NCBI GenBank assembly: GCA_038124905.1
Contig: JAYPCW010000003.1
Location: forward strand, 1 to 40,721
Source: Candidatus Nanopelagicales bacterium
GTDB lineage: Bacteria; Actinomycetota; Actinomycetes; S36-B12; UBA5976
Length of the DNA: 40,721 nt
Direction: 5' to 3'
Shown here piece after piece: positions 1 through 40,721 of this stretch; position 1 is the stretch's first letter, and the number at the start of each line of letters is the position of its first letter. The notes beneath the pieces were generated by a model. That model saw only the letters and a program-made list of their open reading frames with translations. It was not told the origin of the DNA and made no database searches. The translations under genes were made by a program, and so were the position numbers.

Positions 1-528
1 AATATCAACCGGGCCTAAAATTCGCGCAGCGACTTTTCCTTCTTTATCCAAAACTAACGTAGTAGGGATTGCATTAGGTGAGAGCGTGTCTTTGAATTCT
101 AACAATATGCGCCCAGATTGATCTTCAATATTTTCATACTCAATTGTGAAGCGTTCTACAAAGTTTTGGGCTGAAGCCAAACTATCTCTAGTGTTGAGAC
201 CTAAGAAAACCACACCTTGCTCTCGCAGCTCTCGGTCCAAATCTGCAAGTTCTTTAGCTTCAGCTCGACATGGTGCGCACCAAGATCCCCAAACATTTAT
301 TACAACTACTTTCCCTTTTTGCTCAGAAAGAATAAATTCTTTATTTGAAAATGTCTTCTGGGCTATCTCTGGTGCCAGCTTTCTCTCAGCTTTTGGCAAA
401 AGCACGCTGGAGCCATCGCCTGCAACAAATCCAGTATCTGCAGAACTAATAGATGTCGGCTGAGCGCTGCCGCAACCAACCAAAATCAAGCAAAAAATTA
501 GAGATAAAGAGACAGCAAAAAATTTCAT
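1..528 (-). CDS. TlpA/ResA-family thiol-disulfide oxidoreductase lipoprotein (cytochrome c maturation); runs off the window edge
   Basis: Not in the ORF track. Manual translation from ATG 528 (ATGA overlap with the upstream stop): MKFFAVSLSLIFCLILVGC (lipobox)...GKVVVINVWGSWCAPCRAE...AIPTTLVLDKEGKVAARILGP. Confidence 0.92.
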   Translation of the reverse strand, partial: MKFFAVSLSLIFCLILVGCGSAQPTSISSADTGFVAGDGSSVLLPKAERKLAPEIAQKTFSNKEFILSEQKGKVVVINVWGSWCAPCRAEAKELADLDRELREQGVVFLGLNTRDSLASAQNFVERFTIEYENIEDQSGRILLEFKDTLSPNAIPTTLVLDKEGKVAARILGPVDI

Positions 529-1151
529 CTCTTAATTCTTGCTAATAAATCTCGGCTTGGTTCGTGATATTCAACACGCTCGAACTCATCACCCAAAAAA
601 TGTAAGCTGGTGACGCTCGCTAGAGAGCATTCGCGTTTTCTGGGACTGTGCACCAAATTTCGCCCTTCGAAAGACAGCCGGGCGACATAAATAGGTAATT
701 GATGAGAAACTAAAACAATTTCTTTTCCCTTTGCGGCTTTCCTAGCTGACTCAATGGCTGCCCGCATTCTGCTTGCTACCTGGTTATAAGGCTCACCCCA
801 CGAAGGAACAAAAGGGTTTCTCAGGTGCCACCAATTTCGTGGATTTTTTAGCGCGCCATCGCCAACAGAGACTCGCTTACCTTCAAATACATTTGTCGCT
901 TCAATAATTCTTTCATCGTGAACTATCTCCAAACCAAGTTTTTTGGCTGTCGGTTCAGCTGTTTGCTGGGCTCGTTCAAGTGGCGATGAAATAACTTTTA
1001 CTAAATCTCGGTCATGAAAAAAGTCAGCAGCCCTATCTGCCATTTCTAACCCGAGTTTTGACAAATAAAAGTTAGGTAAGCGACCATAAAGAACTTTGGT
1101 TGGGTTTTCTACCTCGCCATGGCGCAGCAAGTGAACAACGGTTTTTTCCAT
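525..1151 (-). CDS. Histidine phosphatase / phosphoglycerate mutase family protein (Rv0525-like)
   Basis: LLRHGE, SSPLERAQQTA and VSHQ motifs. Start moved to ATG 1151 (MEKTVV), 4 bp after the hemD stop. Confidence 0.88.
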   Translation of the reverse strand: MEKTVVHLLRHGEVENPTKVLYGRLPNFYLSKLGLEMADRAADFFHDRDLVKVISSPLERAQQTAEPTAKKLGLEIVHDERIIEATNVFEGKRVSVGDGALKNPRNWWHLRNPFVPSWGEPYNQVASRMRAAIESARKAAKGKEIVLVSHQLPIYVARLSFEGRNLVHSPRKRECSLASVTSLHFLGDEFERVEYHEPSRDLLARIKR

Positions 1152-1155
1152 AGAT

Positions 1156-2745
1156 TTAGTATCTACGACGCAACGCATTTCGGCGCTTTGATGGGCGCCA
1201 AGAAGTTTCACCTTTTTCTAATGCGGTTTCCTTAAGTTTTTCTCCGAAGGCTGCTAAAGCTTCAATTAAAACTGTCATGTTTGGTTCTTCAGCTTGCACG
1301 CTCACCACTAGGCCGTGTTCCTCGGCTGCTTGCGCGGTGGCAGGTCCAATTACCGCAATCACAGTTGTGGGGTGAGGCTTACCAGCAATACCCACTAAAT
1401 TTCTTACCGTGCTTGCAGAAGAGAAAAGTACCGCGTCAAAGCCCCCAGTCTTAATAGCTTCACGAATTTCAGCAGCAGGAGGTGCCGCGCGTACAGTTCT
1501 AAAAGCTGTGATGTCCTCAACTTCCCAGCCTTTTTTAATCATTCCTTCTGCTAAAGATTCAACGGCAATGTCAGCTCGAGGTAAAAAAACTCGATTAATT
1601 GGATCAAAAACTTGGTCATAAGTCGGCCAGACTTCTAGCAAATCATCTGAGCTATCTGATTTATCTGGTACCAAATCTGGTTGCACACCAAATTCAATTA
1701 GCGACTCAACTGTTTTGTCTCCGATAGCTGCCACTTTGATGCCTGAGAATGCCCTAGCGTCTAAGCCATATTCAGCTAGTTTTTCTTTGACAGCTCGAAC
1801 CGCATTTGTACTGGTAAATGCCACCCATTGATAGCGCCCGCTTACCAAACCATTTACTGCCCGTTCCATTTGTTGCGGAGTGCGTGGTGGTTCAACAGAA
1901 ATTGTTGGGACATCAATTGTGACTGCCCCATAACGCGTCAATAATTTTGCAGCTTTACCACCATCGTCTTTGGTTCTAGGTACTAAAACCTTCCAACCAA
2001 AAAGTGGCTTACTTTCAAACCAAGAGTATTTTGCGCGATTTGAAACGGGGTCTCCAATAATTACTAATCCCGGCCCCGATTGACGGGCAGCTTTCGCGTC
2101 CGCACTCATACGGTCCAGGGTTGAGACTACGCTTCTTTGCTCAACGGTGGATCCTTCACGAGTTACCACCATTGGGGTTTCCCCATCGCGACCTCGAGCT
2201 ACTAAATTGTTGGCAATTTGTCCAGCTTTATCTGTGGCATTCAAAATTATCAGGGTAACTTTTGGATCTAAATGCTCTGACCAATCAATTGGATGCAGTG
2301 CATCAAGAATTCTTATCTCTTTGCTTTTACCCGAAAACAATGAAACGCCAGCATGAGCTGGAGTCGCAGTAACGCTCGATAATCCTGGAATATATTCAAA
2401 TTCAATCTTTGCTTTATTTAAAGCTGAAATTTCTTTGCTTAAGGCATCTGTCAACATTGGATCATCAGCGCATAAGCGGACTACAGCTTTTCCTTCTTTG
2501 GCAGGATCAATTGCAAACTTAATTTTTAAGTCACCACTCATTGGCAAATCTTCATCAATTGTGGTGCTGATGATTTCGGCTTGCGGTGCCAAGTGTTGAG
2601 CAAAATCCTCTAAATACTCATCAGCGATAACCAAGTCTGCTTCTTTAAGCGCATTGAGCGCGCGTAGCGGCAACAGGTCAGGTTCAGCAGGGCCGGCACC
2701 AATAAACATTATTGGATGCAAAGCTGATTTACGTTTACTCGTCAC
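1156..2745 (-). CDS. hemD: Fused uroporphyrinogen-III methyltransferase-like domain / uroporphyrinogen-III synthase (CobA-HemD)
   Basis: N-terminal FIGAGPAEPDLL tetrapyrrole-methylase fold; linker WFESKPLFGWKVLVPRTK; HemD-domain motifs FTSTNAV, FLPRADIA, FSSASTVRN. Confidence 0.9.
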   Translation of the reverse strand: MTSKRKSALHPIMFIGAGPAEPDLLPLRALNALKEADLVIADEYLEDFAQHLAPQAEIISTTIDEDLPMSGDLKIKFAIDPAKEGKAVVRLCADDPMLTDALSKEISALNKAKIEFEYIPGLSSVTATPAHAGVSLFSGKSKEIRILDALHPIDWSEHLDPKVTLIILNATDKAGQIANNLVARGRDGETPMVVTREGSTVEQRSVVSTLDRMSADAKAARQSGPGLVIIGDPVSNRAKYSWFESKPLFGWKVLVPRTKDDGGKAAKLLTRYGAVTIDVPTISVEPPRTPQQMERAVNGLVSGRYQWVAFTSTNAVRAVKEKLAEYGLDARAFSGIKVAAIGDKTVESLIEFGVQPDLVPDKSDSSDDLLEVWPTYDQVFDPINRVFLPRADIAVESLAEGMIKKGWEVEDITAFRTVRAAPPAAEIREAIKTGGFDAVLFSSASTVRNLVGIAGKPHPTTVIAVIGPATAQAAEEHGLVVSVQAEEPNMTVLIEALAAFGEKLKETALEKGETSWRPSKRRNALRRRY

Positions 2746-2757
2746 TTAATTTATCTC

Positions 2758-3438
2758 CTATGCGGTTTTTTCTTCTATTTTCTTTTGTTCGTGAAATGCC
2801 AAAATTTGTAATTCGCTTGCTAAATCAACTCTTCTTACATCAACGCCTTTTGGAGTAACTAGATGTATTGGGGCAAAGTTTAAAATACTAGTAACGCCAG
2901 CATTTACCAAATCGTCGCAAACTTTTTGGGCGACTTCAGCTGGTACTGCAATCACACCTAACTTGGCTTTTAATTGCTTGGTCGCTTTAGCTAAATCATT
3001 TGCCGGAAGTATTTCGATTTCAGATTTTCCAGTTTTTACTTTTGTTCCGACTAATTTTTGGTCATGATCAAACAATCCAACAATTTGAAAGCCGCGTGAG
3101 CCGAACCCTCCATAGCGAGCCAAAGCTCTTCCTAAGTTTCCTAACCCCACTATCACCACGGGCCACTCGTTGTTTAAGCCCATTTCGCGAGCAATTTGAA
3201 AACGTAAATATTCAACTTCATAACCCACGCCACGCGTGCCATATGTTCCCAAGTAAGAAAGATCTTTTCGCAATTTTGCACTAGTGACCCCAGTAATTTC
3301 TGCCAACTCTTCGCTAGAGACTCTTGCCTCCCCGCGTTCAAACAATTGAGTTAAAGCACGGTAATAAATTGGCAATCGTGCTACCGTGGCCGCGGGAATC
3401 TTGCCGCGTTTAACTGGCGGAACTTGTCGAAGTGGCAA
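2758..3438 (-). CDS. rex: Redox-sensing transcriptional repressor Rex
   Basis: IPAATVARLPIY, RKDLSYLGTYGTRGVGY, GLGNLG Rossmann motif, ILNFAP. Start uncertain: TTG 3438 preferred because the track start (3504) lies inside the Rex operator. Confidence 0.95.
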   Translation of the reverse strand: MPLRQVPPVKRGKIPAATVARLPIYYRALTQLFERGEARVSSEELAEITGVTSAKLRKDLSYLGTYGTRGVGYEVEYLRFQIAREMGLNNEWPVVIVGLGNLGRALARYGGFGSRGFQIVGLFDHDQKLVGTKVKTGKSEIEILPANDLAKATKQLKAKLGVIAVPAEVAQKVCDDLVNAGVTSILNFAPIHLVTPKGVDVRRVDLASELQILAFHEQKKIEEKTA

Positions 3439-3486
3439 TTTTGGTCTACCTATTTTGAGTGGATTTGTAATCCATACTCTAGAGAT

Positions 3487-3504
3487 TTGTGAAGAAAAGC
3501 ACAA
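3487..3504. promoter_or_regulatory. Rex operator upstream of rex (autoregulation)
   Basis: TTGTGAA-GAAA-AGCACAA matches TTGTGAA-N4-TTCACAA. The palindrome extends to GATTTGTG...CACAAATC and sits just upstream of a TAGAGT -10 (minus strand, 3481-3476). Confidence 0.85.
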
Positions 3505-3515
3505 ATCCCCTTTAT

Positions 3516-3752
3516 TTACTTGCCCAAGGCCGCACGCAATTTATCTGGATCTACCCGCCAGGCTGAATGCTGAATTCCATCGATTAACACCACCGGGATT
3601 TCTTCTTGAAATCTAAGGGCTAAATCTGGATTTTCTTCAATAAAAATTTTTGAATACTCAAGCCCCAGTTCTTCACAAATTTGATGTAAAACTGCTTCGG
3701 CTTCCTCACAAAGATGACAACCGGATTTTGTAATGAACGAAATGTCAGGCAA
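3516..3752 (-). CDS. Glutaredoxin-like protein (DUF836 / Rv0508-like)
   Basis: ITKSGCHLCEEA CxxC motif and IPVVLIDG; usual position upstream of the rex/hem locus. Confidence 0.88.
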   Translation of the reverse strand: MPDISFITKSGCHLCEEAEAVLHQICEELGLEYSKIFIEENPDLALRFQEEIPVVLIDGIQHSAWRVDPDKLRAALGK

Positions 3753-3756
3753 TTGC

Positions 3757-3852
3757 CTACTTCTTGCGTCTTGCTACCCGAGTCTTGCGCAAAAGCTTGC
3801 GGTGCTTTTTCTTAGCCATCCGCTTGCGACGCTTCTTGATAACTGAACCCAC
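3757..3852 (-). CDS. 30S ribosomal protein bS22 (AURKAIP1/COX24 domain, Rv0500B-like), 31 aa
   Basis: Below the track cutoff. GTG start; [31 protein letters not shown]. Confidence 0.95.
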
Positions 3853-3900
3853 AGATTCACTTTCTCTCTTTAGTGCTTGCCAAATGCTATCCAAATGCCA

Positions 3901-3930
3901 ACGACGCCCCACCAATCGGTCAGGCGTCGT
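3901..3930 (-). other. GC-rich stem-loop at the predicted 5' end of the bS22 leader
   Basis: ACGACGCC/GGCGTCGT inverted repeat just downstream of a TAAAGT -10-like hexamer (minus strand, 3944-3939). Confidence 0.45.
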
Positions 3931-3954
3931 CGCTTACGACTTTAAAGCTTGGGG

Positions 3955-4164
3955 TTAGCCTGCTTCGACGAAAGATTCACGCAAGTAATCGCCGACTGCA
4001 TGCTCCGGTACGCGGAACGAACGGCCTACGCGCACTGCTGGCAATGTGCCGGAGTGGACTAGACGGTAAACAGTCATTTTTGATACTCGCATACTTGTTG
4101 CAACTTCTGCAACAGTGAGGAACCGAACCTCGCCTAAGGGTCGCTCTGAATTTGCGGCCATCAT
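3955..4164 (-). CDS. Excisionase-like / MerR-type HTH DNA-binding protein (Rv0500A-like)
   Basis: RFLTVAEVATSMRVSKMTVYRLVHSGTLPAVRVGRSFRVP; conserved between proC and bS22 in actinobacteria. Start is 4164 or 4161. Confidence 0.92.
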   Translation of the reverse strand: MMAANSERPLGEVRFLTVAEVATSMRVSKMTVYRLVHSGTLPAVRVGRSFRVPEHAVGDYLRESFVEAG

Positions 4165-4174
4165 TACCTCTTTC

Positions 4175-4219
4175 CGAACCCAAAATGCGATGGCTTCCCC
4201 TCCGCCGCTTTTGTGTTCG
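4175..4219 (-). other. Imperfect 5'-UTR hairpin with purine-rich loop
   Basis: Minus strand CGAAC-A-CAAAA-GCGGCGG-[AGGGGAAG]-CCATCGC-A-TTTTG-G-GTTCG, ending just before the GAAAGAGGT RBS. Confidence 0.45.
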
Positions 4220-4301
4220 AGACGAACTTAGCCCCTACCTAATGGGAGTGGCAAGTGGGGTAGCCCTTGACTAAACCAAAGATTGAGACTAGAGAGAAAA
4301 T

Positions 4302-5099
4302 TTAACCCTGCCGCAACTGGTGAGCACGCGCAATTGCTGCACTTAACGCCTCGTAAACCAACTTTGAAGCTCCGCTCGCTTCAATTACCTCAATTGCAGC
4401 TTGAGTTGTACCTTTAGGTGAAGTTACTTTGGCTCTTAATTGCTCTGCAGAATCATTTGTTTGATCTAACAACATGCCTGATCCGATAAAAGTTTCTCTA
4501 ACAATCAATTCAGCAACCTCTTTACTTAACCCTAGAGCAACTGCAGTGTTAGTTAAATTTTCAATTAACCAAAAAAAGTAGGCAGGCCCAGAGCCACTAA
4601 CCGCAGCTACTACATCTATCAAGTCTTCTGCAACAACTACGCATGTTCCGACTGTTTCAAGTAGCTCCTTTGCGGTGTTTAAGTAATCTAGATTGCAGGT
4701 AGGCGCTGCTGCCAAGCCAGTTGTGCCTCTTTGAACCAAAGCTGGAGTGTTTGGCATAGCTCTTACTACTGGGTTCGAGGTGCCTAATTGTTCAAGTATG
4801 AAGCTGGTTGTTACTCCGACGGCCATAGAAATGACCAGAGTCTGCGGCTTAATAACCTTTCCTAACTCGTTTAAAACTACTTTTATGTCTTGGGGCTTTA
4901 CGCCGATTAAAATCACGTCGGCCTCGTGCGCTAATGCGATATCATCGACCACCTCAACTACATAAGTTTCTCGAAGATAATTAGCTCTTTCTATGCTGCG
5001 TTGCACTATCAAAAGATCATCTTTATTAATGTTCTCTTTTAACCAACCTTTTAAAATGGCTTCGCCCATAGCACCACAGCCAATAATGGTAATTTTCAT
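4302..5099 (-). CDS. proC: Pyrroline-5-carboxylate reductase
   Basis: IIGCGAMG, VKPQ, VRAMPNTP, AVSGSGPAY, VTSPKGTT. Start ATG 5099 overlaps the upstream TGA (ATGA). Confidence 0.96.
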   Translation of the reverse strand: MKITIIGCGAMGEAILKGWLKENINKDDLLIVQRSIERANYLRETYVVEVVDDIALAHEADVILIGVKPQDIKVVLNELGKVIKPQTLVISMAVGVTTSFILEQLGTSNPVVRAMPNTPALVQRGTTGLAAAPTCNLDYLNTAKELLETVGTCVVVAEDLIDVVAAVSGSGPAYFFWLIENLTNTAVALGLSKEVAELIVRETFIGSGMLLDQTNDSAEQLRAKVTSPKGTTQAAIEVIEASGASKLVYEALSAAIARAHQLRQG

Positions 5100-5998
5100 A
5101 AATAGGACTTCACCGTCTGAAACAAAGATTCTGGAGCATGAGTAATTCTGCGCATCACATAGGGATACCAATCTGGTCCAAATGGTAGGTAAACCCTTAC
5201 TGGTTGATCAAAGTTTAGAAGTCGCTCATGATTTCTCTTTGGCATTCCATGAGTAATTTGAAATTCAACGCTCCCTGCTTCTCTTTGAACGTCGGCGGCG
5301 ATAAAGCCCGCAATCTCAATCAGCCGGGAGTCATGGGTTGCCACTGTTACTTTGGCCGAGCCCTCTAACAATGTGCGAAGACACTTCACATAGGAACGAT
5401 CAACATCGATCATCTTTTGGTAACCCCGCCATTCAGGCGTTTTATAGGTTCCTCGGGTTAGTCGCACCCGCACCTCTTGATTAGTCAATTCCTCTGCCTG
5501 GGCTTGCGCACCTCTCAATTCGCTTAGCAGCGTAAACCCACAAGCAGGGTATTCTGCATGCAAGGTTTTTGTGATGTCAAATATCCAATCAGGATCGTCT
5601 CCATCATCCACTTCGATTATCACCGGAATCTCATACTCTTTTGCTTTAGTGATTATTGAAAATAGATGAGCGCCCGCCTTTTCTTTATTTCCTAACTGTG
5701 ACGGCTTAATTGAAACTTCAGTTTTGTCATTTAATTTTGCCAGGCTAATTTGCTCTAGCATTTCAAGATAAACCTGGTGTGTATTGGCAGCCTCATTTGG
5801 ATTAATAGCATTTTTTTGCAGGTAAGCCAAAGAAACTAAATAGTTATCTTGAATAAAGTTTTTGCTTACCGCTAAGGCTTCAAAGATATCTTCACCTGCA
5901 ACATAGCGTTTAGCAAAGTTTTTAAAGAAACCACTAGCCTCTAGGGGCTGTCTTAGTGGATCAGCCTCTACCCACTCCATGAAAGTTCTTCTAACCAC
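5096..5998 (-). CDS. Monofunctional proline dehydrogenase family protein, diverged
   Basis: RYVAGE, VSIKPSQLG, VRLTRGTY, VATHD, EFQ, RVYLPFGPDWYPYVMRR. GTG 5998 lies 6 nt after TACCCT (leaderless). Confidence 0.82.
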   Translation of the reverse strand: MVRRTFMEWVEADPLRQPLEASGFFKNFAKRYVAGEDIFEALAVSKNFIQDNYLVSLAYLQKNAINPNEAANTHQVYLEMLEQISLAKLNDKTEVSIKPSQLGNKEKAGAHLFSIITKAKEYEIPVIIEVDDGDDPDWIFDITKTLHAEYPACGFTLLSELRGAQAQAEELTNQEVRVRLTRGTYKTPEWRGYQKMIDVDRSYVKCLRTLLEGSAKVTVATHDSRLIEIAGFIAADVQREAGSVEFQITHGMPKRNHERLLNFDQPVRVYLPFGPDWYPYVMRRITHAPESLFQTVKSYL

Positions 5999-6078
5999 AC
6001 TCCTAGGGTATGACTTCACAAATTCACATAAACGGGCGCGGGTCAATAGAAGATTAGATAGCAGATATGTTTGAGGTC

Positions 6079-6873
6079 ATGCCTGAAATTGCAACCGATT
6101 TTCCCCGAGCTTGGCTGGAGTTTGAAGATCCCGAATTTGAAGAGACCATCTATCGCTGTGACCTAACATGGCTTACCTCTAGCTGGCAGTGCATTTTTGG
6201 TAATGGCTGTAAAGGTATTGAAAAAGATAAGCCTGATTACGGATGCTGCGTACATGGCGCTCATTTCGATCCAAAAAAAGAAAAAAAACGCGTACAAAAA
6301 TACGTAAATAAACTCACCCCCGACATTTGGCAAAATTATGAAGCTGGAAAAACCAAAAAGGGTTGGTACGAAAAAGATGAAGATGGAGAATTAAAAACTA
6401 GCGTTTTTCATAATGCTTGCATTTTTCATAATCGCAAAGATTTCGCTGGCGGTGAAGGTTGCGCCCTGCACTCCTATGCACTAAAAAATGGCATCAAACC
6501 TCAAGAAACAAAGCCTGACGTGTGCTGGCAACTTCCGATTCGTCGTTCATACAACAACAGAAAATATGAAGATGGAGTTGAATTTCAAATCATCACCATT
6601 GAGGAATACCAACGTCGTGACTGGGGCGACGGTGGTCATGACATGGATTGGTATTGCTCTTCAAATACTGAAGCCCATACAGCTTCAGTCCCGGTTTATC
6701 TCAGCGAGAAGGACACCCTTATTGAATTAATGGGTGAAGCATCTTATGAGATTTTAAAAACGCATTGTGATGCCAGGATGAAAGCAATTTCTGCGATTAA
6801 AGAATTGCCTGGTCGTGAAGCAAAAAAAGTTCTACTTTCGCTGCAATTGCACCCAGCTTCAAACTGGGAGTAA
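6079..6873 (+). CDS. Conserved actinobacterial Cys-rich hypothetical protein (DUF3109-like; probably metal or Fe-S binding)
   Basis: DLTWLTSSWQCIFGNGC, GCC, ACIF, GCALH, KPDVCWQLP. ATG 6079 lies 7 nt after TATGTT. Confidence 0.7.
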   Translation: MPEIATDFPRAWLEFEDPEFEETIYRCDLTWLTSSWQCIFGNGCKGIEKDKPDYGCCVHGAHFDPKKEKKRVQKYVNKLTPDIWQNYEAGKTKKGWYEKDEDGELKTSVFHNACIFHNRKDFAGGEGCALHSYALKNGIKPQETKPDVCWQLPIRRSYNNRKYEDGVEFQIITIEEYQRRDWGDGGHDMDWYCSSNTEAHTASVPVYLSEKDTLIELMGEASYEILKTHCDARMKAISAIKELPGREAKKVLLSLQLHPASNWE

Positions 6874-6902
6874 AAGTCAGCCTTAGGTATTAAATTAACT
6901 TC

Positions 6903-8279
6903 ATGAGCAAAACCCTTGCCTATCGATGCACAGAATGCGGGTGGAATACCGCTAAATGGGTTGGGCGCTGTGGTGAATGCCAATCTTGGGGCACAGTTGA
7001 AGAATTAGGTGCCAGTAAATTAAAAAATATTCAACCGGGTCCAGTAACTTTCGCCGCACAAAAAATTGGTGAAGTAGACGTAAAAGTAGCCACCGCAAAA
7101 AGCTCTGGGCAGAGTGAATTAGATCGTGTATTAGGTGGCGGAATCGTCCCAGGTTCAGTGCTGCTCTTGGCCGGCGAACCAGGCATCGGTAAGTCAACTC
7201 TGCTTTTAGAGGTGGCCGCTAGTTGGGCCAAAACAAATGGGACCTCGCTCTACTTAACAGGTGAAGAGTCTGCTTCTCAGGTTCGCCTGAGGGCTGAGCG
7301 ACTGAAAGCGATTGCAGATAATTTATTTCTCGCCAGCGAAACAGAACTTTCAGCTGTTTTATCTCACATTGAGCAAGTAAAGCCGTCGCTATTAATAATC
7401 GACAGCATTCAAACCATCAATTCTGCAGATTTACCTGCGACTTTAGGCGGGGTTTCGCAAGTTCGAGAAGTCGCTGCCGCACTTATTCGAGTCGCTAAAG
7501 AAAAAAATATTGCAACAATTCTGGTAGGCCACGTCACCAAAGATGGTTCGATAGCTGGCCCAAGAGTTTTAGAACATTTAGTTGATGTGGTCTTGCAAAT
7601 AGAAGGTGAGCGTCATGCTCGCTTGCGTTTGCTTCGAGCAGTTAAAAATAGATTTGGCCCTGCCGATGAAATTGGTTGTTTTGATTTAAGAGAATCTGGA
7701 ATGATTGGCTTAGCTGATCCGTCAGGGTTATTTCTTTCCAGCAGACAAGATGAAGTGAGTGGCTCTTGTATTTCTTTAACGATTGAAGGTACTCGACCTA
7801 TCCCCACTGAAATCCAAGCTTTAGTTGCGAAAAGTGCTCTGGCTTCACCCAGGCGTGCTACCAGTGGGCTTGACTCTGCACGCTGCGCAATGGTGCTTGC
7901 AGTTTTAGAAAGGCGTGCTGGGTTAAGACTTAGTGATCAAGATGTTTACTTAGCAACAGTTGGCGGTGTAAAAATCACCGAACCTGCTGCAGATTTAGCA
8001 ATCGCCCTTGCCCTGGCAAGCGCTCGTACAGATGCAGCAATTTCAAACAAAGTAATTGCGATTGGTGAAGTTGGACTTGCTGGTGAAGTTAGGGGGGTAA
8101 CTGGTTTAGCGCGCCGTTTATCAGAGGCTGCCCGCCTGGGTTACTCAACTGCCATCGTACCGATTTCGAAGGACCTAGAACTCAACGAAAAAAAATTCAA
8201 GAATTTAGAAATAGTCCAAGTAGCTAATATTAAAGAAGCAATCGCTCATGCTAAATTAAATAAACCCGTAATTGATTAA
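6903..8279 (+). CDS. radA: DNA repair protein RadA/Sms
   Basis: C4 zinc finger (CTECG...GRCGEC), Walker A GEPGIGKST, KNRFG, Lon-like C-terminal domain. Confidence 0.97.
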   Translation: MSKTLAYRCTECGWNTAKWVGRCGECQSWGTVEELGASKLKNIQPGPVTFAAQKIGEVDVKVATAKSSGQSELDRVLGGGIVPGSVLLLAGEPGIGKSTLLLEVAASWAKTNGTSLYLTGEESASQVRLRAERLKAIADNLFLASETELSAVLSHIEQVKPSLLIIDSIQTINSADLPATLGGVSQVREVAAALIRVAKEKNIATILVGHVTKDGSIAGPRVLEHLVDVVLQIEGERHARLRLLRAVKNRFGPADEIGCFDLRESGMIGLADPSGLFLSSRQDEVSGSCISLTIEGTRPIPTEIQALVAKSALASPRRATSGLDSARCAMVLAVLERRAGLRLSDQDVYLATVGGVKITEPAADLAIALALASARTDAAISNKVIAIGEVGLAGEVRGVTGLARRLSEAARLGYSTAIVPISKDLELNEKKFKNLEIVQVANIKEAIAHAKLNKPVID

Positions 8280-8283
8280 AAAT

Positions 8284-10782
8284 TTATTCAGCAGCTGTTT
8301 CAACAGTTGGTGGTGAATCCGGCAAACTTGATTGCAATTCGGGAGTGAAGGTGAACGTTCTTGAATCACCCTCGCCCTCGACTGAAACTACGATCAAATT
8401 GCCTGGTAATAATTCACCAAAAAGAATCTTTTCACTTAGCGGATCTTCAATTTCACGTTGAATCGTTCTGCGCAACGGTCTAGCTCCAAGTACTGGGTCA
8501 TAACCTTTAGCCGCAAGCAATTCCTTTGCTGGCGCTGTAAGCACTAGACCCATGTCCTTTTCCTTCAAGCGCTCATCAACCTTGGCGATCATTAGATCAA
8601 CAATCTCGATGATTTCTTTTTCAGTCAACTGGTGGAAGACGATTACATCATCAATACGATTCAAGAATTCAGGCCTAAAGTGTTGTTTTAACTCATCGCT
8701 AACTTTGACCTTCATCTTTTCGTAGTTTGTCTGCTCGCTCTCTCCGGTAGCAAAACCAACGTTTACACCCTTAGAAATATCGCGGCTACCTAGGTTGGTG
8801 GTCATGATAATCACGGTATTTTTGAAGTCGACCATTCTGCCCTGAGCGTCAGTCAAGCGACCATCTTCGAGGATTTGTAGAAGTGAGTTAAAGATGTCGG
8901 GATGAGCCTTCTCAATTTCATCAAATAACACCACGCTGAACGGACGACGACGAACTTTTTCAGTTAATTGGCCGCCTTCTTCATATCCCACATAGCCTGG
9001 AGGCGATCCAAATAATCTTGAAACTGTGTGACGCTCGGCGTATTCGCTCATATCTAGCATGATTAATGAATCTTCATCACCAAATAAGAACTCAGCCAAC
9101 GTCTTAGATAGCTCGGTCTTACCAACACCTGAAGGCCCGGCGAAAATAAATGATCCGCCTGGGCGCTTGGGGTCTTTCATTCCAGCACGAGTGCGACGAA
9201 TGGCTTTGCTGAGCGCTTTGATGGCATCTTCTTGGCCAATAATGCGCTTATGTAATTCCTCTTCCATGTGAAGCAGTCTTTGTGACTCTTCCTGGGTCAG
9301 TTTGGTAACTGGCACCCCAGTACTCATTGCCAAAACTTCAGCAATTAAATCTTCATCAACCTCAGCTACCGTGTCGAGGTCTCCAGCTTTCCACTCGCGC
9401 TCCCGCTCGTTTTTTTCAGTGATTAACGTGCGCTCTTTGTCTCTAAGTGAAGCGGCTTTTTCGAAATCCTGAGAATCAATTGCGCTTTCTTTTTCTTTAC
9501 GAACTTCCGCAATGCGATCATCAAATTCACGCAAATCTGGTGGTGCACTTAGCCTACGAATTCTAAGTCTGGCCCCAGCCTCATCAATTAGGTCAATTGC
9601 CTTATCTGGCAATTGACGATCGTTAATGTAGCGATCTGCCAAGGTTGCTGCAGACACCAAAGCGGCATCGGTGATGGTTACTTTGTGATGCTGTTCGTAA
9701 CGATCTCTTAAACCCTTGAGAATTTCGATGGCATGCGAAACGCTTGGCTCTTGAACCTGAATTGGTTGGAACCTGCGCTCTAACGCAGCATCTTTTTCTA
9801 CATATTTACGGTATTCGTCGAGCGTGGTTGCTCCAATGGTTTGCAGTTCTCCGCGAGCAAGCATTGGTTTTAAAATGCTGGCGGCGTCAATTGCGCCTTC
9901 AGCTGCGCCGGCGCCAACTAGTGTGTGCATTTCATCAATGAACAAAATAATGTCACCCCGAGTGCGAATTTCTTTCAATACTTTCTTTAATCTTTCTTCA
10001 AAGTCACCGCGATAACGAGATCCAGCAACCAACGCACCCAAATCTAAGGTGTAAAGCTGCTTATCTTTTAGCATCTCAGGCACTTCACCGCGCACGATCA
10101 TTTGGGCTAAACCTTCAACTACTGCGGTCTTACCAACGCCTGGTTCGCCAATTAACACCGGATTATTTTTAGTGCGGCGAGAGAGCACCTGCATCACACG
10201 CTCAATTTCAGTAGTTCTACCAATTACTGGGTCTAACTTTCCTTCTCTGGCGGCTACTGTTAAATTGCGCCCAAATTGATCCAAAACCAAAGAAGTAGAA
10301 GGAGTTCCTTCTGCAGGAGCACCTGCAGTTAATGGCTCCTTACCGGTGTAACCCGAGAGCAATTGAATTACTTGCTGACGAACCCGATTGAGATCCGCAC
10401 CCAATTTCACTAAAACTTGAGCTGCTACCCCTTCGCCTTCGCGAATTAGGCCCAAAAGAATATGTTCAGTGCCTATGTAATTGTGGCCGAGTTGAAGGGC
10501 TTCTCGTAATGAGAGCTCCAAGACTTTCTTGGCTCTCGGGGTAAAAGGAATATGGCCAGAAGGAGCTTGTTGACCTTGGCCGATGATTTCTTCTACTTGG
10601 CTACGAACTGACTCAAGTGAAACATTTAAAGCTTCGAGAGATTTAGCGGCAACACCTTCACCTTCGTGGATTAAGCCCAAAAGGATGTGTTCGGTGCCAA
10701 TGTAATTGTGATTGAGCATGCGAGCTTCTTCTTGGGCCAAAACCACCACACGACGGGCTCTATCAGTAAATCGCTCAAACAT
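8284..10782 (-). CDS. clpC: ATP-dependent Clp protease ATPase subunit ClpC (ClpC1)
   Basis: [21 protein letters not shown], two Clp-N repeats, Walker A GEPGVGKT and GPSGVGKT. Confidence 0.98.
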
Positions 10783-10867
10783 CACTTACTCCATAGGTTT
10801 TCATCTCTAAGGCTTTCCAGTTTACGACCAAAGCCCCACCCCTCGCATTTTGAGAGTCATCTAGGAG

Positions 10868-10893
10868 AACTGGGCATTTGGGGTAAATATTCC
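10868..10893 (-). promoter_or_regulatory. SigR/SigH-type ECF sigma promoter for clpC
   Basis: Minus strand GGAAT-atttaccccaaatgccca(18 nt)-GTT, the actinobacterial thiol-stress consensus. clpC is an established member of this regulon. Confidence 0.75.
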
Positions 10894-10919
10894 CCGATTT
10901 TTGAGAACTAACTCTGCCA

Positions 10920-10925
10920 TAGGCT
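10920..10925 (+). promoter_or_regulatory. -10 element of a probable leaderless ppc transcript
   Basis: TAGGCT, then 6 nt, then ATG 10932. Confidence 0.65.
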
Positions 10926-10931
10926 AAGGGC

Positions 10932-13646
10932 ATGTCCGAAGCCCCAGATTTAACCACCGAATTACGCTCGGCAATTCGAAGACTGGGGTCTTTGTTAGGC
11001 CAATCTTTGGTCCGTCAAGAAGGCGAGCAGTTACTAAATTTAGTAGAGCAAATTCGCAATCTCACAAAAAATGATCCAAAAGCTGCGGCTGGAGTACTTG
11101 ATCGCACCGACTTGGATTCGGCCATAAAACTTGCTCGAGCTTTTTCAACTTATTTTCACCTAGCTAACATCACGGAGCAGGTTTATCGCATAAAAGAACT
11201 TCAAACTCAAAAAGTAACTAGCGGTGGTTGGCTTTGGAGAACTGCAAAAAAAATAGAAGCAGCTGGCATAGATCAAGCCACCTTAGAAACAGCCTTTGCA
11301 AATTTGCGAGTCAGGCCGGTTTTCACTGCCCACCCAACTGAAGCTTCACGTCGTTCGGTCTTGTTAAAGCTCAAGAGAATAGCTGAACTTTTGAACAATC
11401 CTGAAGCAGAAGATGACCAATTTTCAGAAATCATTGATTTACTCTGGCAGACCGATGAATTACGGTTAGAGCAACCTGAAGTAATCGATGAGGCGCGCAA
11501 CGCCATGAATTATTTGGATGATGCGGTTGCTGGTCCATTAATGGATGTTTTAGAAAATTTAGTTAAAGTAGCTAAACATTTAAATGTTTCAGAGGATCAC
11601 TTAAGCCAACCGCTAACTTTTGGATCATGGATTGGCGGAGATCGAGATGGCAACCCCTTCGTAACGCCAGAAGTAACTTTAAACGTTTTGACCCTCCAGC
11701 GCGGACACGCAATCAGGGATCTCAAAGCATTAATTAAACGCTTGGCAGAGGACTTATCAATTTCAGATCGCATCTCCCCTGCAATTGCTGAGTTGTGGGA
11801 TTCTGTTGAAAAAGATTTAGTTAAACTCACAGATCTTGATCCTCGCCTAAAGAGAATTAATGCTGAAGAACCATTTCGTTTAAAACTTTCAGCCATCAGC
11901 AACCGGCTTGAAGCAACTCGTAAAAGATTTGCCAATAAAGAAGCACATAAACCTGGGGTGGACTACCCCTCAAAAGTAGAGTTACTGTCAGATTTGCAAA
12001 CGCTGGCAGATGCGTTAGATACCGAGCGCACCCAATTAGTAGCTAATGGCTTATTTGCCCGCGCTCATCGTGCAATAAAAGCTGTGGGATTACAACTGGC
12101 TACATTAGACGTGAGAGAACATTCAAATAAGCATCATGCAGCTCTAGCGCCATTGATAGACCGCGCACAAATCTCAAATAAACCATATTTAGAACTTTCT
12201 GCAGCTGAAAAATTTTCTTTGCTTGCAAAAGAACTAGATTCACCACGGCCGTTAGCTTCATCGCCTCACGCCTTACCGGACCTAGATACCGCAAAGACTT
12301 ATCAAACATTTGCTTCCATAAATGAGGCTCTAGAAAACTTTGGCCCCGATGTCATTGAAACTTATATAGTTTCAATGACTAAGGGCCCAGAAGATCTGCT
12401 AGCTGCAGTCGTTCTTGCTAAAGAAACCGGGTTAGTGGACTTGCCTGAAAGAATTGCAAAGCTAGATTTTGTCCCACTGCTAGAGACGGTTGATGAATTA
12501 AGAAATGCGGGCGAAATCCTTGAGGCACTTTTATCTACTCCGGCATATCGAGTCCTGGTTTCGTTACGAGGAAACCTACAAGAAGTCATGCTGGGTTATT
12601 CAGATTCCAACAAAGACGCTGGAATTACTACCAGCCAATGGGAAATCCACTTAGCGCAAAGAAAACTCCGCGATGTGGCAAAAGCTCATGGAGTTCGCTT
12701 AAGAATTTTTCACTGTCGTGGTGGCACAGTTGGTCGTGGCGGTGGTCATACTCATGATGCAATTTTGTCAATGCCCTGGGGTGTGGTTGATGGTGATATT
12801 AAATTAACTGAGCAGGGTGAAGTCATAAGTGACAAGTACTTATTGCCACAGCTTGCCAGAGAAAATTTAGAGCTGCTAGTTGCAGCAACTCTGGAAGCAA
12901 CTGTGTTGCATGCAGAGCCTAGAGAACAGATCGATCGTATTAATCGCTGGAACCCAGTAATGGATGCAATTAGTATCGCAGCACAAGAAAAATATTATTC
13001 CTTAGTCAGGCATGAAGATCTCCCTGAGTATTTTTCACTCTCAACTCCTGTTGAGCAATTAGCTGGCCTGCATTTAGGGTCCCGCCCAGCAAAAAGGCCT
13101 GATCAAAAACAAGATTTAGCCTCCCTAAGAGCCATTCCTTGGGTTTTTGGTTGGACTCAGTCTCGTCAAATTGTTCCTGGTTGGTTTGGCGTTGGCACAG
13201 GCTTATCAAGCATTAAAAATGATCCTGAAAAACTAGAAATCGTTCGTGAAATGTACCAAGCTTGGCCATTTTTTCAAAATTTCTTATCGAACGTCGCTAT
13301 GACACTAGCTAAGACTGATCTGGCTGTAGCTGAACATTATGTACAACAGCTGGTACCAGAGAACCTCCATCATTTCTTTGAAACAATCAAGGCAGAACAT
13401 TCACTAACTATCCAAGAAATATTGTCTTTAACAGGTGAGAAAGAACTTTTAGAAAATCAGTCCGTGCTAAAAAATACTTTGGCTGTAAGGGATAACTACT
13501 TACTACCATTGCAATTTTTACAGGTCTCGCTGCTTAGAAAAGTTCGTGAATTACAAAATAATTCTGAAGCTGTTGATCCACTTTTAAGAAGAACTCTTCT
13601 ACTAACGATTAACGGTATTGCAACTGGATTAAGAAATACTGGTTGA
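10932..13646 (+). CDS. ppc: Phosphoenolpyruvate carboxylase
   Basis: VFTAHPTE, SWIGGDRDGNP, QEVMLGYSDSNKDAG, LRAIPWVFGWTQSR, C-terminal GLRNTG. Confidence 0.97.
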   Translation: MSEAPDLTTELRSAIRRLGSLLGQSLVRQEGEQLLNLVEQIRNLTKNDPKAAAGVLDRTDLDSAIKLARAFSTYFHLANITEQVYRIKELQTQKVTSGGWLWRTAKKIEAAGIDQATLETAFANLRVRPVFTAHPTEASRRSVLLKLKRIAELLNNPEAEDDQFSEIIDLLWQTDELRLEQPEVIDEARNAMNYLDDAVAGPLMDVLENLVKVAKHLNVSEDHLSQPLTFGSWIGGDRDGNPFVTPEVTLNVLTLQRGHAIRDLKALIKRLAEDLSISDRISPAIAELWDSVEKDLVKLTDLDPRLKRINAEEPFRLKLSAISNRLEATRKRFANKEAHKPGVDYPSKVELLSDLQTLADALDTERTQLVANGLFARAHRAIKAVGLQLATLDVREHSNKHHAALAPLIDRAQISNKPYLELSAAEKFSLLAKELDSPRPLASSPHALPDLDTAKTYQTFASINEALENFGPDVIETYIVSMTKGPEDLLAAVVLAKETGLVDLPERIAKLDFVPLLETVDELRNAGEILEALLSTPAYRVLVSLRGNLQEVMLGYSDSNKDAGITTSQWEIHLAQRKLRDVAKAHGVRLRIFHCRGGTVGRGGGHTHDAILSMPWGVVDGDIKLTEQGEVISDKYLLPQLARENLELLVAATLEATVLHAEPREQIDRINRWNPVMDAISIAAQEKYYSLVRHEDLPEYFSLSTPVEQLAGLHLGSRPAKRPDQKQDLASLRAIPWVFGWTQSRQIVPGWFGVGTGLSSIKNDPEKLEIVREMYQAWPFFQNFLSNVAMTLAKTDLAVAEHYVQQLVPENLHHFFETIKAEHSLTIQEILSLTGEKELLENQSVLKNTLAVRDNYLLPLQFLQVSLLRKVRELQNNSEAVDPLLRRTLLLTINGIATGLRNTG

Positions 13647-15512
13647 TTTAGTTTTTTCTAAAATTTGCTTTGCAATTTTTTCTGCAGTTAATCCAAATTG
13701 CTTCAAAATACTATTTCGCTTGGCATGGTCAATAAATTTGGTGGGTAACCCAAATTGAATGCTACTCCAAGTTGGTTGAATTTCTCTCAAGAAATTTGAA
13801 ATCGCAGATCCCACTCCACCATTCTTGATTCCATCTTCAATGCTGACAAAATGGGTAAATCTATGCGCGAGCTCAATCAAGTCTTGATTAACCGGCTTAA
13901 CCCAACGCGGGTCCACAACTGTAGCTTTAAAACCCTGTAATTCAAGCAACTTTGCGGTTTCGATCGCAAGTTGCGCCATCGGGCCAACAGAAACTATCAA
14001 CACGTCGCCGTTTTCATTGCCATGCAAAATATCTAAAGATTTGTATTTGCTGTTCGCCTCTACCGCTTCGGTCAGCGCTCCTTTTGGAAACCTCACCACA
14101 CTTGGCGCATCTGCAATCTTTATCGCTTCTTGCAAGGCCAAGCGCAAGGTGTTTTCATCTCTCGGTGCAGCCAAGTGCAAGTTCGGAACAATTTGTAACA
14201 ATGACAAATCCCACATTCCGTTGTGGCTAGCGCCGTCATCGCCAGTTACTCCCGCTCGATCCAAAACAAAAGTTACTCCCGCATTATGTAGTGCAACATC
14301 CATAAGTAGTTGATCAAAAGCTCTATTTAAAAATGTCGAATAAATCGCAACTACTGGATGCAAGCCGGCATATGCCATTCCCGCGGCGCTAGTTGCGGCA
14401 TGCTGCTCAGCGATCCCCACGTCAAACAAGCGATGTGGGTAAATTTCTTTGAATTTATCTAATCCAGTTGGACCCAGCATGGCTGCTGTCATTGCTACCA
14501 CCTGCTGATTATTTTTTGCGATCTCGACAATCTCTTCACTAAAAACTTGAGTCCAAGTTCTTCCACTATTTTGTATTGGTAAACCTGTTTCTTGATTTAC
14601 AATTCCTACGGCATGAAAACGTTCAGCCTCATCGTCTTCGGCAGGCTTATAGCCTCTACCTTTTTCAGTAATTACATGAACGATGACTGGATGGTCATAT
14701 TCCTTGGCACGATTAAAAGCAAATTCCAACTCCGTAATATCGTGTCCGTCAATCGGTCCGATATATTTCAAACCTAAATCTTCAAATAAGCCTTGCGGGG
14801 CAACAATGTCCTTAATCCCCTTTTTCATTCCGTGCAAGGCATCAAAAATTGGTTTACCTGCACTTGTTTTTACTAAAATATCTTTGCCCCACTCTAAAAA
14901 CTTTTCATATCCTTTTGTGGTTCTCAAAGTAAGTAAGTGATGTGCGAGCCCGCCAATTGTGGGTGAATAAGATCTGCCATTGTCGTTTACCACAATTACT
15001 AAAGGTCTATTTGGAGCATCTGCAATATTGTTTAAAGCTTCCCAAGTCATTCCGCCAGTTAAGGCGCCATCACCGACCACTGCAATTACATGCCGCTCAT
15101 GGCTCTCACCGAATTGCTCAAATGCTTTAGCAATCCCATCTGCATAAGAAAGAGCGGTTGAGGCATGAGAGTTCTCAACTACGTCATGAATACTTTCTGC
15201 TCTACTTGGATAGCCAGATAAACCATTTTCTTGCCGTAGGGAATCAAAGTCTTTTGCTCTACCAGTCAAAATTTTATGCACGTAAGATTGATGGCCGGTA
15301 TCAAAAACCATTACATCCTTGGGTGAGTCAAAAACTCTATGCAAGGCAATTGTTAACTCAACTACACCTAAATTTGGCCCAAGGTGTCCACCGGTTTGGG
15401 TAACCTTCTCAATTAGGAATTTACGAATCTCTTCAGCTAATTGAGGCAATTTTTGCTCATCCAAGGCCTTCAAAACCTCAGGTGAGGTTAAGCCATTCAG
15501 CAATCCGCGCAC
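13629..15512 (-). CDS. dxs: 1-deoxy-D-xylulose-5-phosphate synthase
   Basis: GGHLGPNLGVVELT, DTGHQSYVHKILTGR, GDGALTGG...N ThDP motif, DVGIAEQHA, DRAG. Confidence 0.97.
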   Translation of the reverse strand: MRGLLNGLTSPEVLKALDEQKLPQLAEEIRKFLIEKVTQTGGHLGPNLGVVELTIALHRVFDSPKDVMVFDTGHQSYVHKILTGRAKDFDSLRQENGLSGYPSRAESIHDVVENSHASTALSYADGIAKAFEQFGESHERHVIAVVGDGALTGGMTWEALNNIADAPNRPLVIVVNDNGRSYSPTIGGLAHHLLTLRTTKGYEKFLEWGKDILVKTSAGKPIFDALHGMKKGIKDIVAPQGLFEDLGLKYIGPIDGHDITELEFAFNRAKEYDHPVIVHVITEKGRGYKPAEDDEAERFHAVGIVNQETGLPIQNSGRTWTQVFSEEIVEIAKNNQQVVAMTAAMLGPTGLDKFKEIYPHRLFDVGIAEQHAATSAAGMAYAGLHPVVAIYSTFLNRAFDQLLMDVALHNAGVTFVLDRAGVTGDDGASHNGMWDLSLLQIVPNLHLAAPRDENTLRLALQEAIKIADAPSVVRFPKGALTEAVEANSKYKSLDILHGNENGDVLIVSVGPMAQLAIETAKLLELQGFKATVVDPRWVKPVNQDLIELAHRFTHFVSIEDGIKNGGVGSAISNFLREIQPTWSSIQFGLPTKFIDHAKRNSILKQFGLTAEKIAKQILEKTKSTSIS

Positions 15513-15588
15513 TCTATTCGCCTCGTTCTACATATATACAGTCTGGATAACTCTTTAATCTATCGCCTGGGCCAAAATTGTGCTAATT

Positions 15589-16863
15589 TCACGTTACTTT
15601 GCCTGCAGAATCTCCTAGTTTTTGCCATTTACCACTGGCTGCATAATCTCTAATGCGCTCAAATCCAATGAAAACCTCTTCGTAACTGTTTATCAGCGGT
15701 GAAATTGCCACGCGCAAGCAATTAGGAACCCGGTAGTCAGGAACTAATTTCATTTCCTCTCTTAAACCGCGGGCAATTTTTTCGGCATGGGGGTGGTAGA
15801 GCGAAATATGCCCACCTCTCTTATTTGCGTCCCTCGGGGTAACCAACTCAAATCCCAAAGGCTTGAGCCATTCATCATGAAGTTGAATCATTAGGTCTGT
15901 GCCAATTTGTGCCTTTTTATTTATTTCTTTCAAAGTAGCTGCTTTGATCATCTCAAAACTAGTCTTTACACAGCGAAGGCCGATTATCGAAGGGCTCGCT
16001 ATTTGAAAACCTCTCATGCCTGAGGCTCGACTAAAATCTTGCCCCATATTGAATTGATCCTTTTGAGCAAACCAGCCTTGAATTGGCATTTCTAACTTTT
16101 CTTGTGCACTTTTTGACACATACATCCACGCAGGTGCGCCCGGCCCAGAGTTTCCGTATTTGTAAGTACAGCCAACTGCAAAGTCAACGCTTGAACTTTC
16201 ATATTGAATATCAACTACGCCAACTGCATGACTCGCATCCCACACGAAAGGAATGCCTTTCGACCTGGCGACTTCACCAAGTGCCACAACATCATGCAGA
16301 GCGCCAGATCTATAGTTCACTTGCGAGAGCGTTATGCAGGCAACTGAGTCATCTAAATAATTACTCAAAATTTCTGGCGTCACTAATTCGTCACTAATTC
16401 TATTCGGCAAAATTTCATTATCGATTAGTCTTATTTCTAAATTAAATTCTTTAGCTATTCCTTGCAACACATATCTATCTGTTGGAAAGTTAGCGCTATC
16501 AGTAACTAAGACTTTTTTACCTGGTCTTAAAGAAATTGCTGCTTTTATCAATCTATAAAAATTAACGCTTACCGTATCCATTACCAATACTTGCCCAGAC
16601 GCTGCACCTAATGCAGCTTCACCTAGTAAGTCGCCTACTTTTTCAGCTTCATCAATCCAATCTGCCCAACCTGCTACAACTTTTTTTCCCCACTCATCAA
16701 ATAGGAATCTATTAATTTCTGCAACCGTTGATTTTGGCAGACGACCAAGTGAGTTTCCATCTAGGTAGCAGGTAGCTGTCTCTGGGATTAAAAACTCATT
16801 GCGGTACCCACTTAAGGGGTCATTGGAATCTAAATCTTTTACATCATCTTTCGTTAGCATCAT
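15589..16863 (-). CDS. kynU: Kynureninase
   Basis: YLDGNSLGRLP, NFPTDRYV, WDASHAVG, VGCTYKYGNSGPGAP (PLP lysine), RGGH, DYR. Confidence 0.93.
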   Translation of the reverse strand: MMLTKDDVKDLDSNDPLSGYRNEFLIPETATCYLDGNSLGRLPKSTVAEINRFLFDEWGKKVVAGWADWIDEAEKVGDLLGEAALGAASGQVLVMDTVSVNFYRLIKAAISLRPGKKVLVTDSANFPTDRYVLQGIAKEFNLEIRLIDNEILPNRISDELVTPEILSNYLDDSVACITLSQVNYRSGALHDVVALGEVARSKGIPFVWDASHAVGVVDIQYESSSVDFAVGCTYKYGNSGPGAPAWMYVSKSAQEKLEMPIQGWFAQKDQFNMGQDFSRASGMRGFQIASPSIIGLRCVKTSFEMIKAATLKEINKKAQIGTDLMIQLHDEWLKPLGFELVTPRDANKRGGHISLYHPHAEKIARGLREEMKLVPDYRVPNCLRVAISPLINSYEEVFIGFERIRDYAASGKWQKLGDSAGKVT

Positions 16864-16875
16864 ATGTAATTCTAG

Positions 16876-16890
16876 TGTTAATCTTTAACA
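16876..16890. promoter_or_regulatory. Candidate TetR operator between kynU and tetR-kynA
   Basis: Inverted repeat TGTTAA-TCT-TTAACA abutting the kynU -10 (TAGAAT, minus strand 16874-16869). Confidence 0.45.
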
Positions 16891-16961
16891 ATAAGTGATA
16901 CTATAAGGGTCTAATATTCAAGCCTATATATTCAGCTACGCTTTGCACTAGGGGGATTTAT

Positions 16962-17582
16962 TTGCTGCGCACAGTTGCACCTGAAATGCACCAAACAAAA
17001 AAAGCACTACTGGACACTGTTTTACAACTTTTAGAATCAAAACCAGCAGATCAAATTGCCATTGATGAAGTCTTGCAAGTATCAGGAATTTCAAAAGGTT
17101 CGCTCTACCATCACTATGAAGATTATCCAGATTTAGTTGAAGATGCTTTAGTGTTTCGCTATGCAAGATATGTTGATTTGAGCATGGATTTAATGGGGCC
17201 CATTTTAAGTGAGCCAAAGAATAAATCAGAATTTTTTGAATCATTAAAAGTTTTAACTAGGAAAACCCAATCTGATAAAAATGCTCGAAACCGGCAAGAG
17301 CGCGCAGAATTACTTGGACAAGCAGGACACAACGAAAGACTGAAACGAAAACTTGGATCTGAACAACAACGCCTTACTGACGAGTTAAACTCATACATGC
17401 AACTTGCGGTAGACAAAGGATTTTTTGATGAATCTCTTGACACAGAGGCAGCAGCGCTGTTTATTCAGACATATACACTCGGTTTAATTCTAAATGACAT
17501 TGCCGAATTTCCTTTAGAGAAAGAACGTTGGAACGAACATATTGACCGCGTGCTAAGTATGGCGTTCATATCAAAAAGTTAA
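16962..17582 (+). CDS. TetR/AcrR-family transcriptional regulator
   Basis: N-terminal HTH IAIDEVLQVSGISKGSLYHHY; helical C-terminal domain. Confidence 0.88.
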   Translation: MLRTVAPEMHQTKKALLDTVLQLLESKPADQIAIDEVLQVSGISKGSLYHHYEDYPDLVEDALVFRYARYVDLSMDLMGPILSEPKNKSEFFESLKVLTRKTQSDKNARNRQERAELLGQAGHNERLKRKLGSEQQRLTDELNSYMQLAVDKGFFDESLDTEAAALFIQTYTLGLILNDIAEFPLEKERWNEHIDRVLSMAFISKS

Positions 17583-17583
17583 T

Positions 17584-18387
17584 ATGGAAAATCTTGATAC
17601 CTCGAAAGCTGTTACCTATAGTAATTACTTAAGAGTTTCGGAGCTCTTAAACCTTCAAATCCCTCTTTCCGATGGCCCGGAACACGATGAATTGTTATTT
17701 ATTGTGATACATCAAACTTACGAATTATGGTTTAAGCAATTAATTCATGAATTTGATCGGGTATTTTTACTTATGAAAAATTTAGATTTATATGCGACTC
17801 TGGCTACTTTAAGCAGAATTCGTACAATTTACAAAACTTTAGTTGCTCAGATTGACATTTTAGAAACTATGACACCTGTGCAATTCAATACCTTCAGATC
17901 TAGACTGGAATCTGCCAGCGGCTTTCAATCTGCCCAATTTAGAGAAGTTGAGGTAATACTGGGTAGGCGTGATCGTCAGGCAATTAGTCACTTACCGCAA
18001 AATGAGCAAATAACTTTGAGAATTAGCGATCGAATGAAACGGCCCAGCGTTTGGGATGCAACGTTAAATTTTCTATCTAGAAAAAATTTTAAGGTACCAA
18101 GTGAAATACTAAATCGAAATGTTTCTGAACCCTATGTTCCAAACGAAAAAATAGAAATTGTCCTAGAAGAAATTTATAAAAATAATCCTGACGTTGCCTT
18201 GCTGTTTGAAAAGCTAATAGATATTGACGAAGGCCAACAAGAGTGGCGTTATCGACACGTAAAAATGGTAGAAAGAACCATTGGGAGAAAATCTGGCACC
18301 GGCGGATCAAGCGGAGCAAAATATTTATCCAGCACGCTATTTAATCCAATGTTTCCAGAACTATGGCAAGTGAGAAGTCGACTTTAA
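17584..18387 (+). CDS. kynA: Tryptophan 2,3-dioxygenase
   Basis: HDELLFIVIHQTYELWFKQ, LETMTP, ASGFQSAQFR, WRYRHVKMVERTIG, GTGGS loop. Confidence 0.95.
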   Translation: MENLDTSKAVTYSNYLRVSELLNLQIPLSDGPEHDELLFIVIHQTYELWFKQLIHEFDRVFLLMKNLDLYATLATLSRIRTIYKTLVAQIDILETMTPVQFNTFRSRLESASGFQSAQFREVEVILGRRDRQAISHLPQNEQITLRISDRMKRPSVWDATLNFLSRKNFKVPSEILNRNVSEPYVPNEKIEIVLEEIYKNNPDVALLFEKLIDIDEGQQEWRYRHVKMVERTIGRKSGTGGSSGAKYLSSTLFNPMFPELWQVRSRL

Positions 18388-18831
18388 TTATTTCGAGTAT
18401 TTTTTAGGTACTACTGCCAAGGCATAAACCACCCACATCGCTAGATAAGCGGGGTTAGAGGCATAGAAATACGGTCGAACTTGCCAGGTGGCAACTAGCC
18501 ATAAAGTTAGGCTTAAAAAAATTCCAGCGGTAGCAGCAAGAAACTTAGCCCTGCCAATCAGTGTTAAAAAGCCAATAGTTAATTCAATTAAAATTATCAA
18601 AATACCAAACAAGACAGAATTGTCGATCACAATTGATAAATATGAGCTAACTGGAGAAATTTGACTAAATGCTTCAACCTGAGCCCTCAACGAAGTTGGT
18701 TCTTCAGGTTGTAAAAAGCCCTCATCTAAAATTTTATAAATTCCGGCATAAAGGAAGGTCCCACCAAGAAAAAGTCTTAAGGCTCGAATTGCTGGGATTT
18801 GCCTTTTATAAGAACTTAAAAGCGAGCTAAT
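18388..18831 (-). CDS. DoxX / TQO small-subunit-like membrane protein; probable ATT start
   Basis: The frame stays open upstream of the track TTG (18690) and encodes the family N-terminus LRLFLGGTFLYAGIYKILDEGF; later ELTIGFLTLIG and WQVRPYFY. Upstream context is GGGAGG, 6 nt, ATT. Confidence 0.78.
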   Translation of the reverse strand: MSSLLSSYKRQIPAIRALRLFLGGTFLYAGIYKILDEGFLQPEEPTSLRAQVEAFSQISPVSSYLSIVIDNSVLFGILIILIELTIGFLTLIGRAKFLAATAGIFLSLTLWLVATWQVRPYFYASNPAYLAMWVVYALAVVPKKYSK

Positions 18832-18852
18832 TTTTAACCTCCCAGGAATTAG

Positions 18853-19743
18853 TTAGGAGTTTAGCAGTGGCAAAACGGCTCCGGTAAGTGTTGCCGCTGC
18901 CATTAATTTACTTGGTTTAATTTGAATCTGATCTTGTGGGAACACGTGACTTCTTGCTTTTACTTTTTCAGCAACTTCGTCTACTAGTTTTGGGTACGCC
19001 AAAACTAGGCCACCACCCAAAACCACTATTTCAGGCGCATACAACACCAAAGCGTTAATGATCCCGATCGTTAACCAGTCTTCATAATTATCTAAGGCTT
19101 CTCTGGCACTTGAGTTGACTTTATTTAAAGAGGCAACGACTTCTGCAAAATTTTTAGCTCCAGATTCTTTTAGGATGGCACTTTGACAAACGCGGGTTTC
19201 CAAACAACCAGTTTGACCGCAAACGCAATAAATTCCATTGGGTTCGACAATCATGTGGCCAACTTCGCCGGCAAATCCATTACCTCCGGAATAGACCTCT
19301 CCCTCTACAACTAACGCCGCTCCAACTGCAGTGCCTAATGCCATTCCTAAAGTGATTCGCTTCTTTTTTCCGGCACCATAAAGTGCCTCAGCTAAGGCAA
19401 AAGAGTTAGCGTCATTTTCTAGGTGGCAAGAAAGTCCGGTACGAGATTCGATCTCTTTAGTAATAGAAACACCAGACCAATCGGCAGGCAAGTTTCCTGC
19501 GTAATTTACGCTTCCTGATTTAGTATCAACTAGGCCGGCAGTTGCGATTCCTACGCCATTAATTTCGGGGTGAAGTTGACGGTACTCCTGAATTTGATCA
19601 CAAATTGCATCAAAGATTTTTCCAGCAGAACTGTTGGGAGTAGGAATTCGTTCAATCTTTGAAGGTTTAGCTGTATCATCAATAATCTCAATTACCGAAG
19701 TTTTAATGCTACTTCCGCCAACATCGACCCCGACAAATTTCAC
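18853..19743 (-). CDS. ROK-family sugar kinase (no HTH); possible GlcNAc kinase
   Basis: GVDVGGS, LENDANSFALAE, LGTAVG, GEVGH...CVCGQTGCLE zinc motif. Confidence 0.88.
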   Translation of the reverse strand: MKFVGVDVGGSSIKTSVIEIIDDTAKPSKIERIPTPNSSAGKIFDAICDQIQEYRQLHPEINGVGIATAGLVDTKSGSVNYAGNLPADWSGVSITKEIESRTGLSCHLENDANSFALAEALYGAGKKKRITLGMALGTAVGAALVVEGEVYSGGNGFAGEVGHMIVEPNGIYCVCGQTGCLETRVCQSAILKESGAKNFAEVVASLNKVNSSAREALDNYEDWLTIGIINALVLYAPEIVVLGGGLVLAYPKLVDEVAEKVKARSHVFPQDQIQIKPSKLMAAATLTGAVLPLLNS

Positions 19744-19748
19744 AGAAG

Positions 19749-20135
19749 TTAGTCTTTATCAATAACTGCTACCACGTCAATTTCGACCAAGATGTTATAA
19801 AGATCTGAGCCAACTGTGGTGCGAGCAGGATATGGTTCAACGAAATATTCGCGATAAACCTTGTCATATTCTGCAAAATCTTCTAGCAAATTTTGTAGAT
19901 GTGACGTTACCTTCACCACATGAGAGAAATCAAGACCTCGTTCTGCCAAAACAGCCTTGATGTTGTCCAAAACTTGTCTTGTTTGTTCTGCAACATTAGA
20001 GCCCACAACTTCACCAGTGGTAGGTGACATTGGGCCGAAACCTGCGGTATATAAAAATCCATTAGCTTCAATGGCATGTGAATAAGATCCGCCTGGTTTT
20101 GCTGCATTTGACGACATAATTTGTTTTCTGCTCAT
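19749..20135 (-). CDS. RidA/YjgF/UK114-family imine deaminase
   Basis: YSHA, QTRQVLDNI, YPARTTV (catalytic Arg), LVEID. Confidence 0.92.
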   Translation of the reverse strand: MSRKQIMSSNAAKPGGSYSHAIEANGFLYTAGFGPMSPTTGEVVGSNVAEQTRQVLDNIKAVLAERGLDFSHVVKVTSHLQNLLEDFAEYDKVYREYFVEPYPARTTVGSDLYNILVEIDVVAVIDKD

Positions 20136-20144
20136 TACTCTCCT

Positions 20145-21368
20145 TTAAAAGTAAGTCAGATATAAATCTAATATCTGATAATCATCGCTAACCACTGGGA
20201 TCAATGGCCACTTATCAAAAGTGGTGCAGGGATGCGAAATACCAAATGCAACCAAGTCACCCACCTTCAATTCTTGGTTTTCAGTCTCAAGATAAATATG
20301 TTGATCATTGGTATTTAGAACTTTTCCAGTTAACTCTTTAATCGGTCCCGAATCTGCCTTGAACTTTAGAGCAAAGGGTAAATCGATATCTACAGAAATA
20401 TCTCGCTTGCCGCCATTGATGATCGCTAAATTGCTTTCTGGCCGAGAATTTACGATTGACCATACTTCAAGAGCTGGTAAAAAAAATGCGTCTGAATTTT
20501 GAGCAAAAGGATAAACTTCTGCATAAAATCCATGATCATGCGTGACGTATCCACCGCTTCTTAAAATTACTTTATACTCATCATCTTGAGTTAAGGGTTC
20601 TAATTCATCAACCACTAAATCAAAAAAAGCGCTGCCTCCAGCACTGACCAAAAAGGGTGTTTTCTCTTTCGGCTTTACTGATTGCGCAAAGCTAACAAGT
20701 AATTTCAAAAAATCCCTTACTTTATTTACGGAATCCGCAGATCGATCCTTGCCAAAAGTTCCTTCATAGCCAGAAACTCCTGCAAATGTCATATTCTTTG
20801 CGACAAGAATTTTTTCTACTAACTGATTAGCAACTGCTAAATCTCTAACGCCTGTTCTACCGTGGGATTTTCCGAGTTCCAGCAAAATATTAACTGGCTT
20901 CGTGGCACTTTTTTCTACAATTTCAAAACCAATTAATGAGTCTATGTAGAAATAAATTTCTGCTTCTTGCTCGCTTAGGTACTTAATTGAAGATGGATTA
21001 ACCACTTCATTGGCAATTATTATTTTGTCAAATCCGAACTCTAGAAAAGTTCTTGCTTGAGAAGCATTTGCCACCGTTACGCCCCATGAGCCATTTTCAA
21101 TTTGACGTTTAGCCAATTGTGGCGACATGTGAGTTTTGACATGTGGTGAGAGCAAAACATTGTGCTTCTTGCAAAAAGCGTCCATGGTTTTTAGATTTTG
21201 CTCTAGTGCGCTATCTAACATGATTGCTTGAGGCCACTGATAGCCGTCTAAAAATAAATTTTTTGATTGCTTTAAGTACTCTTCAATTGAAAGTCCCAAG
21301 GCACTTTCTGGCAAACCCCGAAACTTCCAACTTAATTTAGTGTTTTCAATCTCAGCAAAATTAAACAT
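20145..21368 (-). CDS. Fold-type III PLP D-amino-acid deaminase (DSD1-like, COG3616); candidate D-hexosaminate ammonia-lyase
   Basis: SPHVKTHMSPQL (PLP Lys), GRTGVR, GVSGYEG, SAGGSAFFD, LRSGGYVTHD, GKRD, NDQH, GISHPCTTFDKW. Confidence 0.85.
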   Translation of the reverse strand: MFNFAEIENTKLSWKFRGLPESALGLSIEEYLKQSKNLFLDGYQWPQAIMLDSALEQNLKTMDAFCKKHNVLLSPHVKTHMSPQLAKRQIENGSWGVTVANASQARTFLEFGFDKIIIANEVVNPSSIKYLSEQEAEIYFYIDSLIGFEIVEKSATKPVNILLELGKSHGRTGVRDLAVANQLVEKILVAKNMTFAGVSGYEGTFGKDRSADSVNKVRDFLKLLVSFAQSVKPKEKTPFLVSAGGSAFFDLVVDELEPLTQDDEYKVILRSGGYVTHDHGFYAEVYPFAQNSDAFFLPALEVWSIVNSRPESNLAIINGGKRDISVDIDLPFALKFKADSGPIKELTGKVLNTNDQHIYLETENQELKVGDLVAFGISHPCTTFDKWPLIPVVSDDYQILDLYLTYF

Positions 21369-22263
21369 TTGCCACCCTGGGGAATGCTAAGTGACCGCGA
21401 GCATTTAACTTTATTTTGTAAAGTGAAGAACTTGCCGCTATGTACAAAGTAGATAAATCTTTACCCCCAAATGTACAGTTACCTGGGATTTCACCAGTTG
21501 CGATAAAACCAAGATCGTTGCCATCAGGATCAATTATGTAGACTCCAGCTTTTTCGCCCTCTCCCCCTGTTACATACAAATTTCCTTCGGTATCCAAAAC
21601 CATTCCATCCATACCGTAACCATCTTTAAAATCTAAAAGTGTTCGGCTCCACTTCCATTCGGTTCCTTGAAGCACGTATTCTTCTAAAGTTCTTTTACCC
21701 CCGGGCTTAGGGTTGTGGTCAACTAAATAAAGTTTTTTATTGTCTTGTGAAATTAAGATCCCATTGGGGTACTGTAAGTCTGAAATTACTCTCGTAATTT
21801 GTAAGTCTGTGTCAATTTTATACACCGCCATACAGTCCTGCTCAATATCTTCGTCATATCCATATCGTGGATCAGTGAAATAGATGTTTCCTGCTTCATC
21901 AAAACATAAATCATTTGGGCCATTTAATTTCTTGCCTTGATATGAGGTTGCTAAATCAACAACTTCTCCATTTTTTTCATATCTTCTCACTGCGTGAGCG
22001 CCACCTTTTTCAGAAGATTCATATTTTTTTCCATCACAGCATGTGACTAACCTGCCTTGGTGGTCAAAGTTCATTCCGTTTGCATGTCCAGATTCAGCTG
22101 TCCAAATTTTTGTAGTGTTATCAAATTCGTTGTAAACATAAATTATATTTTCAGAGCAATCAGAAAAAAATACATTTCCTTTATCGTCCGCTGCTGGGCC
22201 TTCCGTAAAAACCCCTTGTGAAAAGACTCGCTCTAGCTTTTCACCATCAATGAAAATGCTCAT
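21361..22263 (-). CDS. SMP-30/gluconolactonase-family lactonase
   Basis: FTEGP, LNGPNDL, YFTDP, PNGI, DGMVLDTEGNLYV, NCTFGG. Confidence 0.92.
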   Translation of the reverse strand: MSIFIDGEKLERVFSQGVFTEGPAADDKGNVFFSDCSENIIYVYNEFDNTTKIWTAESGHANGMNFDHQGRLVTCCDGKKYESSEKGGAHAVRRYEKNGEVVDLATSYQGKKLNGPNDLCFDEAGNIYFTDPRYGYDEDIEQDCMAVYKIDTDLQITRVISDLQYPNGILISQDNKKLYLVDHNPKPGGKRTLEEYVLQGTEWKWSRTLLDFKDGYGMDGMVLDTEGNLYVTGGEGEKAGVYIIDPDGNDLGFIATGEIPGNCTFGGKDLSTLYIAASSSLYKIKLNARGHLAFPRVANV

Positions 22264-23870
22264 GCCTTACTCCAAAATTTGGGGTTCCGAACTGATCGCC
22301 CTGCTACTAAATCGGTGCGTTTACGGTTTTTAATAACATACTCACCCGCTATAAAAACGTGTTCGATGCCTTCTGATTGTTCTCGCGGTTTTTCATAAGT
22401 CGCTCTATCTACTACCGTGTTTGGGTCAAACAAGACTAAGTCTGCTATCTGGCCTGGCTTTACAAATCCTCTATCCTTCAAGCCAATTCGAGTCGCCGGC
22501 CTTCCAGTCATGCGAGCGACCGCCCCTTCCAGCGAAATTACTTTTTCATCTCTGGCATAAACGCCAAGAATTCGCGTAAAACAACCCCATGCTCTTGGAT
22601 GTGGTCTCTTGCCAAACAAAATCCCATCGCTTCCAATCATGTGCTTTTCGTGCTGCATAATTGCGCGAACATTTTCTTCATTACCGGCAAATATCACGCA
22701 AGAAGCTTCAAAATCTTCATCAACAATTAAATCTAGATAAGCTTCAGCGACATCTTTATTCACATTTTTTGCGTATTGCTCTAAATTCATTCCTATCGAA
22801 TTATTGTTACTCGGTCGATTGACATGCGCAATAATCACTGCTGACCAATTAACCGGAGCTCCTTGGTTTCCATCAGTGCCAACGACTTTTAATTCATGAA
22901 TCAGCTTTGCTCTTGCATCGGAATTTTCTATTCGGTCTTTTGCCTTTTTCAGCCCACCTTCATTAATCCACGAAGGTAAAAAGGCATGTAGATAAGTCAT
23001 TCCCGCTAAATAAGGATAACTATCTAATGACACATCAATATTGTTAATTTTGGCTTGGGCTAATTTGTCCAGTAATAAATTAGCTCTGCCCCAAAATTTT
23101 GGAGCACTCAAGTGGCAATGAGTCAAATGCAATGGGCAATCAGATTTTTTTGATATATCTAGACACTCATCAACTGCATCTAAGAATCCCAAACCATAAT
23201 TTCTATGATGTGGTGCGTAGTAACCACCATGATGGGCAACCGTCTTACACAATTCAACCAATTCGTCATCATGTGCATAAATTGCTGGAGTGTAAGTGAG
23301 GCCAGCTGACATTCCTACAGCTCCTTCTTTCATGCTTATTTCAGTAATCGTTTTCATTTCATTTAGTTCGTTTTCAGTGGCATAGCGAGCTGCTCCACCC
23401 ATAACTAACATTCGCAATGTGCCGTGCGGTAACAACATCGCAACATTAAGTGCCGAACCTTGGTCGATTTTGTCTAGATATTCCCCAATGCTTGAAAAAT
23501 CTAATTTTGACAGCTCAGGCTTTCCATTCCAACCAGCAAGTTGTTGAGCTAATTCCGCTTTGGTTTCTGGATTAACTGGCGCATAACTCAAGCCATCTTG
23601 ACCGACTACTTCTAGAGTTACCCCTTGAGTAGTTTTGGCTAAATGTTCTTTATCTTGCAGAACAGCAAGATCTGAGTGGGAATGCATATCTATAAACCCA
23701 GAAGAAACTGCCAATCCAGTCGCTTCAATTTGTTCACCTAGCGAGTTTGATTTACCAGGAGGAGTGATTTCTTGAATACGTCCCTGATGAACCACGACAT
23801 CACCGTTGTAACCTGGTTCCCCAGTTCCATCAACTACTAAAGCGTTTTTTATTACAAACGAATTAGAAAT
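22260..23870 (-). CDS. N-acyl-D-amino-acid deacylase family amidohydrolase; probable ATT (23870) or ATA (23876) start
   Basis: GFIDMHSHSD, GVTLEVVGQDG, IGSDG...HPR, GQIADLVLFDP. The conserved N-terminus IKNALVVDGTGEPGYNGDV lies upstream of the track GTG (23795). Confidence 0.88.
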   Translation of the reverse strand: MSNSFVIKNALVVDGTGEPGYNGDVVVHQGRIQEITPPGKSNSLGEQIEATGLAVSSGFIDMHSHSDLAVLQDKEHLAKTTQGVTLEVVGQDGLSYAPVNPETKAELAQQLAGWNGKPELSKLDFSSIGEYLDKIDQGSALNVAMLLPHGTLRMLVMGGAARYATENELNEMKTITEISMKEGAVGMSAGLTYTPAIYAHDDELVELCKTVAHHGGYYAPHHRNYGLGFLDAVDECLDISKKSDCPLHLTHCHLSAPKFWGRANLLLDKLAQAKINNIDVSLDSYPYLAGMTYLHAFLPSWINEGGLKKAKDRIENSDARAKLIHELKVVGTDGNQGAPVNWSAVIIAHVNRPSNNNSIGMNLEQYAKNVNKDVAEAYLDLIVDEDFEASCVIFAGNEENVRAIMQHEKHMIGSDGILFGKRPHPRAWGCFTRILGVYARDEKVISLEGAVARMTGRPATRIGLKDRGFVKPGQIADLVLFDPNTVVDRATYEKPREQSEGIEHVFIAGEYVIKNRKRTDLVAGRSVRNPKFWSKA

Positions 23871-23872
23871 TT

Positions 23873-24655
23873 TTATCCCTGTGCCTCTATCACTCTAAAC
23901 ATCGGCGCTGGTCCGGCAAGCAATCCGCCATCTATTACTACTTCGGTGCCACTCATCCAACCTGATTCATCAGAAGCTAAAAATAAAACTACATTTGCTA
24001 CATCTTGCGGGGTTCCCACTCTACCCATTGGGTACCAAGCCTTTAAGTCTTCAAAAACTTGTGGATTCCTTTTAGCTCGCTCACTCCAAATCTCAGTAGC
24101 GATTGTTCCTGGAATAACTGTGTTAGAGCGAATACCGTCTTTGCCATACCTAGTTGTAATGGTTCTGGCAAAAGCTAAAACACCAGCTTTAGCAATGGAA
24201 TAAACATCTGAGCCATACATTCCCTTAGCATTCACGGTAGCAATGTTTATGATGTTGCCTTTTTTCTTAGCAATCATGTCTGGCATAACTGCCGTGGTGC
24301 ACAAAAAAGCGCCATTAAGAACTACCGTCATGGTGCGATCAAATTCATTTATGTCAGTGCCAAGCAGATCTTCAGTCTTTGGCAGATATGTCGCATTATT
24401 AACAAGCACATCTACCACGCCAAGGTCATTTTTTATTTGGGTAAAAACATTTTTTACATCTTCAGGTATAGAAATGTCTAGTTTGTAAGCTTTTGCGCCT
24501 GGTATTTCTGCAGCAGCTGCTTTGGCGCCCGCTTCGTCCAAATCAACGAGTGCAACCTTGGCGCCGCTCGCACCAAAGTCTTTTGACATTTGTTTGCCAA
24601 TTCCACGACCAGCTCCAGTGACTACAACAACTTTATTTTCTAGACTCTTATACAT
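23873..24655 (-). CDS. Short-chain dehydrogenase (candidate amino-sugar 1-dehydrogenase)
   Basis: TGAGRGIG, VNNA, YSIAK. The segment PGTIATEIWSERAKRNPQVFEDLKAWYP resembles, from memory, the PRK07074 group. Confidence 0.85.
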   Translation of the reverse strand: MYKSLENKVVVVTGAGRGIGKQMSKDFGASGAKVALVDLDEAGAKAAAAEIPGAKAYKLDISIPEDVKNVFTQIKNDLGVVDVLVNNATYLPKTEDLLGTDINEFDRTMTVVLNGAFLCTTAVMPDMIAKKKGNIINIATVNAKGMYGSDVYSIAKAGVLAFARTITTRYGKDGIRSNTVIPGTIATEIWSERAKRNPQVFEDLKAWYPMGRVGTPQDVANVVLFLASDESGWMSGTEVVIDGGLLAGPAPMFRVIEAQG

Positions 24656-24658
24656 TAA

Positions 24659-25489
24659 TTACTTTATGCTTCCTGCGGTTAAGCCCGAGACTAACCACTT
24701 CTGAATCGAACTAAATAAAATCACAACAGGAATGATAGAGATTACAGCTGCTGCAAATAGGTAATTCCATTGGACTTGATACTGGCCAATAAAGGTATTA
24801 ATACCAACTGTTAGTGGCCGAGTTTCAATTGTACTCGTTAAAGTCAAAGCTATAACAAATTCATTCCATGCTGCAATGAAGGTAAAGATTAGCGCAGTAG
24901 CGATGCCCGGCAAAGCTAATGGAATCGTGATTTTACGTAAAGCGGTAAACCTTGAGCAGCCATCAATAAATGCGGCGTCTTCTATTTCACTTGGTATGCT
25001 AGAGAAAAATCCTGCCATAATCCATATTGCAAATGCCAAATTAAAAGCAGCGCTAACTAAAACTAAAGAAGTAAAAGTATTCACTAGGCCTAGAGTCACG
25101 ACTTCTCGATAAATACCAACGACAAGAGCCACAGGCGAAAGCATTTGAGTAACTAACACTAATAATAGGAAAATACTTCTGCCTCTGAACTTAAAGCGGG
25201 CCACGTAATATGCTGCTGGCAAGGCAACGATTAAAACCACCAGAGTCGCCATTATTGAAATAATTAACGAATTCTTTAGATATGTTGCAATCGGTGCATT
25301 ATTAAAGGTCTCAATAAAATTATTCCATTGCCAATCAGTAGGCAGATACAAAGCAGGCATTTCGAATAATTCATCATCTGGCTTTGTAGCGGTTGTCAAC
25401 ATATGTAGATAAGGAACCGCAAACAAAAACGCAACCACATAGCCGGTAAGAGCAACAACTGTTGTTTTGATGAAACCCTTAATTTTCAT
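24659..25489 (-). CDS. Carbohydrate ABC transporter permease (MalG-like)
   Basis: EAA loop IPSEIEDAAFIDGC, FIAAWNEF, multiple TM helices. Confidence 0.93.
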   Translation of the reverse strand: MKIKGFIKTTVVALTGYVVAFLFAVPYLHMLTTATKPDDELFEMPALYLPTDWQWNNFIETFNNAPIATYLKNSLIISIMATLVVLIVALPAAYYVARFKFRGRSIFLLLVLVTQMLSPVALVVGIYREVVTLGLVNTFTSLVLVSAAFNLAFAIWIMAGFFSSIPSEIEDAAFIDGCSRFTALRKITIPLALPGIATALIFTFIAAWNEFVIALTLTSTIETRPLTVGINTFIGQYQVQWNYLFAAAVISIIPVVILFSSIQKWLVSGLTAGSIK

Positions 25490-26384
25490 TTTGTTGCCTC
25501 CAGCCTGAGACTCGCAAAAACAACAATATGAACAAGAAAATGATCACAAAATTAAAGGTTGCCAGTGCTCCAGACTGCCCCATTTCTTGCATCCTAAAGG
25601 CTAATTTGTACATAAAAGTAGTAGTTACATCTGTCGAATTTCCTGGACCTCCTTGGGTCATCACCCAAATGATTGGAAAATTATTAAACACATTAATTAA
25701 ATTAATGACGGTTGCAACAAGTAAGGCTGGTCTCAATAGCGGAAACACTATTCGCCAATATGTCCTCCATTTTGAAGAACCATCAACTTCGGCCGCTTCT
25801 CTAATCTCATTAGGAATGGTTTGCAAGCCTGCCAACAAAACGAAGCTGGTAAATGGAAGTGACACGAAAACTGCCACAAAAACCATCCAAGCTAATGCAA
25901 CATTTGGATAACCCAGCCAGTCAACTGGCTCATCCAAAATCTTTAGATCCATTAAAACCGTGTTAAAAAAGCCGTAGAAGCCATTGAGCATCCACCGGAA
26001 AGTCAAGGCTGTTGAAAAAACCGAAGCTGCCCAAGGAAGAATAATCATCCAACGAACCTGCGTTCGCCCTGGAAATTTTTGATTCAAAAGTGAGGCTAGC
26101 GGCAAAGAGATCGCAGATGTCAGAATTACAATGGAAATTACCCAAAAAAAAGTTCTTAAGAAAATTGATGGCAGCTCTGGGCGCGCTAAGAGTTCTGCAT
26201 AATTTTGAAATCCAACATAGCCAAGAATTAGACCTGTACGCGATACTTCACGAAATGAAGTTCTAACCATTTCAAAGGCTGGCCAAAAAACCCATGTGGC
26301 AATCAATAAAATCGCGGGCAAAATCCAGGGTAACGGGCCGAGACGAGGTCTTCTAAATTTTTTGTCAGCCCTGAAATTTGACAT
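25479..26384 (-). CDS. Carbohydrate ABC transporter permease (MalF-like)
   Basis: VGFQNY, LAGLQTIPNEIREAAEVDGS, MTQGGP. Confidence 0.93.
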   Translation of the reverse strand: MSNFRADKKFRRPRLGPLPWILPAILLIATWVFWPAFEMVRTSFREVSRTGLILGYVGFQNYAELLARPELPSIFLRTFFWVISIVILTSAISLPLASLLNQKFPGRTQVRWMIILPWAASVFSTALTFRWMLNGFYGFFNTVLMDLKILDEPVDWLGYPNVALAWMVFVAVFVSLPFTSFVLLAGLQTIPNEIREAAEVDGSSKWRTYWRIVFPLLRPALLVATVINLINVFNNFPIIWVMTQGGPGNSTDVTTTFMYKLAFRMQEMGQSGALATFNFVIIFLFILLFLRVSGWRQQNEN

Positions 26385-26423
26385 TGAACCCCTAGCGCTA
26401 TTTGAAGTAGAAATTAATTTAGC

Positions 26424-26462
26424 GCAAGTTTCACCAGGGGAGAAACCCCCGGTGAAACTTGC
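26424..26462 (-). terminator. Intercistronic stem-loop after the solute-binding gene (mRNA stabiliser or partial terminator)
   Basis: GCAAGTTTCACC-A-GGGG-AGAAA-CCCC-C-GGTGAAACTTGC. Confidence 0.75.
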
Positions 26463-26494
26463 AGATTAATTGCAATTACAGCAATTTGCGATTA

Positions 26495-27769
26495 TTAACC
26501 TTGTTCAGCTAAGGCTTGAATTGCGCCTAACACGCCAGAGGCGTCATCTAGGGCTAATCCAACCTTTTGCTGCATTTCGGTTTGTACTGCTGGCCAGTTT
26601 GCAAGATCACCTGGGTAGAAAATCGCACCAGGCATCAAGTCAATGAATGGACCAATTGCAGGATCGCTCTTAGCTGCTTCTCCAGCTGAAACAGTCGCGG
26701 GAATGAATCCACCAGCTGCTTCTAGGAATGCTAAGTAGTTGTCGGGCTCATAGAGGAAATCCATGAATGCCTTAACTGCTTGCTGATTACCATCTTTCTT
26801 GAAACCAAAGAAGTAATCTTGTACACCTAAGGTGATTGCAGTCTTTCCTTCATTGTGCGGGAATCCTGAAATACCGAAATCAACGGTGCTTCCTTGATCC
26901 GACAACACTGATGGGAAGAATACTGAACCATTAACCATTGCAATCTTTCCTTCACCAAAAAGTTGGAAAACTTCGGTGCGGTTAGTGGTTGCAGGGTTTG
27001 GTTGAGTGTAACCGGCATCAACCATTGACTTTAGGAATTCAACTGCTTCAATATTTTCAGCAGAATTGATGATCCACTGACCATCTTTGTAAACTCCTCC
27101 GCCATTTCCACCAGCCCAAATTGTAAATTCTGCCTGTGCCTCTTCAGGTCCTAGCGGAATTCCGTATGGGTATACACCTGGAACATTTGCCTTGATTGCA
27201 GCAGCAGCTGCTTCAAGTTCTGCCCAAGTAGTTGGTGGTGTGGTTATTCCAGCTTGTTCAAAAACCTCTTTGTTGTAGAACATCGCACGAGCAGATGCCA
27301 AGTCTGGCACTGCGTATGCGGTTCCGTCATACTTAGAGTTATTTAAGAATGCAGGAACAATGTCAGCTAAAACTTCTGGGCTGACGATGTCTTCTGCTGG
27401 GTATAGCAATCCGTCTGCTGCAAAATTAGCAAAGACGTTTGAGTTTGCAATGTCTGGAGCTTGACCAGTTGAAACCAAGGTCGCCAACTTGTCGTTTAAT
27501 TGTTCCCAGTTCACTACTTCTACAGTTGCAGTTACACTTGGGTTTTGCTCCATAAATCTTGCAGCCAAATCATCAAAATATGGTTGCATCCGATCGGTAT
27601 ATTGTGCCATCACAATATAAAGATCAGTCGCTGGAATTTCACCAGCTACCTCAGTGGTGTCAGTTGAAGAAGAAGTATCTTCAGCAGCATCTTCCGAGGC
27701 GCCACTTGAGCAAGCGGCCAACAAAACTGCAAGAGCAGCAATGCCGGCGAGGCTTCGCTTTAAGCGCAT
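26495..27769 (-). CDS. Carbohydrate ABC transporter solute-binding lipoprotein
   Basis: Lipobox LAAC, acidic Ser/Thr linker, FYNKEVFEQAGITTPPTTWAEL, FGEGKIAM; strong RBS AAGGAGG. Confidence 0.92.
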   Translation of the reverse strand: MRLKRSLAGIAALAVLLAACSSGASEDAAEDTSSSTDTTEVAGEIPATDLYIVMAQYTDRMQPYFDDLAARFMEQNPSVTATVEVVNWEQLNDKLATLVSTGQAPDIANSNVFANFAADGLLYPAEDIVSPEVLADIVPAFLNNSKYDGTAYAVPDLASARAMFYNKEVFEQAGITTPPTTWAELEAAAAAIKANVPGVYPYGIPLGPEEAQAEFTIWAGGNGGGVYKDGQWIINSAENIEAVEFLKSMVDAGYTQPNPATTNRTEVFQLFGEGKIAMVNGSVFFPSVLSDQGSTVDFGISGFPHNEGKTAITLGVQDYFFGFKKDGNQQAVKAFMDFLYEPDNYLAFLEAAGGFIPATVSAGEAAKSDPAIGPFIDLMPGAIFYPGDLANWPAVQTEMQQKVGLALDDASGVLGAIQALAEQG

Positions 27770-27843
27770 TTTCCCTCCTTATAGGTAGATTGATTCGAAT
27801 CTTACGCCTATAGGATTTAATTCAAAAGATGTATCCGACTTCG

Positions 27844-27857
27844 TTACAAGTTTGTAA
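27844..27857. promoter_or_regulatory. Candidate operator upstream of the ABC operon
   Basis: Palindrome TTACAA-GT-TTGTAA in the intergenic region between the SIS and solute-binding genes. Confidence 0.35.
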
Positions 27858-27862
27858 TGATT

Positions 27863-28921
27863 TTAAGAGCCTAACTCAGATTCCAATTGTGTGATCTTCG
27901 ACAAGTGCCGAGGGGCATCAGGATTCAAGCCGATCTGGGTTGCTAAGGCTTCGACCAGTAATTGAGCCTGAATTAGCGTTATAAAAACGTGGCTTAACTC
28001 GCTCCAAGTAGATTCACTATATATATAAGTATAGGGATCAGTTTGAGGGAAATCTCCAAAAATAATTGGTACCACCCCCGCCCCAAAGGCTCTTTTCGCG
28101 ATAACTTCTAACTCGCGGTTCGACCGATGACTTTGTCCATTAGTGAAAATCAGTAAATTCTCATCTTCTTCAAACAGCGCTTTGGTGCCGTGCTGAAGCT
28201 CAGCAACCGTTATTCCAATTGCATCCACATAGCAGGTTTCGCGAAATTTCAACGCAACTTCCAGAGCGATATTTTCAGTGAAGCCATTGCCGCAGGAAAT
28301 CATTGTTTTTGCATTTTTTAATTTCTCTACTGCAGCCGTTAATTCAGTTTTTTCGATTACCTTCTGGGCTAATTTAGGTAAAGTTTTTAACTCTTCTAAG
28401 GCTTTATTGTTCTCACCCAATATCGCAGCGATAAGTGTAATTGCTAAGAGTGCCGTTGAATATGACTTAGTTGCTGGTACCGCAATCTCTTTTCCAGCCA
28501 AAGTTGAAATTGCTAAATCTGCCATCTGCTCCAATGTGGAGTTTGGATTGTTTGAGATCGCAAGAGTTGCAGCACCGTTTTGCTTTGCCCACCTAAGTGC
28601 TGCAATAGTTTCTCTCGTCTCACCTGATTGTGAGACGGCAATTGCCAAGGTATTTCTTAAATCTAATTTTGATTCAAAGTCAATGGCAATTTCTATACTT
28701 TGTGGTTGAGCTTGAATATTTGCCAATTCTGCAAAAACATATTGAGAAAAATTTGCGGCATTAGCGCTAGATCCCCTGGCTAATGTAATTACTCTTTCGC
28801 AATCAGTTGATTTCCAAAGTTCTCTTATTGGAATTGATTTTTCAAGAATGCTGTTAAAAGTTTCTTCCAAGGCATTTGGTTGTTCAAGTATTTCTTTTTT
28901 CATCTGACTAATCAAAGTCAA
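27863..28921 (-). CDS. Double-SIS protein; GlmS-isomerase-like glucosamine-6-phosphate deaminase (NagB-II type)
   Basis: ARGSS, VSQSGET, AGKEIAVPATKSY, ALKFRET, ELQHG, NPDAPRHLSKIT; no glutaminase domain. Start may be TTG 28915. Confidence 0.82.
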   Translation of the reverse strand: MTLISQMKKEILEQPNALEETFNSILEKSIPIRELWKSTDCERVITLARGSSANAANFSQYVFAELANIQAQPQSIEIAIDFESKLDLRNTLAIAVSQSGETRETIAALRWAKQNGAATLAISNNPNSTLEQMADLAISTLAGKEIAVPATKSYSTALLAITLIAAILGENNKALEELKTLPKLAQKVIEKTELTAAVEKLKNAKTMISCGNGFTENIALEVALKFRETCYVDAIGITVAELQHGTKALFEEDENLLIFTNGQSHRSNRELEVIAKRAFGAGVVPIIFGDFPQTDPYTYIYSESTWSELSHVFITLIQAQLLVEALATQIGLNPDAPRHLSKITQLESELGS

Positions 28922-30032
28922 CCTCTTCGCCTAAGTGCCAAACCCTGCTTGTTAAGCCACTCTCGGATAAAAGTGCTAGGTCGGCTCTAAGCCCCTTCTT
29001 AATTTCGCCTCGGTCGGTCAGTCCTAGAGCTTTTGCAGGCGTTGATGTCGCAGCTGCAATAGCCAGCTCTGCAGGGATGCCACAATCAATAACATTTTTA
29101 ATTGATTGATCCAAACGAACTGCACTACCAGCTATAACTCCATCTTTACGCTTTGGTGGTTCATTTTTCTTTACTTCAATAACCTGATCACCAAGGTCGT
29201 AATCACCTTCAGGCATTCCCAAGGCTGTCATTGCGTCGCTAACCAAAATAGCTCTATCTGCCGCCGATTGAAAAATTAGTTTTAAAATTTCTGCGCTCAA
29301 GTGGTGCAAATCAGCAATCGTTCCTAGGTAAAGTTTCGAGTTAATTAATCCTTGCAAAGCAAGGCCGCCCTCTCGGTGATGAACTCCCGACTGAGCATTA
29401 AATATATGTGTAATCATTTGGGCACCGCTGGCAACAGCTGCTTCAGTTTGCTCACTTGTCGCCATTGAATGACCAAGGCTCACAAGCACTCCTTGTCCAA
29501 CCAAATAGGAAATCGCTCCTTGAGAATTTGCTAATTCTGGGGCAAGCGTGAGTATCTTTACCTTTTTTTCAACTAATAGTTCCTTTATTTCAGCTAAATT
29601 AATTTCTCTAATTTGCTTCTCTTCATGAGTGCCGCGAGCAGCCTTTGAGATATAGGGCCCTTCCAGGTGAACCCCTAACATATCCGAGATTCCCTTATCG
29701 CTAGCGAGTTCGATTTGAGCTAATTGTCGTAACAAGTTTTTTTGACTAGCTGTAATAAGTGTTGGAAAAAACCCAGTAACACCAGTCTTGATTATCTCTT
29801 TTCTGAATGCTTGAAAACCTTCGCTATCGGTCTGCTGAAAATCTATTCCAAATCCACCATTTATCTGCAAATCGATTAGTCCGGGAGTTAATACTCCTTC
29901 ACCATCAGCGATTCTGATGTCTGAACCACTCTCAATTTCATTTGTGACATCGACAATTCTTGGGCCTTCAATTTCAATTGTTGCTGGTGTGATTTGACCA
30001 TTTACAAAAGCGCGAGCAGCTGAGATCTTCAA
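28908..30032 (-). CDS. nagA: N-acetylglucosamine-6-phosphate deacetylase
   Basis: PGLIDLQING, HLEGPY, TLAPE, SLGHS, THIFNA, IADLHH, LVSDA. Confidence 0.92.
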   Translation of the reverse strand: MKISAARAFVNGQITPATIEIEGPRIVDVTNEIESGSDIRIADGEGVLTPGLIDLQINGGFGIDFQQTDSEGFQAFRKEIIKTGVTGFFPTLITASQKNLLRQLAQIELASDKGISDMLGVHLEGPYISKAARGTHEEKQIREINLAEIKELLVEKKVKILTLAPELANSQGAISYLVGQGVLVSLGHSMATSEQTEAAVASGAQMITHIFNAQSGVHHREGGLALQGLINSKLYLGTIADLHHLSAEILKLIFQSAADRAILVSDAMTALGMPEGDYDLGDQVIEVKKNEPPKRKDGVIAGSAVRLDQSIKNVIDCGIPAELAIAAATSTPAKALGLTDRGEIKKGLRADLALLSESGLTSRVWHLGEEVDFD

Positions 30033-30065
30033 AAGTTAGCCTGATTTTTCATGAATATGTTTATC

Positions 30066-31253
30066 TTAATCGTTCTTTAGCGGTTGGAGGCTTAAGCTGT
30101 TTTTGATTTCAAATTTCTTCAATAATGAGATAGTCGACAAGGCAAACAAAATTGCCACAAAGCCCCAGGCAACTTGATAACTGGCGAATCGATCCACTAA
30201 GAACCCAAAAAATACTGGGCTAGAAGCAATCCCCACATAAAACCCAAACAGAACTACACCTGTCGCCTGACCGGTCGCAGATTTATCGACACCGTTTATC
30301 ACCATTAACATGCCTACGCTGTTCCAACTCATAGCAGTAATGCCAAGTAACAAAGTTGCGGCCCAAATTATCCAGATATTAAAAATATTTCCATATGAAA
30401 TCAACACAATGCCAAGGGCAGCAATAACTGCCATGGTAATTAATAATTCGCGACCAATTTGAACTTTGCCTGCGAGCCAACCCCAGAAAACTCGAGCAAA
30501 GAGGGCCACTATGCCAAAAGTTCCAAATAAGGCACCTGCGGCCGACAAAGAAAAGTTTAAACTCTCTACAAAATAGAGTGGCAAATATGCAGTCAAGCAA
30601 GAGATGGCAGCACCATTAAAAAACCCGTAAATTGCAATCAAATAAACCGGTTTTGGTAATTTCCTAGTTGCAGTTTTATATTGTTCTTCGATTTTGCGCT
30701 CTGGAATAAAGATCAAACTCAGCAACAAGGCAGCCACCGGAATTAATACTGTGAGTGCTAATCCAATCCTCCAGCCAAAAATCACTACTAGCGGCGCTAA
30801 AGCGAAACCTGCTGCACTAGCTCCCAACTGAACTCCAGACTGCTTTATGCCGGTAATCGGCCCTCTAATTCGTGTTGGGATTTCATGGGCGATGACTTTA
30901 TTTGTAATTGGGTTTCCAAATGCCAAAGTGATTCCAGCAAAAGCACTGAGGGCGAGAATAAATAAATAGTTGGTGGTTACAGAGATCAGCAGTAACGAAA
31001 CTGCCACAATCATCATTGCGTAAATCGTTATTTTCCGAACGCCAATTTTGTCAACAAATCGCCCAGCTAATATCGAACCAAACCCTCCAATTACAAATGA
31101 GACGGTCGTGGCAAGCCCCAGCTCGGACCTTGAAAGTGAAAATTCTCTAATTAAATCCGGTCCTAAAACACCAAAGGCGTATCCTAAAAAAGTACTTGTT
31201 CCCATAATTAGCGTTATGCTGATGGTTATCCCACTAACAGAAATTTTTTTCAC
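30066..31253 (-). CDS. MFS transporter
   Basis: About 12 hydrophobic segments; motif A GRFVDKIGVR; RGPITGIKQSGV. Confidence 0.88.
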   Translation of the reverse strand: MKKISVSGITISITLIMGTSTFLGYAFGVLGPDLIREFSLSRSELGLATTVSFVIGGFGSILAGRFVDKIGVRKITIYAMMIVAVSLLLISVTTNYLFILALSAFAGITLAFGNPITNKVIAHEIPTRIRGPITGIKQSGVQLGASAAGFALAPLVVIFGWRIGLALTVLIPVAALLLSLIFIPERKIEEQYKTATRKLPKPVYLIAIYGFFNGAAISCLTAYLPLYFVESLNFSLSAAGALFGTFGIVALFARVFWGWLAGKVQIGRELLITMAVIAALGIVLISYGNIFNIWIIWAATLLLGITAMSWNSVGMLMVINGVDKSATGQATGVVLFGFYVGIASSPVFFGFLVDRFASYQVAWGFVAILFALSTISLLKKFEIKNSLSLQPLKND

Positions 31254-31352
31254 AAAATTACCTTTTCAGATTTGCTGTTTCGAAGTCTAAATGCTTGAGA
31301 TAAATTACTTTAATTTGGTCAGAAACATGTCTAAATGTTAAAGTTAAAGTTA

Positions 31353-32327
31353 ATGAAGAAAATCCTAATTAGCCAATATGGCGATGCTGCGAATATTGCC
31401 TTAGTTGAATCAGATATCCCAACGCCTAGCTCTAGTGAAGTCTTAGTAAGGGTAGTGGCCGCTGGAGTCAATTTTATTGACACTTATCAACGAGCGGGAG
31501 TACCCAATTACCAACTTGCTTTGCCATTTACCCCAGGCTTAGAAGGAGCTGGCATCGTCGAATCAGTCGGTGATTTAGTTATAGATTTTAAAGTCGGCGA
31601 TCGAGTTGCTTGGGCAATGTCGCTTGGAAGTTACGCTGAATATGTTTTGGTGCCTGCCGAAAAATTAGTAACTGTCCCTGACTCCATTGAATTAAAAACT
31701 GCTGCTGCAGCCATGTTACAGGGTTTGACTGCTCACTATTTAATTAGTGACTGTTTCAAAATTCTCTCTAAACAGTCTGCTTTAGTCCACGCTGGTGCCG
31801 GAGGCACCGGAAACCTTCTTTGTCAATTGCTTAGCGAAAAAGGCGTTAATGTAATAGCTACAACTTCTAGCGATGAAAAAGCCAAAATCATTTTAAATTC
31901 TGGAGTAAATAAAATAATTCGCTATGACAAAGAAAATATCTCTGAAAGAGTAAAAGATTTTACGAATGGTGAGGGTGTAGATGTTGTTTACGATGGAGTC
32001 GGGGCTGCAACATTTCAGGAAAGTTTAAAATCACTGAGGGTGCGCGGTACTTTAGTTTTATTTGGTGCAGCAAGCGGGCCAGTTCCAGCTTTTGACTTGC
32101 AAAACTTGAATTCCTTAGGCTCACTTTATGTAACTCGTCCAACCTTGGCACACTACACCAGAACTCGTGAAGAGTTGCTCGATCGAGCTAATGAGATCTT
32201 TGACGTGATTGAACATAAAGTCCTAGAGATAAAAATTCACAAAGAATATTCATTAAAGGATGCGGCACTCGCTCATCAAGACTTAGAAAGCAGAAAGACC
32301 TCTGGCAAATTGCTCTTGATTCCATGA
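31353..32327 (+). CDS. qor: NADPH:quinone oxidoreductase (zeta-crystallin/MDR family)
   Basis: AGVNFIDTYQRAG, AAAAMLQGLTAHYL, HAGAGGTG, VYDGVG, GSLYVTRPTL. ATG 31353 lies 8 nt after TAAAGT. Confidence 0.9.
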   Translation: MKKILISQYGDAANIALVESDIPTPSSSEVLVRVVAAGVNFIDTYQRAGVPNYQLALPFTPGLEGAGIVESVGDLVIDFKVGDRVAWAMSLGSYAEYVLVPAEKLVTVPDSIELKTAAAAMLQGLTAHYLISDCFKILSKQSALVHAGAGGTGNLLCQLLSEKGVNVIATTSSDEKAKIILNSGVNKIIRYDKENISERVKDFTNGEGVDVVYDGVGAATFQESLKSLRVRGTLVLFGAASGPVPAFDLQNLNSLGSLYVTRPTLAHYTRTREELLDRANEIFDVIEHKVLEIKIHKEYSLKDAALAHQDLESRKTSGKLLLIP

Positions 32328-32335
32328 ATTAATAT

Positions 32336-32740
32336 TTGAAGATGAACCTTCACCAAATTGCCAAAGATTTCTTTGAAGAAATCTGGAACCAAAAAAACGA
32401 ATCAGCCATAGATAAGTTCATCGCCGAAAATGCAGCCGGCAATGACCCAAAGTTTGGCGTAGGCCGCGAGAGCTTTCGCGCGCAATGGAAGAAGTGGCTA
32501 ATTGGGTTTCCAGACATTCACTTTGAAGTTAAAGAAATCATTGCGGAAGGTAACTCAGTAGTTTCTCGTTGGACTTTAAGCGGCACTAACACTGGTGAAT
32601 TTCGTGATAAACCCGCCACTGGCAAGAAGGTTGAAGTGGACGGGGTAAGCATTGACCGAATTGAAAACGGTCAAGTTGCTTCTGGTTTTGACGCTTGGGA
32701 TGAACTTGGCCTATTAAAACAACTCGGTTGGGTTAAATAA
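32336..32740 (+). CDS. SnoaL-like ester cyclase (NTF2 fold)
   Basis: GFPDIHFEVKEIIAEG, RWTLSGTNTGEF, PATGKKV, WDELGLLKQLG. Start may be ATG 32342. Confidence 0.87.
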   Translation: MKMNLHQIAKDFFEEIWNQKNESAIDKFIAENAAGNDPKFGVGRESFRAQWKKWLIGFPDIHFEVKEIIAEGNSVVSRWTLSGTNTGEFRDKPATGKKVEVDGVSIDRIENGQVASGFDAWDELGLLKQLGWVK

Positions 32741-32746
32741 AAATCG

Positions 32747-34207
32747 ATGAAAATCGGAATCGCCGGAGTTTGGCACGAGACTAACACTTTAGTCAGCATC
32801 AAAAGCACTAAAGAAAACTTTACCAATTTTGGCTGGTATAAAGAACAAGAGTTAATTGATGCTTTTCTGGGTACCAAGACGGTTATGGGCGGTTACCTAG
32901 ATGTTTTAAATGAAAATAATCTCAAAATCGTTCCAACCTTTGGCGCTTATGCAACACCTTCAGGGACTATAACGCTCGATACTTTTGAAGAAATCTTAGA
33001 AAAACTTTTAGCAGGATTAGTAAAAAATCTTCCTTTCGATGGATTGTTACTAGAACTTCATGGCGCGCAGGTTGTAGAAAATATTGATGACCCCGAGGCT
33101 CTTATTGTTGCGAGAGTTCGCGAAGCCATAGGTGATATCAAGTTAGCTGTGGTAACTGACTTTCATGCGAATATGTCAGAGCAAAGGCTTAAATTTGTTG
33201 ACCTTTGGACAGGGTATAGAACAAATCCACATATCGATACTTATCAAACTGGTAAGCGTTCAGCGCAATTATTACTTGAAATTCTTAAAAATGATAAAAG
33301 TTTCGATTTAGATTTTAAGTCGCTTCCTATTTTGTATTCACCGATACAGCAATCAACAAGCGATTTGCCTTTCAAATTATTTTTAAATAAAGCAAAAGAA
33401 GTTAAAGAAGAATTTGATCTGATTGATCTAATTGTGCATGGTGGTTACAGCTTTGCCGATGTAGCACACGCAGGCCTTTCCTTTACTGCTGTAAGTGAAG
33501 CAAAAGATGACCGAACAAGATTGGCTGCCCTTGAAAAAATGGCCAATTTTGCAGAAGAGCAAAAGTCAAATATCCAGCAAGAACTAATTGAAATTAATGA
33601 AGTCGTCAAAATTTTAGAGCAGGAAAGATCCTCAAGAATTGCGATAGCTGACATTGCTGACAACATCAATGGTGGATCTGCAGGTGACTCGACTAACGTC
33701 CTAGGAGAAATTTTAAAAACTGACAGAAAGATTTTGGCTACTATCTGTGATCCCCAAGCAATTGAAGCTTTAACTGGGAGTCAGGCGGGTGATGTAGTTA
33801 CGCTAAAAGTTGGTGGTTGGTCAGGCCCATTAGTTGGGGCACCCCTACAAATCACAGGCACGCTAATTTATTTAGGTGAAGGCAACTACACCCATACCGG
33901 ACGAATGTATACCGGCCAAAGCTTCACAATGGGCCGAGCGGCGGTAGTCGAAATCGAAAATGGCTCGATTTTGCTGCAGACGCTCCCTCAGCAACCAAAT
34001 GATTTGGAAATGTTTCGCTGTGTAGGAATAAATCCAGACGAATTTGATTGTTTATTGCTTAAGGGGGCTATTGCCCTTAGAGCTACCTGGGCTGAGCAAG
34101 TAGATATTTTTATTAATGCTTCTTCCTTAGGGACAACTGATTGTAATTTGAGTAGACTTCCTTTAGAAAAGTTAAAAAATAAAGTTTGGCCTTTAAAAAA
34201 TTTGTGA
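32747..34207 (+). CDS. MlrC-like M81 metallopeptidase/amidohydrolase
   Basis: HETNT, LELHGA, DFHAN, YRTNPHID, DIADNINGGSAGD. Confidence 0.85.
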   Translation: MKIGIAGVWHETNTLVSIKSTKENFTNFGWYKEQELIDAFLGTKTVMGGYLDVLNENNLKIVPTFGAYATPSGTITLDTFEEILEKLLAGLVKNLPFDGLLLELHGAQVVENIDDPEALIVARVREAIGDIKLAVVTDFHANMSEQRLKFVDLWTGYRTNPHIDTYQTGKRSAQLLLEILKNDKSFDLDFKSLPILYSPIQQSTSDLPFKLFLNKAKEVKEEFDLIDLIVHGGYSFADVAHAGLSFTAVSEAKDDRTRLAALEKMANFAEEQKSNIQQELIEINEVVKILEQERSSRIAIADIADNINGGSAGDSTNVLGEILKTDRKILATICDPQAIEALTGSQAGDVVTLKVGGWSGPLVGAPLQITGTLIYLGEGNYTHTGRMYTGQSFTMGRAAVVEIENGSILLQTLPQQPNDLEMFRCVGINPDEFDCLLLKGAIALRATWAEQVDIFINASSLGTTDCNLSRLPLEKLKNKVWPLKNL

Positions 34208-34218
34208 TACAGATCACT
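34203..34218. promoter_or_regulatory. CRP/GlxR-type binding site
   Basis: TGTGA-TACAGA-TCACT against consensus TGTGA-N6-TCACA, with AT-rich flanks. An extended -10 (TGC-TAATAT) follows at 34266-34274. Confidence 0.6.
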
Positions 34219-34285
34219 AAAAAAACTATTTCTTTTTACCCCAAAAGTTTTTAAACTTCACCGCTTGCTAATATTAGGTATCAAG

Positions 34286-34441
34286 ATGATATTCGCAATA
34301 TTTAATTTTAATGATGACATTAAGAGTATGTACGAAGACTACTCTTTAGAAAATATTTCAAAAGTTCATGAGAACTTAACAAAGAGTCAACCGATTCTTA
34401 ATACCTTTATTAGAAAATATAAATTGTCAAGGGAGGTGTAA
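34286..34441 (+). CDS. Putative small protein, 51 aa (37 aa if started at ATG 34328); may instead be a non-coding leader
   Basis: Manual translation MIFAIFNFNDDIKSMYEDYSLENISKVHENLTKSQPILNTFIRKYKLSREV*. AT-rich, no clear RBS. Confidence 0.3.
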   Translation: MIFAIFNFNDDIKSMYEDYSLENISKVHENLTKSQPILNTFIRKYKLSREV

Positions 34442-34446
34442 GTAAG

Positions 34447-34557
34447 TTGTCAGCGTTTGTAACTGTAGGTATCGTAACTGCAGTATCTGGGTATATGCGT
34501 AAAAAGTTAGAGGAATACGACAATTGGGATCTAGCTGGAGCTATCGATAAGAAGTAA
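34447..34557 (+). CDS. Putative small membrane-associated protein, 36 aa
   Basis: SD AGGGAGGT 9 nt before TTG; MSAFVTVGIVTAVSGYMRKKLEEYDNWDLAGAIDKK*; an intrinsic terminator follows. Confidence 0.6.
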   Translation: MSAFVTVGIVTAVSGYMRKKLEEYDNWDLAGAIDKK

Positions 34558-34578
34558 GGCCTAAAACTAAACTTCATG

Positions 34579-34612
34579 AACCGGGTTGAATAACTTCAAC
34601 CCGGTTTTTTTT
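34579..34612 (+). terminator. Rho-independent terminator
   Basis: AACCGGGTTGAA-TAAC-TTCAACCCGGTT perfect stem running into a T tract. Confidence 0.9.
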
Positions 34613-34656
34613 GACCATTTCTGGTGTAAGTTAGAACTACTAGAGAAGGGCTAAAA

Positions 34657-35727
34657 GTGAACAGGGCAGATCTAGACGAATTAAGAAAATTTAGAGGAAC
34701 TCCAGTTATTTCAATTCTGGCACCTACTCATAGACATGCGCCTGAAAATCAAGCAGACCCCATCTTAGTAAAGAATTTGATTAATGAAGCAAAAGCTAAA
34801 TTATTGGAATTACAAGACAAGCGTGAGGCTGCTATCACTATTGAGAACATTGACAAAGTTATTAGCGAAATTGATTGGGAAAACCTTTTAGATGGAGTCG
34901 CAATTTACGCAAATGGCAAGGGTTATTGGGCCTATGACTTACCTTTCTCTCCGCAACCAGCAGCCATAGTTGAAGAAACATTTGCCGTTCGAGAATTAGT
35001 AAGAGCCTTGAATCGTTCCTACCGATATCGAGTTTTAGCATTAAGTGAGTCACCTACTCGGTTATTTTTAGGCGATAGAGATCGTTTGGTAGAGATTAGA
35101 TCTGGCTTTCCATTGGTTCATGACGGGCCTGGTGGCAAAGAAGGGCTTCCAACCGATTACGGGCAACGCACTTCTGTGGTGCGTGATGAAAATCATCGCC
35201 AATTCTTTAGAAAAGTTGAAGAAGCACTAAAACAGGCAACTAAAAATGATCCAGCCCCGCTGTTTATTACCGGTGTCGACCGCTATATCTCTTTCTGGAA
35301 TGAGGTAGCTCCGGAATTTAAACCAGCAGCTGTAATTAATGGCAGTTTTGACTACATGAAGTCAAGTGAGTTAGCCACGCATGTTTGGCCCGAAGTAGAA
35401 AGATATTTTGCTAATCAAAGAAGTTCAATGTTGGAGCGAATTGAAAAATCAATTGCTTCTCATCATTTTGCTGGAGGAGTCAGCGAAGTATTCGAGGCGG
35501 CTAACCAATCTCGAATTGAATTATTAATCGCTCCAGAGGATTCCATGATCCCAACTTGGCTAAATGAAGAAAAAACTCAAGTAAACCAGCCGGGTAACGG
35601 CGTGGAAATTCCCGATGTCGTTGATGAAACTGTGGAGCGAGTGCTCGATTCTGGGGGCAGCATCATGTTTCTACCAGCCGCTGATCTCGAAAAATACGGA
35701 CAGATTGCCGCAATTCTTCGTTACTAA
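34657..35727 (+). CDS. Bacterial archaeo-eukaryotic release factor-like protein (baeRF3; Balon-like ribosome hibernation candidate)
   Basis: PVISILAPTHRHAPENQADPILVKNL, LDGVAIY, ETFAVRELV, YRVLALSE, and an L7Ae-like C-terminus ending IAAILRY; no GGQ. Confidence 0.82.
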   Translation: MNRADLDELRKFRGTPVISILAPTHRHAPENQADPILVKNLINEAKAKLLELQDKREAAITIENIDKVISEIDWENLLDGVAIYANGKGYWAYDLPFSPQPAAIVEETFAVRELVRALNRSYRYRVLALSESPTRLFLGDRDRLVEIRSGFPLVHDGPGGKEGLPTDYGQRTSVVRDENHRQFFRKVEEALKQATKNDPAPLFITGVDRYISFWNEVAPEFKPAAVINGSFDYMKSSELATHVWPEVERYFANQRSSMLERIEKSIASHHFAGGVSEVFEAANQSRIELLIAPEDSMIPTWLNEEKTQVNQPGNGVEIPDVVDETVERVLDSGGSIMFLPAADLEKYGQIAAILRY

Positions 35728-35787
35728 AAATTCCTAGTGGCGAACCTCCTATAACTCGATAAAGTAGAAGTTAAGGGGGTTTTCAAA

Positions 35788-36222
35788 ATGCCGTTTTGGA
35801 TGTGGCTGGCTGTTGCCGCTGCGCTACTAGTCGTTGAAATGCTCACCGTAGATCTGCTATTTGCTTCTTTAGCTCTTGCTGCAGTCGCTGCTGCGATCGC
35901 TGCTGGATTCGGCTTAGGAGGAATTAGTCAAGGTCTAGTTTTTGGAGTTTTTGCTGCCCTCTCGCTTTTTCTTTTGAGACCGATTGCGCTTCGGCATTTA
36001 AAAAAACGTCCGGCAAATTTTGCAACGAATGTTGAGGCGCTTGTCGGTGCTGAAGCTTTCACGACTAGTGAAGTAACAGAACGTGGTGGAAACGTTAAAT
36101 TAAACGGTGAGATTTGGACTGCCCGTTCAACTTCTGGAGTAATAGAAAAAGATGCCAAAGTATTTGTTTGGGCAATTGAAGGTGCAACTGCTGTTATTAA
36201 ACCCATAGGAGAAAAACCATGA
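35788..36222 (+). CDS. NfeD-like protein (short, YbbJ type)
   Basis: Hydrophobic N-terminus, OB-fold VKLNGEIWTARS; ATGA-coupled to the SPFH gene. Confidence 0.9.
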   Translation: MPFWMWLAVAAALLVVEMLTVDLLFASLALAAVAAAIAAGFGLGGISQGLVFGVFAALSLFLLRPIALRHLKKRPANFATNVEALVGAEAFTTSEVTERGGNVKLNGEIWTARSTSGVIEKDAKVFVWAIEGATAVIKPIGEKP

Positions 36223-37088
36223 ATATTTCTTTTGCGTTCTTAGCGCTTTTAGTATTAATTTTTGTCGTTGTTTTATCTCGCTCGATAAGAATCATTCCGC
36301 AAGCTAGAGCCGGGATCGTCGAAAGACTTGGGCGCTATCACCGTACGCTTGGAGCTGGACTAACAGTGATTATTCCTTTTATCGATAGATTAATACCTTT
36401 AATTGATCTTCGTGAGCGCGTAGTTTCGTTTCCACCGCAACCAGTAATTACAGAGGATAACTTAGTTGTTTCTATAGATACAGTTATCTACTTTCAAGTT
36501 ACTGATCCAAAAGCAGCAGTTTACGAAATTGAAAACTTTATACAAGGTATTGAACAGTTGACCGTAACCACTTTAAGAAACGTAGTAGGTGGCTTAGATC
36601 TAGAAGAAGTATTAACTTCAAGAGATTCTATTAACTCAGCTTTGCGAAGTGTCTTGGATGAAGCGACTGGCAAATGGGGTGTAAGGGTAAATCGCGTAGA
36701 ACTTAAAGCAATCGATCCTCCAGCTAGCGTTCAAGAATCTATGGAAAAGCAAATGCGCGCCGAGCGCGAACGTCGTGCCGTAATTTTGACTGCTGAAGGC
36801 GAAAAGCAATCGCAAATTTTAACCGCTGAAGGTGCAAGACAAGCAGAAATTTTGCGAGCAGAAGGTGATGCGCAAGCTGCAATTCTTCGCGCTGATGGTG
36901 AAGCTCAAGCAATCGAAAAAGTGTTTCAAGCCATTCATCAAGCAGATGCAGATGACCGAGTTCTCGCCTACACCTACCTGCAACAGCTACCTGAGATTGC
37001 CAATGGAAATGCCAGCAAGGTTTGGGTGATTCCATCGGAGTTAAGTGGCGCAGCCAAATTTATCTCAGAAGCATTTAAAGGTAAATAG
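36219..37088 (+). CDS. SPFH/stomatin-family membrane protein (QmcA-like)
   Basis: IVERLGRY, FPPQPVITEDN, WGVRVNRVELKAIDPP, repeated ILxAEG coiled coil. Confidence 0.93.
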   Translation: MNISFAFLALLVLIFVVVLSRSIRIIPQARAGIVERLGRYHRTLGAGLTVIIPFIDRLIPLIDLRERVVSFPPQPVITEDNLVVSIDTVIYFQVTDPKAAVYEIENFIQGIEQLTVTTLRNVVGGLDLEEVLTSRDSINSALRSVLDEATGKWGVRVNRVELKAIDPPASVQESMEKQMRAERERRAVILTAEGEKQSQILTAEGARQAEILRAEGDAQAAILRADGEAQAIEKVFQAIHQADADDRVLAYTYLQQLPEIANGNASKVWVIPSELSGAAKFISEAFKGK

Positions 37089-37108
37089 CTAAAGTAAGAT
37101 TTTGCTTC

Positions 37109-38464
37109 GTGCATAAGTTTGATAAGAACGTTGAAAAGTTAGCTAGACAAATTCTTGATTATAGTTTGTGGCGATTAAGAAATGATCCTCCGCTTGATGG
37201 ACCGATGTCGAAAGAACAATTATCCAAAATTGTTGGAAATACCATTACAGCTAAAGGGATTGGGGGCGACAAGGCGCTCAACTTATTTAAAGAAGTTCTA
37301 GCACCAGCTTGTATCTCAACAGATAATCCTAGGTACCTCTCTTTTATTCCATCGGCTCCAACAAATGCCTCAACTCTTTTTGACTTAGTAGTCGGCGCAA
37401 GTTCACTTTACGGAGGTTCATGGCTAGAAGGTGCAGGTGCTGTTTTTGCAGAAAACCAAGCGCTGCGTTGGCTGATGGACTTGGCGCAATTCCCTAAAAA
37501 CAGTGGCGGTGTTTTCGTCCAGGGCGGAACAGTTGGAAATTTAAGTGCTTTAGTTGCCGCGCGAAATAGAGCTAGAGAAATTAATCCGGCGACAAAAGAG
37601 TGGGTATTAGCTTGCTCAAGTGAGTCTCATTCTTCAATTAAAGCTGCTGCAGATGTTATGGATGTTGATGTACTTAAAATTCCACTTGATGATCAATGCA
37701 AACTCACAGGTTTTAATGTAAGGAAAACTATTGATAAATTTCACGCCATAAATAAAGATAAAAAAGTTTTTGCAGTTGTGGCAACTGCCGGTACCACGAA
37801 CTTAGGAATAATTGATGAGTTAGGTGAAATTGGTACTTATTGCAATCAAAGTAATATCTGGTTTCACGTTGATGGTGCCTATGGGCTTGCTGCGCTTTGT
37901 GCTCCAAGTGTTAGAAATCTATTTACAGGCATAGAGCTAGCAGATTCTTTTATTGTTGATCCACACAAATGGCTTTTTGCTCCCTTTGATGCATGCGCAC
38001 TAATTTATCGAGATCCAAAGTTAGCAAAAAATACTCACCTTCAAAAAGCTGGCTATCTAGAAACTCTTGAAGGTAGCGAGGAATTTAATCCTTCTGATTA
38101 TGCAATTCACCTCACTAGACGAGCTCGTGGGCTTCCTTTTTGGTTTTCTCTTGCGGCTCATGGCACAACTGCATACGCCCAAGCGATGGAAACCACTATA
38201 ACTACTGCTAAACAAGCGGCGGAATTGATAGTTTCTCGAAACGACCTAACGCTTCTGTATCAGCCTTTGTTATCGATAGTTGGTTTCAAGAAAAACGGTT
38301 GGGTCCTTGCAGACTATAAGAAATGGAGTGAGAATTTACTTTTATCCCAAATTGGATTTGTGGTTCCTTCTTTTCACAATGGAGAGCCAATTCTAAGATT
38401 TTCTATAATAAATCCACTAACTACACTTGATGATATAGAAGAAATTCTTGCAACAATAAGTTAG
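37109..38464 (+). CDS. Group II PLP-dependent amino-acid decarboxylase (DDC/GAD family); substrate unknown
   Basis: GVFVQGGTVGNL, SHSSIKAA, ATAGTT, WFHVDGAYG, DPHKWL. Confidence 0.88.
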   Translation: MHKFDKNVEKLARQILDYSLWRLRNDPPLDGPMSKEQLSKIVGNTITAKGIGGDKALNLFKEVLAPACISTDNPRYLSFIPSAPTNASTLFDLVVGASSLYGGSWLEGAGAVFAENQALRWLMDLAQFPKNSGGVFVQGGTVGNLSALVAARNRAREINPATKEWVLACSSESHSSIKAAADVMDVDVLKIPLDDQCKLTGFNVRKTIDKFHAINKDKKVFAVVATAGTTNLGIIDELGEIGTYCNQSNIWFHVDGAYGLAALCAPSVRNLFTGIELADSFIVDPHKWLFAPFDACALIYRDPKLAKNTHLQKAGYLETLEGSEEFNPSDYAIHLTRRARGLPFWFSLAAHGTTAYAQAMETTITTAKQAAELIVSRNDLTLLYQPLLSIVGFKKNGWVLADYKKWSENLLLSQIGFVVPSFHNGEPILRFSIINPLTTLDDIEEILATIS

Positions 38465-38490
38465 CCCCCGCATATACGAATGCAGGGGCT
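38463..38490. terminator. Stem-loop between convergent genes (probable bidirectional terminator)
   Basis: AGCCCC-C-GCAT-ATACGA-ATGC-A-GGGGCT followed by TAATTATTTTTT. Confidence 0.65.
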
Positions 38491-38502
38491 TAATTATTTT
38501 TT

Positions 38503-39267
38503 CTAGAACTGAATGCCGCGAGTTAGCGCACCATCAACTACTAAATTAGTACCTGAAATACGTGAGGCCAATGGACTAGCCAGCATCACGACAGCAAACG
38601 CTTGCTCTTCAGGAGTTCCCATTCTTCCAGTGGGGTTTAATCCCATCGCAAATTTGAACAAATCAGGATTTCCTTGTTCAATACTTTGCCAAACTCCCCC
38701 ATCAAAATAAGTATTTCCAGGTGAAACGGTATTTGCCCTAATTCCTTTTTCTGCTAAAGAAAATGCTAAGTGCGCGGTATACGCGATGATCGCAGATTTA
38801 GCGGTGCCGTATGGGCCACCGGCAAAGTCTGCCTCACGACCAGAAACACTCGAGATATTAATGATCGATGGGTTTTTGCTTTTTTCTAAATAAGGAAGTG
38901 ACTTGCGACAAGTACGTACCGTGTGCAAGACATCAACATTCATCGAGGCTTCCCAATTTTCCTCATTGTCAGGAGTTATAGCTAAGGCGCTTACATTGCA
39001 AACTACGATGTCCAATCCACCAAATGCTTTTGCACTGTCATCAACCCACTTTTCAAGTTGACTTTTGTTACCCACATCAATTGCAGTACCAACGACATTG
39101 CCGCCATTTGCCTTTATCGCCTCTTCAGCCGCTTTAACTCCCTCAGCCCCGCGGGCGCAGAAAGCAACATTTACACCCTCAGCCGCTAACCCTTCAACAA
39201 TCGCTCGGCCAATACCTTTACTGCCGCCAGTGACGATTGCATTCATTCCTTTTAGTTTGAGATCCAT
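38503..39267 (-). CDS. Short-chain dehydrogenase/reductase
   Basis: TGGSKGIG, NISSVS, YGTAK, VDG. Confidence 0.88.
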   Translation of the reverse strand: MDLKLKGMNAIVTGGSKGIGRAIVEGLAAEGVNVAFCARGAEGVKAAEEAIKANGGNVVGTAIDVGNKSQLEKWVDDSAKAFGGLDIVVCNVSALAITPDNEENWEASMNVDVLHTVRTCRKSLPYLEKSKNPSIINISSVSGREADFAGGPYGTAKSAIIAYTAHLAFSLAEKGIRANTVSPGNTYFDGGVWQSIEQGNPDLFKFAMGLNPTGRMGTPEEQAFAVVMLASPLASRISGTNLVVDGALTRGIQF

Positions 39268-39279
39268 AATCTTCCTTTC

Positions 39280-40284
39280 CTAGAGAGACAACCCTTTTGA
39301 TCTATCTTTCAAGCTTTGATGCATTCCACCAAAAGCATCGACTTTTGGTAGCAAGCTTTTCGCCGCTTTTACGACCACGCTGTAATTTGCATCTACCACA
39401 TTCGCAATCGGAACTTTCGTTATTTGCGAAAGTAATTGATACGAATCCATTTGATGCAAACCGTATAAATCTTGAAACCAACGAATCAGATCAACTTGCC
39501 CGATTCTCCAAGAATCTTCCATAGGTCGACTAGAGCCAACGCTCATGAAATACTCGTCATTTTCAATGCGCGGCCAAGCCGGAGCGCCACCTTTAATTAG
39601 ATCAATCAAAATGATTGAATCCATCGCCCCCTCTACTGCAGTGCCACAAGCTTCACCTTCACCCTGTCGATAGTGACCGTCTCCAATTGAAAATAGCGCG
39701 CCTTCAACATTCACCCCAAGATAAATTGTTGAACCTTTCTTTACTTCCGGCGAATCCATGTTGCCGCCAAAGCGCTCTGGAACCAAGCTTGATCGAACTT
39801 CACCACCAGGAGGAGCAACACCAACTGTTCCTAACATATTTTCAATTGGTAGCTCCACAGAAAAATTACCAAAGCGAGATTCAAATCCCACAGTATTTTT
39901 TGCTAAATCAACTTCATAAATCCATGTTGTATCGGGTAAGGCATCTTGCAACATCGCAGTTCTATCTGTGGAAGTTAAACCACCAAAAAATGGGATTGTT
40001 GTTGAAGCACCACGATTTCTAGCTGGTTTCAAATCAACAATATGAATAGCTAGAGTGTCACCAGGTTCAGCCCCTTCGACATAAAAAGGCCCTGTTTGCG
40101 GATTTACATAACGTAAATCAACTTTTTCACTAGATAAATCATTAATACTTTTTATGGTGTCATTAAAGGCATCTTCGGACCACAATTTAAGCGCTTGACC
40201 TGGTTTTATTTTCATAACGGGCTTTACTCCGCCAAAGGTATAAACCAGCTGATCAAAATTCGGCTTGAACTCGATTAAATCCAT
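39280..40284 (-). CDS. Acetamidase/formamidase (FmdA/AmdA) family protein
   Basis: NPQTGPFYVEGAEPGDTL, GGNMD, GDGHYRQGEGEACGTAVE. Confidence 0.9.
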   Translation of the reverse strand: MDLIEFKPNFDQLVYTFGGVKPVMKIKPGQALKLWSEDAFNDTIKSINDLSSEKVDLRYVNPQTGPFYVEGAEPGDTLAIHIVDLKPARNRGASTTIPFFGGLTSTDRTAMLQDALPDTTWIYEVDLAKNTVGFESRFGNFSVELPIENMLGTVGVAPPGGEVRSSLVPERFGGNMDSPEVKKGSTIYLGVNVEGALFSIGDGHYRQGEGEACGTAVEGAMDSIILIDLIKGGAPAWPRIENDEYFMSVGSSRPMEDSWRIGQVDLIRWFQDLYGLHQMDSYQLLSQITKVPIANVVDANYSVVVKAAKSLLPKVDAFGGMHQSLKDRSKGLSL

Positions 40285-40350
40285 CTACAGACCTCTCTTC
40301 GCTGCCTGTTAAAACCTACCGAAATACCCTCGAGCGTACCACCGGTTTCA

Positions 40351-40686
40351 TTAACCTACATTTACTAAATAAATAATTCCTTCTTGAATTTGAACAGTTA
40401 CTCGATCCGGTCGATAATCCATCGTAAGTGCATAAAATTCACCATCTCTTTCACCCACTCGCCATTGCCAGCCCAAATCAAGTGCACAGGCTTCTGCATC
40501 TGCTTCAACCATTCCAATTAATAAATCTGCTTGCTCTTGTGGAATTTCTTGGCCCTCTAAAACTAAATATGTGGGACATGGCTTTGCTTCAACACTTGGA
40601 GCCTCTGACGTTTCCGGAAGACTAGCTTGCGTGCACGCGCTCATAGAAAAGATCACTACCAAACTAAGAAATAATTTTAATTTCAC
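40351..40686 (-). CDS. Lipoprotein with a peptidase inhibitor I78 / potato inhibitor I-like C-terminal domain
   Basis: Signal peptide with MSAC lipobox; LIGM...LTMDYRPDRVTV...VG reactive-loop pattern. Confidence 0.68.
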   Translation of the reverse strand: MKLKLFLSLVVIFSMSACTQASLPETSEAPSVEAKPCPTYLVLEGQEIPQEQADLLIGMVEADAEACALDLGWQWRVGERDGEFYALTMDYRPDRVTVQIQEGIIYLVNVG

Positions 40687-40721
40687 TTTATTTCAGATTT
40701 GCTTGTTAATTTAGGAAAATT

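Follow-up and report, generated by a model that had tools for sequence, protein, structure and literature searches.

Does a run of five co-oriented genes at 19749–24655 on the minus strand of the window, the 40,721-nucleotide stretch of Candidatus Nanopelagicales DNA analysed here, encode an oxidative route for an N-acetylated amino sugar? The host is a streamlined aquatic actinobacterium with a 1.24 Mb genome of 41% GC. All five open reading frames are present at these positions. The initial annotation had described them as abutting or overlapping, directly after a sugar ABC transporter and inside an amino-sugar cluster, and the reading frames, junctions and neighbours agree; Pfam and NCBIfam likewise assign the five proteins to the families it named. 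The order in which it listed them, however, is that of the proposed pathway, whereas transcription proceeds from the SDR through the D-aminoacylase-like amidohydrolase, the SMP-30 lactonase and the PLP enzyme to RidA, the deacylase preceding the lactonase.

The co-oriented block, all on the minus strand, begins with an MFS transporter (30066–31253; PF07690, 146.6 bits) that has weak NCBIfam and PDB matches only and is 83% identical and syntenic in the congener G017. It continues with NagA, N-acetylglucosamine-6-phosphate deacetylase (28908–30032; TIGR00221, 236.4 bits against a cut-off of 225.65), and a two-SIS-domain, GlmS-C-like sugar-phosphate deaminase/isomerase (NagB-II-like; 27863–28921; PF01380) that scores below the respective cut-offs of the NCBIfam glmS (196 bits) and NagB-II (152 bits) models. 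A CUT1-family ABC solute-binding lipoprotein (26495–27769; PF01547 and PF13416), which among PDB structures resembles generic sugar-binding proteins best, is followed by two ABC permeases recognized from reading frame and translation: the first (25479–26384) is 54–58% identical to permeases of Nanopelagicus/Planktophila-type clusters, and the second (24659–25489) is kept in related clusters. Next come the classical SDR (23873–24655; PF13561, 206 bits; PF00106, 156 bits), the D-aminoacylase-fold amidohydrolase (22260–23870; PDB matches), the cytoplasmic SMP-30/gluconolactonase-family protein (21361–22263; PF08450, 136.8 bits), the fold-type-III PLP enzyme, DSD1/OngC-like (20145–21368; PF14031 and PF01168), and the RidA enamine/imine deaminase (19749–20135; TIGR00004, 110.5 bits against a cut-off of 106.25). 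The last gene encodes a ROK-family sugar kinase (18853–19743; PF00480, 182 bits); its best NCBIfam model is N-acetylglucosamine kinase (134.6 bits, below cut-off), and it is probably a GlcNAc kinase supplying NagA. Gaps of 3, 9 and 5 nt lie between permease and SDR, PLP enzyme and RidA, and RidA and ROK kinase, respectively; deacylase and lactonase overlap by 4 nt, and lactonase and PLP enzyme by 8 nt. Since the entire 12-gene block is syntenic in G017 with 65–92% amino-acid identity, and its sub-blocks recur in other lineages, the arrangement is not due to chance.

The five-gene operon probably burns an N-acetylated amino sugar via an initial oxidation. We give a probability of roughly 0.55 to the reading in which the 12-gene amino-sugar operon has these five genes as its oxidative branch and an N-acetylhexosamine is oxidized first. 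This reading is based on homologous families, the structure of the operon, its synteny and its co-occurrence across lineages; the substrates of all the enzymes, which sugar is used and whether lactone opening precedes deacetylation are predictions from these. GlcNAc or GalNAc would be imported by the CUT1 ABC system and oxidized at C1 by the SDR to a 1,5-lactone, which the SMP-30 lactonase would open to N-acetylhexosaminate. The D-aminoacylase-fold amidohydrolase would remove acetate, a step that could precede lactone opening; the fold-III PLP enzyme would eliminate the C3 hydroxyl and the amino group, and RidA would accelerate enamine/imine hydrolysis to 2-keto-3-deoxy-gluconate (KDG) or -galactonate (KDGal) and ammonia. 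The final conversion to pyruvate and glyceraldehyde-3-phosphate would fall to a PfkB KDG/KDGal kinase and an Eda-type aldolase whose genes lie outside the operon. As a counterpoint, the operon holds a full phosphorylative GlcNAc path (ROK kinase, NagA and SIS deaminase), which makes another route for GlcNAc seem superfluous. The sugar may have the galacto rather than the gluco configuration.

The steps from deacetylation to aldolase would mirror the experimentally shown OngB–OngC–OngD–KdgK route of Gammaproteobacteria. The ong cluster of Pseudoalteromonas prydzensis ACAM 620 encodes the GlcNAc1A deacetylase OngB, the GlcN1A deaminase OngC, the RidA protein OngD and KdgK, and its description reports GlcNAc1A deacetylation and GlcN1A deamination to KDG in vitro and by knockouts (Jiang 2022, PMC9537276). 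Experiments in Pseudoalteromonas show that OngB–OngC–OngD convert N-acetylglucosaminate to KDG, acetate and NH3 (PMC9537276, PMC12017989). Three families are common to both operons (the D-aminoacylase-fold amidohydrolase, the fold-type-III PLP D-serine-deaminase-like enzyme and RidA, the counterpart of OngD), and the likeness predicts for the window a conversion that needs no phosphorylation beforehand, from an N-acetyl-2-amino-aldonate to a 2-keto-3-deoxy-aldonate, acetate and NH3. By contrast, the TonB receptor, SSS transporter, GH20 OngA, MurR regulator and in-cluster KdgK of ong are without counterpart in the window, where a CUT1 ABC importer, the SDR and the SMP-30 lactonase replace them; the deacetylase is of another subfamily than OngB, and the hosts differ, an actinobacterium here and, as reported for ong, Gammaproteobacteria and one betaproteobacterium (PMC9537276). 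The initial annotation had proposed the whole chain from HexNAc to 2-keto-3-deoxy-hexonate and knew of no described actinobacterial operon for it. The chain makes sense chemically. Its second half is backed by the ong homologues and its SDR/lactonase half only by gene context and, because the ong experiments concern homologous families, that second half is undescribed only in Actinomycetota. The available portions of PMC9537276 and PMC12017989 describe neither an actinobacterial version, nor a deacetylase subfamily without the OngB signature, nor a dehydrogenase and lactonase front end; what appears new is the oxidizing entry together with the unusual deacetylase.

The true N-terminus of the deacylase is without ATG, GTG or TTG and is placed at an in-frame ATT at 23870 (the other reading is 23795). 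This ATT, retained in G017, falls in the alignment where homologues begin with ATG or TTG. The protein matches AfDam best (1m7j, 9e-80), then BbDam (3gip, 2.4e-71) and PpOngB (9kb1, 1.6e-65), with homology to all three spanning the full length; PpOngB is the solved GlcNAc1A deacetylase structure (PDB 9kb1/9kb3; Wang 2025, PMC12017989). The HxH motif and the equivalents of His220, His250, catalytic Asp366, Tyr283 and Arg377 are kept. The metal ligand Cys96 is replaced by Asp, the carboxylate-binding Lys (Lys252/254) by His and Ser289/291 by Met, Thr stands at the OngB Ser292 position, and an insertion of 110 residues is 47 longer than the 63 in OngB. Orthology to OngB is ruled out by Cys96 to Asp, Lys to His, Ser291 to Met, Ser292 to Thr and the longer insertion, and the substrate could therefore differ. 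The window deacylase and 28 aligned homologues carry ‘GQDGLSY’ in place of ‘GNCG’, and one member of this subfamily, from Tsukamurella, is 45% identical to it. The protein that the initial annotation called a D-aminoacylase has that fold, but its residue signatures are neither those of OngB nor those of classical D-aminoacylases. We propose a distinct subfamily and a candidate N-acetylhexosaminate (or lactone) deacetylase.

The best match, AfDam, is a true D-aminoacylase, which would fit salvage of N-acetyl-D-amino acids or D-amino acids (e.g., N-acetyl-D-serine or -threonine of cell-wall or algal origin), the deacylase freeing the D-amino acid, the PLP enzyme and RidA deaminating it, and the SDR and lactonase being unrelated neighbours. 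In the same direction point the activity of OngC on D-Ser and D-Thr (PMC9537276), a Klebsiella plasmid with a PLP homologue and RidA beside an amino-acid ABC system, and Haloferax pHV4, where a deacylase homologue lies with a dipeptide epimerase and a peptide ABC system. However, the alignment places Thr, Ser and Ala at AfDam Phe191, Met254 and Met346, positions that are bulky hydrophobic in AfDam and Ala193, Ala256 and Gly348 in PpOngB (PMC12017989), giving a small or polar cavity like that of PpOngB. The importer is of the sugar type, the SDR and lactonase are interleaved in the operon with overlapping reading frames, and KDG(al) kinase and aldolase accompany the cluster in several lineages, all of which makes salvage the least probable reading considered. 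For the PLP enzyme, which matches a ‘D-serine deaminase’ structure (3gwq, 4.8e-67) and whose K78 (PHxKT) and H379/C381 are invariant in 19 homologues, we propose a hexosaminate ammonia-lyase yielding KDG or KDGal.

The front end opens with the SDR, whose translation shows TGxxxGxG, NNAG-like and YxxxK motifs and has Asp at the end of strand beta-2 (VALVDLD). In SDR classification, Asp at this position points to NAD+, the cofactor that a catabolic dehydrogenase would be expected to use. The protein scores 207.2 against the glucose 1-dehydrogenase subfamily model NF005559 (NCBIfam), just below its cut-off of 215; its PDB matches are generic (best 4nbu, FabG-like), and no diagnostic relative was found among them. 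We infer an NAD+-dependent N-acetylhexosamine 1-dehydrogenase. This activity is EC 1.1.1.240, and N-acylmannosamine 1-dehydrogenase is itself an SDR; the window protein is likened to both by its proposed activity, not by sequence. The lactonase, in whose translation no signal peptide is evident, matches a putative gluconolactonase best (3e5z, 5.5e-27) and is proposed to be an N-acetylhexosamino- or hexosamino-1,5-lactonase. Its homologues in the congeners G017 and G005 are 86% and 80% identical, respectively, and its closest relative among 400 class genomes is 42% identical in a different gene context. An unrelated actinomycete of 74% GC (G102) carries consecutive genes for SDR, SMP-30 lactonase, PLP enzyme and RidA and none for a deacylase, its lactonase homologue (29% identity) adjoining the PLP and RidA genes. 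Gene context thus supports HexNAc oxidation followed by lactone opening. Routes of the De Ley–Doudoroff and semi-phosphorylative Entner–Doudoroff types have the same entry, by SDR dehydrogenase and SMP-30 lactonase from sugar via lactone to aldonate, and exit through a 2-keto-3-deoxy-acid kinase and aldolase, as proposed here. Unlike in those routes, the aldonate would carry an N-acetylamino group at C2, and the dehydratase step would therefore be replaced by deacetylation and PLP-dependent ammonia elimination. The PTS-uptake route through 2-amino-2-deoxy-aldonate 6-phosphate also reaches a 2-keto-3-deoxy product by PLP-dependent elimination, but acts on the 6-phosphate with an unrelated PLP fold and without deacetylase, SDR or lactonase.

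We surveyed 80 loci holding a PLP homologue outside the window's own genus. A deacylase was present in 42, RidA near the PLP gene in 46 and both in 35, of which 14 included an SDR homologue (at least 36% identity); the SDR recurs in such clusters of two phyla. The five families, whose co-occurrence elsewhere the initial annotation had proposed to check, were found together within the genus and at none of the 80 loci, and a lactonase at none of the 42 other deacylase-containing clusters. In 12 of the 14 SDR-containing clusters the constant partner of the SDR is a glycoside-hydrolase-like TIM-barrel protein, not a lactonase, which hints at a different or additional SDR role.

Alternatively, the SDR could take the KDG or KDGal formed by deamination as its substrate and be a KduD-like 5-dehydrogenase or a 4-dehydrogenase of the non-phosphorylative deoxy-sugar type, with the pathway entered by an aldonic acid or lactone. 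In favour of this, 2-keto-3-deoxy-acid dehydrogenases are usually SDRs, the sequence of the SDR is uninformative about its substrate, and searches of the host genome (G000, 90.55% complete) found no KDPG aldolase and no clear KDG kinase. That absence coincides with an assembly gap, however: the syntenic place of the kinase–aldolase island of G017 is a break between two short contigs. Of the 18 congeners, G005 and G017 alone have a KDPG aldolase (PF01081), and precisely this pair is also the one with the PLP cluster; sister genomes that hold the cluster likewise encode a KDG(al) kinase. In G017 the aldolase adjoins a PfkB kinase, for which KDG/KDGal kinase is the top-scoring model, with a gluconate/galactonate dehydratase beside the two. 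The aldolase was also present in 5/5 genomes searched with Nanopelagicus-type cluster-bearing loci. In Sapientia aquatica (Burkholderiales) the cluster comprises KDGal kinase, SBP, two permeases, RidA, an unknown protein, SDR, ATPase, PLP enzyme, deacylase and, at its end, KDPGal aldolase (NF006600, 267 bits against a cut-off of 207). Because this cluster covers all post-deamination steps, the SDR should act before deamination, and with DgoK and DgoA present a downstream dehydrogenase is not needed there. KduD-type models are absent from the best 25 NCBIfam matches of the SDR, and no diketo-acid hydrolase gene was found in the cluster. We consider a post-deamination SDR very improbable.

A stronger, though still unlikely, alternative is scavenging of chitin products already oxidized by the LPMOs of others, with GlcNAc1A, its 1,5-lactone or chitobionic acid imported, the lactonase opening the lactone, the deacylase, PLP enzyme and RidA running an Ong-type route, and ordinary GlcNAc handled by the ROK kinase, NagA and SIS protein; the SDR would be accessory or unrelated rather than the entry enzyme. 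Such scavenging matches the function reported for the ong pathway (PMC9537276), and the lactones that LPMOs produce equilibrate with the acid (PMC12017989). It would account for oxidative and phosphorylative modules in a single operon, and no LPMO was found in G000, consistent with a cross-feeder. SDR-free clusters with a gluconate-type symporter, kinase and aldolase also exist, in Amycolatopsis-type loci and in Tsukamurella (RidA, IclR, sugar kinase; PLP enzyme, deacylase, KDPG aldolase (Eda), gluconate:H+ symporter (GntP)). Yet the importer is a CUT1 sugar system, not an anion transporter, and no GH3 or GH20 beta-N-acetylhexosaminidase for splitting oxidized dimers was found in G000. The SDR is moreover translationally coupled within the operon, recurs in the 14 related clusters and is directly paired with the lactonase in G102, which favours the SDR as the entry enzyme of an oxidative HexNAc branch. 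RNA-library contigs from four studies cover the solute-binding protein, SDR, deacylase, PLP enzyme, RidA and ROK kinase, and one contig spans the last three.

Twelve co-oriented genes occupy the minus strand of the window (41% GC) from 31253 down to 18853. In order of transcription they encode an MFS transporter, NagA, a two-SIS-domain GlmS-C-like protein, a CUT1 solute-binding lipoprotein (26495–27769), two permeases, an SDR (24655–23873), a D-aminoacylase-like amidohydrolase ending at 22260, an SMP-30 lactonase (22263–21361, PF08450), a fold-type-III PLP enzyme (21368–20145, PF01168 and PF14031), RidA (20135–19749, TIGR00004) and a ROK kinase (19743–18853). The families of all block genes agreed with Pfam and NCBIfam, and NagA and RidA scored above curated equivalog/subfamily cut-offs. 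The initial annotation had pointed to five co-oriented genes, from the SDR to RidA, in an amino-sugar setting; the reading frames, families and junctions confirm that these are real, with stop and start codons overlapping at two junctions of the block and remaining gaps of 3–9 nt. The phosphorylative GlcNAc route is encoded in the same operon. In a scan for promoters and terminators, sites were rarer than in shuffled sequence.

An ORF finder began the amidohydrolase at GTG 23795. The frame is open from there back to 23870, and this stretch encodes the conserved N-terminal strand without containing an ATG, GTG or TTG. The codon ATT at 23870 is preceded by AGGGA and occupies the position at which homologues start with ATG or TTG. 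The congener G017 has the same codon there; judged from the sequence, ATT is likely the start codon. A start at GTG 23795, as gene callers would pick, shortens the protein by 25 residues.

The genome containing the window as its contig C3 (G000; 1.24 Mb, 115 contigs, 90.55% complete) belongs to a streamlined aquatic actinobacterium, in a class in which genomes of 8–10 Mb also occur. The closest named homologues of the cluster genes were found in Ca. Nanopelagicus, Ca. Planktophila and other Actinomycetota. Near-identical DNA (≥0.88 of sampled words) was present in 14 DNA runs from at least eight studies, whose labels read estuary, seawater, marine, aquatic or freshwater; the source sample itself may be among these runs. 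Lakes and estuaries offer GlcNAc and GalNAc as major sources of carbon and nitrogen, and GlcNAc is consumed by small planktonic actinobacteria. PF00728, PF00933 and PF03067 were not found in the 90.55% complete genome, i.e. it showed no GH20, GH3 or LPMO, and the organism probably takes up monosaccharides released by other organisms. Comparison of the solute-binding protein and the MFS transporter with the PDB gave no clue to the ligand.

The five genes had been proposed to convert an N-acetylhexosamine via its lactone to N-acetylhexosaminate, then to hexosaminate and acetate, and finally to 2-keto-3-deoxy-hexonate and NH3. The second half of this chain corresponds to a published route: in Pseudoalteromonas prydzensis, OngB deacetylates 2-acetamido-2-deoxy-D-gluconate (GlcNAc1A), the fold-type-III PLP enzyme OngC converts the product to 2-keto-3-deoxy-gluconate (KDG) and NH3, the RidA protein OngD is essential in vivo, and KDG is phosphorylated by KdgK (Jiang et al. 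2022, PMC9537276). Since that work covers deacetylation, deamination and RidA, the last three proposed steps represent a known pathway. Both the ong cluster and the window encode a D-aminoacylase-fold deacetylase, a fold-type-III PLP deaminase and RidA together. By contrast, the GH20 enzyme OngA, the TonB-dependent and SSS transporters and the MurR/RpiR regulator of ong are absent from the window, and no AA10 LPMO, the further mark of an ong-type genome, was found in G000 (90.55% complete). By analogy, the deacetylase, PLP deaminase and RidA of the window are a diverged actinobacterial form of the published pathway.

According to the same paper, the ong cluster is distributed among Gammaproteobacteria and one betaproteobacterium (PMC9537276). 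A later paper reports the PpOngB structure and lists its defining residues (Wang et al. 2025, PMC12017989). The texts of the two papers mention neither Actinobacteria nor a sugar dehydrogenase or lactonase. Literature searches returned nothing relevant on glucosaminate ammonia-lyase/dehydratase, galactosaminate, N-acetylglucosaminate or GalNAc1A, on N-acetylhexosamine, N-acetylglucosamine or N-acetylgalactosamine dehydrogenase or an oxidative GlcNAc pathway, or on any link of Nanopelagicales/acI to N-acetylglucosamine or D-aminoacylase. A dehydrogenase plus lactonase entry was not described in the literature searched, which included the main texts of the two Ong papers; their supplementary tables may list non-gammaproteobacterial homologues.

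The PLP enzyme matched PF01168 (Ala_racemase_N) with 43.9 bits and PF14031 (D-ser_dehydrat) with 62.1 bits. K78, H379 and C381 were invariant in an alignment of 19 sequences, as in DSD1/OngC-like enzymes; we take K78 to be the PLP lysine and H379/C381 the C-terminal His-x-Cys metal motif. RidA scored 110.5 bits against TIGR00004 (cut-off 106.25). The link between COG3616 PLP enzymes and glucosaminate use drawn in the initial annotation is borne out by OngC (PMC9537276).

The amidohydrolase matched the solved structures of the A. faecalis D-aminoacylase AfDam (9e-80), a Bordetella N-acyl-D-glutamate deacylase (2.4e-71) and PpOngB (1.6e-65). It was mapped to AfDam by HMMER alignment, and OngB positions were assigned through the equivalences stated in PMC12017989. 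Equivalents of the HxH motif, His220, His250, Asp366, Tyr192, Tyr283 and Arg377 (AfDam numbering) are kept. The AfDam pocket residues Phe191, Met254 and Met346 are replaced by Thr, Ser and Ala, the fourth position, Leu298, being unaligned; at the three aligned positions the window protein does not match an AfDam-type hydrophobic pocket. Instead it has, like OngB, small or polar residues at the positions of Ala193, Ala256 and Gly348. In place of the metal ligand Cys96, the window protein and 28 of the 43 homologues aligned with it have Asp; the two His and the catalytic Asp are kept, and the full Cys/His/His mononuclear site with catalytic Asp of OngB is not present. The OngB substrate anchors Tyr194, Tyr285 and Arg379 are retained, and the other two are replaced: the carboxylate-binding Lys252/254 by His, and Ser289/291, which is Ser in most clade members, by Met. 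The specificity residues also differ (Ser290 to Gly, Ser292 to Thr), with Gln298 falling in a longer insertion outside the HMMER alignment; the segment from the YPY motif to the Met346 position spans 110 residues in the window protein versus 63.

When the window protein was aligned with the 43 deacylases neighbouring PLP homologues, 'GNCG' was replaced by 'GQDGLSY' in it and 28 others, including all Nanopelagicus-type and Amycolatopsis-type sequences. Burkholderiales deacylases retain the Cys, the Lys and the short insertion. By these residues, the window deacylase is a separate subfamily and not an OngB orthologue. Its putative OngB-like function is based on gene context and not on residues.

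A search of species-representative genomes with a profile of the PLP enzyme gave at least 594 relatives, and the neighbourhoods of the best 80 loci were read by tblastn with the window proteins (coverage ≥50%). Among these best 80 of at least 594 loci, the deacylase was present in 42, mostly in Actinomycetota, RidA in 46, both in 35, and both together with an SDR (≥36% identity) in 14. The deacylase was found at 29 of the 48 loci with ≥5 kb on either side. The lactonase appeared at two of the best 80 loci, a 3.3-kb contig of the congener G005 and one weak 31% match, and all five genes together at none. Within the genus, the PLP gene was present in two of 18 congeners (G005 and G017), and it was present in none of 22 further relatives. 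The entire 12-gene block, and with it all five families, is present in G017. One record of G005 (L006, contig C107) is labelled 'uncultured Bifidobacterium sp.', which suits a 1.2–1.4 Mb, 41% GC aquatic genome poorly and appears to be a labelling artefact. A Klebsiella plasmid considered as an ong cluster was rejected, since apart from an amino-acid ABC system it offers just RidA and the PLP homologue, and a deacylase homologue on Haloferax pHV4 was set aside because of its peptide context.

Two types of cluster can be told apart, acid-import and sugar-import. The acid-import type comprises Amycolatopsis- and Actinophytocola-type loci and a RefSeq-annotated Tsukamurella plasmid record, in which RidA, IclR and sugar kinase genes stand beside those for the PLP enzyme, a deacylase 45% identical to that of the window, a KDPG aldolase and a gluconate:H+ symporter; this arrangement is an actinobacterial analogue of ong. 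The sugar-import type, found in Ca. Nanopelagicus, Planktophila, SCGC-type, Undibacterium-type and Sapientia-type loci, contains a CUT1 ABC system, SDR, PLP enzyme, RidA, deacylase and a conserved 396-aa protein that belongs to no Pfam family. In Sapientia aquatica (L042, 2361–13393), eleven genes encode DgoK, a solute-binding protein, two permeases, RidA, the 396-aa protein, SDR, an ABC ATPase, the PLP enzyme, a deacylase of the classical Cys/Lys type and DgoA. The first of these is a 2-keto-3-deoxygalactonokinase (PF05035) and the last a KDPGal aldolase (NF006600, 267 versus 207 bits). Because all steps after deamination are encoded in this cluster, the SDR should act upstream of deamination, and for that lineage the galacto-specific exit favours GalNAc over GlcNAc. 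The cluster looks like a complete route from GalNAc to pyruvate and GAP.

Classical SDR motifs are present in the dehydrogenase of the window, and the residue following strand β2 is acidic, a feature of NAD+ preference. The enzyme scored 207.2 bits against NF005559, an NCBIfam glucose 1-dehydrogenase subfamily (cut-off 215), and its best PDB matches were FabG-like or unnamed SDRs; no informative relative was found among the NCBIfam and PDB matches. In other genomes, a protein of about 396 aa accompanied the SDR in 12 of 14 SDR–deacylase–PLP clusters, the remaining two loci ending early. It was located at L011:17281–18468, L042:6851–8044 and 11 further loci of Nanopelagicus-type and Undibacterium-type genomes, was not found in G000 and matched no Pfam or NCBIfam family. 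A TIM barrel was predicted (pLDDT 89, pTM 0.90), resembling GH42 and GH35 galactosidases, the PgaB C-terminal domain and Cwp19 (TM 0.5–0.6, ~10% identity); its nearest Atlas clusters were GHL10, DUF4015 and GH42, and it carries a C...CxCxxC cluster and an HGxHHE motif. It may cleave an imported disaccharide as a glycosidase, stand in for the lactonase as a non-orthologous enzyme or have some other role. This recurrent partner weakens the simple equation of the SDR's partner with a lactonase.

The lactonase itself scored 136.8 bits against PF08450 (cut-off 26.3). Homologues (E 1e-20 or better) were present in 60 of 401 genomes in a search of 400 genomes of the class, a tally that includes G000 and the unpublished G405 and G067, the latter two being otherwise unused. 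The best homologue outside the genus in this search was 42% identical. It is only in the genus of the window that a lactonase and a ROK kinase have been added to the cluster. A lactonase adjoined a PLP homologue and RidA at one of 29 loci read, in an unrelated 74% GC actinomycete (G102). There (L133, contig C4, 7845–16583), an amino-acid-type solute-binding protein, a permease, two ORFs without a Pfam match and an ORF matching the maltokinase N-terminal cap domain are followed in turn by SDR, lactonase, PLP and RidA genes, and no deacylase was found in this region. This string gives the best single support for a dehydrogenase and lactonase supplying a 2-amino-aldonate to the PLP enzyme, and may itself encode an oxidative route for an amino sugar that is free and not acetylated.

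The proposed chain divides: its deacetylase, PLP and RidA half matches the published ong route, but its entry half is drawn from context, with all five genes at none of the best 80 of at least 594 loci. Given that context, a dehydrogenase plus lactonase entry is a reasonable inference. We assign the full five-step reading a probability of about 0.55; the sugar may be GlcNAc or GalNAc, and the lactone may open before or after deacetylation.

KdgK lies within the ong cluster, whereas the window contains no PfkB gene and hence no in-cluster KdgK; the PfkB genes of G000 outside the window code for a ribokinase and for a fructokinase-like kinase that neighbours an MsiK-like ATPase. A PF01081 aldolase was not found in the 90.55% complete G000. 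Within the genus it occurred only in G005 and G017, the other carriers of the cluster, and in none of the remaining 16 congeners, a match that is suggestive only, as relatives are not independent. In G017 (L102, contig C15, 8522–12227), a gluconate/galactonate-dehydratase-like gene faces a pair formed by a PfkB kinase and, following it, an Eda aldolase. The aldolase scored 183.6 bits against TIGR01182 (cut-off 156), and the best model for the kinase was KDG/2-keto-3-deoxy-galactonate (KDGal) kinase, at 163 bits and below its cut-off. The genes on either side of this island have their matches at the ends of C89 and C99, two short contigs of G000, so the absence from G000 is most simply an assembly gap, and it was dropped as evidence against a KDG product. 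The aldolase was present in five of five genomes searched from Nanopelagicus-type cluster-bearing loci.

On a broader reading, which we regard as tentative and somewhat short of an even chance, streamlined Actinomycetota that abound in fresh water and estuaries would have a complete non-phosphorylative route from a neutral N-acetylhexosamine, perhaps GalNAc and not GlcNAc, and freshwater Oxalobacteraceae would have it separately. The route would use an as yet unassigned gene for N-acetylhexosamine 1-dehydrogenase and carbohydrate deacetylases of the D-aminoacylase fold that form a new Asp/His/His subfamily. If so, sequences could be attached to N-acetylhexosamine 1-dehydrogenase, to our knowledge an enzyme activity without an assigned gene, and a deacetylase subfamily with an altered metal site would be defined. 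There would be a second, oxidative entry into amino sugars that needs no sugar kinase. Such a route would contradict the published statement that phosphorylation is always the first step of amino-sugar catabolism (PMC9537276). The ong chemistry would extend beyond LPMO-derived substrates and be far commoner than in the marine Gammaproteobacteria of its description, given the deacylase partner at 42 of the best 80 of at least 594 PLP loci.

Contigs from RNA libraries of four studies matched the solute-binding protein, SDR, deacylase, PLP, RidA and ROK genes with 90–100% identity. A single contig (19439–20258) crosses the ROK/RidA/PLP junctions; DNA can be present in RNA libraries, and such contigs are no proof of one transcript. 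Cover in the four RNA runs leaves out 21237–22130, in the lactonase, and parts of the permeases, a gap that carries no meaning. By far the highest depths, unfit as they are for ranking expression, were on the solute-binding protein gene (about 100–480 versus <20 on the enzyme genes).

A kynureninase-like gene (15589–16863) and a tryptophan 2,3-dioxygenase gene (17584–18387) lie on either side of a TetR-like gene, in the interval from dxs to the ROK kinase. The syntenic interval of G017 keeps dxs and the TetR gene and lacks both kynurenine-pathway genes. Elsewhere in the window, an ORF at 34657–35727 matched baeRF family 3 (bacterial archaeo-eukaryotic release factor; PF18845, 118 bits) and lies upstream of an SPFH/Band 7 gene (36219–37088), with one further ORF in between.
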